From NCBI GenBank assembly GCA_018780035.1, contig JADMKE010000003.1, forward strand, positions 274,753 through 338,752: a DNA stretch of 64,000 nucleotides, in the 5' to 3' direction. Below the pieces are notes generated by a model. The model was given only the letters and a program-made list of their open reading frames with translations, did not search any database and was not told the DNA's origin. The translations under genes were made by a program, and so were the position numbers. Source of the DNA: Candidatus Sericytochromatia bacterium (lineage in GTDB: Bacteria > Cyanobacteriota > Sericytochromatia > UBA7694). This document shows positions 1 to 64,000 of the stretch, one piece after another. Position 1 is the stretch's first letter. Each line of letters starts with the position of its first letter.

Positions 1-11
1 TCTCAGCTCCA

Positions 12-2651
12 TTGCAAGCTTTGGAATTGGATACCCAACGCCCTCCCAAAGATTTAGCTGCCCGTTGGCAGAAGTGGGGTCTAACAGAAAATTTAACCTA
101 TCAAACACCTGGATTCAGAGGCATGTTGTACTGGTGGGATCTTGAAAAGAATCGTCTCATTCAGCCCTTAGAAAAATCTGTTTGCAGCCCGGCTAACCAA
201 TTATCAAATCAAGCAAAACAATATCTCTGGCAATGGCACATTTACGGTATCCAGAAAAATGATCTGTATTATACTTGGTGTGCAGGCTCACCTGATATCA
301 AGATCTGGAAAATAAGCCTTGGCACGCTGTTAAAAACAATCCCCTTAAATCCCCCCCAACAGCCGATCGGAAACGGCTTTGATTTTGTCAGATTCCCCTC
401 TACTTCTCCGTTTGCTACAGATGGAAAATGGGCAGTGATCCGGGACAGTTGGCGCACTTTAAATATCCAGAACCAAGCAGGCAAAATCCTCAAACAGATT
501 CCCTGGCAGGGTGAACTAAAGGACTTTTACGTTTCAGAACCGTATATTTTTGCTGAGGATGAAGTCCAATCGATGCATATCTGGAAGCTTCCAGATTTCA
601 AAGCTTTGCCGAGTTGGAAAAAAAAATTAGTGCAAGGATTTCACTACAAAATTGGTCAAAATTTAGTGATTGTTGAAGTGCTTTTTTTTGACCCCTATAT
701 CCAGAAAGCAAAAGACCTCATATTTAAAATCGTCACATATGATTTACTCACAGGCAAAAAACTTCAGCAATACAATTTTCAGCAAGTTCAAAAATATGGT
801 GTTTGGCAAGATCGGATTTGGGTACAAACAGACCGTGCCTTGTGGATGATGCCCAAAGATCTGAAATCTGCCCCCCAATCCATGGGCGACCAATTTGCTT
901 TGCCCGATGATGCCCATGAATTAGAGTTTCCACATATTGCAGAACCCATTCCATTAAAGATTTATAGACCCTTTCAAGTTTTTCCCCCATTTGACTATAT
1001 CCCCACATTTCAAAATATATCGCGTCTCAATGTCTACGACTTGGAAACAGGCAAGCGTCTGAAACAATTGCCCCCGCATATCGAGCAACCAGTTTGGTTT
1101 CAGATCTTTCAAGGGAATCTCTTGGCGGTCTACAATAACCCTTTGCAGCCTCAAATTCGTCTGCTGTCTTTGCCTAACTTAGAAACCCTCTATGAACTCA
1201 ATGGACCACTCAGCGCCATAAAAGAAGTGGCTTGGGACGAAGGCTATTTATACACCCTGTCTGAAGAAGGCTTGCAGGTTTGGAATATTGCCACTGGCAA
1301 GTTAAGTCAAAGCTTTCAAATTCCTGGCTGTGAAATGGAAACCCTGCAAAATTATCAAGACATCCTCGTGACACCCTGTCGGCCTCTTTACACGCTCAAA
1401 CGCAAAAATACCCAAAGCTATTATGAAAAAGACACGCGCGGATTGAACAATGAATTTCACGTCTTTTTTAAAAGTAAAAATGTCCAAGGGTTACATCTTC
1501 AGTATGAAAAATACATGCGTTCATATAGCGGTTATGCTTCAACGATCAGACGGGGAGCCTTAAAATGGCCTTATCAATTGCAAAGGGAGGGATTCATCCC
1601 TGCTCATCGTGAAAAGACCGAATGGAAAATCTTGAGCTTTTCGCCCTTTTTGCTCTTGCAAGAACCGCAAAAAAAGAATATAAAAGTCTACCGCGCCCTG
1701 GATTCAACCACCCCTCATTTTCAAGTGGGAAATTTGCCTGGAGAGGTGGCTTATAATCTGATTCAAACCCCCTCAAAACTTACTATTTTGTTTTCCGGCC
1801 TCGGAGACCATTTCTGGCAGTGGGATTATACATCTCCTGCCAAAGTCCACAAACCCAATCAAAATCAAATTCCAGAAAGGGTTGAGGCATCTGAAATTGC
1901 AGAAGGGGGTCCCTCTCCTCCCGACTATTTGGTCAAAAGCGATTTTCGCTTTTATTTCGAACATATCCCACTTTCTTTTGAAAAACAGAATGCGATTTGG
2001 GAACACTATCGAGAGACTCGACGGCTTTATCTCAACAAACAAGTGAGCTATCTGATAACCCATCAGAACCACCTCTTGATGGTGGATTCAAAGACCTATA
2101 AAAAAGAGGCCGAAAAAGTTTTTCCCGAATCCGAATATATTGAAAAAGTCCACCCCTTGGGGGATCGCCTATTGATCCAATTAAAAAAACAGAGAGATAA
2201 TTCGGTTGAATACAACTCGGAGGAACCCAGACAGGCCTATTTCTATCTCTGGCATCCCAAGCAACCCCAACGCAGTTTTGCCTTTGAATACCCTGAAAAT
2301 GCCGTCGATGATTTGAGTTGGGGCCAAGGGCCTGAAGATACGCTGGTACTAAGACAAAACATAAGCGACAATCAAAAACACTACACTTACCTAAATATCA
2401 ACACAGGCCAAGTCACAGGCCGATTTAAGATCGTCTCAGACGGCCAAAATTTCTTGTTTGTCTTGCCTGAAGGCTATTTTGCTGGTTTGGGCCAATGGCA
2501 AGATCTGGCCTATTTCCGGGAAGGGGCTCAAACCTTTCCACTCACTCATTTCAAAACCTTTCACCGCCCAGACCTGGTTTGGAAAGCCCTGCAAGGAAAA
2601 GCCCTCGGCAAAGTGCCAAGCCTGCAATTAAAATGGGAGAAGCTATTGTGA
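12..2651 (+). CDS. Large beta-propeller/WD-like repeat protein (paralog A). May be 5'-partial because the frame is open to the window edge.
   Basis: 879-aa ORF. It has repeated '...YDLETGKRL...VWNIATGKL...' blade-like motifs. It is a clear paralog of the next gene ('DGKWAVIRDSWR' vs 'DGKWAVLREPRD'; 'YDLETGKRLKQL' vs 'YDLETGRQQTV'). Confidence 0.5.
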   Translation: MQALELDTQRPPKDLAARWQKWGLTENLTYQTPGFRGMLYWWDLEKNRLIQPLEKSVCSPANQLSNQAKQYLWQWHIYGIQKNDLYYTWCAGSPDIKIWKISLGTLLKTIPLNPPQQPIGNGFDFVRFPSTSPFATDGKWAVIRDSWRTLNIQNQAGKILKQIPWQGELKDFYVSEPYIFAEDEVQSMHIWKLPDFKALPSWKKKLVQGFHYKIGQNLVIVEVLFFDPYIQKAKDLIFKIVTYDLLTGKKLQQYNFQQVQKYGVWQDRIWVQTDRALWMMPKDLKSAPQSMGDQFALPDDAHELEFPHIAEPIPLKIYRPFQVFPPFDYIPTFQNISRLNVYDLETGKRLKQLPPHIEQPVWFQIFQGNLLAVYNNPLQPQIRLLSLPNLETLYELNGPLSAIKEVAWDEGYLYTLSEEGLQVWNIATGKLSQSFQIPGCEMETLQNYQDILVTPCRPLYTLKRKNTQSYYEKDTRGLNNEFHVFFKSKNVQGLHLQYEKYMRSYSGYASTIRRGALKWPYQLQREGFIPAHREKTEWKILSFSPFLLLQEPQKKNIKVYRALDSTTPHFQVGNLPGEVAYNLIQTPSKLTILFSGLGDHFWQWDYTSPAKVHKPNQNQIPERVEASEIAEGGPSPPDYLVKSDFRFYFEHIPLSFEKQNAIWEHYRETRRLYLNKQVSYLITHQNHLLMVDSKTYKKEAEKVFPESEYIEKVHPLGDRLLIQLKKQRDNSVEYNSEEPRQAYFYLWHPKQPQRSFAFEYPENAVDDLSWGQGPEDTLVLRQNISDNQKHYTYLNINTGQVTGRFKIVSDGQNFLFVLPEGYFAGLGQWQDLAYFREGAQTFPLTHFKTFHRPDLVWKALQGKALGKVPSLQLKWEKLL

Positions 2652-4264
2652 GAGCCATACACTTGTTCAAACTCCCTGTTTGTCTGTTTTTGCAGCTCCT
2701 TGGGCTGATGCTCTGTGCACATCAAGTCAATGCCCAAATATCCGAAGAACCCATCCAACTTTTAGCCCGGTACGATAAAATCGGCATTCTCGCAGACCTG
2801 GATTGTACGGGCCCCCAATTTGGCTGTTTGGGACGATTAAAAGCCCTCGATTTAAATAGCCTTGACCCGCTCCCTGTGCTTTCAGGATCTCTTTGTCCGA
2901 TGCCTCTCTATGAAGGATTGCTTGGGGGATACGCAACAGCCCCCAATTATCGGATTCAGGGGATTCAAAAAGGCCCTTTGCTTTATTCTTGGTGTACAGG
3001 GTCTGCAGCATTTCAGGTTTGGCATATTTCCACCCGCAAAAAAATCCGCGAAATTCCAATTCAAGCAGAAAGACCTTGGTTTGAGCCCTTTTATCTTTAT
3101 CATAGCCAAACCCATTGGGCCAGTGATGGAAAATGGGCCGTCTTACGCGAACCCAGAGATCGCTTGGTTTTGGCCGATCAAGCGGGAAATATTTTAGCAA
3201 AAACACCATTGCCCAGTACAATTAGGACTGCTCAAAAGAATGAAAATTATGCCTGGACCAGCTTTGGACGTTCTCGCTCCCAGGCTTATCCACCCATTTG
3301 GGAAACCTGGGCACAAATCTGGGCCTACCCCAGCTTAAAACCCCTGGCACAGTGGAAAATGCCCGACCACAACGGAAAAATATGGTTGTTTCAGAAATTT
3401 GGTCTCCGGTTTCAATCCTGTGTCCGGCCCGAAAACGAGACGGACAATGCAGATTGGTTCTGTGCAAAAAAGCTGAAACCACACACCTTAGAAGTGGATT
3501 GGATAGAGCCGCTGACAGGAAAAACAATCAAAAAAATGATCATCAATCAGATTCAAACCTATGGATTTTTGAATCGGGGGTGGTGGGTTCTCTCTCAAAA
3601 TAAATTGAAGGTATTTGGTCAAACCCCTTCAGACAGGCCTATTGAAACTCCCTCTCAAATGGGGCTTGATTGCAAGAAAAAGGGGTATAATAAACAAATT
3701 GATATATTTTGTGCTCGTCAAGTCCCCGTAAATGCAAAAAAAACCGAATTTCAAATCGAAAATACCCATGCCTTGGGGGTTTACGACCTGGAAACAGGGC
3801 GACAGCAGACAGTTATATCGACTGGCGAAAATGAACCTTGGTTTCATGTCTACCAAGGACATTTGCTCAGATTTAATCCCGACCCCATGAAGCCACGTTT
3901 TTCTTGGCTCAATTTGGACACATTGGTAGAAACAGAGTTTAACGGCCCAGATTTACCAATCCAAGCGATTGCGATTGAAAATAATCTTTTGATCACGGCT
4001 GATTCAAGCGCTTTGCGCTTTTGGAACTTGGACAGTCGCAAAGAGCTATTTAAACGTCCCTTTCAAGCCTGTAAACCCGAACAAATAGAAATCACAGCCC
4101 AAGAAATTGTCTATCTCTGCAGTCGACAAGAGGTGGGGGGACGGGACAGCGAAGGCACTTATCGCCGGGCCCGACGCCATGTTTTGCGCAGCACACTCAA
4201 AAAAGATTCACAAGACTGGGACAAGAGCTTTCAAACAGAGTGGATGGAGATTAAAACACCATGA
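2633..4264 (+). CDS. Secreted beta-propeller/WD-like repeat protein (paralog B)
   Basis: The ORF-track start at 2495 is unlikely. An internal ATG at 2633 gives 'MGEAIVRAIHLFKLPVCLFLQLLGLMLCAHQVNAQ', a signal-peptide-like N-terminus. Paralogous to 12..2651 and overlaps its 3' end by 19 nt. Confidence 0.5.
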   Translation: MGEAIVRAIHLFKLPVCLFLQLLGLMLCAHQVNAQISEEPIQLLARYDKIGILADLDCTGPQFGCLGRLKALDLNSLDPLPVLSGSLCPMPLYEGLLGGYATAPNYRIQGIQKGPLLYSWCTGSAAFQVWHISTRKKIREIPIQAERPWFEPFYLYHSQTHWASDGKWAVLREPRDRLVLADQAGNILAKTPLPSTIRTAQKNENYAWTSFGRSRSQAYPPIWETWAQIWAYPSLKPLAQWKMPDHNGKIWLFQKFGLRFQSCVRPENETDNADWFCAKKLKPHTLEVDWIEPLTGKTIKKMIINQIQTYGFLNRGWWVLSQNKLKVFGQTPSDRPIETPSQMGLDCKKKGYNKQIDIFCARQVPVNAKKTEFQIENTHALGVYDLETGRQQTVISTGENEPWFHVYQGHLLRFNPDPMKPRFSWLNLDTLVETEFNGPDLPIQAIAIENNLLITADSSALRFWNLDSRKELFKRPFQACKPEQIEITAQEIVYLCSRQEVGGRDSEGTYRRARRHVLRSTLKKDSQDWDKSFQTEWMEIKTP

Positions 4265-5673
4265 AAAGGGCTTTTTTACTGTTTTCAATCCTGTTCCTGA
4301 GCCGCCCCATCCCTGCGACGGCTGAAACAGAACCCGTCCACTGGTCACAGTTTCAGGGCTCAGCCAGTCACAGCGGCAGCAGCAACGCCTTCTCACAGGG
4401 ATTGCCTCAGATTATTTGGAAAGCCCCTGTCGGTCTGCTCGGTTATCTCAATAACCCAATTGTGGCTCAAGGACGGGTCTGGGTGCCCAGTTCAGGCAAT
4501 GAATGGGAAGATTTTGAAAATGAATATTATTATTCTTATGATTCACCGCGACACAAGGCCAAGGTCTATCAAAAAGAAGGACTACGGGTCTTGGATTTTC
4601 TGTCAGGCAAAGAAATCAAATTTCTGCCCACAGCCGCTAATGCTCGGACTGTGGCTGAACACGAGGGCTGGGTGGTCTACACAAGCAATGCCGGAGAGGT
4701 CAAAGCGCTCCATCCCGAAACAGGTAAAATCTGGCAAATACCTTTGCTGAGTATTGATCCCCGCAAAGTAAAAATCAGGCCTCTGCCTGAAACCTATGGC
4801 GTAACTTTGATAGAAGATCTCGCCATTGTCGGAGACAGTGCAGGCCGCGTGCGGGTCTATTCGTTGGATACAGGTAAATTGCGCTGGCAAGCAGAACTCA
4901 AGGGTGAAATTCGTGCCTATCCCAGTGTGGCTGAGGGGATGATCTACCTTGTGAGTACGGGAGGCGAAGTCAAAGCCCTGGATCTGCAAGGGAAATTGCG
5001 CTGGCAGACAGTCATAGACATTCCTTTTCCGCCAGCTTCCAGGCGTACAGATCACTACCGGGGAGAACTCTTTGCCACCCCCAAAATCGCCGGGGATCTG
5101 CTTTTGCTGCCACTGTTGCGCCGGAGCCGCTATCCAGGCCCCGCCCTCTGGGCCCTGAATCGCCAGAGCGGGGAGTTGGTTTGGCATGCCAGTGATCCCC
5201 AAGGCTTGGCCCCTGATTATGGCAATTTGCGCAGCTCTCCTGCTTTGGCCGGTGATTTGGCGATCTGGGCCGAACCCGAATCGAATCGGGTCGTGGCTCT
5301 GAATTGGAAAAAGGGAGTGGTCGCTTGGGTCAAATCTGTCGGTTTTGCCATGCCTATTCAGTGGGCTTCGCCCTTGGTGAGGGGAAATCAGGTGATAGTG
5401 CCGCGCTCTGATGGGGGAATTTATGCTCTCGACACCCAATCAGGCCAGCTCCAGTGGCAGTTTTATCTGGGTTCAGTCACACAGGCTGGCCCTGACTTTC
5501 CGGCCAAAATTGTGCCCAAAGAAATGATTAAACCCCAAAATGATTATGAAAAAGACTGGAACCCCTATCATCCCAATACAGGAGACATGATCTTTGCCAG
5601 CCCTGCGCTGGGCCCTAATGGCGATTTGTTGGTGGCCTGCAATGGCTGGTTGTATCGCCTGGGCAAGATTTGA
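4261..5673 (+). CDS. Secreted PQQ-like beta-propeller repeat protein (BamB-like fold)
   Basis: Signal peptide 'MKRAFLLFSILFLSRPIPATA'. Repeated 'GEVKALHPETGKIWQ / GRVRVYSLDTGKLRWQ / GGEVKALDLQGKLRWQ / IYALDTQSGQLQWQ' PQQ-type blades. Its start overlaps the upstream stop by 4 nt (ATGA). Confidence 0.6.
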   Translation: MKRAFLLFSILFLSRPIPATAETEPVHWSQFQGSASHSGSSNAFSQGLPQIIWKAPVGLLGYLNNPIVAQGRVWVPSSGNEWEDFENEYYYSYDSPRHKAKVYQKEGLRVLDFLSGKEIKFLPTAANARTVAEHEGWVVYTSNAGEVKALHPETGKIWQIPLLSIDPRKVKIRPLPETYGVTLIEDLAIVGDSAGRVRVYSLDTGKLRWQAELKGEIRAYPSVAEGMIYLVSTGGEVKALDLQGKLRWQTVIDIPFPPASRRTDHYRGELFATPKIAGDLLLLPLLRRSRYPGPALWALNRQSGELVWHASDPQGLAPDYGNLRSSPALAGDLAIWAEPESNRVVALNWKKGVVAWVKSVGFAMPIQWASPLVRGNQVIVPRSDGGIYALDTQSGQLQWQFYLGSVTQAGPDFPAKIVPKEMIKPQNDYEKDWNPYHPNTGDMIFASPALGPNGDLLVACNGWLYRLGKI

Positions 5674-5721
5674 TCAGATCTTGGGCTATACTGAAGCAGC
5701 ACCTGTTGAGGAGAATCCCAA

Positions 5722-6129
5722 ATGTCAAAATTCGCACTTTCTCTGATTTTACTCTCATTCACAGCTCTCTCTGCCTGCCAGAGCAATGGCTCCAATTCAA
5801 ATCCCCAGGGCAGCAGCACACCTGTCGCTTCTAGCAGCCCCAATACACCCCTGCCCGGCGGTGAAACCCAACAGGCCACAGATAGCCCCCAGGCCAAAGC
5901 CATGTTAATCAACGCCCAAAACCTGCTCAACCAAAAATACCTCAACGCAGGCATTGTACTCAGCGATTTAACGTCTTATACCACCCAGGTCGTGGCTGGC
6001 AGCAATCACCGCCTGCAGGCCACTTATAGCAATAGTGCGGGCAAAAAAGGCCAGATCAAAGTGACCATTTTTCAAGACTTAAATGGGGCCATGAGCCTGA
6101 CCGACGACAATTATCCCGCGCCCAATTAA
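5722..6129 (+). CDS. Small lipoprotein with a cystatin-like Q-V-V-A-G motif
   Basis: Lipobox 'LSFTALSAC'. Low-complexity S/P linker, then 'TQVVAGSNHRLQATYSN...QIKVTIFQD'. QxVxG is the cystatin/stefin signature. The assignment is tentative. Confidence 0.45.
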   Translation: MSKFALSLILLSFTALSACQSNGSNSNPQGSSTPVASSSPNTPLPGGETQQATDSPQAKAMLINAQNLLNQKYLNAGIVLSDLTSYTTQVVAGSNHRLQATYSNSAGKKGQIKVTIFQDLNGAMSLTDDNYPAPN

Positions 6130-6134
6130 CCGTT

Positions 6135-7424
6135 TCACTCACGCGGCGTCTGCTCATACGCGCGCAAAGCGGCTTGAAAAAGTGCATCACTTAAACCCGA
6201 ATCAAAAGGGGCTGACCAATCCCAAACTGCCTCTGCGTTTGAGGCTCCATTTGGGTGATTCAATTTCATTGCGGCTTTGATAAAAGGCCGGTGATGGTAA
6301 ATCGTGGGGGCAAAGCGCCCCAATACATTTGGCAATTGCTTTTGCAGGCCCAGGGCCCAAAGGGCTTGGGTGAGGGCATGCAGGGCTGAGACCAACGGCT
6401 CCAATTGCAGCAAAAGCCGGTTTTGCTGGGATTCAATCCAATCCCAGAGTTCGGCTTGGCTTTGCCAGCGTGCCCAGACCTCTGCATAATGGCCCTGCAA
6501 AGCCCCATGGGCCAATTGCAGGGTCAGTTCGTTGAGGATCTCCAGCCGGGTCTGTGTCTGATCGCTGTCGGAAACATAAACCGCAGGCAGGTTTAAACAC
6601 ATGGCTTGCCAGAGTGTTTCCACACTCAAAAATGCCGCATTTTTATTCAAATGAATGCTGTCGAGTGCAAATTCAGGCTTGCGGATGTTCTGCTCAGTTA
6701 CCTGCTCCCAAATACTGACCCAGCCCACCTGATGCAAAGCCGCCGTTTCTGCCAGCACTTGATTCATCAGCAAAAGGGCTTTGCTGCGCACTTTTAAAGG
6801 GCAGCGATAACCATAAATCCGCGCGAACTCGTCATCGTCTGGGGTTTGGGGCACGAGGTCATGCAGAAAGAGGTGGTCAAAGCCCAATTGCTTGAGCTGG
6901 TTTAAACCGCGAAAGAGCGGCTTAATCAGATCTTTGAGATAGTTGCGGGCCGTTTCATAGGGGAAGATCTGGCGTGGCCCCGGCTCAGGGCAAGCTGCCA
7001 GCAAGTGTTCCTGATCAGGCAGAAAGAAGTCATTGTCATTGCCCAGATGGCGCAAAAAAAGATTGACCAGATCGGCACTGCCACAGAAAAAGACCAAGAC
7101 AGGTGCCGCTGCCACCCGGCCCGCCAAAAAGCTGAGCAGGCCAGCCTGCGGACTCTCAAATTGGTAGAGGGCCTTGTTTTCGCGGTCAATCAGGCAATCG
7201 CTGAGCAGTGCCCGCAAAACCGTCTCATGCAGGCGTACCTGGGGTTGATCGGGGGCATTGGCAAAGGTATGGGCCGCCAGACCTGGGCAGTAGCGGGCTT
7301 GGGTCAAAAGCGAATAGCGCTGGTCTTGGTGCTCTGCTTCAAAGAGCAGATGGTTAAAGACCAAACACTGGCTGTCGCCGAGCATGTAGATGGGGGCGGG
7401 GCGGCCCAAGAAGTGGGTGGACAT
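6135..7424 (-). CDS. Hypothetical protein (429 aa)
   Basis: Long ORF convergent with the lipoprotein gene. No motif I can name. Confidence 0.4.
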   Translation of the reverse strand: MSTHFLGRPAPIYMLGDSQCLVFNHLLFEAEHQDQRYSLLTQARYCPGLAAHTFANAPDQPQVRLHETVLRALLSDCLIDRENKALYQFESPQAGLLSFLAGRVAAAPVLVFFCGSADLVNLFLRHLGNDNDFFLPDQEHLLAACPEPGPRQIFPYETARNYLKDLIKPLFRGLNQLKQLGFDHLFLHDLVPQTPDDDEFARIYGYRCPLKVRSKALLLMNQVLAETAALHQVGWVSIWEQVTEQNIRKPEFALDSIHLNKNAAFLSVETLWQAMCLNLPAVYVSDSDQTQTRLEILNELTLQLAHGALQGHYAEVWARWQSQAELWDWIESQQNRLLLQLEPLVSALHALTQALWALGLQKQLPNVLGRFAPTIYHHRPFIKAAMKLNHPNGASNAEAVWDWSAPFDSGLSDALFQAALRAYEQTPRE

Positions 7425-7428
7425 AAGG

Positions 7429-10257
7429 CTATTTTAACCCAGGGGCTTGGTGCCAGGGGTTAAGACTTTTTTTCCCTTGAACAGGCACCTGATTCAAAAG
7501 TGGGATCTCAAGCTCTTGTGTGCGATTAAATAAGCTGATTTCTTCGCATAAAGTGTTTGTTTCAGCAGGGGTTAAGCCATAACCCAGTGGGTAAGTTTTA
7601 CCTGATTTATCACGGGCAATTAAACCTGTGCCCGTTTCAAGTGGGGTCAATTGTAAATCCTGGAGCTCAATTTGGCGGTGCCATTTTTTGTTTAAAAATT
7701 GATATGTAAACCTGGTGGAGTCTGCCCCCAATTGGATAACTGTTTTGAGACAGGCCCAGTAAAAGATCCGCAAAAAACACCACAGACCCAAGCCCCAAAG
7801 GGCGAAAGAATACGTCTGCAATAAAACTGAAAAGATGTCATGTTTCAAGCCAAAGAAACCGATCGGATCTTGAATAAACGTGAGATTACTTTGATATTCA
7901 ACCAAGGTTCGTGCCACAAACCCCGCAGCAAGAAAAAAAGCTCCAGCAAAAAAAGGTTTTTTCATTTGCCATTGCAAATCCATGGCTGAAATCTGAATCA
8001 AGATATGGTTTTCCCCTGTTTGAGATTGAATCCGATTTTTACGTGTCATTTCTAAATCTGGATAAAATTGAAAGTCTTTTGCTGTTTGAGCCAAAACAGA
8101 TTTAAACAGGGGATGTGCAATTGTTGGGGTAAATTTAAAATACTCTGCCAAAGACTTTAATATCCATTGGGTATCTTCAAGCGAAAGAGTATACGCCAAA
8201 GTCGTTTGTTTACCGCCTTTTTCACTCAGAATCAGATCGTTGCTGCGACTGCTCCCCAAAATAGCAACCCGATGGAAATCAACCAAATTGGCCATCTTCA
8301 GTTCAGAGGTCTTGACAAAACCAAATAAAAAATTAGAAATTTTGATTTTGTCAGGTTGCAAAACGATTTCAGTCTGAAATAATCCGGTGCTAAGTTTGAA
8401 AAACAAGTAGCGAAAAGCGTAAATACTGATAGGAAAACAAGCCAAAAATATGACTGTAATGTATAAACCATAAGTATAAATATCTCCCCATGATTGAAAT
8501 TCCATCGTCATACGAATATGGTTGACTGAAGTTCGATTGAAATAAAAGGTGTTCACCCAAAATAGAAAATAGACAGGGCTGATTAGGAGGGGAAAAAACA
8601 GGCAAAAGTCCCAAATCAAAGCCGTCTTTTTCGGGGCAATGTTTATCTTTAAATCAGTGTGTGAAGCACCAAAGGAGATTCGACTCCAAGTATTTAAGCT
8701 ATGCAGACGTTGACGCAACGATTGAAAAGGAATTATTCCGATAGATTTTTTCCAGACAAGGTGATAGGCCCAGGCCAAGAATACCCTCATCTGCCGCTGA
8801 TTAACAATAAGCAATTTTGTTATCTTTTGGCGTCTGGAATGAGGGGAGACCAGCGAATTCTGGATTAAGCTCTCTGCTTGTTCAGGATTATCTGCTAGCA
8901 AATACTGATAGAGATATTCTGTCATTTCCCGGGCCTCAGCAGTCGAGCAAAAGAGCGGCCCTTCGTGTTCAATTTGGGTTTTTTCTCCCAAATACAGCGT
9001 TTCAGTCATGGTCAAGAAATTAAACCGTGACCTGATAGAGTTCAATTCAGAGGTGGCCCCTTCTGTTTCCCATTTAAATTTGTGCCAACGTGAAATAATT
9101 TGAAACCGATCCGGTTGAACCTGAATTTGGGTAATAATCTGAGACAAGACCAAACGAACGCCCACGATAAACCCACCCAACAGGACAAAAAATGGCGTTT
9201 GAGCCAACCAATATATTATCCAAAAAAACTGCGCTGTGATTGGGTCTTGAGAAAAGATCAAAACTTTTAGGTCAGGAGAATAAACAAACAAACCCAAGAC
9301 TTGATAATACAACCAAAAAAGAATCAAAGACCCCCCCAAGTATCCTTTGGTACCCAAAATTTTTTGAAAGCCCGGCCTATTGAAGGTCAATTTAAGTCCC
9401 GTGCCTCGGGCTTGAACCAAGAGCCGAGGTCCCTTGTTAGAAGAAGAGAGATCATTCCCTTGTTCCAGAGCATCTAAAGCTTGTGTTGCAGTTTGATAGC
9501 GATTTTCAACCTCAGGGGCTAAAAGCTGATCTAACCAATTTTTGAGCGATTTGTCCAGTTGCAGCTCTGGCGGGAATTGAATTTTCATCCCCTTGCGGGG
9601 CAATTCAGCAGGATCTTTGCCTGTGAGTAGATGCAACAAAGTCGCTCCCAGTGCATAGAGGTCACTGGCCGGAAGTGTTTTGCCACTGAATTGTTCTGGT
9701 GGCATATAGCCAAAGGTGCCTACCACCGTAGAACCACCATCTGGATTGAGCACACCTTGTACCGAGCCCAAATCAACCAAATGGATCTGGTCTTGGCTAT
9801 CTAAGATCAGATTGCCGGGTTTGATATCCCTGTGAATGATGGGCGGGTTAAAACTGTGCAAATGCACCAGCAAGCCCAAGATCTGTTGGGCAATTTGACG
9901 AATTTCCTGGGCATCTGGTTTCCAACCTGATTCCAAAGCGGCTTGCAAAGACTGTCCTTCGGCCCAAGTACAAACCAAATACAAATAGGTTTCTTTGTCT
10001 GTCTCGCGCTGAAAGGTATCCAAATAAGTGGGCAAATGGGGATGGTTCAATTGTCTCAATGTGGCCATTTCCCGTTCAAACAGCTCAAGAACCTTCCAGC
10101 TTAACAATTTATCTAAGCTGAGTTCTTTGAGAACCACCGTCTGGCCAGTCTCAGTATTCTGGGCTTCGGCCGTGATCAACTGCGGGGAGAGATGCAATAA
10201 ACATTTAACGCTGTATTGCCCATTTTCTCCGTTTAAACACTCACCAACATTGATCAT
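7429..10257 (-). CDS. Ser/Thr protein kinase fused to a large polytopic membrane region (repeated 2-TM + soluble modules, possibly bPH-like)
   Basis: Kinase motifs 'VVLKEL', 'HRDIKPGNLILD', 'DLGSV', 'GTFGYMPPEQF'. The C-terminal ~600 aa contain multiple hydrophobic helix pairs. The start is taken at the ATG (10257) that overlaps the upstream stop as ATGA, rather than the 10323 start in the ORF track. Confidence 0.7.
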   Translation of the reverse strand: MINVGECLNGENGQYSVKCLLHLSPQLITAEAQNTETGQTVVLKELSLDKLLSWKVLELFEREMATLRQLNHPHLPTYLDTFQRETDKETYLYLVCTWAEGQSLQAALESGWKPDAQEIRQIAQQILGLLVHLHSFNPPIIHRDIKPGNLILDSQDQIHLVDLGSVQGVLNPDGGSTVVGTFGYMPPEQFSGKTLPASDLYALGATLLHLLTGKDPAELPRKGMKIQFPPELQLDKSLKNWLDQLLAPEVENRYQTATQALDALEQGNDLSSSNKGPRLLVQARGTGLKLTFNRPGFQKILGTKGYLGGSLILFWLYYQVLGLFVYSPDLKVLIFSQDPITAQFFWIIYWLAQTPFFVLLGGFIVGVRLVLSQIITQIQVQPDRFQIISRWHKFKWETEGATSELNSIRSRFNFLTMTETLYLGEKTQIEHEGPLFCSTAEAREMTEYLYQYLLADNPEQAESLIQNSLVSPHSRRQKITKLLIVNQRQMRVFLAWAYHLVWKKSIGIIPFQSLRQRLHSLNTWSRISFGASHTDLKINIAPKKTALIWDFCLFFPLLISPVYFLFWVNTFYFNRTSVNHIRMTMEFQSWGDIYTYGLYITVIFLACFPISIYAFRYLFFKLSTGLFQTEIVLQPDKIKISNFLFGFVKTSELKMANLVDFHRVAILGSSRSNDLILSEKGGKQTTLAYTLSLEDTQWILKSLAEYFKFTPTIAHPLFKSVLAQTAKDFQFYPDLEMTRKNRIQSQTGENHILIQISAMDLQWQMKKPFFAGAFFLAAGFVARTLVEYQSNLTFIQDPIGFFGLKHDIFSVLLQTYSFALWGLGLWCFLRIFYWACLKTVIQLGADSTRFTYQFLNKKWHRQIELQDLQLTPLETGTGLIARDKSGKTYPLGYGLTPAETNTLCEEISLFNRTQELEIPLLNQVPVQGKKSLNPWHQAPGLK

Positions 10258-11666
10258 TGCTGATACCCGCCTGGGTTCTGGGATGTTTGATAGGTGTAAA
10301 GCAACAGTTTGGTCATCAGCCAATGTTGATCTTTTTTACCCAAGCCATCTGATAAGGTTAAAAATTCTGGCAATACCTGATTATTATTGCCTTCACTTGA
10401 TTTTAAGCTGAGAGAGACACCCAAACGAGAGAGTTTGGTATGCACCTTATCCACACGACGAGTCACCTGAAAGATTGCCGATTTTGGAATTTGAATAGGC
10501 TCAGGTGCGTGTGAGAATTGAATCTGCATTTGTTCAGGTAAAAGTTTGATTTTAAATGCTTCACCAGCCAAATTTATAAACTGAAAAATAGCGAAAAGCA
10601 TCAATATATTACTAAATATGACATAGTTCCAAACAATCATGCCCCAAATCTGATCATTGGCAGAAAAACTCCCGATTGAAACCAAACGTATTAAAATTCC
10701 AACAAACCCCGAATTTGCCAGCAGAAGAATGAGCAAAACACTTAATAGTGGCGCATGTTGTTGCCACAAATTGATTGGATTAAAGCTGGGTTCAAGCTGG
10801 ATCTGAACTTCATCTGCATTCCGCAGGTAAAGCAAACGCCCCGATGGGGAACGCTCTCGTTGATAGCTAAGAGCTTGAATGGCTTCTAAGGCCGCCTCTG
10901 CACTGGGCAGACGCTCTTCCAGATCGGGTACCATCAATGCTTCCAACAGGCGCTGAAGTTCAAGTGAGCAGGAAACATAGGGACGAAAGTCTGGCATAAG
11001 GTGTTTTTGGGGCATTTCACCTGGTGCGCGCCCGGCCAATAGGTGCAAAAGGGTCGCTCCGAGACTGTACAAATCTGAAGCGGGGAGAGTTTGACCGGAA
11101 AACTGTTCTGGGGCCATATACCCAAATGTACCAATTACTGTTGAACTGCCTTTGGCAATAAAAATATCCCGAACGGCACCAAAGTCGATCAGAAAGAGTT
11201 CTGCTTGGTCGGTCCAAATCAAATTGGAGGGTTTGATATCTCTGTGTATCACCGCAGGCTCATGGTTGTGGAGGTATTTTAAAATTTCAAATCCCTGTCG
11301 GGCGATTTCAATCACTTCACTCTCTTTGGGACGCCACCCCGTTTGCAATCGCTGAGCCAAATTGGGGCCTTCGATCTGTTGCATTACCATGGTCAGACTC
11401 ACTTGCCCAGCTGAGGTTTCGTGAAAATAATCCAACAATTGGGGAATGCGTTGATGTTGAAGTGTTTGCAGGGTTTTGACTTCCCGCTCAAAGAGTTCCA
11501 TGGGTTTCCAATCACTTAATTGCCCCATTTGCAGACGTTTGAGAATAACAGGTTCTCCAAAGGCATTTTGTGCGCGAAAAACTTCGCGATTTTGATGGAA
11601 GCTGATTCTTTCAATCAGTTTATAACTTTTTCGCCTGAAAGAAGCCTGTTCCGATGACGCCATCAT
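10254..11666 (-). CDS. Ser/Thr protein kinase with a C-terminal 2-TM module (paralog of the downstream kinase)
   Basis: 'VILKRL', 'HRDIKPSNLIW', 'DFGAV', 'GTFGYMAPEQF'. The C-terminal TM pair and soluble tail resemble the modules of 7429..10257. Confidence 0.7.
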   Translation of the reverse strand: MMASSEQASFRRKSYKLIERISFHQNREVFRAQNAFGEPVILKRLQMGQLSDWKPMELFEREVKTLQTLQHQRIPQLLDYFHETSAGQVSLTMVMQQIEGPNLAQRLQTGWRPKESEVIEIARQGFEILKYLHNHEPAVIHRDIKPSNLIWTDQAELFLIDFGAVRDIFIAKGSSTVIGTFGYMAPEQFSGQTLPASDLYSLGATLLHLLAGRAPGEMPQKHLMPDFRPYVSCSLELQRLLEALMVPDLEERLPSAEAALEAIQALSYQRERSPSGRLLYLRNADEVQIQLEPSFNPINLWQQHAPLLSVLLILLLANSGFVGILIRLVSIGSFSANDQIWGMIVWNYVIFSNILMLFAIFQFINLAGEAFKIKLLPEQMQIQFSHAPEPIQIPKSAIFQVTRRVDKVHTKLSRLGVSLSLKSSEGNNNQVLPEFLTLSDGLGKKDQHWLMTKLLLYTYQTSQNPGGYQQ

Positions 11667-11818
11667 TCCCTCCAGTCGACAGATCCTTTGATTTTAGCAT
11701 TTATTTTCAGAACGATGTTCAATAAATGTATGCACATACCCTGGCTTTGAAAAAATGTGAAGTCGCCAGAATATCGCCCCCATTCATATTGAAACCCTTG
11801 AATCAGGTAAACTTCAAT

Positions 11819-13018
11819 ATGGCTAAAATCTGTTTTTTTGTGCCGCCTTTTCACGGCCACCTCAATCCGCTGTTGCCGCTGCTCTAGATCTTGGTACAGC
11901 GGGGTGAACATGTAATTTGTTACAATACCGACCCCTTTCGCGCGCAGATCGAAAAAACAAGCGCCCAATTTTGCGCTTATGATCTGCCTGACTTTTCAGC
12001 AGAAGCCTTTACCTTGGCACTGGCCGGTGGCAATCTGGCCAAAGTCACCGCGCTGATTTTACGCAAAACCGAAGAACTGTTGCCTTGTGTGCTCAAAAGT
12101 TTGCGCCGTGAACAGCCCGATTTAGTGGTCTTTGATTCCCTGGCTCTCTGGGCCAAAATCGCCAGCCAAATCATGGGAATCAAAGCTGCAGCCACGATCA
12201 GCCATTTTATCCTCGATGAAAATACGCTTTCCCCCCGCGATCTGGTTCCCCTGCTTTGGCAAATGTTGCCCCAATTGCCCGAGAACATCCTACTGCGCAA
12301 GCGCCTGATGCGTCTGTCGGGCAAAGCTTTCCCCCATCAGAACCCCCTCTTTCCGGTGCGCGACCAGCTCAATCTCGTCTTTACCAGCCGCCAATTGCAG
12401 CCTGATACCCCGCTGATTGACAGCCGTTTCCACTTTGTCGGCCCCGCACTCAACCCTGCTCTGCACTCAGAGACCTTTGATTTTAATTGGCTCAATGCAG
12501 ACCCGCTGGTATATATCTCCATGGGCACCGTTCACCCTTTACAACGCACTTTTTTTGAGGTTTGTTGCCAGATCTTTGACGGGCAGCGCGCCCAGTTTGT
12601 TTTTGCACTGGGGCCGTATACCGATCTCAGTGAAACAGGTCCCATCCCGCCAAATTTTAAACTCGCCTCTGCGGTACCTCAATTGGAAATTTTGCAAATG
12701 GCCGATCTGTTTATTTCCCATGGGGGACTCAACAGCATTCATGAATCGCTCTATTACGGTGTGCCTTTGCTCATGATTCCGCACCAATTTGAACAATTGC
12801 TCAACGCCCGCTGTGTGGCCCAAAAGGGTGCGGGGCTGATCCTGCCCCAATACTTCACCCATCACCCGATCACAACTTCAGATTTAAGCACGGCCTTTCA
12901 AAAAATATTTTTGAACCCGACGTATCGGGCCGCAGCGGGACATTTACAAGCAGATTTAAGGGCCACTGGGGGACCTGAAGTGGCGGCCAATCTGCTTCAG
13001 GCCTATTTGCAAAAATGA
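11819..13018 (+). pseudogene. GT1-family UDP-glycosyltransferase (MGT/macrolide-glycosyltransferase-like) interrupted by an in-frame TAG at 11885-11887
   Basis: ATG at 11819 encodes the canonical GT1 N-terminus 'MAKICFFVPPFHGHLNPLLPLL', then TAG, then in the same frame 'ILVQRGEHVICYNTD...'. The C-terminal signature is 'HGGLNSIHESLYYGVPLLMIPHQFEQLLNA'. The ORF track restarts at TTG 11891. Confidence 0.5.
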
Positions 13019-13065
13019 GGCGAATAGGGTAAATTCGTTTTTAACCTTGCGACAAAAAGATTGGC

Positions 13066-13995
13066 ATGTATACCAAACGCGAATTTCCCCTGAAGATGAT
13101 CTTGCGCTTTACCAGCCTCAATATTCTGGCCTTTGCCCTGCTCAGTTCATCAGTGGTGGCGGCCTACCAATACCTGCATTTCAAGATGATTGCCATTCCT
13201 TTCTTGCCAGTCTCGATGATAGGGGCCGCCTTGGCTTTTTATCTCGGATTTAAAAACAACAGCTCCTATGATCGGCTCTGGGAAGCCCGCAAAATCTGGG
13301 GAGGGATTGTCAACGACAGCCGGGCCTGGACAGCCATGCTCAATGCCTATCTCAACCCTGTCAATGATGAATCACTGTCTGAATCTGCTCTGAGCGAGAT
13401 CCGCCACGAATTGGCCAAACGCCATCTGGCCTGGATCTATGCCCATAAATTTCAGTTGCGCCACAAACGCATGAGCTGGGAACACAATCTGTCTCACAAC
13501 AACCTTTACCGGGAAAAATTTCAACAGGCCTTTGGCATCGGCACCGATCTCAAAACCGATTTGCAGCGCTATCTGCAACCGGCTGAGGCAGATGCCGTTA
13601 TGGCCTGTGCCAATCCCGCTGCGCAAATTTTGAATAACCAATCCCTGGCCCTAAAAAAACTCAGGCAAACCGATGTGATTGAAGATTTCCGCCTGTTTGA
13701 AATGCAAAACCACCTGAATAAACTCTTTGAGCACCAAGGCAAAAACGAGCGCATCAAAAACTTCCCTTTTCCGCGTCAATATTCGATGATGGTCAGTTTG
13801 TCTGTGAATATCTTTTGCTTTTTACTGCCCTTTGGTCTGATCTCTGAAATGGGTTCCAAAGGAGATCTGTATGTCTGGCTAACCGTGCCCTTTTCAGTGC
13901 TGATCTCTTGGGTCTATTTTTTCATGGAAATGAACAGCGATTATTGTGAAAATCCCTTTGAAGGCCTGATCAACGACGTGCCGATTCCAGCATGA
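13066..13995 (+). CDS. Bestrophin-family (UPF0187) membrane protein
   Basis: Hydrophobic N-terminal helices and the family-typical 'FKNNSSYDRLWEARKIWGGIVN' motif. ~300 aa, the size of bacterial bestrophin homologs. Confidence 0.6.
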   Translation: MYTKREFPLKMILRFTSLNILAFALLSSSVVAAYQYLHFKMIAIPFLPVSMIGAALAFYLGFKNNSSYDRLWEARKIWGGIVNDSRAWTAMLNAYLNPVNDESLSESALSEIRHELAKRHLAWIYAHKFQLRHKRMSWEHNLSHNNLYREKFQQAFGIGTDLKTDLQRYLQPAEADAVMACANPAAQILNNQSLALKKLRQTDVIEDFRLFEMQNHLNKLFEHQGKNERIKNFPFPRQYSMMVSLSVNIFCFLLPFGLISEMGSKGDLYVWLTVPFSVLISWVYFFMEMNSDYCENPFEGLINDVPIPA

Positions 13996-14155
13996 GCCGC
14001 AATATTGAAATTGACATGCTACAAATGTTGGGCATGACAGAAGTTCCCCCGCCGATTGGCGAACAAGATGGCGTGTTGATGTAAACCACTCAGACTGGCA
14101 TCTGAACCCTGTTTAGCCCACCTTTTTTAATATGCGAATGGCATAAATTTGTGAC

Positions 14156-14407
14156 TTAAATTTGCCCAATAACTCGCCGGGTTTGGGCCCCAAGGGGTCG
14201 TTGATCAGATAGTCTTGGCCCTGTTTGCTGGTAAAAGGGGATTTTATCCAACTTCAGGTTTTGTGACTGTCCCCCACGAAAAGCAATGCCCGGAACCGAG
14301 CGGGGCAGCTTGCGCCAAGCATATAGGCCAACAATGACAAGTATGCCCAAGAGCAGAACCAAGCGCAAGCGAGCGAATCGCGAATTTTTAAGTGACTGAG
14401 CCATCAA
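14156..14407 (-). CDS. Small hypothetical membrane protein (83 aa)
   Basis: One predicted TM helix ('LRLVLLLGILVIVGLYAW'). Composition is odd. Weak call. Confidence 0.2.
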   Translation of the reverse strand: MMAQSLKNSRFARLRLVLLLGILVIVGLYAWRKLPRSVPGIAFRGGQSQNLKLDKIPFYQQTGPRLSDQRPLGAQTRRVIGQI

Positions 14408-14551
14408 ACCATGTCTCCTGCTTCAGATTCTTCTCTCCCAATTGTGCCACAGGATAGCTGGGAATAAGTCCAGAAATAGGCTGTTCTTTCACAACCTGCG
14501 GGTGTATCATAGAGTATAAAGCAAGCCCCAAAAACGAAAGGCATTAACCCT

Positions 14552-14710
14552 ATGTTTGGTATTGGTGTTCCCGAACTGCTCCTGATCCTCGCTCTGGCCC
14601 TGATTATCTTTGGCCCAGGCAAATTGCCCGATGTCGGCAAAGCTGTTGGCAAAGCCTTGGGTGAATTCCGCAACGCCTCCCGCGAAATTGAATCTGAAAT
14701 CAAGAAATAA
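14552..14710 (+). CDS. tatA: Twin-arginine translocase subunit TatA/E
   Basis: Not in the ORF track (52 aa). It translates to 'MFGIGVPELLLILALALIIFGPGKLPDVGKAVGKALGEFRNASREIESEIKK', the classic TatA TM plus amphipathic helix. Confidence 0.75.
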   Translation: MFGIGVPELLLILALALIIFGPGKLPDVGKAVGKALGEFRNASREIESEIKK

Positions 14711-14713
14711 CGA

Positions 14714-16699
14714 GTGGCATTCGCGCTCAAAAGTAAATACCAGCCTTCCGGTGATCAGCCTGCGGCAATTGAAGCCCTCAACAAAGGTTTAGAAGCAGGC
14801 CATCACTGTCAGACGCTCTTGGGGGTCACAGGCTCTGGCAAAACGTTTACTGTGGCCAATGTGATTCAGCATCACAACGTGCCTACGCTGGTCATGGCCC
14901 ACAACAAAACCTTGGCGGCCCAGCTCTGCAACGAGCTGCGGGAGTTTTTTCCAGACAACGCCGTCGAATATTTTGTCAGTTATTACGATTATTACCGCCC
15001 CGAAGCCTATATCCCCCAGAGCGACACCTTTGTTGAAAAAACCGCCGCGGTCAACCAAGAGATTGACCGACTGCGCCACTCAGCCACCCGCTCCCTGCTT
15101 GACCGCCGTGACGTGATCATTGTTGCGAGTGTCTCGTGTATTTACGGTTTGGGCACCCCTCAAGAATACCTCAATGCCGCAATTCAGCTCAAAACCGGGC
15201 AAATGATCGACTTCAAGAAACTGCTCTACGCCTTGACCGAGGTGCAATACCAGCGCAACGATTACGAACTCTCGCGGGGCATGTTTCGTGTGCGCGGAGA
15301 AATGCTCGAAATAGGCCTGCCCTATGACGAACACGTCCTGCGCATCGAATTCTTTGACCAAGAAATTGAGCGAATTTCCGAAGTTGACCCCGTCAGTGGC
15401 AAACGCTTAAAAGATCTCAAACATGTCAGAATTTACCCCGCCAAACACTTTGTCATGGATCCCGAAGAGCTGCAACGGGCTGTGCGCGATATTGAAGCCG
15501 AATTGGCTGTTCGCCTCAAAGAACTTGAAGGCGAAAACAAATTGCTTGAAGCCCAGCGCCTCAAACAGCGCACCACCTACGATTTGGAAATGTTGCAAGA
15601 GGTGGGTTATTGCAATGGGATCGAAAATTACTCCCGCCATATGGAAGGCCGCACACCGGGCTCAGCTCCCTCAACCCTGGTGGACTATTTCCCCGACGAT
15701 TTTTTGGTGATTATCGACGAGTCGCACGTCACCCTGCCCCAATTGCGGGCCATGTATGAAGGCGACCGCAGCCGCAAACAGACCCTGGTGGACCACGGCT
15801 TTCGCCTGCCCAGTGCCCTGGACAACCGCCCACTCAAGTTTGACGAGCTCTGGAAAAAACTTAAAAAGCAGATCTTTGTCTCAGCCACACCTGCAGATTT
15901 TGAAATCCAAAACAGTGCCCAGGTCGTTGAGCAAATTGTGAGACCCACCGGCCTGCTCGATCCCCTGATCGAGGTGCGACCACTCGAAAACCAAGTCGAT
16001 GACCTCATTGGCGAAATTCAGACCACAGTGGCACGGGGTGAGCGGGTGCTTGCAACCACGCTGACCAAACGGATGGCTGAAGACCTCACCAGCTATTTGG
16101 CGGAGCTCAAAATCCAGGTCAAATACCTGCACTCAGATATTGATGCGATTGAGCGGATTGAAATTCTGAGCGACTTGCGCTCGGGCAAATTTGATGTCTT
16201 AATTGGCGTCAATCTGCTCAGAGAGGGCCTGGATTTGCCAGAAGTCTCTTTGGTGGCCATTCTGGACGCCGACAAAGAGGGATTTTTGCGCAGCCACCGC
16301 GCCTTGATTCAGACCATTGGCCGTGCAGCCCGCCATCTCCAGGGCCGCGTGATACTCTACGGCAATAAATACACCGACTCCATGGCTTTGGCTGTGGGTG
16401 AAACTGAGCGCCGCCGCACGAAACAGGAAGCTTACAACAAAGAACACGGGATTACCCCCACGGCGATTGTCAAAGGGCACCACAATCCCCTTTTAGAAAA
16501 ACTGCGGGTGTCGGATAAATCTGAAACTTATCAAGCCAAAGTGCGGCTGGTGCCAGACAATGGCAATCTGGATGACTTGCTTAAAACCCTCGAAGCAGAA
16601 ATGCTTGCCGCCGCAGATATGTTGGATTTTGAAAGGGCCGTCGTGCTGCGCGACCAGCTCAAAGAAATGCAGCAGCTCCGCAAAATGAGCCGGGCTTAG
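14714..16699 (+). CDS. uvrB: Excinuclease ABC subunit B (UvrB)
   Basis: 661 aa. Helicase motifs 'GVTGSGKT', 'DESH'. C-terminal UVR domain '[16 protein letters not shown]'. Ends with TAG. Confidence 0.9.
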
Positions 16700-16701
16700 C
16701 C

Positions 16702-18972
16702 ATGGCTGAGTTGCGCACGATCCAAAAAGCCGAAGTCAAAGACTTTGTCGGCATTCGCTATTTGCTCGCCCTGAGCGACCAATACGCAGTGATTCCCTAT
16801 CCATTGCGCTCTCTGGGCCTGCAGAACACCGACCAGGACCTGTTTATGCTCGTGATTGGCCCCACGGGCATCTTTTTACTCTCTTACCATTTAATCTACA
16901 AACGCGAACAATCTCAACACTACCTCACCCTGGCCTATGATATCGAGCGCAGCGCGGATATGCTCGAACACTATCTGCTGCGTTATCTCTCGGGCCTGCC
17001 GATGATCCGCCAAGCAATTGTGGTTCACGACGGCAATATTCAGGGCCAGGCCACCGAACGGGTGGGTTTTGTGGGCTGGAGTAAGTTGCGCGCCTGGGTC
17101 GAAGAAGGGCCTGTGATTTTGGAGCCCGCAACTACGCGCAAAATGCTTCAAGTTCTCAAAGCCGAATTGCTCTACCAGCGGGTCTTTCGCTACCAGATTC
17201 TGTGTGAGATCGACCGCTCACCGGGGCAATTGCGCTATTTGGCGATGGACACGGTTGAAGACCGGCCAGTGGTTTTAAAAGAGGTCTTTTTGCCCCAGGG
17301 CGCCTCCCACGAAGACTCTCACGCTTTGATTCGTGGCGCCAAATTGGCACGGGAATTGCAACACGAGAATATTGTCCAAGTTGAAAATATCGTGCCCCGC
17401 GAAGACCGGGTGTATATCGTCAGTGAGTGGTGCGAAGGTGCCATTTCGCTCCGCCAATACCTCGACGAACATCCCGGCACCTTGCCGCTGACCACAGCGA
17501 TTCAATTGATCAAAGACCTCTGTCAGGCCCTGATGGCGGCCCATGCCAAAGGCATTATCCACCGCAACTTGACTCCAGATAACCTGCTTGTCACTCCCGA
17601 ACACCGGCTCAAGGTCTTTAACTTTGACGCGGCCAAAAAAGAGGGCATGCACACCTTGCAAAGCACGGCCCTGAAGAAACTCACCGAAGAAAACCCCTAT
17701 GCCGACCCCGATTATGCCATTGGCACACACCAGGTCGATCAGCGTGTGGACGTCTACTCTGTGGGGGTGATCTTCTACGAATTGCTGACGGGAAACAAAC
17801 CCACCCACTACGATGAATTGCTCTGGGAACCTCCCAGCAAGCTGATCCCAGGCTTACCGACATATATGGACCGCCTGATCGCCCGAGCCATCAAATTTGA
17901 CAAAGACCAGCGCTATTCTACCATTCACGCCTTTTATTCGGCCCTCGAAAAAGGCACCAGTGACCTGATTGGCTCACGCTATGAATTATTGGGTAACGAG
18001 GTTCACAAAGCCCCCAATAGTTTGATCTTCAAGGCCCGCGATACCCAAACCGGCCAAATGGTGGCCTTAAAAAAACTGCTGGTGCCACCCACCACAGATT
18101 ACCAAACCCGGCTTCAGACCTTGCAAATGACCCTCGACCCGCTCAAAGAACTCAAATACCTGCAGCACAACGCCCTGGTGCGTGTGATCGATACCTTGAT
18201 CGAAGATGATGATGGTTATGTCGTGATGGAATGGGTCGAAGGGCGCAATTTACGCGAGCATCTCAAGGCTTTGCCCAATCACGATGGCCTCTTGCCCGAA
18301 GAAATCCGTCATATTGGCCTGCAACTCTCAGATGTCCTGCATTATATCCACCAAGAGGGCTATGTACATGGGGATATTAAACCCGAGAACGTGATGTTGT
18401 CACAGGATTGGAAAGTGACACTGCTGGATTTTGTGCCTTGGAGCAAACACGAAACCGGCACGCTGCAAAAGATCCCCAAAACCACCCGTTATATGGCTCC
18501 CGAGCTGCTTGAAGGCAGCCATGTGCCCGACGAGCAAACCGACCTCTTTGCCCTGGGGGTCTTGATGTATGAATTGTTGACCCACCGTTTCCCTTATGAT
18601 TACGCTCAATTGCGCAGCCAAGGCAAAGGCGAGAGTGGGCCCCGCCCGCTTCCTCTTGATGAAAAAGTGCCCGAAGATTTGGCCCAAGTGGTGTTTAAAG
18701 CCCTGGCGTTTGAACGTGCGGGTCGCTACAACAGTTTTGAGTCTTTTCAAGTGGATCTGGAAAACAAATGTGATGTTTCTGAACCTCCCGCCCGGCTGGA
18801 GGCTGCGATCCAGAGCCGTTTGAAGCCCAGCAATCACGATGACATTCCCCGTTTGGTCTGGGTTTCAGCGGGGCTGGCTGTGCTTTTGATGGGGATATAC
18901 CTCTTTCAAGAAATCCAGCAATGGGTCAATCCCTCAGATATTCCCGTTCTCAAGGAGATACAATATGAGTAA
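16702..18972 (+). CDS. NERD-like N-terminal domain + tandem degenerate Ser/Thr-kinase-like domains + C-terminal TM helix
   Basis: Starts 2 nt after the uvrB stop. The N-terminal ~150 aa ('DLFMLVIGPTGIFLLSYHLIY') resemble a NERD fold. Kinase-like 1 has 'HRNLTPDNLLV' and 'NFDAAK' (catalytic D->N, DFG->NFD). Kinase-like 2 has 'HGDIKPENVML' and 'DFV'. C-terminal TM 'LVWVSAGLAVLLMGIYLF'. Confidence 0.55.
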   Translation: MAELRTIQKAEVKDFVGIRYLLALSDQYAVIPYPLRSLGLQNTDQDLFMLVIGPTGIFLLSYHLIYKREQSQHYLTLAYDIERSADMLEHYLLRYLSGLPMIRQAIVVHDGNIQGQATERVGFVGWSKLRAWVEEGPVILEPATTRKMLQVLKAELLYQRVFRYQILCEIDRSPGQLRYLAMDTVEDRPVVLKEVFLPQGASHEDSHALIRGAKLARELQHENIVQVENIVPREDRVYIVSEWCEGAISLRQYLDEHPGTLPLTTAIQLIKDLCQALMAAHAKGIIHRNLTPDNLLVTPEHRLKVFNFDAAKKEGMHTLQSTALKKLTEENPYADPDYAIGTHQVDQRVDVYSVGVIFYELLTGNKPTHYDELLWEPPSKLIPGLPTYMDRLIARAIKFDKDQRYSTIHAFYSALEKGTSDLIGSRYELLGNEVHKAPNSLIFKARDTQTGQMVALKKLLVPPTTDYQTRLQTLQMTLDPLKELKYLQHNALVRVIDTLIEDDDGYVVMEWVEGRNLREHLKALPNHDGLLPEEIRHIGLQLSDVLHYIHQEGYVHGDIKPENVMLSQDWKVTLLDFVPWSKHETGTLQKIPKTTRYMAPELLEGSHVPDEQTDLFALGVLMYELLTHRFPYDYAQLRSQGKGESGPRPLPLDEKVPEDLAQVVFKALAFERAGRYNSFESFQVDLENKCDVSEPPARLEAAIQSRLKPSNHDDIPRLVWVSAGLAVLLMGIYLFQEIQQWVNPSDIPVLKEIQYE

Positions 18973-19642
18973 AGTTTGGTGGCTCTCTTCGGAGATCCTG
19001 TTAAAATCCCTGCCTGATGAAGACTATACCCGTCTTTTTCAATTGATGCACGTGGCGCCCTTCGACGCCAACCGTACGGTTTTCTCTTCCAGTTTGCCGG
19101 GTGACGTGATCTATTGCGTTCGCCAAGGCAGTTTGCGTTTTATCCAAAATACCCCCGCTGGCAGTACCCGGCGTTTGACCACTTTGATCAAAGGGGATAT
19201 GTTTGGCAGCCTGGATTTGGTCGATCAGGGCTTTCGACGGGCCCAAATTTCGACCGAAACTCCCGTGCAATTGTTGGTGCTGCGCAAACATTCTTATGAA
19301 AAGCTGATGAAATTTTATCCAGCCATGAGTGCCCGACTGGTGACTGTGCTCAAAAAACATTTGAGCCAAAACTACCACCATCACCACGAAATGCTGGCCA
19401 AGCAGAGCCGTTCCCGCATACTCAGACTCTTGCACCACACCTTTGTCCATCCCGATTACCATCCCGAAGCCCATACCCTGATGTCTTGCCCGTTGCGAGA
19501 ATGGGCCGAACTGACTGGCAGCAGCAGTGAAGCAGTGGAATTGGTGATGGAGAGCCTGGAAGAGCAGAAAATTATCCAGATCAAAGGCAATGGTGTACGC
19601 GTCTTGGAGCCCGCATTGCTTTTGGCACAGTCTCACCCGTGA
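18965..19642 (+). CDS. Crp/Fnr-family regulator (cNMP-binding domain + C-terminal HTH)
   Basis: 'GDMFGSLDLVDQG' cNMP-binding core. The C-terminal 'EWAELTGSSSEAVELVMESLEEQKIIQ' is HTH-like. Overlaps the upstream gene by 8 nt. Confidence 0.65.
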   Translation: MSKVWWLSSEILLKSLPDEDYTRLFQLMHVAPFDANRTVFSSSLPGDVIYCVRQGSLRFIQNTPAGSTRRLTTLIKGDMFGSLDLVDQGFRRAQISTETPVQLLVLRKHSYEKLMKFYPAMSARLVTVLKKHLSQNYHHHHEMLAKQSRSRILRLLHHTFVHPDYHPEAHTLMSCPLREWAELTGSSSEAVELVMESLEEQKIIQIKGNGVRVLEPALLLAQSHP

Positions 19643-20703
19643 TAGCGCCTAACCTGACTCGGTTGTTTCTGCTTGTGGTGGTATGGTTGGGACTGGGTTC
19701 CGCCTCCTTTGCTGCAGACTACCTCTCCTGGCCCAGCTTGACTGGCTTTGCCCGCTACAGCCCCCATGGACGCAAAATTATCCGGCTCTCAGACAGAACC
19801 CTGGAACTCTGGTCGGGCAAAGAGCCCAAACGTCTCAGGCGGATGGGGGTCTCTCAACCCCTGGTAGACGCGCAATACAGCCACGATGGTCGATTCCTGG
19901 TAGCGGGCAGCGAAGCGGGGGTTTATACCGTTTGGCGCAGCTCGGATTATAAACGTATTTTTGAACTCAAAGATCCCTCTGAGGGCCGTTCCAATCAACC
20001 CTTTACGCTCAGCCCCGATGGCAACTATCTAACTGTCTGTAAACTTTTCGAACGGACTGAGAACAAAAAACAGTGGCTGGATTTTTACTTGCATATTTGG
20101 GATCTCTCCAATGGCCGCAAGGTCGATACCATTTTTGTCTCGCGCACCCCCAACCGGATGCCAGGGCATTTCCCTGTGGTCAGTGTCGCATGGCATCCCC
20201 TTGGACGCTTTCTCACAACGGCAATGGAATGGGATCAGGGCGCAGGTAAAATTACCCCCACCTTTATCCAGGTTTTGGATCTCTGGCAGGGCCGGTGGAT
20301 CTATTGGGTGCCAGGCGCGCCGCCTGCAGAATACAGCCAGAATGGGGAATTCTTTGCTTTTTTAAGTCCTGTGGATACCAGCCCAAACCCCAAATGGCAA
20401 ATATCACTCTGGAATACCCGTGTAGACCTGTTCAAAACACTCAAACCCCAAGGTGATCTTTCGATCGATTCAGGTTTAACCGTCAGTGCAAAAGGCAATT
20501 TACTTGCGTATCTCGTGGCCTATTCCAATAATCAAAAAGCGGTGTTTGTGCATTCCACCCGGGATCTGAGTCTCAAAGCCCAGTTTCGCATTTCAGATTC
20601 AGCTGACAGTTTGTCGATCAGTCCCGACGAAACGACGCTCTTGGTTTCGAGCTTTTCAGATCCCACCTTTGCGGTCAGGGTCTATCCCCTCCCCAAACAC
20701 TGA
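19639..20703 (+). CDS. Secreted WD40/PD40-like beta-propeller protein
   Basis: Signal peptide 'LFLLVVVWLGLGSASFA'. Repeats such as 'YSHDGRFLVAGSEAGVYTVW', 'LSPDGNYLTVC', 'VAWHPLGRFLTTA'. Confidence 0.5.
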   Translation: MIAPNLTRLFLLVVVWLGLGSASFAADYLSWPSLTGFARYSPHGRKIIRLSDRTLELWSGKEPKRLRRMGVSQPLVDAQYSHDGRFLVAGSEAGVYTVWRSSDYKRIFELKDPSEGRSNQPFTLSPDGNYLTVCKLFERTENKKQWLDFYLHIWDLSNGRKVDTIFVSRTPNRMPGHFPVVSVAWHPLGRFLTTAMEWDQGAGKITPTFIQVLDLWQGRWIYWVPGAPPAEYSQNGEFFAFLSPVDTSPNPKWQISLWNTRVDLFKTLKPQGDLSIDSGLTVSAKGNLLAYLVAYSNNQKAVFVHSTRDLSLKAQFRISDSADSLSISPDETTLLVSSFSDPTFAVRVYPLPKH

Positions 20704-20706
20704 GCC

Positions 20707-21834
20707 ATGGGGCAAACGCGCAAATACCCCACCTGCTTGCTCGTTTGGCTGACTATTCCTTTCTTCGCGCTCTTATTGAGTTGCCAAGGGCAAAATGGCA
20801 CGCCTCCTGAGCGGCAATTTAAGGTCAAACCCGAAGACCTGATCAAATTTCGCCCCCCAGATGTGGGGCCTGCGATCCCCAGCCCCTTGCGCTTTGAAGA
20901 ACCTGTGGCAGTCTCCTCGTATTTGCCCGTCAACAAACGTGCGGCGGAAGTCTTGCGCACCCCCAATGGTTACCACCGCACCCGCCTCTTTCAATTGAGT
21001 GAGGGCATTCTCTTCAAACAGTATGAAATCAATGGCAAAAGCAGCCTGCCCCAGGTCACGATTCGCGCGCTGCGGATAGAGCCGCGGGCCTTTCCCAAAT
21101 TACAGGTTTTGTTTTCAGATACTGCCAAACGCCCATTGTATTTTTATAAAGTGGCCCAGCGCAAACAGACCCTGGCAATTATGAACTGGGGCTTTTTTGG
21201 CACCATACCTGCTGGAGATGTCTTGGGTCAGCGTTGCAGCAGACAGGGATTGAGTTGTAAGCCTGGGATGTTTTACAACTCTGAAAAGCGCACAGGCAAG
21301 CGCACGGATCGGCGTTATCTGCTCACGATCAACCGCCGCAATCAGGCCCAAATTCAGCGCGGGGGATTGGGGCCACAATCGCATAAATGGTACAAAATGG
21401 CGATGGGGGGAGGCATTTTGCTCTTTGACCGCGACCTCGCGTCTCATTTGTGGTTGGCCACGGGCCGCAAGCATTACAATTCCCTCTTTGCCAGCCCGCG
21501 TTTTAACGAATCTTCGATTGTCTCCCCTGGGCAGGCCGGAGATGTGCGCCGCAGTGCGCCCCGTTCGGCACTGGGGGTCATGGATGATGGTTCGCTGGTC
21601 TATATGCAAATTGGCGAAGGCAAATACCGCCTCAAATCGGGAGCCACACCTGCCCGGTTGGCCGTGCTGATGAAAGAACTGGGCTGCATTCGTGCGCTGA
21701 TGTTTGATGGCGGCGGCGCCCCGGTGATGGTGGTGCGCACCAAAAAAGGGCAGATGTTAAGCCACACCCACCCCGAACACAGCCGAACCTCAAATTATTT
21801 TTACAATTATAGTTTTTTGGTGCTGACACACTGA
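20707..21834 (+). CDS. Phosphodiester glycosidase family protein (DUF2233/NAGPA-like)
   Basis: Signal peptide. 'FNSE', 'MFDGGGAPVMVV' (DGGGS-type motif). Size about 370 aa. Confidence 0.55.
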   Translation: MGQTRKYPTCLLVWLTIPFFALLLSCQGQNGTPPERQFKVKPEDLIKFRPPDVGPAIPSPLRFEEPVAVSSYLPVNKRAAEVLRTPNGYHRTRLFQLSEGILFKQYEINGKSSLPQVTIRALRIEPRAFPKLQVLFSDTAKRPLYFYKVAQRKQTLAIMNWGFFGTIPAGDVLGQRCSRQGLSCKPGMFYNSEKRTGKRTDRRYLLTINRRNQAQIQRGGLGPQSHKWYKMAMGGGILLFDRDLASHLWLATGRKHYNSLFASPRFNESSIVSPGQAGDVRRSAPRSALGVMDDGSLVYMQIGEGKYRLKSGATPARLAVLMKELGCIRALMFDGGGAPVMVVRTKKGQMLSHTHPEHSRTSNYFYNYSFLVLTH

Positions 21835-21850
21835 CTGTGTGGGTTTGAGC

Positions 21851-22942
21851 CTATCTCGCCATCAAGCTCGCCAAGCCCAGCAGCATCCCAATGCTGACCA
21901 CATCCGTGGCCGTGGTCAGAAAAATGCTCGATGCAGTGGCCGGGTCGGCCCCGAGTTTTTTCAGGGTCAGGGGCACAACCGCCCCACAGACCCCGCTGAT
22001 CACACAACTGCCAATCATGGCCAAAAACACCACCAGACTGAGGATCAGCGCCTTGGGAGAATGCTGACCCGTTGCCACCACATACATGCCGATGGCGGCC
22101 ACCAAACCCACCAAAGTGCCATTGAGCAACCCCAAGAGGGCCTCTTTTTTCATCAGCTTTTTTTCATTGATCGATTTTAAATCGCCCAGGGTCAACTCTC
22201 GCAGGGTAATTGCCAGGGCTTGACTGCCCGTATTGCCCGACTGCCCTGCCAGCACGGGCATAAAGATCGTCAACACCAAAAGTTGGTTGATCGTGTCCTG
22301 AAAGAGTCCCACCACAGCAGCGGCAATAAACGCTGTCACCAAATTGATCTGCAACCAGGGGTGGCGTAAGCGCAAACTGCGAAGCCAGTGAGTTGCCAAA
22401 CGCTCTTCTTTTTCAACCCCCACCATGGCTCCCGGCAGGGCGGTCAATTCAAACGATTGTTTTTGCTCAGCAATCAGCTCGTCGTAGAGCCGATTGACCT
22501 CTAATATTTTTTGTTCAAGGGCAATGCTGTGGTCTTTTGCTTGCCGATGTAAGAGACGCACTTCGAGCATATTGTGAACGCGTGCCAAGACCTCACTCAG
22601 ATCAAAGGGCTTGCTAATAAAATCTTTGGCCCCCACTTGCAAGGCCCGCAGTTTGTGGCTGGGCTCTGAGGTTACCACCAGCACAGGCAAATAGCCTTCG
22701 GGGTCAATCTCTTTGAGCGCTTCCATGACTGCAAAACCATCCATACCAGGCATGATCAGATCGAGCAAAATCAGATCAAAGTCTTCTTTTTGCTGCAGGT
22801 CACAAACCGTAAGGGGATTTTGGGTTGCGTGCAAAGCCGTATAACCTGCGCCGCTCAACATGCGCTTGAGCAGCAACACATTGGCTTCGCGATCATCCAC
22901 AATCAGGATCTTGGCGTTGAAAATATCTGAGGGATTAAGCAT
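21851..22942 (-). CDS. Response-regulator receiver domain fused to an MgtE-type Mg2+ channel transmembrane domain
   Basis: N-terminal REC ('ILIVDDREANVLLLKRML...DLILLDLIMPGMDGF'), a coiled-coil linker, then MgtE TM-domain motifs 'PVLAGQSGNTGSQA' and 'GADPATASSIFLTTATDVVSI'. Its start overlaps the upstream stop (TAATG). Confidence 0.65.
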   Translation of the reverse strand: MLNPSDIFNAKILIVDDREANVLLLKRMLSGAGYTALHATQNPLTVCDLQQKEDFDLILLDLIMPGMDGFAVMEALKEIDPEGYLPVLVVTSEPSHKLRALQVGAKDFISKPFDLSEVLARVHNMLEVRLLHRQAKDHSIALEQKILEVNRLYDELIAEQKQSFELTALPGAMVGVEKEERLATHWLRSLRLRHPWLQINLVTAFIAAAVVGLFQDTINQLLVLTIFMPVLAGQSGNTGSQALAITLRELTLGDLKSINEKKLMKKEALLGLLNGTLVGLVAAIGMYVVATGQHSPKALILSLVVFLAMIGSCVISGVCGAVVPLTLKKLGADPATASSIFLTTATDVVSIGMLLGLASLMAR

Positions 22943-24564
22943 TAAGATTCGCCATTTTGGGTATTCATTTCTGAGGCTGCGAATTGCAGGGCCATATTCA
23001 GGATTTCGATAAATTCAGTCACAATGATCGGTTTGGTGACATAGCGATAGAAGCCAGCATTCATGGCTTTTTGAATGTCTGGTGGCATCGCATTGGCACT
23101 CAGCGCTATCACGGGAATATGTTGGGTGGCGGGATTTGCGCGCAAAATTTGCAGGGCTTCCACCCCATTAATATCGGGTAAATTGATATCCATCAGAATC
23201 ACCGCTGGCAACGCCTCAATCGCCAGGGCAATGCCACTCAGGCCATCGACAGCGGTCAGTAAATGGAGTTCGGGGCTGCGAGCGATGATCAACCTGATCA
23301 GCTGCATATTGGCAGGGTTGTCTTCGATGTACAGCAAAGTATGCTCTTGCTTTTCTTGCAAGCGTGTCGACGGAATCAATTCGGTCGTCTGGACCTCTGT
23401 TTCAGAATCAGGAGCATCCACCTCATCGAGTTCAAATTGAAAGATACAGCCTTCACCGACCGTACTTTCGACAGAGACAGAACCCCCCATTAACTCTACC
23501 AATTGTTTTGCCACCACCAAGCCGATACCGGTTCCCTCTGTGCCACTGCTTTCCTGGCCAAGACGGTTGAAAGGCATAAAGAGTTGGGTGATTTGGTCTG
23601 GACTGAGTCCATCCCCGGTGTCTTGGATACTCACCCTGACTCGCCCAGGCGTGGGGGTGGAATAATCCACATCCACCCTGCCATTTTTACAATTGTATTT
23701 GATCGCGTTGGACAGAAAATTGAGCAAAATTTGTTTAATTCGGGTCCAATCGCCATTGACATAACAGGGTTGCTTAAAAACAGGGAAAACGATTTGAATT
23801 CCTTTCTCTTTGGCTGTATGCTCTGTCATACTTTGGCATTCAAGCATGATCTCAGAAAGCGAAACGGCTTCCAAACTGAGAGGAATCTGGCCTGATTCAA
23901 TCTTTGCCAGATCGAGAATCTCGTCGATCAAGTGCAGCAGATGCCAGCCCGCTTTGAGGATGTGTTCGATGCTCTCTTTTTGGTTGGCGTGTGTGGGCGT
24001 TAGATCCGAAGCCATCAATTGGGAAAAACCCAGAATGGCATGTAGTGGGCTGCGCAGCTCGTGGCTCATACTCGAAAGAAATTCAGATTTGGCCAAATTG
24101 GCTTTTTCGGCAAAGGTTTTGGCCAAAGCCAGTTCGGTATTTTTTTCTTGCAGAATATCTGAAAGCACTTTGAGCGCCAGATGGTTTTTGACCCTGGCCA
24201 AAACTATCGGGGGGCTGATGGGTTTGGTGATATAGTCAGCGGCGCCGAGTTCCAGGCCTTTTTTTTCGTCTTCCATTTCCGATTTGGCCGTCAAAAAAAT
24301 CACAGGAATATGGCTGGACAGAGGGGAGTTCTTGAGCCGGCGACAGACTTCATAACCATCCATGCCAGGCATCATAATATCCAACAAAATGAGGTCTGGG
24401 GGAGAGTCTGAATAGCCAATTTTAAGGGCGTTTTCGCCGTTGGTGGCGACTTTGACCTTGTAGTGATCTTTGAGCAAATTATTCATCAGCGTCAGGTTCT
24501 CGGGGGTGTCATCGACGACCAAAATGGTGGCCTTTGGATTGGGGCCGGTCTTGTCTGGCTGCAT
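22942..24564 (-). CDS. Hybrid sensor histidine kinase (REC-HisKA-HATPase-REC)
   Basis: N-terminal REC 'ILVVDDTPENL', H-box 'SHELRSPL', G-boxes, C-terminal REC 'LLYIEDNPANM...ILMDINLPDINGV'. Confidence 0.8.
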   Translation of the reverse strand: MQPDKTGPNPKATILVVDDTPENLTLMNNLLKDHYKVKVATNGENALKIGYSDSPPDLILLDIMMPGMDGYEVCRRLKNSPLSSHIPVIFLTAKSEMEDEKKGLELGAADYITKPISPPIVLARVKNHLALKVLSDILQEKNTELALAKTFAEKANLAKSEFLSSMSHELRSPLHAILGFSQLMASDLTPTHANQKESIEHILKAGWHLLHLIDEILDLAKIESGQIPLSLEAVSLSEIMLECQSMTEHTAKEKGIQIVFPVFKQPCYVNGDWTRIKQILLNFLSNAIKYNCKNGRVDVDYSTPTPGRVRVSIQDTGDGLSPDQITQLFMPFNRLGQESSGTEGTGIGLVVAKQLVELMGGSVSVESTVGEGCIFQFELDEVDAPDSETEVQTTELIPSTRLQEKQEHTLLYIEDNPANMQLIRLIIARSPELHLLTAVDGLSGIALAIEALPAVILMDINLPDINGVEALQILRANPATQHIPVIALSANAMPPDIQKAMNAGFYRYVTKPIIVTEFIEILNMALQFAASEMNTQNGES

Positions 24565-24569
24565 GGGTT

Positions 24570-27500
24570 TTAGCTGGACCTTTCAATGGCCTTTTTAAGG
24601 GCAAGCAGTGCGGCTTCAAAATCATAGGACTGAATCTTGTCCTTGAGCTGTTGGTAGTGTTCAGGGAATGCGGTATTTAGGAGGTTTTCATTGGCAGCCA
24701 AGAGATCTCCTGCTGCGGCATCAGCGTCAGCCAGCAGGGCTTGCAATTGCACGCAGATCTGCTGGAGTTTTTCCGGATCAATTGAGACGGCCTTCAAGGT
24801 CTCTGCCTGTGGCAATTTTCTTTCAAGTTGGTCAATCAGGCTGTCCAATCTTTTTTTGAGCACCTTGATATGCCCATCGATCGCATATTTGGGCTTTGCT
24901 TCTTTAATGGCCCGTTCAAGCTTTTCTGCCACTGCCTGCAGAGAAGTGGCTCCAATATTACCCGAGACCCCTTTTAAGGTATGGGCTATTCGCTCTGCCA
25001 ATTTCCAGTCTTGAAGGGCCATAGCAGCATCAATTTCTGCAGGGACCGATCTCTGTCCTTCGACAAATTGATGCAGAATTGAGAGATAGAGGGAAGTTTT
25101 GCCCATGGCACGGCTCAGCCCCAATTCCAGATCCAAACCTGCGATCTGAGTAGGTAATTCCGTTTTTGCCTGGGTTGGCTGTGTGGCCTTTACAAAGCTG
25201 GCATCAAACTCCTGCGCGGGGATCCATTTTAAGAGCGCTTTCCAAAGATCTTCGGGTTCAATTGGTTTTGCCACATGATCATTCATGCCTGCAGCCAGGC
25301 AGCGCTCGCGGTCAGCTTGCATTGCATTGGCGGTCATAGCCACTATTGGTAGGTCCTTAAAACGCGGATCCTTGCGAATTTCTAGGGTGGCACTCACGCC
25401 ATCCATGATCGGCATTTGCATATCCATCAACACGATATCATAAGGGTGGGTTTTGACTTTTTCGACTGCGATCCGTCCATTCTCTGCCACTTCGACAGAG
25501 AATCCCGCATCACGCAATATTTCACAGGCCACTTCTTGATTGATTTGATTGTCTTCCACCAGGAGAATTCGCGCCCCTTGCAATGGAGCCAATAATTCGA
25601 ATGTGGCATTGGGCAAGTCTTCAAATGGGATGGGTTGTTTGAGTTTATCGCCAATAATACGCACAATGCCATCGAACAACATTGAGGCACTCACCGGTTT
25701 GATCAAGACATCGTTTAAGCCAATTTCTTTGGCTACGGCAATCACCTCTTCCCGTCCATACGCCGTTACCATAATCATCAGGGGCCTGTGATTGAGTGGC
25801 AGGCTCTTGATCAAGCGACCTGTTTCAATCCCATCCATTTCTGGCATTTGCCAGTCGAGAAAGACAATTTCATAGGGATTGCCCTCGGTATCTGCCTGAC
25901 CGACGAGGGAGATGGCCACAGGGCCAGATTCAGCCAGATCGACTATAAAACTCATATTGCCCAGCAGCTCACCCATCACCAACCTGGCATTTTCGTTGTC
26001 GTCGACCACAAGCACACGTTTGCCCTGCATATTGCGCGAAAGTACCAAGGGTTGTTGCTGTTCAAGTCCCTTGCCAAAGCGGGCAGTAAACCAAAACGTG
26101 CTGCCTTTGCCCGGCTCACTCTCGACGCCCACTTCGCCGCCCATCAATTCCGCCAGTTTTTTTGATATCACCAGTCCCAGGCCTGTGCCGCCAAATTTGC
26201 GTGTGGTTGAGGTGTCTGCCTGTGAAAAACTTTGAAACAAACGCCCGATTTGTTCTGCGCTGAGGCCAATGCCTGTATCGCGGACAGCACAGTACAGCAT
26301 GACCTCATTTTCGGTTTGTTGCTTGAGTCGCAAGACAATATCTATCTCGCCCTGTTCGGTAAATTTGACTGCATTGTTGAGGAAATTGATCAGAATTTGG
26401 CCAAAGCGCAAGGGATCTCCGATCAGATGAGCGGGAAGGTGTTTGTCTACATCAAAGACCAGCTCCAGCCCTTTGGCGGCGGTTTTTTCGGCAATCAGGC
26501 TGGCCACACTGTCCAATACCTTTTCAACTTCAAAATCCGTATGCTCGACCAGCAATTTGCCTGCTTCGATCTTGGAAATATCGAGAATATCGTTAATAAT
26601 GCTCAACAAATGCCGACCCGAGTCTTGGATTTTCTTAATATTTTCGCGCTGATGTGGCACCAACTCACTTTTGAGTGCCAAATAAGAGATGCCGATAATG
26701 GCATTCATCGGGGTGCGAATCTCATGGCTCATATTTGAAAGAAAATCTGACTTGGCCAAATTGGCTTTTTCAGCCAAGAGTGTGGCTTGCTCAGCCCGCA
26801 ACGTGGCTTTTTCCAGCTCGCTGTTTTTTTCTTTGAGCATTTTTTGCACAGCATATTCGCCTGTCACATCGCGAAAGACCAAGACTGCCCCGATGACCTT
26901 TTCTTCGCGGTCGCGAATCGGTGCACAACTGTCCGCAATGGCAAATTCTTCACCCATGCGGTTGATTAAAATGGTGTGGTTGAGCATGCCTTGAACCGTT
27001 CCCAAAAGCAAGGTTTGATGGATGGGTATGGGCGTGGGTAGGCGTGTTTCGGCATTAATAATCTCAAAAATGGCTTCGACAGGTTGTGCCAGAGCCTCAC
27101 TTTGGCTCCAACCGATCAGTATTTCTGCCCGTGGGTTTAAGAGCGTGATACGCCCTTCAGCATCTGTGACCAAAACGGCATCATCGATCGAATTCAGCGT
27201 CACTGCCAGTTTTTCTTCACTGGTCTGCAAGGTCAGATTGAGCTTCTGCAATTGTTGGTTGAGGTTTTCTTGCATTTCAAGGGAATGCTGTGTTTCGAGG
27301 TAAACCAAGTTCTTAAGCCGAAACTGGGTTTCGCGATGCAGAAAATAGCCAAAGATCAAGGCAAATAATAATATCAACACACTTGCGCTGATAATGACCA
27401 GAAAGAGCAAAAACATATTGGCTTGAAATTGAACATCATGGTTGGCCCAGGTGTTCTCTTCAAGCTCAATAAAATCCTGCATTTCAACCCGGATGGCATC

Positions 27501-27941
27501 CATCAGGCGTTTGCCCCGGCCTTGGTTTACATGATTCAGAACTTCCTGCATCTGTTGTTTTTTGCGTAAATCAATCAGCTTGGCCATTTCTGCTCGTTTG
27601 GCTTTGATCAGGGGCAAAAGCCGATCCAGATTTTTCTGAGCAGCAGGAACCAGGGACAATTGACGCAATTCTTTGAGGTGGACGGGCAGCAGTTTGTCTA
27701 CGGCCAGATAGGGTTCAAGAAAAACGCTTTTTCCGGTCAGCAAGTAGCCGCGCTGACCTGTTTCGGCATCACTTAATTCAATCGCAAGATTGTTGGCTTT
27801 ATTTAAGAGCAAATGGGTATGTTTGCGTTCGGCACCTGCTTCTTCTATCTGGCGAAAGGTCCAGAACAGGCCGAGTACCAACAATGCGATAAACAAACAG
27901 ATCAGAGACAGTGTAATACTGATTTTGTGGGCTTTTTTCAT
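24570..27941 (-). CDS. Large hybrid sensor histidine kinase (TM-CHASE3-TM-PAS-HisKA-HATPase-REC-REC-Hpt)
   Basis: CHASE3-like periplasmic region '[12 protein letters not shown]', H-box 'SHEIRTPMN', two REC domains, C-terminal Hpt '[12 protein letters not shown]'. 1123 aa. Confidence 0.8.
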
Positions 27942-27949
27942 GGGGACAC

Positions 27950-28200
27950 AGCCTTTGGCTAGATGCCTTTTTTTAGGGCGAAAGAGAGGCTCTCTGAGGC
28001 TATTTGAGCTAATTTAGATAGAGATTTGAGATTTAAGAGAATGCTTAAAGTAGAGAGAGGCCAAATAGAGTTGATTAAAAAATAAATATAATAAAAAAAT
28101 AAAATGATTATAAATAAATATTAGCATATTTATTTGAATAATTCGTATTTTTTCTGAAAATAAATTATTCTAAAGATTGAGAAGGGGTTTTAAAAAATGC
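27950..28200 (-). promoter_or_regulatory. AT-rich promoter-like region upstream of the hybrid-kinase operon
   Basis: About 250 nt at well below local GC ('aataaatataataaaaaaataaaatgattataaataaatattagcatatttatttgaataattcg') directly 5' of the minus-strand gene that starts at 27941. Confidence 0.35.
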
Positions 28201-28241
28201 AAAAAAAGCCACAAGCCCTTTCAGAGAGTGGGCTTGTGGCT
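28201..28241 (-). terminator. Rho-independent terminator for the 28321..28716 gene
   Basis: Perfect 11-bp inverted repeat gccacaagccc/gggcttgtggc with an 11-nt loop, followed on the minus strand by a 7-nt U-run. Confidence 0.5.
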
Positions 28242-28320
28242 CTCATTTTAAATTTTAAATCGGAACTCTGGCGACAGGGATTAGCTGTTCGCAAGTTTGG
28301 ATTGATTCAGCTTTTGAAAC

Positions 28321-28716
28321 TTATGGCTGTGCTTTGATCCATGCCATTGCCCCTTCAACCGAAGGGGCTTCGACGCGTTGCACACCACGGGTGTGTTCCG
28401 TATCGGTGTTGACCGAAATGTCTGTTGCAGCCGGGTTGATCGTGACAAAGTATTTGGCCCCAGTCCAGCCCAAAGCGGCGAAACGATCCGCGTCAATCAT
28501 GGCCTGAACCTCAGGGCCAAAACTGCCCGTGGCTGTGCCGGGGTCAAAAATCCAGGCTTTGCCGCGACTGGCTTTGATATGGTTGATGCCTTTGACAAAA
28601 ACGGCTTTGCGGAACGATTCCAGTTCAACATCGTAATCACTCCAGCTTTCGAGAACGGTGAGAATCTCGGGATGCCAAGAAACATCCAGTTTGCCATCTA
28701 TGCTGGTAATATTCAC
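28321..28716 (-). CDS. Hypothetical protein (131 aa)
   Basis: Protein-like composition. Chosen over the overlapping + strand ORF because it has a downstream terminator and is co-oriented with the methyltransferase gene. Confidence 0.4.
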   Translation of the reverse strand: MNITSIDGKLDVSWHPEILTVLESWSDYDVELESFRKAVFVKGINHIKASRGKAWIFDPGTATGSFGPEVQAMIDADRFAALGWTGAKYFVTINPAATDISVNTDTEHTRGVQRVEAPSVEGAMAWIKAQP

Positions 28717-28825
28717 AGGCTATATTTCCTTTTTTAAGCTTTAGTCTGGGGTCTTTGAGCTGACAAAGCTCATTTTAACACAGACAGAAAAAGCTGTTTT
28801 CTGGGCACCTGGACTTCAATGTCAA

Positions 28826-29434
28826 TTAAGGTTTGGGAAGTTGTGCTGAAACCAAAAATATGGGATAAGCAACGCCTGATTTGAACACTGTGTGTACGGT
28901 TTCAAATACAATTTGCTCAAAGCCGTTTTGTTTGAGCAGGGACTGAATCAACTGGGGATCAAATCCAGCATGAAAGACCCCTTCTGCTTCGGGGGGATGA
29001 AAATTGCCATCTTCGGATTCCAAATCAGCCAGTGCCAATTGACCGCCTGGTTTAAGGTGTTGGGCAAATTGTTGAAACAAATGTGAAGTGTCTTCCACAT
29101 GGTGTAAAGCCATGGCAGAAACAATCACGTCAAAAGTCTGATTTAAAGGCGTTTCTAAAATATTTTGGCAAAGGGTCTCGACTTTTCCCTGGAGTCCAGG
29201 CTTGGCCTTTAATTGGGCCAGCATAGCTGGGGAAGTATCCACGGCGAAAACCTGGGCCACATAGGGTGCCACATGCCCACTTAAAAGTCCCGTGCCCGCT
29301 CCAAAATCCATCACCTGCATCGACTCAGAAAAGGCAATTCTATTTAACAGGGCTGTGCCAATGCCATTTGAGAGTGAGCGCACCCTTTCTTGGGCATCCC
29401 AATTTTGGGCTTTGTCTTGAAATAAATCTGCCAT
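28826..29434 (-). CDS. Class I SAM-dependent methyltransferase
   Basis: Motif I 'VMDFGAGTGLLS', 202 aa. Confidence 0.7.
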   Translation of the reverse strand: MADLFQDKAQNWDAQERVRSLSNGIGTALLNRIAFSESMQVMDFGAGTGLLSGHVAPYVAQVFAVDTSPAMLAQLKAKPGLQGKVETLCQNILETPLNQTFDVIVSAMALHHVEDTSHLFQQFAQHLKPGGQLALADLESEDGNFHPPEAEGVFHAGFDPQLIQSLLKQNGFEQIVFETVHTVFKSGVAYPIFLVSAQLPKP

Positions 29435-29602
29435 ACGTTGTTAATCCTGACCTTCGTACTGATTGAATCAATATACCATACCCCCCATCCTAATATGGTA
29501 GGCCTAAATGTCTGCTCCCGATTAATTCTGCGTGTTTTTGGGGTACACTGTGGGTATAAAAATATTTTTTAATACATGTGTATATGAGGCCGCCATTTTA
29601 AC

Positions 29603-30970
29603 ATGACCATAGCCAGTTTTAACCCCGCCACCGAAGCCCTGATTCAAACTTATCCCGCCCACAGCGCTGACGAAGTTGAGATGCAGCTCAAACAGGCCAA
29701 TGAAACTTGGCAAATTTGGAAACGCACAACACTGGCCGAAAGATCAGAAAAAATGCGGGCTCTTGCGGCTTTGATGCGCGAACGCAAAGAGCAATTGGCC
29801 CTCTTAATGACCATGGAGGTGGGCAAACCGATTACCGCTGCAAGGGCTGAAGTTGAAAAATCTGCCTGGGTCTGTGAATACTACGCTGATAATGCCGAAT
29901 CGATGCTAAAACCGGTTCCTGTCGAGGCCGGGGGCCGCAAATCTTATGTGACTTACAACCCGCTGGGCGCTATTTTGGCAATCATGCCCTGGAACTTTCC
30001 CTTTTGGCAGGTCTTTCGCTTTGCCGCCCCGGCCCTGATGGCAGGCAATGTGGGGGTACTCAAACACGCTCCCAATGTACCGGCCTGTGCCTTGGCGATT
30101 GCAGATTTGTTTATTCAAGCCGGTTTTCCCAAAGGGGCCTTTAGCAATTTATTCCTCGAAAACGAGGCCGTGGCGCCGGTGATTGCCCATCCCGTGATTC
30201 AGGCTGTGACACTCACGGGCAGCACCCGTGCAGGCAAGGCTGTGGCCGCCCAAGCGGGAGCCGCCCTTAAAAAAACGGTGCTTGAACTCGGGGGCAGCGA
30301 TCCCTATTTGATTCTGGAAGATGCTGACCTCGATCAAGCCGCCCAGATTTGTGCCAGCAGCCGTCTGATCAATGCGGGTCAAAGTTGCATTGCCGCCAAA
30401 CGCTTTTTGGTGGTTGAAGCTGTGCGGCCCGAATTTGAAAAGCTTTTGGTCGCTGCTATGTCCCAAGCCGTGATGGGTGACCCCTATGCCGAAGACACCA
30501 CCCTGGGCCCCCAGGCCCGTGCCGATTTGCGCGAGGAACTGGTTCGGCAGGTCAAAACAAGTATTTCTCAGGGGGCGCGCCTGCTTTTGGGGGGAGAAGT
30601 TCCTGATGGCCCCGGTTTTTATTATCCACCCACGGTATTAACCGATGTCTACCCCGGTATGGTGGCCTTCGAAGAGGAGATCTTTGGTCCTGTGGCGGCG
30701 ATTGTGCCAGTCAAAGACGAGGCCGAAGCGATTCAATGGGCCAATCAATCGGTTTTTGGCTTAGGAGCGGCAGTTTTTAGTCGCGATCTCGAAAAAGCGG
30801 AGCGTATTGCGGCTGAAGAACTCGAAGCCGGTTGCTGCTTTGTGAATGCCTTTGTGGCCTCCGATCCGCGTTTGCCTTTTGGGGGGATCAAAGAGAGTGG
30901 CTATGGCCGTGAGTTGGCGGATATTGGCCTGCGTGAATTTGTGAATACCAAAACTGTGTTTGTGAAATAA
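29603..30970 (+). CDS. NAD(P)-dependent aldehyde dehydrogenase (succinate-semialdehyde dehydrogenase-like)
   Basis: ALDH motifs 'LELGGSDP' and the catalytic Cys region 'NAGQSCIAAKRF'. 455 aa. Confidence 0.8.
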   Translation: MTIASFNPATEALIQTYPAHSADEVEMQLKQANETWQIWKRTTLAERSEKMRALAALMRERKEQLALLMTMEVGKPITAARAEVEKSAWVCEYYADNAESMLKPVPVEAGGRKSYVTYNPLGAILAIMPWNFPFWQVFRFAAPALMAGNVGVLKHAPNVPACALAIADLFIQAGFPKGAFSNLFLENEAVAPVIAHPVIQAVTLTGSTRAGKAVAAQAGAALKKTVLELGGSDPYLILEDADLDQAAQICASSRLINAGQSCIAAKRFLVVEAVRPEFEKLLVAAMSQAVMGDPYAEDTTLGPQARADLREELVRQVKTSISQGARLLLGGEVPDGPGFYYPPTVLTDVYPGMVAFEEEIFGPVAAIVPVKDEAEAIQWANQSVFGLGAAVFSRDLEKAERIAAEELEAGCCFVNAFVASDPRLPFGGIKESGYGRELADIGLREFVNTKTVFVK

Positions 30971-30975
30971 CCCCA

Positions 30976-38634: not shown

Positions 38635-40110
38635 ATGAAACTGAATCAGATTCTGAAAATGGCCGAAAAATTGCGGGCGCGGCCCGATGCCACGGTCAAT
38701 CACGCAGGCGCCCTGGCGTTTAAACCCAGTTCACAGCTTGATCTGTATTTGAGAGCCTGCACCTGCCTGGTAGAAGACCGCTTTTATACCAAAGCCGATC
38801 AGCAATTGACCGAATTGCGTACTGCGATTCAAGCCTGTGAGCGCAGCTATGTGCTCAAATTGGCGAATTATACCCGCAATCAGATGCATCTGCGCACCCT
38901 GCCTATGATTCTCTTGGCTGAAGCCTCTGTAATGTTTAGTGGCGACAGCAAAGAGGCCAAAAATGATGTGCGCAGCTATGTGCCCAAAGTCGTAAAACGG
39001 GCCGATGAACCCGGTGAATTGCTGGCCTATTGGATCCGCCGCGTGGGCGAAGGCAGCAAAGCCAAATTGCCCAATGCCTTAAAAAAAGGCCTGTCGGATG
39101 CCTTGCGCCGCTTTGATGAATACCAATTGGCCAAATACAACCGCGCTGGCGAAGTCAAATTGCGCGATGTGCTGATGCTGACCCATGCCCGGCCTGATAG
39201 CCCTGAGCGCGCAGCCCTCTACAAACGGGTCTTGGAGGACAAATTGGCCACCCCAGAAACCTGGGAAGTGCTGATCTCCACCCAAGGTGCCAGTGCAGAG
39301 ACCTGGAATAAAATCGCGCCCAAAATGGGGATCATGGCTCTGCTGCGCAATTTGCGCAATTTTGAGCAGCACAAGGCTGAAATTGCTTTGGCCCATGCCA
39401 TGAAGGTCTTTCGCGATCCTGAAAAGGTGCGCGAGAGCCAATTGCTGCCTTTTCGCTGGCTGGCTGCTGAGCGCGAAGTCAGTGGCAATGCACTCAAAGA
39501 GGCACTGCGTGAGGCGATGAATCTGTCCTTGGCCAATGTGCCTGTTTGGCAGGGAAAAACCGCTGTCTTTGTGGACCTGAGTGGTTCTATGAGTGGCGCC
39601 CTGTCTGCCCGCAGCAAAGTGATGTATATCGACGTGGCAAGCCTGATGGGGGCCATGGCAACCCGTCTGTCTCAGGGAGAATACCTGGTGGGTGGCTTCG
39701 GCGAAAGCTATCAGGATATTCCTGTCGCCCGCAGCGACAGCGTTTTGAGCAATGCCAATAAAATTCGCAAAACCGACGTGGGGCACAGCACCAACGCCTG
39801 GTTGACGATTCGGGCCTTGCGCAAACGCAAACAGGTCTTTGACCGGGTATTGCTTTTCAGCGATATGCAGTGCTACAGCACCCACTGGGGAAATGAATCT
39901 CTGGTCGAGGAGTGGCAACGCTATCGCAGAGAGGTCAATCCCCAGGCCATTTTGTACTCAGTTGATCTGGCTGGCTATGGCCAAATGCAATTTCCCCAGG
40001 ATGATTCTGGGGTGGTGCAATTGGCAGGTTGGTCAGATCGGGTTCTGGATTTGGTGGCAGCTTTAGAAAGGGGGCAAAGTGTCGTGGATCTGATCGAAGC
40101 TGAGTTTTGA
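38635..40110 (+). CDS. rsr: Ro60/TROVE-domain protein with C-terminal vWA (MIDAS) domain (Rsr ortholog)
   Basis: Start at ATG 38635, preceded by 'gaggtaagcaaa'. About 490 aa. N-terminal 'TVNHAGALAFKP...LANYTRNQMHLRTLPMILLAEA'. C-terminal vWA with MIDAS 'VFVDLSGSMSG ... FSDMQ'. The upstream 150 nt of the track ORF overlap a tRNA-like gene and are not coding. Confidence 0.7.
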   Translation: MKLNQILKMAEKLRARPDATVNHAGALAFKPSSQLDLYLRACTCLVEDRFYTKADQQLTELRTAIQACERSYVLKLANYTRNQMHLRTLPMILLAEASVMFSGDSKEAKNDVRSYVPKVVKRADEPGELLAYWIRRVGEGSKAKLPNALKKGLSDALRRFDEYQLAKYNRAGEVKLRDVLMLTHARPDSPERAALYKRVLEDKLATPETWEVLISTQGASAETWNKIAPKMGIMALLRNLRNFEQHKAEIALAHAMKVFRDPEKVRESQLLPFRWLAAEREVSGNALKEALREAMNLSLANVPVWQGKTAVFVDLSGSMSGALSARSKVMYIDVASLMGAMATRLSQGEYLVGGFGESYQDIPVARSDSVLSNANKIRKTDVGHSTNAWLTIRALRKRKQVFDRVLLFSDMQCYSTHWGNESLVEEWQRYRREVNPQAILYSVDLAGYGQMQFPQDDSGVVQLAGWSDRVLDLVAALERGQSVVDLIEAEF

Positions 40111-40223
40111 TGATCTGACATGACCAGAAACACTGGCCGGGCAGCGCAGAGAAATGTTACTTCACTTGTAATGAAATCTCTCCCATGGAGGGAACAGACA
40201 TTTCTCGCTTTACTCCCGGCTTT

Positions 40224-40612
40224 TTAGCTTTTGGGACGCAAACTGGAGCGCCCCCCATCGATCCCAATCATTTGGCCTGTGATCCAAGCTGCGTCTGGAC
40301 TGAGTAAAAATGCAGCCAATTTGGCAATCTCATCAGGCTGGCCAATCCGTTGCAGGGGGTGCATCTGAGCGATCTGTTCTGAAGGGTTCCCACAGCGTAA
40401 ACCAGTCCACTGAGCTGCTCACCGCAGTCGTGATTGACCCAAACAAGCAGATCGGGGTCTAACACGTCTCCCAAGGTATAACTGGCCTGAAGTGTTTCTG
40501 CCAACGAGCCGAGTTTGAGTGGATCTCGGCCAACCAAATGCAAATCTGTGCCCTGTTGATGTAAGCGTTCGGCCAAACTGCGGCCAATGCCGCCTGTTGC
40601 CCCGTAGATCAC
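40224..40612 (-). pseudogene. Short-chain dehydrogenase/reductase remnant (internally deleted and frameshifted)
   Basis: N-terminal 'MIYGATGGIGRSLAERL' Rossmann motif in one frame. The SDR C-terminal motifs 'RIGQPDEIAKLAAFLLSPDAAWITGQMIGIDGG' lie in another frame about 230 nt downstream. The catalytic S-Y-K core is missing. Confidence 0.45.
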
Positions 40613-40729
40613 AATTTTTGACGAAATGCTCCTTGTTTGTATCGTGCAAAGATACGAGCATTAAACCACCTGTCACAGGTTCTCCACCTGAATCAGGTTC
40701 TCTGTTTGTGTGGAAGGGGTAAAAAAAAT

Positions 40730-41419
40730 CTAGAGCGGCGTTTTCTTCACCTTTTTGACCCACTTACCTTGGACCCATTCCGATGTGGTGGTGACCATCG
40801 TTTTTCCGTCACCGCCGGTGGCATCTTCGATCTCCTCTTTCACAAGAAAAGGGAGCTGGTTTTTGATTGTAAACTCACGGGTAAAATGAAAACAACAGCC
40901 CGATTTTCCGAAGTTAATTAAGCGCTTGTTTTTGTGATCAATTTGAAACATGCCAAGGTATTCACCCCGCGCCAAGCTCGAAAAAGCTGGGCTGTGAATA
41001 AATTTCTGGCTTTTGGTTGAATAAAGATAGACCTGATATGACGGCATGCCATATCCCGATTGGGTGCCATCACAGAGGGCCAAATCTGGCTGTCCATCAA
41101 AATTCACATCCGCTAAATGCAAGCCCGATTGAATATCGTATCCCAGCGTTTGATTCTGCAAGGGCTTTTTATCTGGATTGAGTTGCAAAAGCGTATTTGA
41201 GAAGGAGAACTCTTGAAAAGGGGGCTTTTGGTCTTTGCGGAAGAGTTGAAAAGTGACCTTGCCACGGCAATACCCCCCCTCACATTCCTCCACCGCAATC
41301 TTAACTGAATATTGCGGTGAGAGTTCTGTTTGCATTTCGATCTGCGCGCCTGCAGTAAACGGAAAAAACAAAACCGTGAATAAGGGAGCAAGCCAAGTTG
41401 CCGTTGTGCTCTTTTTCAT
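40730..41419 (-). CDS. Secreted hypothetical protein
   Basis: Signal peptide 'MKKSTTATWLAPLFTVLFFPFTAGA'. 229 aa. Confidence 0.45.
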   Translation of the reverse strand: MKKSTTATWLAPLFTVLFFPFTAGAQIEMQTELSPQYSVKIAVEECEGGYCRGKVTFQLFRKDQKPPFQEFSFSNTLLQLNPDKKPLQNQTLGYDIQSGLHLADVNFDGQPDLALCDGTQSGYGMPSYQVYLYSTKSQKFIHSPAFSSLARGEYLGMFQIDHKNKRLINFGKSGCCFHFTREFTIKNQLPFLVKEEIEDATGGDGKTMVTTTSEWVQGKWVKKVKKTPL

Positions 41420-42054
41420 AAAGCGGAATCCTGTGACTTTGGATTGGCAAGCGATTCAACCACAGATTCAGACTCAACCTCTTCACTGGCTTCGGTTTGG
41501 GGAGAGAGTCCAGGTGTTTTATTCCGCTCTGAACTCACTTCTGGTGTGGGTGAAGCAGACTCTTTGGGTTCGAGAAACGCCATTAAAACAAAGAGACCGA
41601 TGGCCACATCGACAGCGATATCTGCCACGTTAAAGACGGGCCAAATGTTTTGACCTTGCCATTGGAGATCTAAAAAATCTATGACATAGCCACGAAAAAG
41701 CCGATCATACATATTTCCAACAGCGCCACCCATTAAAAATCCCAGTGTCACAAACGGCAAAAGACCAGCGTTTTTAGGCTGTTGCCAAACAAACCAACAG
41801 ATACCAATGGCAACACTTAATGAAACCAAACCAAGTAGAAAAGCATGATCTTGGAAAATACCAAACAAACTACCCGTATTCCGAAGATAGGTAAACGATA
41901 AAAAAGGCAAAACAGGTTTTGAATAGTAAGTTTTTTCAGCAAAATCCCGAAACGGGTATTTGGTCGCTTGATCCAGGGCAAAAATAATCAGCGAGAGCAC
42001 CAGAAAAAACCAGCGCTTGGCAGCTAAAGAACGCAACACAGGAGGGCCTCTCAA
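41416..42054 (-). CDS. lspA: Lipoprotein signal peptidase (signal peptidase II) with acidic/Ser-rich C-terminal tail
   Basis: Four TM helices. Motifs 'NTGSLFG', 'FNVADIAVDVAIGL', 'GYVIDFLD'. Confidence 0.7.
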   Translation of the reverse strand: MRGPPVLRSLAAKRWFFLVLSLIIFALDQATKYPFRDFAEKTYYSKPVLPFLSFTYLRNTGSLFGIFQDHAFLLGLVSLSVAIGICWFVWQQPKNAGLLPFVTLGFLMGGAVGNMYDRLFRGYVIDFLDLQWQGQNIWPVFNVADIAVDVAIGLFVLMAFLEPKESASPTPEVSSERNKTPGLSPQTEASEEVESESVVESLANPKSQDSAL

Positions 42055-42121
42055 TCATGCCCCCAAAGGGGGAGTCATTTTCTGTCGATTAAGTATAACA
42101 GATTCAGCTGTTTACAGGGGT

Positions 42122-43774
42122 TTAGAGCAATTCGGGCAGGTTGGCTGGGGTATCGACCCAAAACTCCAACACCAGGGTTTTCTTTTCCCAGGGAGCCAAG
42201 CTGAGTTGCCATTTGATCACGCCATTGTCTTCGATTTTGGTGGGTTTGGGTGTGGTCTCTACCAGCTTGACCTTGATGCGCTCGTCTTTGCTGATCGGAA
42301 TCTGGTCAAAGACATTTACTGTCTGGGTGTCTTTGCTAAAATTGCTGACTTCCATTTGATAAGCCAGTTTTTTGCGCCGGGTCTCCCGCAGCACCCCTTC
42401 GAGGCTCTCTTCGTTTTTGCTCTGTTTGTGCCCGACTTTGATATTGCTGTCGACGCCAAAGGGAATCATGCCCTGCTCATTTTGCAAGAGCAGTGGCAAA
42501 CCTGATTTGCCGGTAAAATCCTCGTTGATATACGTGCGCACGGGGCCGGCCAAATAGGGCATTCCGCCCACATTTTTAAAGCGGATCTTGAGAAAGGCCT
42601 CTTTCGAAAATTTGGGAAAGACGTCGTATTCCGATTCGTATTCAAAATAGCGGGTGGCAATGGCCACCCGGCGGGACTGGCCGGAGCTTTCGATGCTTAC
42701 GGGCTGGGGAATTTTATAGACTATCGAAACGCCTTTGTCCACAACCTCGGATTGGGCAAAATTGACCGAGCGCTCTTGGGACACAGCACTGCCCAAAGGC
42801 AATAGATTTTCGAGTTGGTAAAGGGCTTGACGATCACGGGGAGCTGCAGGGGCGACTTTGCTATCTGGACGGCCCAGATCATACGACAAATGCCAGGGGT
42901 TGACCACCGGCAGAGTCAGATAGGCCAAAGCATTGGATGTTGAAAGAGCGAGTTCGGCATTGACCCAATTTTCTTGGGTCTGCTGGCGGATATCGCCAAA
43001 ATAACTCAGGCGTAATTTTTGCTTCTCTGTGTCGAGACGGGCTTCATAGGCCGATCCCCAGCTCACACCAGGCACGAGATAGGTCAAATTGAGATCCAGG
43101 CTGCCTGTCGACTCAACCGAGATATAGACCACGCCCGACTGCTTGCGCTGTTGGTTTTTGGTTTGTAATTTGCGGATCTCGGCCTCTGTTTCGACCCGCA
43201 TTTTCTCCAATTGGGCTGTTTTTTGGGACAGCTGGCGTTCGCTGGTCAGAATTTCCTGATGGTGTTTAAGCAAAAAGCTGTTGAGGTCTTCCCAGTCTTT
43301 CAGTTTGATCTGGTAATAGGCCAATTGTTTGCGGATTTTTTCGTCCGAGACCGAACCGACCGTGCTTAAAAATTGGCGGTGTTCGCGGTTGAGGGCCTGT
43401 TGGTCTTGAATTTCGCGCTTTTGCTCTGCGATTTTTTCGAGTTGGGCTTCCAGGCGCTTGAGTTCGGGGTTTTCGGGTTGTTTGTCCAGTGGCCGCACTT
43501 CGACATGGTGAATCAGGGCTTTGGCCGTGCCCTGGCCGGTGACTGTGAGTGAGTCGGCAATTAAATCGACGGGCAAATCGTTCACAATGACCTGGTGAGG
43601 CCCTGGAGCCAGGGTTGCGAGGCTCAAGGAGCGGGTGACCATGGCTTGGTTGTTGTAGGCCACCACTTTGCGGGTGTGGCTCTGGGCATAAAGGGTGCTT
43701 TCGGCCATAGCAGGCAAAGCCAAAGCAAACGCGCAGGCGGAAACGACAAACGAGAGACTGAGTAAGCTTTTCAT
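42122..43774 (-). CDS. Secreted DUF4139-like (mucoidy-inhibitor MuiA-like) protein with central coiled coil
   Basis: Signal peptide, then a long coiled coil ('LEAQLEKIAEQKREIQDQQALNRE...'). The family call rests on 550-aa size and N-/C-terminal beta-rich domain layout only. Confidence 0.4.
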   Translation of the reverse strand: MKSLLSLSFVVSACAFALALPAMAESTLYAQSHTRKVVAYNNQAMVTRSLSLATLAPGPHQVIVNDLPVDLIADSLTVTGQGTAKALIHHVEVRPLDKQPENPELKRLEAQLEKIAEQKREIQDQQALNREHRQFLSTVGSVSDEKIRKQLAYYQIKLKDWEDLNSFLLKHHQEILTSERQLSQKTAQLEKMRVETEAEIRKLQTKNQQRKQSGVVYISVESTGSLDLNLTYLVPGVSWGSAYEARLDTEKQKLRLSYFGDIRQQTQENWVNAELALSTSNALAYLTLPVVNPWHLSYDLGRPDSKVAPAAPRDRQALYQLENLLPLGSAVSQERSVNFAQSEVVDKGVSIVYKIPQPVSIESSGQSRRVAIATRYFEYESEYDVFPKFSKEAFLKIRFKNVGGMPYLAGPVRTYINEDFTGKSGLPLLLQNEQGMIPFGVDSNIKVGHKQSKNEESLEGVLRETRRKKLAYQMEVSNFSKDTQTVNVFDQIPISKDERIKVKLVETTPKPTKIEDNGVIKWQLSLAPWEKKTLVLEFWVDTPANLPELL

Positions 43775-43839
43775 TGGTAGACCTCATGTTTATACTGATT
43801 GTGACTGATTAAAAGTTTGCAGTACAGGAAACAAAACCC

Positions 43840-44178
43840 ATGCAGGTATTTTTTGTCTCAATTCGCACAGCTATCATTTATGGACCCTGTGAGCTGATCG
43901 AAGTGTTCAGTCCCGATCCGGGGATTGCGATCATGACCTGCCAGTGGCCTTATGATTATACCTTTGGTGAGTGGGAAGGGTATGCTGTGGTCGTGCCCGA
44001 ACGGGAACAGGTTTGGGGCAATGCCAAACCCGAACTCTCTGATGGCGAATTGCGGGCGCGATTTGAATTTACACCGATGGCGATCCCCGCCAGTGATCGC
44101 AAATTATTCCCCAAATATGAAGCCAAAACAGACGACTCACCTGAACAAGAGGGTGTCGATTTTTCTTTTAAAATTTAA
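43840..44178 (+). CDS. Hypothetical protein
   Basis: 112-aa ORF. The start could be the internal 'MTCQWPYDY'. Confidence 0.3.
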   Translation: MQVFFVSIRTAIIYGPCELIEVFSPDPGIAIMTCQWPYDYTFGEWEGYAVVVPEREQVWGNAKPELSDGELRARFEFTPMAIPASDRKLFPKYEAKTDDSPEQEGVDFSFKI

Positions 44179-44274
44179 ACTCAGAGAAAATATTTCAGAA
44201 CTTTGACAAGATCTTAACGGTCACTCCTATAATTAAGATAAGATTAAATTCGTTTTAATTTTTGGAGAAACTTA

Positions 44275-46464
44275 ATGATTCAAGCCGTCACCCCCAACCG
44301 TCCCGTCAGCCTGACTATGCCCCTTGCCAACCCTGTGCAAGTTGCGGCTTCCCAGAGCATTGCCAGCCCCAAAGCAGCCACAGACACTCTCAAACTCACC
44401 GCCAGCAAAGGTTTTTCTGAAGCCGAAGCCCGTGCCACCCTTGAAGCCATCGAAAAACAATATGGCAGTTTCCGCAAACCGGCTTTTTTCAGCAGCCCCA
44501 AAATTGATATCAACGAAGCCCTGGCTCGGCTCAAAGACGGCAAAGATATTACCGTGACCTTTAAAGTACAGGGCCGCGAAGTGCGCGACAGTTTTGATAG
44601 CTTTGATGAATTGATGCTTTTTGACGACCTGCAAGGTGCCAAAAAAGACCATGGCGTGGCCAAACCTGAATTGCGCCTGCCCCTGCTTTTTCTTGAGGGC
44701 AAAAAACTTGAAGCCTATAACAGCAATAACGACAATGGTCCCGAGTACCTCTCGCTCTTTGGCGCCTACGATGATCTCAAACGCGATTGGCGCATTGTGG
44801 TAGAGGGCAAAGACGTCAAACCCAAAGATTTGGCCAGTTATGTCGTCAGCAAAGGCTGGACGGCTTCCAAAGACGCCAACCTTGCCACCTTGGGCCGCTT
44901 TCGCCAATTGCCTGATGCAGGCTGGCAGGTCAATGGCCAAAACGTCAATCGTGATACGGCTTATCTGGCCTTTTTGACAGGGACCGGCCGGATTCAATTG
45001 GGAGGCATGGAAGTTGCCAATGCCAAAGATTTTGACCTGCTTATGAATCTGGTTGCCAATGAAGCCAATGGTGCGGTGGATGCTGACCTGCGCAGCCGTC
45101 TGACCAGCCTGAAACTGGATCAATTTAACTCTCCCGGCATCAACAATTATTACACCGTTTTTAAACACCTCAGCAATGGCCAGGCCCTCTCTTACCAGGG
45201 CAGCACGATTGGTAATTTAGATGAAGTCTTTGTCTACGACGCTTTAGTTGGCAGCCAAAAACCTGCGGCCCAATTGCCCGCCGAGCTGCAAAATGCCCTG
45301 CTTTATTTGGGTCAAGACAAAGGGCTCAACACCCGCAATGCTTACGAAGCCTGGCAAAAACTCCGGGCCGGAGAAACCGTGGTCTATACCTTTGCGGGCG
45401 GCCCAACCGGCGAAGGCTTTCGCTTAACAGCCAACTCCCTCGACAGCGCCGTGGCCCTGAAAAAACAAGTGGTTGCCCAGCGTGAGCGCGATCAGTATCG
45501 CCCAGACTTAAAAGAAGCCAAAGGGATCTTTTCTGATCGTCTCTCACTCTTTGACCAACCCCTGGCTCAGAACCTGGAGCGCACCCGCCAAGCTGCTGAG
45601 CGCGCCCGCCAAGACATCCCTGTGCAAGAATCCCGCCGCGACCAAGCCCAACGGGATGCCGACAGCATCCGCCCCGTGCGTGACCGCGCTTACCAAGAGT
45701 TCCGCGACGCTGAAAATACCTTTGAGCGCGCCAATAGCCGCTACCAGAGCGACAAACGCAGTTACGATTGGGAAAAAGACAAATACGACCGCTTGGCCCG
45801 CGATTATGAGCACAGCCAACGCAATTATGAGCGCGCCTTGTCTTCTGCCCGCCAATACGAAAATCTGGCCCGCCAGGAAGATGGCAAAGTCACTTCTGAT
45901 CCCCAGAATGCCGAAGCTCATCGCCGCCAAGCGGCCCAATACCGCAGCCAGGCCCAAGGCCAGCAGAACGAAGCCAACCGTGAATACGGCAATATGCAGC
46001 GCTACCGCTCGGATATGGATCGTCAACGTTGGGATCTCGACCGCGCTGAACGTCAGATGAATCAGTCCCGCCAGGTCTATTGGGATGCCAAAGGCCAGAT
46101 GGACGGCAAGAAAAACGAATACCAACGCCAAGAGGGCATGTTAAACGAAGCCACAGGTCGCCGCGATCAGGCCGAGCGTATGTTAAATTTGGCCAAACGC
46201 ACCTTGGCTGAATCTGATCTGATCGAAAAATTGACGGTGGACGCCCAAAGTGCCCTGCGCAACCTCAAGCAATCCCTGCCGAATCTGAAAAACTATGATG
46301 ATTACACGGCTCAGCGCAGCCAGATTCATTCCCAGGCCCAGTTGCTGCGCGAAGTGCTCAACAATCCCACTTATACCAGCGTGCATGGCAATGGCTTGAA
46401 CAGCCAATACGCCCCCTTGTTGACCTTGCTGAACAATATGGACAAACCCGCGCTGCGCAAATAG
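44275..46464 (+). CDS. Large hypothetical protein with R/Q/D/E/Y-rich low-complexity coiled-coil C-terminal half
   Basis: 729 aa. The C-terminal ~300 aa read 'RDQAQRDADSIRPVRDRAYQEFRDAENTFERANSRYQSDKRSYDWEKDKYDRLARDYEHSQRNYERAL...'. Confidence 0.5.
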   Translation: MIQAVTPNRPVSLTMPLANPVQVAASQSIASPKAATDTLKLTASKGFSEAEARATLEAIEKQYGSFRKPAFFSSPKIDINEALARLKDGKDITVTFKVQGREVRDSFDSFDELMLFDDLQGAKKDHGVAKPELRLPLLFLEGKKLEAYNSNNDNGPEYLSLFGAYDDLKRDWRIVVEGKDVKPKDLASYVVSKGWTASKDANLATLGRFRQLPDAGWQVNGQNVNRDTAYLAFLTGTGRIQLGGMEVANAKDFDLLMNLVANEANGAVDADLRSRLTSLKLDQFNSPGINNYYTVFKHLSNGQALSYQGSTIGNLDEVFVYDALVGSQKPAAQLPAELQNALLYLGQDKGLNTRNAYEAWQKLRAGETVVYTFAGGPTGEGFRLTANSLDSAVALKKQVVAQRERDQYRPDLKEAKGIFSDRLSLFDQPLAQNLERTRQAAERARQDIPVQESRRDQAQRDADSIRPVRDRAYQEFRDAENTFERANSRYQSDKRSYDWEKDKYDRLARDYEHSQRNYERALSSARQYENLARQEDGKVTSDPQNAEAHRRQAAQYRSQAQGQQNEANREYGNMQRYRSDMDRQRWDLDRAERQMNQSRQVYWDAKGQMDGKKNEYQRQEGMLNEATGRRDQAERMLNLAKRTLAESDLIEKLTVDAQSALRNLKQSLPNLKNYDDYTAQRSQIHSQAQLLREVLNNPTYTSVHGNGLNSQYAPLLTLLNNMDKPALRK

Positions 46465-46495
46465 TTCCAAAACGAGACTCAATCAAGCTGAAAAC

Positions 46496-46525
46496 AAAAG
46501 CCCCGGATTTTTTCCGGGGCTTTTT
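46496..46525. terminator. Bidirectional Rho-independent terminator between convergent genes
   Basis: gccccgga-ttttt-tccggggc flanked by an A-run 5' and a T-run 3'. Confidence 0.6.
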
Positions 46526-46541
46526 AAATAGGCTTTCAATT

Positions 46542-47165
46542 TTAGCGGCGTTTGAGCTTCAGATCATTGAGCAGGCCTGCAAATTCATTGCGGGTCAAAA
46601 GCCCATCTTGGTTTTTGTCGTGGTTGCGAAAGGAGTCCTGATTGCCTTGGTTCACGACATAGCCTCCGGCAAAGGCCTCGTTGTAGTTCAAAAAACCATC
46701 TTGGCTGGTATCAAGGGCTTTAAAATTGGCATCAACGAGATCTCCCACAATCCGTTTGAACTCACCAAAACTGATCTCCTGATTGGCATTGCTATCAACA
46801 TCTTGGAAACTCTTGGCAATCAGGCTGCTGACAGCTGTAAATTCTTGGGTGTCGAGGCTATTGGTTTTATTCGCATCATAGGCCTGCATATATTCTTTGG
46901 CATAGTGAGAAATGGTGCCCAATCCCACCCAGTCAGCCATGCGGCCAAAGGCATTGCCAATTCCGTTCATCATGCGTTTCATGCCTGTGGCTTGTTGATT
47001 GGGATCGGGGGTGTCTGAGGCCCCTGTTTGCTTGGCTGCGATAAAGGTATCAGAGGAATATGCGCTGACACTGTGTGAAGGATAGGCTGAAACAGTCGCC
47101 GATTGTGCGGGGGCATAAGCATAAAGGGGTGTGACGTAGCTGGAGCCTGAGATTGAGTTAACCAT
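46542..47165 (-). CDS. EF-hand calcium-binding protein
   Basis: Four EF-hand-like loops: 'DANKTNSLDTQE', 'DSNANQEISFGE', 'DTSQDGFLNYNE', 'DKNQDGLLTRNE'. S/Y/A-rich N-terminal region. Confidence 0.6.
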   Translation of the reverse strand: MVNSISGSSYVTPLYAYAPAQSATVSAYPSHSVSAYSSDTFIAAKQTGASDTPDPNQQATGMKRMMNGIGNAFGRMADWVGLGTISHYAKEYMQAYDANKTNSLDTQEFTAVSSLIAKSFQDVDSNANQEISFGEFKRIVGDLVDANFKALDTSQDGFLNYNEAFAGGYVVNQGNQDSFRNHDKNQDGLLTRNEFAGLLNDLKLKRR

Positions 47166-47335
47166 TTCTTTTCCCTACCTTTAACTAGATATTAATTCTA
47201 TCGGGCAGAGTGATAAATAAATTCTTAACCTTTAATCATGAAAAAATTAAATTTATATTAACTTATTGTCAATTTGAATGTAAAGAAATATGAATATTGA
47301 AAATCCCTGAAGTGTTAAATCATCGTCAGGCTTTT

Positions 47336-48238
47336 TTAATAAATGAGCAATGCCTGCCGCTGTTTAAACTGAATTTCAGTTTGCTGCACTTTGAGCAACA
47401 TGGCTTCCATCTTTTCCAAGCCTTGCTCCAATTGCCACAAAGTCAGCTTCAGTCGGGGCTTTTCTGCTGCTGAAGCCTGTTTAAACTTGTCCTGAATTTT
47501 GCCAAGCTGGGTTTTCTGGTCTGCGATGCGCTTTTGTAAGTCCGTGATTTCTGCGCTGAAAAAATAGGTTCTGACCAAGGTGAGAGGAAATACTTTCTTA
47601 ACTGGATGGGGATGTGCAAGCAAGCGTTGATAGGCTTTGACCATGGTTTGGGTGTGTTTGTACCTGCGTTTGATATGATCTTGTTCCTGGGCACTGAGAC
47701 CTGCTTTTTGGTAGTCCAGTTTGAGCGTTTCCAGAGCCACCCGCTGATCTATCAGTCCGATTTGATTTTGCAATTCATTTTTCAAAGCTATGATGGTGCG
47801 GTGTTGCCGAGTTGCCAGGATCAGCAGATCACGATAGGCCTGTGGGGCTTTTTGTTTGAGTTCACCTTCCAAAAGCCATTCATTGCCGCTCCAAAATGCA
47901 GGGTAGACATAGGTGACCGTTTCAAAACCACTGAGTTTGATGATCGCTCCATTGGGCATGCCCGTGACGCCCCTTTCCAAATCGTTGACAAACCAGCGCA
48001 CTGATTTGATATTTTGCTGTTGTTTGGGAGGGCCTTTGACCCGTTCCACTTTCCCATTTTGCCAGGTCACAACCCACCAATTGTCTCCCAATTTTTGCGG
48101 GTTCTTTTCTGATAATTTTTCGATCCAGGCAGATTCAATATCTGGTGGGCGAAGGACGTTTGTCTGTGTGGGTTTTGCCTGTGTCGGTTTTGCTGCCAAA
48201 AGCATCAGCAAGATGAATAGGCTAACTTTGCTTGCCAT
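47336..48238 (-). CDS. Secreted hypothetical protein
   Basis: Signal peptide 'MASKVSLFILLMLLAAKPTQA', coiled-coil C-terminus. Confidence 0.4.
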   Translation of the reverse strand: MASKVSLFILLMLLAAKPTQAKPTQTNVLRPPDIESAWIEKLSEKNPQKLGDNWWVVTWQNGKVERVKGPPKQQQNIKSVRWFVNDLERGVTGMPNGAIIKLSGFETVTYVYPAFWSGNEWLLEGELKQKAPQAYRDLLILATRQHRTIIALKNELQNQIGLIDQRVALETLKLDYQKAGLSAQEQDHIKRRYKHTQTMVKAYQRLLAHPHPVKKVFPLTLVRTYFFSAEITDLQKRIADQKTQLGKIQDKFKQASAAEKPRLKLTLWQLEQGLEKMEAMLLKVQQTEIQFKQRQALLIY

Positions 48239-48296
48239 AATTTATCCTTGGTGTTTTCTCAAAAATACCAAAATTCTGAGTGCATGTTTTTAAATC

Positions 48297-49115
48297 TTGC
48301 CCAATCATTTTGCTGATCTCAGACAATATTTTTGCTCAAAGAACGTTACAATGTTGACGATGCTTCAACTCAGTGCCCTCCATAACGAACTCAATGCATT
48401 TAAATGCACGTTTCCTGCCAGTTTGCTTTGCGATTTGCAAGGGGAATTTGAGCGGGAAGTTCGGCCCTTTTTTGAAGATCCTGCCCAAGCTGAGTTGTTG
48501 CGGGGAGGAAAATACCAACATTTGCTTCTGCCGGGGCGAGATTATTCGCTCTGCTCCTACGATACCGACCCCTTGTTTTGGGTCGCCAATCGTCGGGCCT
48601 CCAATTATACTTTGTTTAAAGCTTTTTTTGATGCCTTGGGTCTGGAGCAGGCTCTCAAGCCCAAAATTAAACACAAACAGCAATTGGTGATGTACTGCGG
48701 CTTCTTTGTGGTCGGAAATCAGGCCCCCGATCCCAATTGGCATTATGATTATCGCCCAGGTGCCCCAGCATATACCCTGATCACACCGCTCTTTGAACTG
48801 AGTCCCGAACATGGCCAATTGCTTTATGAATTGCCTGATCGCCAGCGCCAGCTTTACCGTTACACACCCAACGAAGCGATTGTCTTTGGCGAGGGGTTTT
48901 TGCACAGTACCGAGCCCTATGAACCCAGCCCAAATTTGCGGGTTTTGCTCAGTTTGACCTGTGGCACAGATTTAATTGAATACTGGCCCATTCTGAAGCA
49001 GAACATTGAAGAACAATCGGACTTTTATGCTCTGCCCTGTGGGCATTTCAAGGGGGGCTGCAGGTGTTTAGAGCCCACTTTTTGGCAAAAATGGCAGGCC
49101 TTTTTTAAGGCCTAA
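48297..49115 (+). CDS. Hypothetical protein (possible 2OG-Fe(II)-oxygenase/cupin-like HxD...H)
   Basis: 'NWHYDYRP ... GFLHSTEP' gives an HxD...H spacing. Tentative. Confidence 0.35.
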   Translation: MPNHFADLRQYFCSKNVTMLTMLQLSALHNELNAFKCTFPASLLCDLQGEFEREVRPFFEDPAQAELLRGGKYQHLLLPGRDYSLCSYDTDPLFWVANRRASNYTLFKAFFDALGLEQALKPKIKHKQQLVMYCGFFVVGNQAPDPNWHYDYRPGAPAYTLITPLFELSPEHGQLLYELPDRQRQLYRYTPNEAIVFGEGFLHSTEPYEPSPNLRVLLSLTCGTDLIEYWPILKQNIEEQSDFYALPCGHFKGGCRCLEPTFWQKWQAFFKA

Positions 49116-49222
49116 AGCGACTTTATTGTGTTTTAAATGGCGCTCAAGACAGGCCCAGAGCTGTTAAAATACCGTTTGTTTCAACCCCAAACCACAGAAT
49201 CCAGACCAAAGAATAAATAGCT

Positions 49223-50845
49223 ATGTTACGTCTCACCGAATTTAAACTTCCGCTTGAACACACAGAAGAAGAGTTCAAAACAGCCCTGCTCAAACGCCTC
49301 GAACTCTCTGCTGGCGAACTCGTGGACCACCAGATATTTCGCCGTGCAGTGGATGCCCGCAAACCCGCAGAGATGCGTTTTATCTATACCCTCGATCTGC
49401 AAGTCAAAAATGAAAAAGCGCTTTTAAAGCGTTTCAAAAAAGACAAACATCTGGGTCTGACCCCCGATAGCACTTACCAATTTGTGGCCCAGGCCCCGCC
49501 CGAACTGGAAAACCAGCCTGGTCACAAGCGGCCAGTGATTATTGGCATGGGGCCTGCTGGTTTATTTGCGGGCCTGATACTGGCACAGGCGGGTTTTAAA
49601 CCCCTGATTTTGGAACGGGGCAAAGTGGTACGCGAGCGCACCAAAGACACCTGGGATCTCTGGCGCAAAAAAATTCTGCACCCGGAGTCCAACGTGCAAT
49701 TTGGCGAAGGCGGAGCTGGGACTTTTTCGGATGGCAAACTCTATAGCCGCATTCAAGACCCCAAACACTATGGCCGCAAGGTGCTCTTAGAATTTGTCAA
49801 AGCAGGCGCACCCGAAGAGATATTGTACGTGAGTAAACCGCATATTGGTACCTTTCGGCTGGTCAGCATGGTCGAAAAAATGCGGGCCGAGATGATTGCT
49901 CTGGGCGCAGAAATCCGCTTTGAAAGCCGGGTGACAGATATTCAGATCGAAGCGGGCCAGGTCAAAGGCGTGGAGCTGGCCAGTGGCGAAAAAATTGCCA
50001 CGGATCACCTCGTTTTGGCCATTGGCCACAGCGCACGGGATACCTTTGAAATGCTCTTGGAACGGGGCGTATACATGGAGCCCAAACCCTTTTCAATCGG
50101 TTTTCGGATTGAACACCCGCAGTCGATCATCGACCAGGCCCGATATGGTCCCTATGCCGGGCACCCTTTATTGGGGGCGGCTGATTATAAACTGGTACAC
50201 CATGCCAGCAATGGCCGCTCAGTTTATAGCTTCTGTATGTGCCCCGGCGGCACGGTGGTCGCAGCAGCTTCGGAGCCGGGCCGGGTCGTCACCAACGGCA
50301 TGAGCCAATACTCACGCAAGGAGCGCAATGCCAATAGCGGAATCGTGGTTGAAATCACCCCCGAAAAAGACTTTCCAGATGGCCCCTTGGCAGGGGTTGC
50401 CTTGCAGCGTCACTGGGAAGAAATGGCTTTTTTACAGGGTGGCAGCAATTACGAAGCCCCCGGTCAATTGATTGGGGATTTTTTGGCTGACCGCCCCTCA
50501 ACCGAATTTGGCAGTGTCTTACCCTCGTATACCCCCGGTGTCAAACTCGGTGACCTGAGCAAGGTCATGCCCGAGTTTGTGATTGCCGCGATCCGCGAAG
50601 CCATCCCTGCTTTTGCCAAACAAATTCCGGGTTTTGACAGGCCCGATGCCATGTTGACAGGGGTGGAAACCCGCACCTCTTCGCCTGTACGCATCAAACG
50701 TGAGAAAGAGAGTCTGCAAAGTCTCAATGTGAAAGGGCTTTATCCAACTGGCGAAGGGGCCGGATATGCAGGAGGCATTCTCTCTGCTGCCGTGGATGGC
50801 ATCAAAGTAGCCGAAGCGGTGTCTCTGAGTTTGCTTAGTCAGTGA
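49223..50845 (+). CDS. FAD-dependent oxidoreductase (COG2509-like)
   Basis: 'VIIGMGPAGLFAGL' dinucleotide-binding motif. 540 aa. Confidence 0.6.
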   Translation: MLRLTEFKLPLEHTEEEFKTALLKRLELSAGELVDHQIFRRAVDARKPAEMRFIYTLDLQVKNEKALLKRFKKDKHLGLTPDSTYQFVAQAPPELENQPGHKRPVIIGMGPAGLFAGLILAQAGFKPLILERGKVVRERTKDTWDLWRKKILHPESNVQFGEGGAGTFSDGKLYSRIQDPKHYGRKVLLEFVKAGAPEEILYVSKPHIGTFRLVSMVEKMRAEMIALGAEIRFESRVTDIQIEAGQVKGVELASGEKIATDHLVLAIGHSARDTFEMLLERGVYMEPKPFSIGFRIEHPQSIIDQARYGPYAGHPLLGAADYKLVHHASNGRSVYSFCMCPGGTVVAAASEPGRVVTNGMSQYSRKERNANSGIVVEITPEKDFPDGPLAGVALQRHWEEMAFLQGGSNYEAPGQLIGDFLADRPSTEFGSVLPSYTPGVKLGDLSKVMPEFVIAAIREAIPAFAKQIPGFDRPDAMLTGVETRTSSPVRIKREKESLQSLNVKGLYPTGEGAGYAGGILSAAVDGIKVAEAVSLSLLSQ

Positions 50846-51971
50846 GCAATTCAAAGCTCTGAAGCGGGTACAATTGGCCGTTGATCTGCAGTGCCAGTGA
50901 GTGGGTGCCTGGGTAAAGGGCCCGCGTGGTCATGGGCTTTAAAACATGGCGTTTGGCGATTTTGAGTGTTTGACCGGCTTCCAATTGGGCCTGTTTAAGT
51001 TTAAAGACCTTGGTGCGCAAAGGGCCTCCTCGGGCGGCCTGAAAGCCAATTTGGTAGTCGATCATCAGCACCGTGTCTTGCTCAACAAACAGGTTGCATG
51101 CAAATTCCAAGGCCTCACCCAATCTGACCTGTGGGCTGTGTTGCCAATCGTGCAAGCTGACTGTGGCCGGGGCAAAGCCCAACAGGGCCAAGGCTTCCGC
51201 ATGGCCCTGGCGCGAGAGTGTGCGCAGGGCATGGCGGGTGATAAAATCCATTTCCGCTGGGGTTTGTTTTGCTTGGCGTTGCCAGCTTTTGAGGGTGCGA
51301 ATCACCTCCTCGGGGTGGCTTTTGGACCAATCATTCAGGTGATTGGCGACCGAACGGGTAACAAAACGGGTGCGGTCGGCATAGAGGCGATTTAAAAGCG
51401 GCTCGGCTTGCTCCCAGCGGATGGGAATCGCTGGCGCCCAGGGCAATTTGGGCCGGGTGCCTTCACTGACCAAACGCCGCACATGGTAATGAGAATCTTG
51501 GCTCCAATCTGCCAAAGTCGCATAGGTCTCTGCCGGAAAGGCCTTGATAAAGGCGCGGATCGCATCTTCAGCAGAAAAACGGGTGGTGATTTCTTTGAGG
51601 GCCGCCAGTGAAAAATCCAGAACAGCCTGCTGACAGCCATAAACTGCGACAAAGTCCGAAAAGGGCGCATAGCTAAAACTGCCAAAGTCGTCGTCGCTTA
51701 ATTCGGGGTTGCAGGGGGCGGGCAAGGCCTTGAGCAGGATTGCCACAGCAGCCCTGTAATCATCTGGCAAAAAGGCCCTGAGTTGTTCACGGATCCAGGC
51801 AATTCGGGCTTTGAGTTCGCGTTCGGGGAAGCCCTTGACGCAGGCTTGGGTAAACGCCTGGGTCTGAAAAGACGGGTGAACGGCCTCTAAACGTGTTGCC
51901 AGATCTTGTACCTTGGTTGGGTTAAACAGGTGGTCTTTGAGCGAAAAGCGCTCGGTAGGAATCTCTAACAT
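50835..51971 (-). CDS. HEAT-like protein of the DNA alkylation repair enzyme family (tentative)
   Basis: Helical repeat composition, 'YHVRRLVSEGTRPKLPW'. Family assignment is low confidence. Confidence 0.4.
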   Translation of the reverse strand: MLEIPTERFSLKDHLFNPTKVQDLATRLEAVHPSFQTQAFTQACVKGFPERELKARIAWIREQLRAFLPDDYRAAVAILLKALPAPCNPELSDDDFGSFSYAPFSDFVAVYGCQQAVLDFSLAALKEITTRFSAEDAIRAFIKAFPAETYATLADWSQDSHYHVRRLVSEGTRPKLPWAPAIPIRWEQAEPLLNRLYADRTRFVTRSVANHLNDWSKSHPEEVIRTLKSWQRQAKQTPAEMDFITRHALRTLSRQGHAEALALLGFAPATVSLHDWQHSPQVRLGEALEFACNLFVEQDTVLMIDYQIGFQAARGGPLRTKVFKLKQAQLEAGQTLKIAKRHVLKPMTTRALYPGTHSLALQINGQLYPLQSFELLTD

Positions 51972-51974
51972 GAC

Positions 51975-52355
51975 TTAATCCTCGTCCGAAATCACATCGC
52001 CTTCGGCAATCACGGTGATGGGATTGTAAATACCACTTGTCAGGAAATTCAAAACAAAATCAAGAAAGGTAAATTCAGATTTAATCCTGACATTGACGGC
52101 TGCTGTGCCCCCAGAATCGTGTACCTCTTTCATGATTTCAGACGCAATATCTGGCTTGGAAAACTCAATTAAACCAATGATGAGGTGGTGACTGGTCGCT
52201 TGAATGCGAAAATGTTTAATGGGCTTTTTTTTCGTGGGATTGTTCATCACAATCGGTGTGTCTGCCATGTGTGCGTCCAAAGTAATGGTATAACAAGAAG
52301 TCAGGAGGAGCACCATCAGCAACCCCAAAGAGACAGACAAAACAGATTTTAACAT
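51975..52355 (-). CDS. Small lipoprotein
   Basis: 'MLKSVLSVSLGLLMVLLLTSC' lipobox. 126 aa. Confidence 0.4.
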   Translation of the reverse strand: MLKSVLSVSLGLLMVLLLTSCYTITLDAHMADTPIVMNNPTKKKPIKHFRIQATSHHLIIGLIEFSKPDIASEIMKEVHDSGGTAAVNVRIKSEFTFLDFVLNFLTSGIYNPITVIAEGDVISDED

Positions 52356-52543
52356 AGAGATTCCTCACATTTTGGGCCCACAATCTGAAAAAGTATACCA
52401 TACCAAGCATATCTTCCCCATTCTTACAAACCTACTCGTACACCCACTTATATGCTCAAGGGACTGGGCCGGAAACTGAATCCGGTATAAGATACAAAAT
52501 AAAGTAAACGCTCAAAGATTCTCTCAATGAACTCAGAAAGCAG

Positions 52544-53311
52544 GTGATACCCATGAATACCGCTCCCCGCAAGGCCCTGATTACCGGTGCTGGCCGTGGC
52601 ATTGGCAAAGCCATTGCGCTTGAATTGTCAGGCAGTGGTCATCACGTTTGCCTGTTGAGCCGGACTGAATCAGAGCTAAAAAACGTCTGTGCCGAAATTG
52701 AAGCGCGCGGGGGCCAGGCCTCCTATCTCTGTTTTGACCTGAGTGATGCCGCTGGATATCCTGGGCTAAAAGCCCAAGTAGAAAGCCAATTGGGCCGGGT
52801 GGATGTATTGGTTCACAATGCCGCTCCAAGTTATCGCCCAGCCAAACTGACACGTATGGCCCCTGCTGATTGGCAAAAGACCCTGAGTGTGAATCTTGAG
52901 GCCCTGGCGCAGCTCTGTGGGCAATTTTTAGAACCCATGCGCGAAGCGGGTTGGGGCAGAGTTGTCAGCATTGGTTCGCTTTCGGGAGTGCTGGGAGCGG
53001 GTTCTTACCCGGCCTATTGCGCTGCCAAAGCAGGGATGGAAGGGCTGACCAAAAATTTGGCCATTGACTATTCCCGCTATGGGATTACCATCAATATGGT
53101 CAGTCCGGGCTTTGTCGAGACCGAAAGGTTTAAGCAGGCTGCTCCCCCCGAAATGGTAGAAAAATTCAAACAGGCCACAGCCATTAAACGTCTGGGGCAA
53201 CCCGAAGACGTGGCCCATGCCGTGGATTTTTTGGCTTCCGACAAAGCGGCGTTTATCACCGGTATTAATTTATTGGTTTGTGGTGGGCTGAATCTGGGCA
53301 ATCTCTGGTAA
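52544..53311 (+). CDS. SDR-family oxidoreductase (FabG-like)
   Basis: 'ALITGAGRGIGKAIA', 'YCAAKAG' catalytic YxxxK, 'NMVSPGFVET'. Confidence 0.75.
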   Translation: MIPMNTAPRKALITGAGRGIGKAIALELSGSGHHVCLLSRTESELKNVCAEIEARGGQASYLCFDLSDAAGYPGLKAQVESQLGRVDVLVHNAAPSYRPAKLTRMAPADWQKTLSVNLEALAQLCGQFLEPMREAGWGRVVSIGSLSGVLGAGSYPAYCAAKAGMEGLTKNLAIDYSRYGITINMVSPGFVETERFKQAAPPEMVEKFKQATAIKRLGQPEDVAHAVDFLASDKAAFITGINLLVCGGLNLGNLW

Positions 53312-53370
53312 CCCCTCTGCGCTTGTAGGCAGCCGGGCTATAATGGGGAGACCCAACAAAGAGAAAGGCT

Positions 53371-54789
53371 GTGTCAGCCACCATGCGCAAATTGCAAAAG
53401 GGAGACCTGCTCGAAGTCACGATCGACAAACTCGTGTCTGGAGGGGAGGGTCTTGGCAAAGTCTTTGGCTATCCTGTTTTTGTCCCCGGCGGACTGCCGG
53501 GTGATCACGGAGCCGTGGAAATGGTTTCGGTCAAAAAAGACTATGGTCGGGGCCTGATGGTGCAGCGCTGGGATGATGGTCCGACCCGGGTCGTTCCCCC
53601 CTGTCCCTTGACTGAAAGCTGTGGCGGCTGTCAATGGCAGCATCTGGATTACCCCGCACAATTGGAAAACAAACGCGCCCTGCTGATTGAGACCCTTTCG
53701 CGACTGGGCAAATTGCCCGAAGTCGAATTAGAAAATTGGGTCAAAGCCCCGCTTGGCATGCAAGATCCCTGGCGCTACCGCAACAAAGGTCAATTTCCCT
53801 TCCAAACCATTGAGGGCCAAGCCCGGGGCGGTTTTTTTGCCCCCCGCAGTCATACCTTGGTTCCGATTCAAGACTGTCTGATTCATCCTCCTGCCATGAA
53901 CGCAGCCTTGAACCAAGTGGAAGCGGCTCTGAATCAACTCAATATCCCGATTTATGACGAAAAAACCCATTCGGGTTTTTTGCGCCATGTGCTGATCCGC
54001 GAATCCACCACCCACCCGCAAATCCTGGTGGGGCTTGTGACCCGAGATTGGGAACATCCAGCCTTGGCGGCCCTGGTCGAAAAACTCAGCCTAGAAATCC
54101 CCAATTTGGTGGGTCTGGTTCAGAACCGCAACCCCGAACCCGGCAACCGCATTCTCGGACGCGAGACCCGCACCCTCTGGGGCAAAGACTCCCTTAAAGA
54201 GAGTTTGGGTGACTTGCACTTTAGCATTTCTCTGCCCTCATTTTTTCAGGTCAATTCACAGCAGACCGTCGTTTTGTATGAGACGATCAATTCCCTGGCT
54301 GAACTCAGCGGCAGTGAAACCGTCGTGGATGCCTTTGCCGGAGCCGGAACGATTGGCCTCTGGTTGGCCAAACAGGCCAAACAGGTCTATTGTTTGGAAT
54401 CGGTCAATGAGGCCATTGCCGATGGCAAAATTAACCGGGCCCTCAACCAAATCGAAAATTTGGAGTTTCGCCAGGGTGTGGTTGAAAAACTCTTGCCAGA
54501 TCTGCTGGCCCAAACCAAAGCCGATCTGGTCATCCTCGACCCCCCGCGGAAGGGCTGTGAGCCTGCTGTTCTGGCCAGTTTGATTCGATCAGAAGTGCCC
54601 AAGGTGATCTATGTTTCTTGTAATCCTGCCACTTTGGCGCGCGATTTGGCACTGCTGGCAGAACATTACGAGATCTCCGCGATTCAGCCGATAGACCTCT
54701 TTCCCCACACCCACCACCTCGAAACGGTGGTGCTTTTGACACGCGGGGGAGCAGATCAGGCCGCACCCAATGAGCCCCCTACCAGTTAA
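53371..54789 (+). CDS. rlmD: 23S rRNA (uracil-5-)-methyltransferase RlmD/RumA family
   Basis: N-terminal TRAM domain. Fe-S Cys cluster 'CPLTESCGGCQWQHL'. Methyltransferase motifs 'VVDAFAGAGTIGL' and 'LDPPRKGC'. C-terminal 'YVSCNPATLARD'. Confidence 0.75.
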   Translation: MSATMRKLQKGDLLEVTIDKLVSGGEGLGKVFGYPVFVPGGLPGDHGAVEMVSVKKDYGRGLMVQRWDDGPTRVVPPCPLTESCGGCQWQHLDYPAQLENKRALLIETLSRLGKLPEVELENWVKAPLGMQDPWRYRNKGQFPFQTIEGQARGGFFAPRSHTLVPIQDCLIHPPAMNAALNQVEAALNQLNIPIYDEKTHSGFLRHVLIRESTTHPQILVGLVTRDWEHPALAALVEKLSLEIPNLVGLVQNRNPEPGNRILGRETRTLWGKDSLKESLGDLHFSISLPSFFQVNSQQTVVLYETINSLAELSGSETVVDAFAGAGTIGLWLAKQAKQVYCLESVNEAIADGKINRALNQIENLEFRQGVVEKLLPDLLAQTKADLVILDPPRKGCEPAVLASLIRSEVPKVIYVSCNPATLARDLALLAEHYEISAIQPIDLFPHTHHLETVVLLTRGGADQAAPNEPPTS

Positions 54790-54812
54790 ACCAAGACTTG
54801 AGGAAATAGACG

Positions 54813-55265
54813 TTAGGTTTTGCCTTTGCGCCTGTACCAAAATTTGATGTGGAAATCGATGGCTTGGTTAAGTGCCTCGGTAGAGAGTTGAAACAAGGCT
54901 AAAAATTGGGCCAAGTTGAGACGCTCTGCATAATCCAGCAAAGGGCCCGCCGGGCGGCTAGATAAGCGTCTGAGCAGGGGATCCAAATAACCTGTTTGGT
55001 GTAAGATTGCCAGCAGGGCCTTTTTTTCTCCTGCTTGGGTAAGGTCATAGATAGCCAGTAGGGTTTCATTCAATTCCCCGCTTGTGTGCTGGGCCAGTGC
55101 TTTTAGCACCAAACTCAAGCCATTGCCTGTGCGCTGGTGGGCTGTTTCAAGTAAAAGCGTTTTAAGCACAGCCAACGAAGCGCCTGATAAGCTCTTTTTA
55201 ATCAGGGCCAAACGCTGTTTTTTGTCTGGGGTACGCAGGGCGATTTTTAATTCTTCTGGCGTCAC
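54813..55265 (-). CDS. Hypothetical helical protein
   Basis: 150-aa ORF with alpha-helical repeat-like composition. Confidence 0.35.
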   Translation of the reverse strand: MTPEELKIALRTPDKKQRLALIKKSLSGASLAVLKTLLLETAHQRTGNGLSLVLKALAQHTSGELNETLLAIYDLTQAGEKKALLAILHQTGYLDPLLRRLSSRPAGPLLDYAERLNLAQFLALFQLSTEALNQAIDFHIKFWYRRKGKT

Positions 55266-55352
55266 AGGTCATTCCTTTTGTCTTTGGGGGCTGACACATT
55301 CCCCGTCGACTGGTATATTAACCCTTAAACCTGCTCAAGAGAAAGTCCGTTT

Positions 55353-56075
55353 ATGTCACTCAATACGCCCACTCAACCACCTTCGGTTTTTACAAACGAA
55401 TGGGGCATGGAATTTGTAAAGATTCAGCCCGGCCCCTTTAAAATGGGCAAATATTTATTGCCCTCAGATTATTTTGCCAACGAAGTCTTGCACCCAGTGA
55501 CCCTGACCCGTCCCTATTATATGCAGACCACAACGGTAACCCAGGCCCAGTGGTCAGCTTTGATGGGTTCTAACCCCTCTAAATTTACAGGGGATCCCCA
55601 ATTGCCTGTGGATTCGGTTTCTTGGTCCGATGCCCAGGCCCTGATTCGGGTCTTAAATGAAAAAGGAAAGGGCGGCTACCGCCTGCCCAGTGAAGCCGAG
55701 TGGGAATATGCCTCACGGGCCGGGTCTGACGAACACTTTTATTTCGGTTCAGATTCAAGCGCTTTGGTTGAACACGCTTGGATGGAGAAGAATGCAGGAA
55801 AAAAGACCCACCCCGTAGCCCAAAAGCTTCCCAATCCGTGGGGGCTCTACGACCTCTATGGCAATGTCTGGGAGTGGGTGCAGGATTATTATACCGATTA
55901 TCCCCTTTATGCTTTAACCGATCCAACGGGGCCGAGCAAAGGTTCCAAACGGGTGATTCGGGGCGGTTGTTATATGATTGGTGATTCCCGCTGCAATTCG
56001 TATGCCCGTGGTTTAAGTGCGGGCTCAGTTAAGAAACCCGCATACGGCATTCGTCTGGCCAAAAGCCTGGATTAA
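55353..56075 (+). CDS. Formylglycine-generating-enzyme (SUMF1/FGE-sulfatase) domain protein
   Basis: 'GGYRLPSEAEWEYASRAG', 'GNVWEWVQD', 'RVIRGGCYMI'. Confidence 0.7.
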   Translation: MSLNTPTQPPSVFTNEWGMEFVKIQPGPFKMGKYLLPSDYFANEVLHPVTLTRPYYMQTTTVTQAQWSALMGSNPSKFTGDPQLPVDSVSWSDAQALIRVLNEKGKGGYRLPSEAEWEYASRAGSDEHFYFGSDSSALVEHAWMEKNAGKKTHPVAQKLPNPWGLYDLYGNVWEWVQDYYTDYPLYALTDPTGPSKGSKRVIRGGCYMIGDSRCNSYARGLSAGSVKKPAYGIRLAKSLD

Positions 56076-56653
56076 ACAGTATAAAAAATCAGGCCTTGTT
56101 GGGCCTCTGCAGCACTTTTAAACCAGCCTTTGGCTTGTTTGAGTGCCTTGACCACATCCCCATCGGGGTGTTTGAGCTTCAGGGCCGAAAACAGACCCAA
56201 TAATTCAATTGCCTTTTCTGGGTTGACCGTATAGACCCCCGGTAACTCATCGGGATGGGCCATGGGCATTGGGGTCTTAAAGCAGAGAAAGTTTTCAAAG
56301 GCCCAGCCCTTCAATCCCATGCCTTCAGCTGCCTCATCGAGGGTTTCGAGCCAGCTCAGGCGATAGGGGCAAAATTCAGAATTGACAAGGGTTTTTCCGA
56401 TTTCAGCCAGAATCAACCGCAGGGCATAGGCATGGGCCGTGCCACCGGGTCCCGAGGCGGGATATTTGCCGGTGAAGAGATCTGAAAGCAATTCAGCGGC
56501 CGATTTGGCTGCTCCCCAATTTGCTTGCAATTGCTGAAAACGGTGATGATGGCGTTTTTGCAGAGCCAAGGCCTTCATCTCCGCATTTTCACCGTCGCAG
56601 AGAGAGTGCAAATGGGCAAAATCCAGCAGATAGACTTCAGTACAGAAACTCAT
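56072..56653 (-). CDS. Hypothetical protein
   Basis: 193-aa ORF convergent with the FGE gene, overlapping by 4 nt. Confidence 0.35.
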   Translation of the reverse strand: MSFCTEVYLLDFAHLHSLCDGENAEMKALALQKRHHHRFQQLQANWGAAKSAAELLSDLFTGKYPASGPGGTAHAYALRLILAEIGKTLVNSEFCPYRLSWLETLDEAAEGMGLKGWAFENFLCFKTPMPMAHPDELPGVYTVNPEKAIELLGLFSALKLKHPDGDVVKALKQAKGWFKSAAEAQQGLIFYTV

Positions 56654-56716
56654 TCCAGGCTTTCCTCGGTTTTTCTTGTGGACTGAAACCAGTATACTAG
56701 AACCAGATTAAAATCC

Positions 56717-57175
56717 ATGCCCAGGATGTGTTCCATGCCAAAAGTCTCTGTTCTGCTCTGTTGCTTTATCAGCTTGTTTTCTTGTTTGCTTTTAAGTGGT
56801 GCTGCCCAAGAAAAAGCCCAAACATTGCCCAGCTTTAAACTCAGCTGTGCCCAAGGCCAGACCCCCCAAAAATGTCTGAATCAAGCTGTGACACTTGAAG
56901 CGCAAATCGCTGGCTTTGACGAAGAATCAGCCCGAGAAATTCTGCAACACCCGGACATGCGTCCGCCCTTTGGTGAATGGGAACAATACCAAACGGTGAT
57001 CTCCAGCAATATGGGGCAGGTCAATATCTTAACCGAGACAAAGATCACCTGCCCCAAGGTCAAATTGCAGGGTGTGTTAACGGAATACACCCTGAATTGT
57101 GGGGCTGACCAAGGTGGCAAATGTGATTATCACAGTTATGTGATTCAGCTCAAATCGTTTAGCTGCCTAAAATAG
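56717..57175 (+). CDS. Secreted Cys-containing hypothetical protein
   Basis: Signal peptide 'MPKVSVLLCCFISLFSCLLLSGAAQ'. Confidence 0.35.
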   Translation: MPRMCSMPKVSVLLCCFISLFSCLLLSGAAQEKAQTLPSFKLSCAQGQTPQKCLNQAVTLEAQIAGFDEESAREILQHPDMRPPFGEWEQYQTVISSNMGQVNILTETKITCPKVKLQGVLTEYTLNCGADQGGKCDYHSYVIQLKSFSCLK

Positions 57176-57177
57176 CT

Positions 57178-58557
57178 TTATTTGGGGGCTGCCAGGATCG
57201 ACAGAGCATCCCAAGCGGAAAAAATCCCTTTGACCTTGTGCAAATGGGTGATCACCAGATGGCTCAGTTGGTGATCTACCATCTGTTTGCAGGCTTCTTG
57301 CACCGTACAATCTGGCGCAATTTCCATCATCGCTTGGTTGTCCATAAAATCCCTGACCGGCAGATCCAGAACTGCCATGGGATCTTCTTGCACCATGACA
57401 CCATTGTCGAAGGAAGTGAGCATTTTCTGAGAAAAGGTATAAGAAAAAATATCCGACATGCTGATCAATCCCAAATAGCGCATGCTTTGGTAGTCCACGA
57501 TCGGAACCGCAGAAATTTGGCGTTTGTGGCAGAGTCCTGCAAATTGTTCAACGGTGGTTGAATCCACAACGCAGGCCACATTTTTGGACATCACATCGGA
57601 CATTCTTAAAACACCGTCCTGAGACTCTGGATAATCTTCATTGGGTTCAACCACCACTTGGTGATCTTCGCCTTTTCGGGATTCTTGAATTCGCTTCATA
57701 ATGGCGGCAACAATCTCGTGGGGCGTCTGTCTCTGTTTTTCTGCGGGTGCGGCTACTTTTGTTTGTTCGGCATAGTGTTTTTGCAATGCCTCTTTGGTGT
57801 ACTCCCATTTTTCAGTTTGCTCGTCTTGTGCAACTGATTCGTCTGGGGATTTGTCTTGAGCTGGCGTCTGGGTTTGGGCGTGGGTTGATTTTCGCTCAGG
57901 TGCTTGTGCTGCATGGTAAGGATCATTGTCTGTGAAATTACGCTCGGTCTCTTGAGCCGCATGGTAGGGGTCCGATTGGCGGGAATCTATTTGTTCGGGT
58001 TGATCGCTGGGGTTTACGGCTGGCTGGACAGCAGCTTTAGCTTGAGCGGGTGCAGGCGTTTCAACTGGCATCTTGCCTTGGACACTCGATTCTTGAACCG
58101 GGGTTTCTTGGGCGTGGCCAGACTGGGCTGGTGCAGTTTGAGCAGGGGCAGTCTGAACAGGTTCAGCGTGGGTGGGTGCAGCTTGAGCAGGTTCAGCGTG
58201 GGTGGGTGCAGCTTGAGCAGGTTCAGTTTGAGCAGGTTCAGCTTGGACAGGGGCAGTTTGAGCAGGTTCAGCGTGGGCGGGTGCAGTTTGAGCGGGTTCA
58301 GTTTGAGCGGGTTCAGTTTGAGCGGGTTCAGTTTGGGCGGGTGCAGTTTGGGCAGGGGCAGTTTGAGCAGGTGCTGCTTTGGCCGCTGCCGCTTGGGCAG
58401 ATAGGGCTTGCTCACTTTCGCTCTCTGGCTCAAGGGTCTGAGCGTTGGCAAAGGTTACCAGCTCGATGCTGTTTTGCTTTTTTTCTTGAGTGGGAGGTCC
58501 CTGTGCTTTTTTTATCTCATTTTTGACTGTTGATTTCTTGTAATTAACTTTACTCAT
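57178..58557 (-). CDS. CBS-domain-pair protein with N-terminal (AQTEP)n low-complexity repeats
   Basis: C-terminal tandem CBS domains ('ACVVDSTTVEQ...ISAVPIVD', 'MMEIAPDCTVQEACKQMVDHQLSHLVITH'). The N-terminal half is 'APAQTAPAQTEPAQTEPAQTEPAQTAPAHAEPAQTAP...'. Confidence 0.6.
   Translation of the reverse strand: MSKVNYKKSTVKNEIKKAQGPPTQEKKQNSIELVTFANAQTLEPESESEQALSAQAAAAKAAPAQTAPAQTAPAQTEPAQTEPAQTEPAQTAPAHAEPAQTAPVQAEPAQTEPAQAAPTHAEPAQAAPTHAEPVQTAPAQTAPAQSGHAQETPVQESSVQGKMPVETPAPAQAKAAVQPAVNPSDQPEQIDSRQSDPYHAAQETERNFTDNDPYHAAQAPERKSTHAQTQTPAQDKSPDESVAQDEQTEKWEYTKEALQKHYAEQTKVAAPAEKQRQTPHEIVAAIMKRIQESRKGEDHQVVVEPNEDYPESQDGVLRMSDVMSKNVACVVDSTTVEQFAGLCHKRQISAVPIVDYQSMRYLGLISMSDIFSYTFSQKMLTSFDNGVMVQEDPMAVLDLPVRDFMDNQAMMEIAPDCTVQEACKQMVDHQLSHLVITHLHKVKGIFSAWDALSILAAPK
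58130..58365 (-). repeat. In-frame 15-nt tandem repeat (gggttcagtttgagc-like, about 15 copies) encoding the (AQTEP)n tract
   Basis: Visible on the + strand as 'gcaggttcagcgtgggtgggtgcagcttgagcaggttcagcgtgggtgggtgcagcttgagcaggttcagtttgagc...gggttcagtttgagcgggttcagtttgagcgggttcagtttggg'. Confidence 0.6.
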
Positions 58558-58559
58558 CT

Positions 58560-58740
58560 AAAAATACCCCATATTTTTCTGGTTGTAAATTTAGCATAAC
58601 ACAGAAAAATTGGATAATTTTTTTTGTTTTTATAATAAATTTATTGAAAAAATATTTATTTCAATATTTATTTCGATTATAAATTTAATAATAATATTTA
58701 TTGTTGATTTTTGTTTTTTAAGATTAAATCAAAAGTTTTG
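58560..58740 (-). promoter_or_regulatory. Strongly AT-rich promoter-like region upstream of the CBS-domain gene
   Basis: 'ttttataataaatttattgaaaaaatatttatttcaatatttatttcgattataaatttaataataatatttattg' directly 5' of the minus-strand start at 58557. Confidence 0.3.
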
Positions 58741-59237
58741 CCCGAACCCAATTGTCCCTGGACATGGATCTGCTCACCTTTTAATTGAGCTTGCCATTGG
58801 CTTATACCTTGACCGGGATACTCTTTTTGCAGCTCAGTTTGTACCCAGATTCCATCGCACTGCCTCCAGCCCGGAAAATCTTGATTCAATTCGGTCAAAG
58901 GCACTCGGTAAAGATTTTCCACCAAGCGACGGTCGTCAAAAATCCCCGCAAAACGGGGATAGCCAAAATAGACAAATTGGGCATCTTCGTGCAGAATCAT
59001 CCAATTGCCCACCTGGGCTTTGCGCAGGCGGTTTTGCATTCTATCGTTAAAAAATTGGCTGACATTGACCGATATTGCCTGTTTTTGCCATTCCTGTTTG
59101 TGGGGCACTTCTTCGACCTGAAAACCCTGCTGCCAAGGGGTGCAGGCTGTAGCCGCAGAAATCATTGTTAAGGTGATTGATGTAGCTTTCCACAGGTTGT
59201 GGATGAGTGTAACAACGTATTTATTGGCTATTTTCAT
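58698..59237 (-). CDS. Secreted hypothetical protein, translationally coupled to the TOPRIM-like gene
   Basis: Signal peptide 'MKIANKYVVTLIHNLWKATSITLTMISAATA'. Its start ATG overlaps the upstream stop as ATGA. Confidence 0.35.
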   Translation of the reverse strand: MKIANKYVVTLIHNLWKATSITLTMISAATACTPWQQGFQVEEVPHKQEWQKQAISVNVSQFFNDRMQNRLRKAQVGNWMILHEDAQFVYFGYPRFAGIFDDRRLVENLYRVPLTELNQDFPGWRQCDGIWVQTELQKEYPGQGISQWQAQLKGEQIHVQGQLGSGKTFDLILKNKNQQ

Positions 59238-59896
59238 GGGCTATCCTCACTGCCTTCGAGGGAAAATTCTGGCTGTTGATTTTTTTGTGATAAAGAGCGT
59301 AATTTATTGAGAAAATAGACTGCACTTGGACAAGCCGGGTGTGCTGCCGCTCTTTCTATCGAAAAGTGAAAACTATTGAGCATTTTTTTGCTAAAACTAA
59401 TTTTTGAGCTGCCTGTGCCATGCCCTGCAAATCGTTTGCTAAGCTCATGTAAATAATCCCAAGGACGACCTGGCACCAATTCAGGCTCAAGTTCGTAGTG
59501 GAGCCTATTTAACCAAGCACTCATAGCTTGGCTATCTGCCAAATACCAGGATTCAAGAGATTTTCGTGCAATACAAACAAAAACGGAATCAGGAGCTTGA
59601 ATGCGGCTTCTTACGGCGGTATAACATGGGGCGTCATCCAAATCTGTTAGCAAAATAACATGCTCTGGCGCTGGGTTACGACGCTCGATTAAACTTAAAT
59701 AGCTTTTTAGTTTATCAGGTTTTAAAAAATTGCCATTTCCTTGAGCGTCTATAACAGGTTCAGATAATTCTAGACCATGGCATTTTAGCCATGTCTTAAA
59801 GGCCTGAGACTCTATCAAAATGCGTTCAGATCCCCCTTCTACTACAAACCCCAGCTTTACCATGGCAAACCAGCGCCAAAAGCATTGCTCAACCAA
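59234..59896 (-). CDS. TOPRIM-like protein (OLD-family C-terminal/DUF4276-like)
   Basis: 'LGFVVEGGSERIL' gives the conserved TOPRIM Glu. 'ILLTDLDDAP' gives the DxD motif. The start may be the internal 'MVKLGF' at 59863, 1 nt after the ATPase stop. Confidence 0.5.
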   Translation of the reverse strand: MVEQCFWRWFAMVKLGFVVEGGSERILIESQAFKTWLKCHGLELSEPVIDAQGNGNFLKPDKLKSYLSLIERRNPAPEHVILLTDLDDAPCYTAVRSRIQAPDSVFVCIARKSLESWYLADSQAMSAWLNRLHYELEPELVPGRPWDYLHELSKRFAGHGTGSSKISFSKKMLNSFHFSIERAAAHPACPSAVYFLNKLRSLSQKNQQPEFSLEGSEDSP

Positions 59897-61044
59897 ACTT
59901 CACTCATACTCAGGTCAATGTCTTTTAAATCAAGGTCGCGTGCAGCCACAAATCGTGTTTTGCCTTCAATTTTATCTACCAACCAGAGTTCTTCTGGTTT
60001 GAGTTGATTAATCAAATGGGTATCATGGGTAGTCAGCCAGACTGGATGATTTTCATGTGCTTGAGAGCGAAAAAAAGCTACCAATTCTTGAGTCGCTTTG
60101 GGATGCAAGCCATTTTCAGGCTCCTCAATTAAGCTCCAACCATAAGTGGGAACACTGTAAATGCTCATTAACAAAGACAATAAGTTAATCGTGCCATCTG
60201 AAAGTAATTGAGCAGGCACTGGATCTTTGAGATATTGTTCCTTTAAAAGCAAATAAAACTGATGATCCAAAAGATTCAATTGTGAGATTAAAGAGGTTCC
60301 GCCTGGTACAACCAATTTCAACCAATCGATTAACTCATTCAAGTTATGTCCGCTATTGACGTGTTGTGAAATGACCAAAGCCAAATTACTGCCATCTTCT
60401 TTCAAAATTTGACGCGCTTTTGTCTCGGGGTATGGCAAACGCCCTTGTTGGGGACTTAGCATAAAGCGGTAAATATTACTCAGAATTGTTGCGGGCAATG
60501 AAGTATAAGGGCTGATCAGCAGAATCGATTTATCTTGACTCAAAGAAACTACTTCATGTTTATTCGGTTCAGGACTAAAGTGCACACTGTCTTTGCCTCT
60601 ATCGCGATAAGCCTGAACCCAAGCACTCGGTGATTCTGGGACAACTGTTGAATTCTGAATTTGATTAAGCCTAGGAGATTCCAGCTGTTCTTCAATCTCA
60701 ATTTTTTCACCATCTAAATTGTATAAATTGAGGTGATAAGCATAATGAAGTTCACGCAATCCTTGGCCTTCAATATCCTGCTCTACCACAAAGCGAATTT
60801 TGAATCCCATCGTATCTGAATTATTGACTTTGCAGCGGATATTTTGGATTCCACCAGAAGCATCTATTGCTGCTTGTACTCCTTGTCGGGCCACCAGTCC
60901 AATGAAACGCATAGCTTCAAATAAATTGCTTTTGCCTGCACCATTGGGTCCGGCAAAGACGGAGAAGCAGGAGAGCCCCTCCAATCGAACATGTTCCAAG
61001 CTTTTAAAATGTTTAATCTCAAGGTAAACAATTTTTGTGATCAT
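59857..61044 (-). CDS. AAA_21/AAA_15-type ABC ATPase (OLD/AbiL/PARIS-AriA-like)
   Basis: Walker A 'FAGPNGAGKSNLFEAM', signature-like 'LSDGTINLLSLL', Walker B 'WSLIEEPENGLHP', H-loop 'VWLTTHDTHLI'. Confidence 0.65.
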   Translation of the reverse strand: MITKIVYLEIKHFKSLEHVRLEGLSCFSVFAGPNGAGKSNLFEAMRFIGLVARQGVQAAIDASGGIQNIRCKVNNSDTMGFKIRFVVEQDIEGQGLRELHYAYHLNLYNLDGEKIEIEEQLESPRLNQIQNSTVVPESPSAWVQAYRDRGKDSVHFSPEPNKHEVVSLSQDKSILLISPYTSLPATILSNIYRFMLSPQQGRLPYPETKARQILKEDGSNLALVISQHVNSGHNLNELIDWLKLVVPGGTSLISQLNLLDHQFYLLLKEQYLKDPVPAQLLSDGTINLLSLLMSIYSVPTYGWSLIEEPENGLHPKATQELVAFFRSQAHENHPVWLTTHDTHLINQLKPEELWLVDKIEGKTRFVAARDLDLKDIDLSMSEVWLSNAFGAGLPW

Positions 61045-61189
61045 CTATTTCGTCATTTCCACCCCCTTGAATTTTTTAGTGACCTGACCTGATGAGGGAG
61101 CAGGCGGACTTATATTCACATTTTAAGTGATTTTAGCAGTTCTAAACAGCTCTCATGATTAGGCGAAGATTTAAAATCAAATTCAATCC

Positions 61190-62383
61190 CTAAATTTCGG
61201 GCAGACAGAGATCCAGTGATGTGGCGACAGTGATCGCATCCAAACAGGTGGCGCTATCCAGTTGATTGAAGCGGTGGCGATCAAACCAAGCAGGGTTTTG
61301 CAAAACCGCAGTTTCAACTTGATTGAGGGCGGCTACCAAGATCTCAGGAGTCAGTCGCCGCTCGCTGTACCAGGCCAGACAGAGCGCCTGCACTTGCACT
61401 GCCAGGAGTGAAAAGGCCTGCAAAAAAGCAAATTGAAAAAGCGTTAATCCCTTGGCCTGCAGCGGATTGAGATTGAGCAGGCGGCGGGTTAGATAATTGC
61501 GCAAAACCGCGCTGAGGTGTTGCCTTTCGCTTTCTGAAACAGCAAAAGGCAGGCGATTCCCCTCTTTTAACTTGGCCAGAAAACGATCCAGTGCAGGGGC
61601 ACGAAAGGGATCCAGAACAGCAAACAATTCCAGGCATTCAGACCAACGCGGGGCTTTGGGCCCGGTGTCTTGGCGCCAAGCTTGGACCTGCCCATGATAC
61701 AACTGACTGAGCAAATCCAGCTCGGTCAGAAACAGGGGGTTGGCTGAGATCTGTTTTAAACTGAAAACGCTGCCTGCGAGACATCGCGCTGGGCTGATAC
61801 TGTGTTGCCAAATGCCTTCTAAAAGCAAACCGATCCAGGGTTGAAGCGGTTCAACAGGGGGGTGTTCCCACTGGTCAGGCCGTTTGACCATGCGCAAAAC
61901 CAATTCACCTGTTTCTTCCAACATGCGCGCAGCTGTTTTACATGAACTTTTTAATGAAGGGCTGTAGAGATTTCCGTGTAACGAAGCCTCGTGGGGATAG
62001 CGCTGGCAGATCTCGGGTTTGGCTTCGGCCCCATATTCTTTGTGAATAAAACAGAGATTGTCCTGATCTAAAAACAGACAGCGGTTACTGCCGGGCTGTT
62101 TGTTTAAGACGGCTCGCGTCCCCTCTGTAGCGGGCAAAAAAGGGTTTTTAAACCGGCCAGAGGGATGGTTGTCAAAGGTGGAATACCAATGGTCGTAATA
62201 GTCGGCATCCAGTTCAATATTCCAAGGCTGTTGACAACATTGCGCACATTGGCTGCACTCAAATTGATCTACCTGTTCGGGGTAGACCAACGCCAATAGT
62301 TCTGGCCTGGAGATGGCCTCTTGGGCCAGATCCCAAAACCAAGCAAAAAGTGTGGATCCTTCTGGGGCCCCCTGTAGATTCAT
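61190..62383 (-). CDS. YkgJ/UPF0153-like protein (CxxCxxCC Fe/Zn-binding domain)
   Basis: 'FECSQCAQCCQQPW' followed by 'CLFLDQDNLCFIH' and 'EICQRYPH'. Confidence 0.5.
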   Translation of the reverse strand: MNLQGAPEGSTLFAWFWDLAQEAISRPELLALVYPEQVDQFECSQCAQCCQQPWNIELDADYYDHWYSTFDNHPSGRFKNPFLPATEGTRAVLNKQPGSNRCLFLDQDNLCFIHKEYGAEAKPEICQRYPHEASLHGNLYSPSLKSSCKTAARMLEETGELVLRMVKRPDQWEHPPVEPLQPWIGLLLEGIWQHSISPARCLAGSVFSLKQISANPLFLTELDLLSQLYHGQVQAWRQDTGPKAPRWSECLELFAVLDPFRAPALDRFLAKLKEGNRLPFAVSESERQHLSAVLRNYLTRRLLNLNPLQAKGLTLFQFAFLQAFSLLAVQVQALCLAWYSERRLTPEILVAALNQVETAVLQNPAWFDRHRFNQLDSATCLDAITVATSLDLCLPEI

Positions 62384-62401
62384 CTCTACTCCTCTTTTAT
62401 C

Positions 62402-62788
62402 TTAATCGGCGACTGGGCTGGACCAAAGACCCAATATTTCAAGTTTGTGGGCCAACATATCTTGGGAAAAAGGCTTCATAATATATTCGTCGGCCCCGGC
62501 TTCTAACGCTTCAATGACTTTGGTTGTATCGACTTCTGCTGTCACGATCATGATTTTCGTTTTGGCATAAGTATGACTTTGATGAAGTTTTTTCAACAAT
62601 TCCAGGCCTGACATTTTGGGCATATGCCAGTCCAAAAGAATCAAATCCAGAGGCATGATCTCAGAAATTAAATTGAGGGCTTCGACGCCATCTTTAGCGA
62701 AAAAAATTTCTCGAAAACCCAATTCCTTTAAGAAGGTTTTCTCTAACATTTGGGTCAACGAATCGTCATCTACAACTAAAATTTTCAC
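62402..62788 (-). CDS. Stand-alone CheY-like response regulator (REC only)
   Basis: 'MKILVVDDDSLTQ', 'LILLDWHMPKMSG', 'IMIVTAE'. 128 aa. Confidence 0.7.
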   Translation of the reverse strand: MKILVVDDDSLTQMLEKTFLKELGFREIFFAKDGVEALNLISEIMPLDLILLDWHMPKMSGLELLKKLHQSHTYAKTKIMIVTAEVDTTKVIEALEAGADEYIMKPFSQDMLAHKLEILGLWSSPVAD

Positions 62789-62915
62789 TTCAAAATCCTT
62801 TTCAGCTGTTTATGCATGCACTCACTTTCGAATTTTAGCAGTTCTGTTTAGATCTGTCTTGATCATTTTTATATCAAAGTGATATCATATTGATATAAAT
62901 TTCTGGAGGTGTTCT

Positions 62916-63770
62916 ATGCAAAGAACCCACGATAAATCTGCTCTCAAGATCAACGGTTTTGTGGTTTTGCTCTTTATTCTGGGCGCTTTTTTGGCAGCCC
63001 TGTTGATGATGATGATCAAAGCACCGGTTTTGGCCGGGGTGATCATCTTGGGTTCGATCGTCTTTGGGTTTCCGGGGCTCTACAGTGTGGAACCCAACGA
63101 TTCCCGCGTGCTCAATTTTGCGGGCACGTACACGGGCACCGTCAAAGAAGCCGGTTTTTGGTGGTCCAATCCCTTTGCGATCAAGAAAAAAGTCACCCTG
63201 CGTGTGCGCAATTTTAACAGCGAAAAACTCAAAGTCAACGATGGCAATGGCAACCCGATTGAAATTGCTGCAGTGGTGGTCTGGAAGGTGATCAGCCCGG
63301 CCAGTGCCCTCTATGACGTCGAAGATTATGAGGAATTTGTGCATATCCAGAGCGAAACAGCGATTCGCAGCCTCTGTAATGAATACCCTTACGATCATTC
63401 TGAAACAGGGGGCATGACTTTGCGGGGCAACCCCGAAGAGGTGGCGGATACCTTGCAAAAAGAGCTGGAAGTTCGTCTCAGAGATGCGGGCGTTCAGGTG
63501 ATTGAGGCCCGTCTCAGCCATTTGGCGTATGCCCAAGAAATTGCCCAAGCCATGTTGCGTCGCCAACAGGCCCAAGCTGTGATTGCTGCCCGCAAACAAA
63601 TTGTCGAAGGCGCAGTGGGCATGGTCAAAATGGCCCTGCAACAATTGTCTGAGCAAAAAATTGTCGAACTCGACGATGAAAGAAAGGCCCAGATGGTGAA
63701 TAACCTGATGGTGGCACTGGTGTCTGAACAAGAAGCCCAGCCGATTATTAACGCAGGAAGTTTGTATTGA
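62916..63770 (+). CDS. SPFH/band-7 family membrane protein
   Basis: N-terminal TM helix, then an SPFH domain ('[34 protein letters not shown]') and a C-terminal coiled coil. Confidence 0.7.
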
Positions 63771-63776
63771 ACCCCG

Positions 63777-63971
63777 ATGCCGGCCAAAAAACAATTTTTG
63801 CTGCGCATGGATCCCCAGCTTTTCGCCCAATTGGAACACTGGGCAGGTGATGAGTTCCGCAGTGTGAATGCCCAAATTGAGTTTTTGCTGCGTGAGGCCC
63901 TGAAACGGGCGGGTCGATTAAAACACGAAGCAGAAACCCCAAAAGGAGAGCCTGCGGAGTCGGAAGACTAA
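63777..63971 (+). CDS. Arc/MetJ-type ribbon-helix-helix protein
   Basis: 'KQFLLRMDPQLFAQLEHWAGDEFRSVNAQIEFLLREAL' has RHH beta-alpha-alpha topology. 64 aa. Confidence 0.45.
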   Translation: MPAKKQFLLRMDPQLFAQLEHWAGDEFRSVNAQIEFLLREALKRAGRLKHEAETPKGEPAESED

Positions 63972-64000
63972 TTCTTTTGCCAGGGGCCGGGAGACATTCT

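Follow-up and report, generated by a model that had tools for sequence, protein, structure and literature searches.

A receiver domain fused to an MgtE-type pore as the predicted output of a phosphorelay operon in a Sericytochromatia bacterium

The outputs of two-component systems are, to our knowledge, nearly always transcription factors or soluble enzymes, and we know of no account of MgtE gating other than feedback from cytosolic Mg2+ and ATP. In Thermus thermophilus MgtE (TtMgtE), the gate on the cytoplasmic side is shut by plug helices, whose conformation the cytosolic domains determine (PMC5882242). The channel, with its canonical filter Asp, is Mg2+-selective, and the substitution D432N abolishes Mg2+ transport (PMC4241985). 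A 2025 preprint divides MgtE proteins into N-CBS-TM, CBS-TM, TM, TM-TM and mini-N types and makes no mention of receivers (10.1101/2025.05.26.656215). Among the response regulators with enzymatic outputs, pseudo-phosphorylation of DgcR switches the register of its coiled-coil, and GGDEF cyclases act as dimers (PMC8041772).

The locus described here lies in DNA from Candidatus Sericytochromatia bacterium (assembly GCA_018780035.1, contig JADMKE010000003.1, positions 274,753-338,752 of the forward strand). This entire stretch of 64,000 nt is referred to as the window, and all coordinates are relative to it. The ORF listing places three minus-strand reading frames in series at 21851-27941, encoding the kinases HK1 and HK2 and the response regulator REC-MgtE (Table 1). 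Direct reading of the junctions places a 5-nt spacer, AACCC, between the TAA stop codon of HK1 and the ATG of HK2, and a 1-base overlap between the TAA of HK2 and the ATG of REC-MgtE (TAATG). Because of this gap and this overlap, we infer that the three genes form one operon and are co-transcribed. Scans for promoters and terminators gave matches near the shuffle expectation and do not delimit the transcription unit. The CBS protein encoded at 57178-58557 was considered as a possible further Mg2+ transporter but contains neither an MgtE nor a CorC domain. The window also encodes a stand-alone receiver, at 62402-62788.

Table 1. Features of the operon and of its three products (coordinates relative to the window; aa, residues of the protein concerned)
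Feature	Residues	Coordinates	Strand	Basis
Intergenic region 5' of the operon, likely promoter region		27942..28320	-	four weak sigma-70-like matches, consensus-level
HK1, unorthodox sensor kinase	1123 aa	24570..27941	-	ORF, Pfam, motifs
HK1, N-terminal part	TM; periplasmic CHASE3, aa 40-163; TM; PAS, aa 245-359			
HK1, catalytic core	HisKA, aa 396-461 (H406); HATPase, aa 508-621			
HK1, C-terminal part	REC, aa ~642-760 (D696); REC, aa 792-903 (D840); Hpt, aa 955-1039 (H987)			
HK2, hybrid kinase	540 aa	22942..24564	-	ORF, Pfam, motifs
HK2, layout	REC, aa 14-125 (D62); HisKA, aa 158-225 (H168); HATPase, aa 271-381; REC, aa ~410-525 (D459)			
REC-MgtE, response regulator with MgtE pore output	363 aa	21851..22942	-	ORF, Pfam, model, fold search
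REC-MgtE, receiver domain	aa 12-122	22577..22909	-	Pfam Response_reg; D16, D17, D61, T91 and K111 present
REC-MgtE, helical linker and plug-helix equivalent	aa 123-167	22442..22576	-	AlphaFold model, homology, indels
REC-MgtE, MgtE transmembrane pore, five helices	aa 186-362	21857..22387	-	Pfam, phmmer, Foldseek

HK1 matches the Pfam domains CHASE3 (E 4.7e-30), PAS, HisKA, HATPase_c, Response_reg (twice) and Hpt (E 4.5e-11), and its best NCBIfam similarities are to BarA and TorS, both under their cut-offs. HK2 matches Response_reg (twice), HisKA and HATPase_c; Pfam finds no Hpt domain in it. The phosphorelay sites are complete in all three proteins: H406, D696, D840 and H987 of HK1, D62, H168 and D459 of HK2, and D61 of REC-MgtE. 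An earlier sequence-only reading of the locus had described a CHASE3 hybrid kinase with an Hpt domain and a REC-HK-REC hybrid kinase, tightly coupled to the third gene with gaps of 5 and -1 nt. The Pfam domains agree with that description of the kinases, and the coupling is borne out by the ORF coordinates and the junction reads.

The N-terminal part of REC-MgtE is a complete receiver, matching PF00072 at 87.6 bits (cut-off 30.2). Its phospho-acceptor D61 (codon 22760-22762) lies inside the motif 'DLILLDLIMPG'. In a family alignment of 121 sequences, D16, D17, D61 and T91 are present in every member and K111 in 116, and a fold search with the model places the domain among CheY/DivK-type receivers (TM-score 0.9, rmsd 1.6 Å). 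The C-terminal part matches MgtE (PF01769) at aa 228-357 with 100.7 bits (cut-off 27.6; E 9.1e-29), the match covering positions 1-125 of the 125 in the profile. Helix TM2 carries the motif PVLAGQSGNTG (aa 229-239), and phmmer aligns the protein to TtMgtE (4u9n/2yvx) at E 8e-15, with D347 (codon 21902-21904), the selectivity-filter Asp, opposite D432. TtMgtE is also the best Foldseek match of the model (2zy9). The full-length family TIGR00400 aligns at aa 178-359 with profile positions 269-444 of 450, scoring 101.8 bits, below the cut-off of 232.75; Pfam finds neither MgtE_N nor CBS in the protein. The assignment of the C-terminal domain to MgtE in the sequence-only reading thus holds by profile, sequence match and fold alike. 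So does its view that a phospho-acceptor domain has replaced the N/CBS sensor, and the Asp that it took to be intact is found with all five catalytic residues in place.

At filter position 347, the 121 members of the REC-MgtE family have Asn in 63 cases, Asp in 49 and Glu in nine, whereas the nearest CBS-type MgtE relatives have Asp in 55 out of 55. In the Asn variants the carboxylate has moved to TM2, where a compensating Asp occupies position 233; in plain counts, positions 233 and 347 together hold exactly one carboxylate in 111 of the 121 sequences and none in the other 10 (~8%). There is no simple clade split between the Asp and Asn variants, mean identity being 0.761 both within the Asp group and between the two groups. 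Because about half of the members carry the filter Asn, and D432N abolishes transport in TtMgtE, Mg2+ is not a safe substrate assignment for the whole family. It could be that the pore is gated by phosphorylation and that its physiological ion is another divalent or a monovalent cation, the output being an ionic or electrical signal and not a supply of Mg2+. The polymorphic filter favors such a reading, as does the carboxylate at position 233, which points to a remodeled filter, and loss of the Mg2+/ATP sensor removes the homeostatic feedback expected in a housekeeping Mg2+ channel. We regard it as unlikely, however, given that the copy in the window has the canonical arrangement of G233 and D347, that its pore is 62-70% identical to that of CBS-type MgtE, and that TtMgtE with the same filter selects Mg2+ (PMC4241985).

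The REC plus MgtE architecture is found in all of the 120 best database homologues, which are 66-94% identical, and its carriers include Gallionellaceae, Nitrosomonadales, Moraxellaceae, Myxococcales and one syntenic Sericytochromatia MAG, whose protein is 97% identical to that in the window. Judged by these sequences, REC-MgtE is a conserved family and is not rare in the databases. The output had been called unusual for a two-component pathway, which stands as far as the literature is concerned: our search found no paper describing the family (a passing mention in response-regulator censuses is possible), nothing for the combination of PF01769 with PF00072, and nothing relevant for MgtE with a response regulator or receiver. 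In sequence space the description fails, the family being widespread as well as conserved.

Of 20 related loci with flanking sequence, 16 have a gene resembling HK1 or HK2 in the same-strand cluster as REC-MgtE. In 13 of 20 loci with enough flank, an HK2-like gene is upstream on the same strand, and in 10 it is directly so (≤51 nt). Many related loci have the HK2-like kinase alone and no Hpt nearby, which makes the route of phosphotransfer uncertain. In related loci, adjacent genes also encode this receiver-plus-helix cassette (55-67% identity) joined to GGDEF, HD-GYP or class III cyclase domains. Class III cyclases act as dimers. Elsewhere these GGDEF, HD-GYP and cyclase regulators belong to a larger branched system, of which the three-gene operon of the window is a minimal form. 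It is possible, in our estimate a little short of an even chance, that MgtE ion flux is a direct, non-transcriptional output of the branched phosphorelay, in parallel with synthesis and breakdown of c-di-GMP and synthesis of cAMP/cGMP, all through the shared cassette of receiver and coiled-coil.

The nearest relatives of the pore are CBS-TM MgtE proteins of 390-416 aa. Homology to them begins at aa 160, and aa 160-363 is the part that shares the 62-70% identity with their C-terminal part. The Tahibacter (L071) counterpart of this stretch, 'EQQTFAISAQAGAMVGVEKEER', is located after the CBS pair; the protein in the window has 'EQKQSFELTALPGAMVGVEKEER'. Because CBS-MgtE proteins are the nearest kin of the pore and homology begins at the plug helix, the exchange is placed just before that helix, and the sequence comparison indicates that REC-MgtE arose through a domain swap there. 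In the AlphaFold model, α-5 of the receiver runs into the plug helix as a single helix (aa 115-167), with pLDDT of 80-92 as far as ~aa 160; this model represents a monomer, and confidence is low at aa 166-182, where the linker meets the pore. It was built from a 99-sequence alignment that included CBS-TM MgtE proteins and receiver paralogues (mean pLDDT 85.9), an earlier run with 46 close homologues having been unusable, with pLDDT of 50-70 in the pore. The plug-helix equivalent (aa 155-167) is helical in the model and homologous to the post-CBS segment of the CBS-TM relatives. Indels in the linker measure 14 and 28 residues within the family, and 21 in members with a second, unrelated type of receiver that is attached to the same linker and pore, all whole numbers of heptads. 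Scoring of heptad a/d positions gives no unique register, two registers tying at 0.53.

These features of the linker bear on whether the receiver gates the pore at all. The transporter might be constitutive or otherwise regulated, with the receiver tuning the phosphorelay as a membrane-tethered phosphate sink or docking site, or else controlling stability or localization. Branched phosphorelays are known to include receivers that serve as phosphate sinks, and the presence of HK2 and of the paralogous response regulators shows this pathway to be branched. Furthermore, the distant family member P0122 (328 aa) has neither linker nor plug helix, its 46-residue alignment gap not amounting to whole heptads, and so is devoid of a transmission helix. 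We nevertheless judge this reading quite unlikely: a conserved linker and plug helix with heptad-sized indels are hard to explain in the absence of a conformational signal, enzymes are the outputs driven by this cassette in the paralogues, and the same linker has served as the junction for two different types of receiver.

For the gating of REC-MgtE and the ion that it transports, we infer the following. The reading that we favor, and to which we give somewhat better than even odds, is that REC-MgtE works as a dimeric channel for cations, that phosphorylation of its Asp gates this channel by way of a coiled-coil, and that it ends a His-Asp-His-Asp phosphorelay encoded by its own operon. HK1 would respond to a periplasmic signal received by CHASE3 and perhaps also to a cytoplasmic signal received by PAS, autophosphorylate at H406 and pass the phosphoryl group by way of its own receiver or receivers to H987 of the Hpt domain, which would in turn phosphorylate D61 of REC-MgtE. 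HK2 may provide a second input or act as a modulator, feeding or draining the Hpt domain of HK1. REC-MgtE itself would be a homodimeric MgtE-type pore that has kept both its filter Asp and its plug helix and has a receiver in place of the N/CBS sensor, with α-5 of that receiver extended by a coiled-coil that leads into the plug helix. As in Rec-GGDEF cyclases, phosphorylation is envisaged to rearrange the receiver dimer and so to shift or rotate the coiled-coil. This motion would displace the plug helices, by which the pore is sealed at its cytoplasmic mouth, and thereby switch the flux of Mg2+ or another divalent cation. The signaling cascade thus probably acts on an ion channel directly, opening or closing it.

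Flow in the reverse direction, with the MgtE domain serving as a cation sensor or anchor whose ion occupancy alters phosphorylation of the receiver and so reports Mg2+ to the kinases, appears very unlikely. The phosphorylation chemistry of CheY-like receivers does need Mg2+ in the acidic pocket, and the 10 family members without an acidic residue at either filter position are in keeping with such a role. Receivers are phospho-acceptors, however, and we know of no route from them back to kinases except as sinks; moreover, the single pore carboxylate of the remaining 111 argues for an ion path under selection for function. That the fusion is an artefact of assembly, frameshift or gene calling has a negligible probability, since the ORF is uninterrupted and the same architecture appears in over 120 independent database clusters and in ~25 genomes of several phyla, the syntenic MAG among them.

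If MgtE ion flux is such an output, in parallel with the cyclic-nucleotide enzymes, REC-MgtE would be a phosphorylation-gated ion channel within a two-component system, of which none is described in the papers found, and Mg2+ or another cation would behave like a fast second messenger. Half of the family, whose filter carboxylate has left TM5 for TM2, would then constitute a natural experiment in the re-tuning of a selectivity filter. With a receiver-gated MgtE, an external signal received by CHASE3/PAS would be coupled to cation flux in seconds, without gene expression. For structural work, a receiver-gated MgtE would offer switching by BeF3- or acetyl phosphate as a means of trapping open and closed states. 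The cassette common to the channel, GGDEF, HD-GYP and cyclase proteins would provide a natural test of whether one coiled-coil switch can drive diverse dimeric effectors, and is a possible template for engineered kinase-controlled channels.

Three described systems invite comparison. With TtMgtE (2ZY9/2YVX/4U9N), REC-MgtE shares the five-helix pore, the Pro/Gly-rich 'GNTGxQ' segment of TM2, the filter Asp, the plug segment before TM1 and, presumably, the homodimeric state of MgtE. Unlike TtMgtE, it is devoid of the N domain and the CBS pair, and hence of the cytosolic Mg2+/ATP sites that close that channel; a receiver and a predicted coiled-coil stand in place of the cytosolic sensor. With the Rec-coiled-coil-GGDEF proteins DgcR, PleD and WspR, it shares a PleD-like receiver whose α-5 is extended as a long helix to the output domain, presumably dimeric in REC-MgtE too. 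Over aa 10-183 its receiver and linker match Leptospira DgcR (6zxc; DgcR structures 6ZXB/6ZXC), and some paralogues encoded next to REC-MgtE in related loci carry this cassette in genuine Rec-GGDEF proteins. The difference lies in the output, which is a membrane pore and not a soluble enzyme, the helix ending in the MgtE plug helix. HK1, finally, resembles BarA/GacS, TorS, ArcB and LuxQ in having HisKA, HATPase, REC and Hpt in one chain, and the operon follows the His-Asp-His-Asp logic of BarA/GacS-type phosphorelays, with a separate terminal response regulator. In contrast to those systems, the input is CHASE3 plus PAS, there are two tandem receivers and a second, REC-HK-REC kinase in the operon, and the terminal regulator is a predicted channel instead of a transcription factor.

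The phosphorelay operon comprises genes for two hybrid kinases, HK1 and HK2, and for REC-MgtE, a protein with a receiver and an MgtE pore domain, and its ORFs, junctions, Pfam domains, and phospho-sites bear out the sequence-only reading in full. The claimed 5-nt gap is present (HK1 stop TAA, then AACCC, then the HK2 ATG), and at the -1-nt junction, the last A of the HK2 stop TAA is the first base of the REC-MgtE ATG. The upstream flank is an intergenic region of 380 nt, a convergent phosphodiester-glycosidase-like gene lies 16 nt from the operon end, and scans of the operon for consensus promoters and terminators returned nothing reliable. A span of <12 kb contains three genes for Ser/Thr protein kinases, one of which has two kinase domains; the last of them is followed by translationally coupled Crp-like, WD40, and phosphodiester-glycosidase-like genes running convergent toward the operon.

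Coordinates of the features discussed (L numbers are related genomic loci)
Feature	Sequence	Position	Strand	Remark
HK1	window	24570-27941	minus	1123 aa ORF
HK2	window	22942-24564	minus	540 aa ORF
REC-MgtE	window	21851-22942	minus	363 aa ORF
G233 filter codon	window	22244-22246	minus	
D347 filter codon	window	21902-21904	minus	
Ser/Thr protein kinase gene	window	7429-10323	minus	
Ser/Thr protein kinase gene	window	10254-11666	minus	
Ser/Thr protein kinase gene	window	16702-18972	plus	
Crp-like gene	window	18965-19642		
WD40 gene	window	19639-20703		
Phosphodiester-glycosidase-like gene	window	20707-21834		
Bestrophin-like gene	window	13066-13995	plus	
tRNA cluster	window	37809-38526	plus	five tRNAs
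Ro60/TROVE+vWA gene	window	38485-40110	plus	
Rfam tRNA match	window	38211-38308		98 nt, 44.8 bits
Rfam tRNA match	window	38474-38526		53 nt, 33 bits
Stand-alone receiver	window	62402-62788	minus	128 aa
Paralogous response regulators	L006	7930-12296		
Paralogous response regulators	L017	112-4624		
Paralogous response regulators	L002	5294-6319		
Paralogous response regulators	L004	5841-6965		
Second REC-MgtE type	L021	10001-11134		
Second REC-MgtE type	L024	10001-11101		
Second REC-MgtE type	L025	10001-11047		

By Pfam, HK1 contains CHASE3 (aa 40-163), PAS, HisKA, HATPase_c, two receivers, and Hpt, and HK2 a receiver, HisKA, HATPase_c, and a second receiver. Hydrophobic segments flank CHASE3 on either side, and this domain is therefore periplasmic. 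The phospho-sites of HK1 (H406, D696, D840, and H987) and HK2 (D62, H168, and D459) are intact, as is the conserved Asp of the REC-MgtE receiver, D61, along with D16, D17, T91, and K111. Assignment of the C-terminal domain to MgtE holds (aa 228-357, 100.7 bits versus a cut-off of 27.6), with MgtE of Thermus thermophilus (TtMgtE) the first Foldseek match. The proposal that a receiver (aa 12-122, 87.6 bits) replaces the usual N/CBS sensor also stands, neither MgtE_N nor CBS domains being detected in REC-MgtE with Pfam or NCBIfam. The NCBIfam search gave no model dedicated to REC-MgtE; TIGR00400 (mgtE) matches aa 178-359 through its positions 269-444 of 450 only, scoring 101.8 bits versus a cut-off of 232.75. 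Elsewhere in the window, a stand-alone receiver protein with 31% identity to the receiver of REC-MgtE could be another phosphorelay partner. The window also encodes a bacterial bestrophin-like anion channel (Bestrophin_2, E 2.9e-51) and a tRNA cluster followed immediately by a Ro60/TROVE+vWA gene; two Rfam tRNA model matches uncalled by ARAGORN, the shorter overlapping the Ro60 start, may be tRNA-like Y RNAs of the YrlA type.

A search of 5.8 billion proteins found the REC+MgtE architecture in all of the best 120 matches, which are 66-94% identical to REC-MgtE, mostly 377 aa long, and named only automatically (e.g. 'response regulator', 'magnesium transporter MgtE', or 'CheY-like/cation transporter-like permease'). 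Clustering at 50% reduces the family to one 377-aa representative and one divergent 328-aa form, P0122. In species-representative genomes, homologues over most or all of the protein occur at about 25 loci, with carriers that include Gallionella, Sideroxydans, Nitrosomonadales, Sterolibacterium, Moraxellaceae, Myxococcales, and MAGs of Ignavibacteriaceae and Spirochaetaceae. Judged on these sequences, fusions of this kind make up a genuine and conserved family; an artefact is excluded. The nearest locus, in a Candidatus Sericytochromatia MAG (L001), encodes a 97% identical protein among the same neighbors (aldehyde dehydrogenase, methyltransferase, orf131, HK1, HK2, and a glycosidase-like gene), and the window thus probably derives from a close relative.

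The origin of the pore can be traced to CBS-containing MgtE proteins, among them those from Burkholderiales and Lysobacterales, whose C-terminal part shares 62-70% identity with aa 160-363; the nearest representatives are (short N)-CBS-TM proteins of 390-416 aa. In the Tahibacter protein, the CBS pair leads straight into the homologous stretch 'EQQTFAISAQAGAMVGVEKEER...', whose counterpart in the window is 'EQKQSFELTALPGAMVGVEKEER...'. In TtMgtE, the plug helix (residues 246-263) joins CBS to the membrane domain and stabilizes the closed cytoplasmic gate (PMC5882242). The domain swap has therefore lost the Mg2+/ATP sensor and retained the plug helix and pore. The TM2 segment 'PVLxGxxGNTGxQ' is conserved with TtMgtE, and D347 falls opposite D432, which in TtMgtE is the only conserved acidic residue of the pore and is its selectivity filter (PMC4241985).

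This filter position is polymorphic. Of 121 sequences in the family alignment, 63 have Asn at residue 347, 49 have Asp, and 9 have Glu, versus Asp in 55/55 of the nearest CBS-type relatives, which have the G/D pair at 233/347. Asn347 almost always accompanies Asp at TM2 position 233 ('PVLADQSGNTG'), which corresponds by alignment position to G325 of TtMgtE, adjoining P321 and L324, whose carbonyls line the M1 site. The 233/347 pairs are D/N (53), G/D (42), G/E (9), S/D (7), G/N (6), A/N (3), and Y/N (1); none of the 121 sequences is acidic at both positions, 111 are acidic at exactly one, and the association has a Fisher p of 1.7e-24, not phylogeny-corrected. The pore carboxylate switches between TM5 (D/E347 with G/S233) and TM2 (D233 with N347), and sequences of either state are intermingled instead of falling into two clades. 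Since D432N abolishes Mg2+ transport by TtMgtE (PMC4241985), the pattern looks like relocation of the selectivity-filter charge, which supports a functional ion path across the family rather than any particular selectivity. The window protein has the canonical G233/D347 arrangement.

An AlphaFold model built on a 99-sequence alignment (mean pLDDT 85.9) is confident for both the receiver and the five-helix pore and has one unbroken helix from α5 (aa 115) to aa 167; confidence is low only in the loop before TM1 (aa 166-182). After TtMgtE (2zy9), Foldseek ranks CheY-like receivers (TM-score about 0.9), PleD, WspR, and DgcR. Length variation in the family is confined to the linker: compared with 377-aa members, the 363-aa window protein is exactly 14 residues shorter and 349-aa forms are 28 shorter, and two members with the second receiver type differ by 21 (counted from sequences). 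Whole-heptad indels are the signature expected of a coiled coil obliged to keep phase; as a caution, simple a/d scoring of the linker did not select a single register. A second caution is P0122, from the 50% representative library, in which receiver α5 leads almost directly to the 'MVGV' loop before TM1; with nearly no linker and no plug helix, any coupling there must work differently.

Genes adjoining REC-MgtE in related loci encode response regulators that are 55-67% identical to it through the receiver and the first part of the linker, as far as 'RVHNMLEVRLLH..LEQ'. These cassettes run on into GGDEF, HD-GYP (HD_5), or class III (adenylate/guanylate type) cyclase domains, or a second receiver, and are arrayed in tandem, such that these loci appear to encode multi-output phosphorelays. 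Class III cyclases are dimeric, and HD-GYP domains are assumed to act as dimers. GGDEF cyclases are active as dimers (PMC8041772). In REC-MgtE proteins of a second type, from Myxococcales and Ca. Aalborgicola, a different receiver, 36-37% identical to that of the window REC-MgtE and 75-78% to the N-terminal receiver of the window HK2, sits on the same linker and pore (pore domain 62-76% identical). Receivers have thus been swapped while linker and pore stayed constant as a module, an argument for the receiver being the pore's regulatory input.

Kinase genes are conserved neighbors of REC-MgtE. Across 20 loci with enough flanking sequence, an HK2-like gene ends ≤51 nt upstream of REC-MgtE in 10; three others also have it upstream in the same orientation, either fragmented by apparent frameshifts or split off by paralogous regulators. 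HK1-like genes adjoin REC-MgtE in the three type-B loci (L021, L022, and L025), and the same-strand cluster includes one or other kinase in 16/20 loci. Many relatives encode CHASE3 as a gene of its own and have several regulators in the system; the window operon is a compact form of it, with CHASE3 fused to the kinase and one output only.

We propose that HK1 activity would be set by periplasmic or cytoplasmic signals, with phosphoryl groups passing from H406 via D696/D840 and H987 (Hpt) to D61. HK2 has no Hpt domain and would therefore reach D61 only via that of HK1, or serve as a sink or modulator, and the receiver at its N-terminus is perhaps itself a target of Hpt. Once phosphorylated, the receiver dimer of REC-MgtE would shift or rotate the coiled coil, displacing the plug helices and altering how the D347 filter is reached. 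A speculative but attractive possibility for the direction of gating is that the phosphorylated form is closed: receiver phosphorylation requires Mg2+ in the acidic pocket, and closure would therefore retain negative feedback, if a crude one, as in canonical MgtE. We consider phosphorylation-gated cation flux through REC-MgtE somewhat better than an even bet; most of the remaining probability is shared by a variant with altered ion specificity, a sink or tether role, and signaling in the reverse direction.

The 2025 preprint classifying MgtE proteins distinguishes N-CBS-TM, CBS-TM, TM, TM-TM, and 'mini-N' types, receivers being unmentioned (10.1101/2025.05.26.656215). Within the searchable literature, a scope that excludes Galperin's response-regulator censuses, no paper contains 'REC-MgtE' or both Pfam accessions; visible in automatic annotations, the architecture is, as far as we found, known to databases and unstudied. 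Its parts are each of a known kind. The kinase part resembles unorthodox-kinase phosphorelays, and the receiver and coiled coil resemble those of PleD and DgcR. With DgcR of Leptospira (6zxc), aa 10-183 match by sequence, linker included, and in that protein the receiver dimer packs differently once modified with BeF3-, with a switch in coiled-coil register (PMC8041772). The pore is shared with MgtE, but canonical MgtE has N and CBS domains, whereas REC-MgtE has neither and so fails the full-length equivalog test; it is thus an MgtE-pore protein rather than a canonical MgtE.

Follow-up and report, generated by a model that had tools for sequence, protein, structure and literature searches.

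Genes A and B, neighbours on the minus strand of the 64,000-nucleotide stretch of Sericytochromatia DNA analysed here (the window), are identified by profile matches as a two-gene ATPase and putative nuclease cassette of HEC-01, a candidate anti-phage family already catalogued in PADLOC. The best-supported reading, with a probability of roughly 0.7, is that this HEC-01-type pair was gained by horizontal transfer as a segment of about 2.0 kb (roughly 59150-61189) between two resident Sericytochromatia genes. Gene A gave its best match to the HEC-01A model PDLC04176 (E 9e-91, 303 bits; residues 4-395 aligned to positions 2-371 of a 371-position profile) and gene B matched the HEC-01B models PDLC04191 (E 1.1e-65) and PDLC04185 (E 2.5e-58) over their full length, the two genes being adjacent and co-directional as the family definition describes. 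An earlier note on the same DNA had recognised a split OLD-like ABC ATPase with a small TOPRIM partner as a candidate anti-phage module, which was borne out by the AAA_21/AAA_15 and DUF4276 assignments. The note could match the architecture to no named system; the PADLOC search returned HEC-01 (bioRxiv 10.1101/2024.01.29.577857), and the architecture also parallels Mad3-Mad4 of the MADS system (PMC11464382, PMC12065111). Since the pair matches both HEC-01 models over their full lengths the architecture already has a name, and it is not a new one.

The open reading frames of A, B and a third gene, C, were located, all on the minus strand. Gene A (59857..61044) encodes an ABC-type ATPase of 395 amino acids with Pfam matches to AAA_21 (E 1.3e-23), AAA_15 (E 1.1e-12) and SMC_N (E 4.3e-11). 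The Walker A, signature-like, Walker B and H-loop elements described in the earlier note were all found on the minus strand: Walker A as GPNGAGKS (G32-S39, 60928-60951), the signature as SDGT (S282-T285, 60190-60201), Walker B as WSLIEE (residues 303-308, 60121-60138) and the H-loop histidine as H340 (60025-60027). These positions were invariant or nearly so across 72 aligned sequences. Sequence and profile searches of the PDB with A gave matches to Rad50 and SMC proteins at the level of the Walker A motif only.

Gene B (59234..59863, minus strand) encodes a putative nuclease of the DUF4276/TOPRIM type. Its longest reading frame, of 220 amino acids, starts at a TTG, while the ATG at 59863 gives a protein of 209 amino acids that begins MVKLG and resembles the usual N-terminus of the homologues. 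The TOPRIM hallmarks that had been proposed for a partner of about 200 amino acids were both located, the glutamate as E9 (59837-59839, minus strand) within VVEGGSE (residues 7-13) and the aspartates as D74 and D76 (D74-L-D76, 59636-59644, minus strand) within DLDD (residues 74-77). In the predicted structure of B (pLDDT 90.5) E9 follows the strand formed by residues 2-8 and D74-x-D76 lies at the end of the strand formed by residues 68-74, an arrangement that agrees with the TOPRIM layout of a glutamate after strand 1, a DxD motif ending strand 3 and a four-stranded alpha/beta core. E9 and D74 were invariant among the homologues of B, and position 76 was mostly Glu, with Asp in a few sequences including B of the window. 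The match of B to the Pfam DUF4276 model was just above the cut-off (E 3.3e-7, 31.2 bits against 30.2), and the DUF4435 and RloB profiles, which had also been suggested for the small protein, were unmatched. No family match for B was found in NCBIfam, sequence and profile searches of the PDB gave only spurious EF-hand matches, and a Foldseek search of the PDB with the model gave no significant match. DUF4276 has been described as a member of the Toprim group with the catalytic residues (PMC12065111), and HEC-01B has been reported to share the metal site of BpOLD (10.1101/2024.01.29.577857).

The two genes overlap by 7 nt, ATGGTAA (59857..59863, minus strand), within which A ends in a tryptophan codon and the stop codon and B begins MVK. 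B had been placed either 1 nt after A or overlapping it; the overlap is correct and the 1-nt gap is not. Of 64 homologous pairs from other phyla, 59 keep the same geometry, a count that takes in 25 pairs for which the longest-frame rule picks an upstream start, and it suggests that translation of A and B is coupled. Upstream of A lies a leader of 145 nt (61045..61189, minus strand; 37.9% GC) that belongs to the inserted segment and is without counterpart in the related contigs L006 and L007. It was mostly identical to the leader in another related contig, L002, and better conserved than the flanking genes. The leader presumably contains the promoter and ribosome binding site; no consensus sigma-70 site was found in it, its predicted RNA fold was not significant (z = 0.52), and a scan of 58400-61400 for promoters and terminators gave site counts equal to chance.

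[quoted passage not shown] It shares with HEC-01 (Hma-embedded candidate 01 of PADLOC-DB; Payne et al., bioRxiv 10.1101/2024.01.29.577857) a gene for an ABC ATPase and, after it, one for a TOPRIM/DUF4276 protein of about 200 amino acids in which the metal-site residues are conserved. It differs in being a divergent branch, with identities to the closest relatives beyond the lineage of at most 47% for B and at most 35% for A, and in standing alone between two housekeeping-type genes, outside any Hma (helicase-methylase-ATPase) or other defence operon. Such embedding was the context in which the family was discovered but is not required by the models. PARIS (AriA ABC ATPase and AriB DUF4435 TOPRIM nuclease; PMC11464382) likewise has a split ABC-ATPase sensor and a small TOPRIM effector in adjacent genes, and is the best mechanistic analogy for the pair. 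Membership of PARIS was rejected: A matched the AriA model with E 9e-25, far below its score on HEC-01A, and B is a DUF4276 protein with no match to the DUF4435 or AriB models at E<=1, leaving the locus with no AriB partner. Mad3-Mad4 of MADS, the methylation-associated defence system (cited in PMC12065111 and PMC11464382), also pairs an ABC ATPase with a DUF4276 TOPRIM protein; however A scored 98.9 bits on the NCBIfam MADS3 model (NF047739) against a cut-off of 420, B matched only PADLOC models labelled HEC-01 and none named mad4, and the cassette has none of the other mad genes around it, so membership of MADS was rejected. A mad2 match about 4.4 kb away is a TRAM RNA methyltransferase, hit through a generic methyltransferase domain. 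In AbiL (AbiLi ATPase and AbiLii RloB-type TOPRIM) the two-gene arrangement is similar and A matched AbiLi (E 3e-29), but B matched neither AbiLii nor RloB and membership was rejected. The OLD-family nucleases (P2 Old of class 1; BpOLD and GajA of class 2) were rejected as well, because the ATPase and TOPRIM parts lie in two reading frames in the window, and Pfam assigned B only DUF4276 and A no TOPRIM domain. The pair also lacks a Toprim_Old Pfam match and a GajB-like helicase partner, and an hhalign comparison of the B profile with phage P2 Old gave no match.

Among the 80 genome loci with available sequence, nearly all have A immediately before B. Relatives of the pair are often found inside BREX or restriction-modification operons, and their immediate neighbours include PglX (9/61), PglZ (5/66), HsdS, ResIII, Cas3/Cse1 and JetD; on IncHI1B plasmids of E. 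coli the pair lies between pglX and pglZ, one such homologue being at 74709-76393 of NZ_CP010234. Because many relatives are situated among housekeeping genes, the guilt by association is partial. These neighbourhoods bear on a different reading, that the pair is an accessory guard which works only together with a methylation-based system (BREX, Hma, restriction-modification or MADS), sensing anti-restriction proteins as PARIS does, and which would be an orphan of little or no function in this genome. The recurrent position between pglX and pglZ or beside HsdS, ResIII and methylases is consistent with this, as are the embedding of HEC-01 in Hma and the place of Mad3-Mad4 within the multi-gene MADS. 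The HEC-01 that its discoverers tested as an isolated pair protected E. coli against none of the phages tried (10.1101/2024.01.29.577857), although an isolated HEC-01 from a cold seep gave E. coli B protection from one or more of T7, T5 and T4 (PMC12881386). With most of the 60-66 immediate neighbours being unrelated housekeeping genes, no BREX or restriction-modification genes found near the cassette, and A and B both under purifying selection, this reading is unlikely, if the strongest of the rivals.

The thin experimental support for HEC-01 in defence is also compatible with a function outside immunity, either as a selfish, toxin-like addiction module or as a mobile DNA-maintenance pair resembling RecF/RecR, with an SMC-type ATPase and a TOPRIM protein. 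RecR too belongs to the TOPRIM proteins, AAA_21 carries an annotation as a putative toxin domain of the AbiEii type, and A matches SMC_N and RecF N-terminal models. In NCBIfam, however, the RecF and SMC matches were confined to the Walker A region and were far under the cut-offs, and the patchy, horizontally transferred distribution, the repeated embedding in defence operons and the one positive plaque assay make such a function improbable.

The reading as an acquired HEC-01 pair draws on composition and on related contigs. The pair has a GC content of 41.1% against 49.0% for the window, at the 1.7th percentile of windows of equal length, and the GC3 values of A (0.36) and B (0.32) lie below the 0.52-0.60 of the CxxCxxCC, Band_7, FGE-sulfatase, DUF7691 and TRAM genes. 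The nearest relatives of B are in Pseudomonadota, Latescibacterota and Bacteroidota. The pair is absent from the same site in three related contigs (L006, L007 and L098) and is accordingly accessory, not the universal core gene pair that had been considered as the opposite case. This absence, the atypical GC3 and the nearest relatives in other phyla together support accessory status and probable horizontal acquisition, in line with the low GC content to which the earlier note had drawn attention. A second AT-rich module elsewhere had been mentioned there, and the region near 7.5 kb of the window is indeed as AT-rich as A and B.

At its upstream side the cassette is flanked by a resident gene encoding a protein of 397 amino acids with a CxxCxxCC motif (61190..62383, minus strand). 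This gene was 79-83% identical to its counterparts in L006 and L007 and 60% identical to the one in L098, each of which stands directly before the C homologue, and DNA homology to these contigs stops at its stop codon. The insertion boundaries showed neither a target-site duplication nor terminal inverted repeats (repeats within 58400-61400), and a tRNA scan and inspection for a flanking tRNA or integrase found neither adjoining the cassette, the nearest tRNAs being about 20 kb away. A phage collection contained one partial B match, in an unannotated record of 2.4 kb. The locus had been called an antiphage defence island; on the side examined, a span of about 17 kb contained no other PADLOC-type defence gene, and there eight of the nine larger reading frames at 42-55 kb had no PADLOC match and the ninth gave a generic methyltransferase match (mad2, 4e-13). 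The pair is a solitary cassette and not an island within the window.

Comparison with L002 showed that the two genes evolve under constraint, with dN/dS of 0.265 for A and about 0.26 in both, and that A and B are both under purifying selection. The catalytic ends of A, the whole of B and the leader were nearly identical between these two related Sericytochromatia lineages (dS 0.02-0.09), while the middle 200 codons of A diverged as much as the genomic background or more. This variable block, which spans codons 81-280 and separates Walker A from the signature (60205..60804, minus strand), contained 36 amino acid differences and a 3-residue indel at a dS of 0.395, compared with a dS of 0.019 for codons 1-80 and of 0.057, without any amino acid change, for codons 281-395; dN/dS reached 0.45 in codons 81-180. 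The block may be a sensor or insert region. Of 77 columns conserved in the family, 17 differ from the consensus in A of the window, several of these being charged positions (R195M, R311N, E342T, R346N and D381S are among the 17), and these changes were seen only in the pair of this lineage, which might indicate a decaying remnant that no longer functions. This is very improbable given that neither reading frame is broken in the window or in the independent contigs L002-L005 and L014, that the catalytic motifs are present in A and B, and that the C-terminal 115 codons of A and the low dN/dS bear the marks of selection described above.

Downstream of the cassette lies gene C (58698..59237, minus strand), which encodes a lipoprotein-like protein of 179 amino acids with no family match in NCBIfam. 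The earlier note had joined it to the cassette as a third, secreted protein coupled through an ATGA overlap. The overlap exists (59234-59237), and the N-terminus of C has a long signal-like stretch ending in SAATA before a Cys; since an alignment with the homologues puts this Cys at their canonical lipobox L(S/T)AC, secretion as a lipoprotein is plausible. C is nevertheless a resident gene and not a third component. Its homologues form five clusters, all in this lineage, and in L006, L007 and L098, where A and B are missing, they come immediately after the CxxCxxCC gene, at a spacing of 2 nt in L006 and L007 and with a 1-nt overlap in L098. The first 29 or so codons of C (about 59150-59237, including the ATGA overlap) have no counterpart in the relatives that lack the cassette, and DNA and protein homology resumes near the lipobox Cys. 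The proposal that A, B and C form one system, in which C would be a sensor or effector located in the envelope, can point to the co-directional overlap and to the A-B-C order kept in L002-L005 and L014, but it is largely refuted and the least probable of all the readings, in that C homologues occur without the pair, about 80 other HEC-01 loci have neither a C homologue nor any shared third gene, the cassette commonly overlaps an unrelated downstream gene by 4 nt (11/66), and C has a GC3 nearer that of the host (0.47) and a dS like the flanks and unlike the cassette.

The acquired pair would thus have split a resident gene pair that normally abuts, the CxxCxxCC gene and the lipoprotein gene C, and the insert would have come with a leader of its own and apparently have supplied C with a new 5' end. 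In a working model of how A and B may act, which borrows from PARIS, OLD and Gabija, an oligomer of the ATPase would form a complex with the nuclease and hold it, an infection cue would be sensed through the variable insert region of the ATPase, and ATP binding or hydrolysis would release or activate B, a putative small metal-dependent nuclease translated in concert with A. B would then cut nucleic acid, either tRNA or DNA, and abort the infection, giving an anti-phage phenotype in this host. More tentatively, A may contain a recombining sensor block resembling that of an immune receptor, the trigger-sensing insert being diversified, or its alleles exchanged, within a natural population, and the insertion may have given the resident lipoprotein gene a new start and signal-peptide region.

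With this assignment the locus joins a candidate defence family that is already known and the three-gene reading is set right, so that reporting it as a new architecture would be mistaken. It widens the range of HEC-01 to the Sericytochromatia, non-photosynthetic relatives of the cyanobacteria, and gives a clean before-and-after case of a minimal defence cassette placed inside a resident gene pair without a mobility gene. If the lipoprotein gene did gain a new start, its translation would be tied to the immune cassette. The middle of the ATPase is marked as the variable, and probably trigger-sensing, part of the protein, which could guide mechanistic work on a family with weakly documented activity against phages.

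The region 58698-61044 contains three co-directional open reading frames on the minus strand, as the earlier note had described. Gene A (61044..59857, minus strand) encodes a protein of 395 residues that matched the Pfam families AAA_21 (E 1.3e-23), AAA_15 (1.1e-12) and SMC_N (4.3e-11). Alignment of A with 71 homologues from related loci (72 sequences) revealed that the Walker A motif GxNGxGKS (residues 32-39), the ABC signature SDGT (282-285) and the H-loop histidine (residue 340) are invariant or nearly so. The Walker B motif reads IEEPE (306-310; motif 303-308 at window 60121-60138), with glutamate at the usual aspartate position in 71 of the 72 sequences, indicating a trait of the ATPase family rather than a defect of the window copy. 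The ABC-type AAA_21/AAA_15 ATPase with all four motifs was thus correctly recognized. Gene B, also on the minus strand, starts at the ATG at 59863 (209 residues; 220 from the first TTG), and its initial MVKLG resembles the usual N-terminus of its homologues. The junction, previously given as 1 nt, is instead an overlap of 7 nt (ATGGTAA) shared by the B start and the A stop, and the recurrence of this geometry in 59/64 homologous pairs from other phyla argues for translational coupling of A and B.

The TOPRIM hallmarks reported for B are present, with VVEGGSE at residues 7-13 and DLDD at 74-77. In an alignment of 29 sequences E9, D74, E104, D110, H175 and C178 are invariant, while position 76 is mostly glutamate and is aspartate in a few sequences including the window copy. 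B scored just above threshold against Pfam DUF4276 (31.2 bits, cut-off 30.2). Published work places this domain, which is that of Mad4 in MADS, in the Toprim superfamily and assigns it the catalytic Glu and DxD (PMC12065111). The AlphaFold model built from the same 29-sequence alignment was confident (pLDDT 90.5, pTM 0.85) and gave the element order strand-helix-helix-strand-helix-strand-helix-strand, with E9 directly after strand 1 and D74-x-D76 closing strand 3. This predicted arrangement corresponds to the TOPRIM layout; the support is real but moderate, since Foldseek of the model against the PDB gave no significant match, and neither the PDB profile search nor hhalign against P2 Old gave any match.

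The earlier note could match the pair to no named system, a statement overturned by profile searches of PADLOC-DB, in which A matched HEC-01A (PDLC04176, E 9e-91) and B matched HEC-01B (PDLC04191, E 1.1e-65), both over their full length. Other named systems matched A far more weakly (AbiLi 3e-29, AriA 9e-25, mad3 6e-17, Old 4.5e-12), and B gave no score for these or any other named system outside HEC-01. A and B are a divergent member of this already catalogued candidate family. Overall the observation is confirmed, its first interpretation is partly supported, and the insertion history is clean. HEC-01, 'Hma-embedded candidate 01', was described as an ABC ATPase with a TOPRIM protein sharing the BpOLD metal-binding site, and protected against 0 phages tested in the discovery study (10.1101/2024.01.29.577857). 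In a later study a cold-seep HEC-01 was reported to shield E. coli B from one or more of the phages T7, T5 and T4 (PMC12881386), and a third paper still regards the family as an unvalidated candidate. In PARIS, the ATP-dependent sensor AriA holds and then releases the TOPRIM nuclease AriB (PMC11464382). By analogy with PARIS, OLD and Gabija, A would oligomerise, bind B and sense an infection cue; B, once freed or switched on, would cleave nucleic acid and abort the infection.

Among relatives of the pair, upstream neighbours include PglX-type methylases (9/61) and downstream neighbours PglZ (5/66), while immediate neighbours include second AAA_15/21 ATPases (7/66), HsdS, ResIII, Cas3/Cse1, JetD and RhuM. 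A and B could accordingly be imagined as a guard dependent on a methylation-based partner system, which we consider unlikely. Many other relatives lie among housekeeping genes, either after the ATP synthase operon with xseA downstream or between prfB and lysS, settings resembling that in the window. A non-immune selfish or repair module is a somewhat less probable explanation again. The cassette was described as a candidate antiphage defense island, a label that does not hold for the neighbours scanned: the larger ORFs at 42-55 kb and the Band_7, CBS and CxxCxxCC genes gave no PADLOC match, the sole exception being a generic methyltransferase-domain match of the TRAM RNA methyltransferase. Apart from the cassette itself, the one defence-like locus nearby is a McrBC-like pair ~4-8 kb beyond A (61044), outside the window (L001:3126-6045 of the longer source contig). 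Its first protein (456 residues) matched PADLOC PDC-M26A (E 4e-40) and, weakly, AAA_5; the second (519 residues) has DUF2357 and PDDEXK_7.

Window 59234-61189 was compared with L002:5516-7466 of a related contig, giving two alleles only. A and B have dN/dS values of 0.265 and 0.264, respectively, which indicate purifying selection, weaker than on the flanks (0.11-0.12), and it is very improbable that the pair is a decaying remnant. The leader, A codons 1-80 (dS 0.019, one amino-acid difference), A codons 281-395 (dS 0.057, none) and B (dS 0.086, 11 amino-acid differences with 94.7% protein identity) are 96-99% identical to L002, the coding parts at dS 0.02-0.09, compared to dS 0.27-0.53 for the flanking genes. 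A codons 81-280, which separate the Walker A from the signature motif, are 83-89% identical (dS 0.395, 36 differences and a 3-residue indel). This mosaic, with its near-identical leader, suggests recombination inside the cassette. ABC defence ATPases carry inserts between these two motifs (10.1101/2024.01.29.577857), and codons 81-280 may tentatively be viewed as a sensing surface.

The product of gene C (59237..58698, minus strand, 179 residues) starts with a long sequence that resembles a signal and ends ...SAATA|C. C does overlap B by ATGA as noted, but its proposed role as a third component fails. C homologues form only five clusters among 5.8 billion proteins; the closest (91% identity; L002-L005, L014) retain the A-B-C order. 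In three more distantly related contigs without A and B, the counterpart of the CxxCxxCC gene (window 61190-62383) has the C homologue immediately behind it, with a 2-nt gap in L006 (C 64%, CxxCxxCC 83% identical) and L007 (59%, 79%) and a 1-nt overlap in L098 (59%, 60%), which largely refutes a three-gene system of A, B and C. Neither a C homologue nor, after clustering of all neighbours, any shared third gene was found among ~80 other HEC-01 loci. Overlaps of 4 nt between B and an unrelated downstream gene are common (11/66 loci), so the ATGA junction is a habit of the cassette and no evidence of partnership. By these comparisons C is judged to be no component of HEC-01.

The DNA of L006 and L007 is homologous to the window up to the stop codon of the CxxCxxCC gene and again from ~59149, near the C lipobox cysteine. 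This defines a lineage-specific segment of ~2.0 kb that contains A and B together with a leader of 145 nt and the first ~29 codons of C. The C proteins of the relatives have short canonical lipoprotein signals (…L-S/T-A-C), and the window N-terminus is longer and unrelated; it may have been replaced by the insertion, with the caveat that signal peptides evolve fast. The GC content of A and B is 41.1% (1.7th percentile of equal-sized windows), and GC3 is 0.36 and 0.32 compared to 0.52-0.60 in the CxxCxxCC, Band_7, FGE-sulfatase, DUF7691 and TRAM genes. The closest genome match is a Candidatus Sericytochromatia MAG (B 95% identical); all other relatives, from Burkholderiales, Thiotrichales/Beggiatoa-like bacteria, Latescibacterota, Bacteroidota and others, have B at most 47% and A at most 35% identical. 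The B subfamily comprises 842 clusters at 50% identity with E <= 1e-3, and 128 with E <= 1e-30, among 1.84 billion representatives. Composition, these distant relatives and the missing pair between the same two genes in L006, L007 and L098 bear out the proposal that A and B are accessory and, as judged from sequence, horizontally acquired. No integrase, transposase, tRNA or boundary repeat flanks the insert. A five-tRNA cluster (37809-38466; Ser-GCT, Asn-GTT, Ala-TGC, Arg-TCT, Arg-CCG) lies ~20 kb away, unassociated with the cassette.

Beyond C, the 140-nt intergenic region 58558-58697 is only 15% GC and is largely conserved in L002. It includes two tandem copies of AATATTTATTTC as well as several palindromes, and might serve the CBS-domain gene as a promoter or UP element. 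In the product of that gene (57178-58557, 459 residues) the N-terminal half is of low complexity, with (P)AQT repeats, and the CBS domains are C-terminal. The gene occurs in the window and L002 and is missing at that position in L006, L007 and L098, which makes it a second lineage-specific indel adjoining C.

On E. coli IncHI1B plasmids a HEC-01 pair lies between pglX and pglZ of BREX-1. Such a HEC-01-like pair with tight overlaps (B ~40% identical) occurs in L095 (plasmid NZ_CP010234, 74709-76393) and in 10 further E. coli plasmids, mostly conjugative IncHI-type. The annotation of the two genes goes no further than 'AAA family ATPase' and 'hypothetical protein'. The plasmid pair offers a natural E. 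coli setting for testing the HEC-01 family.
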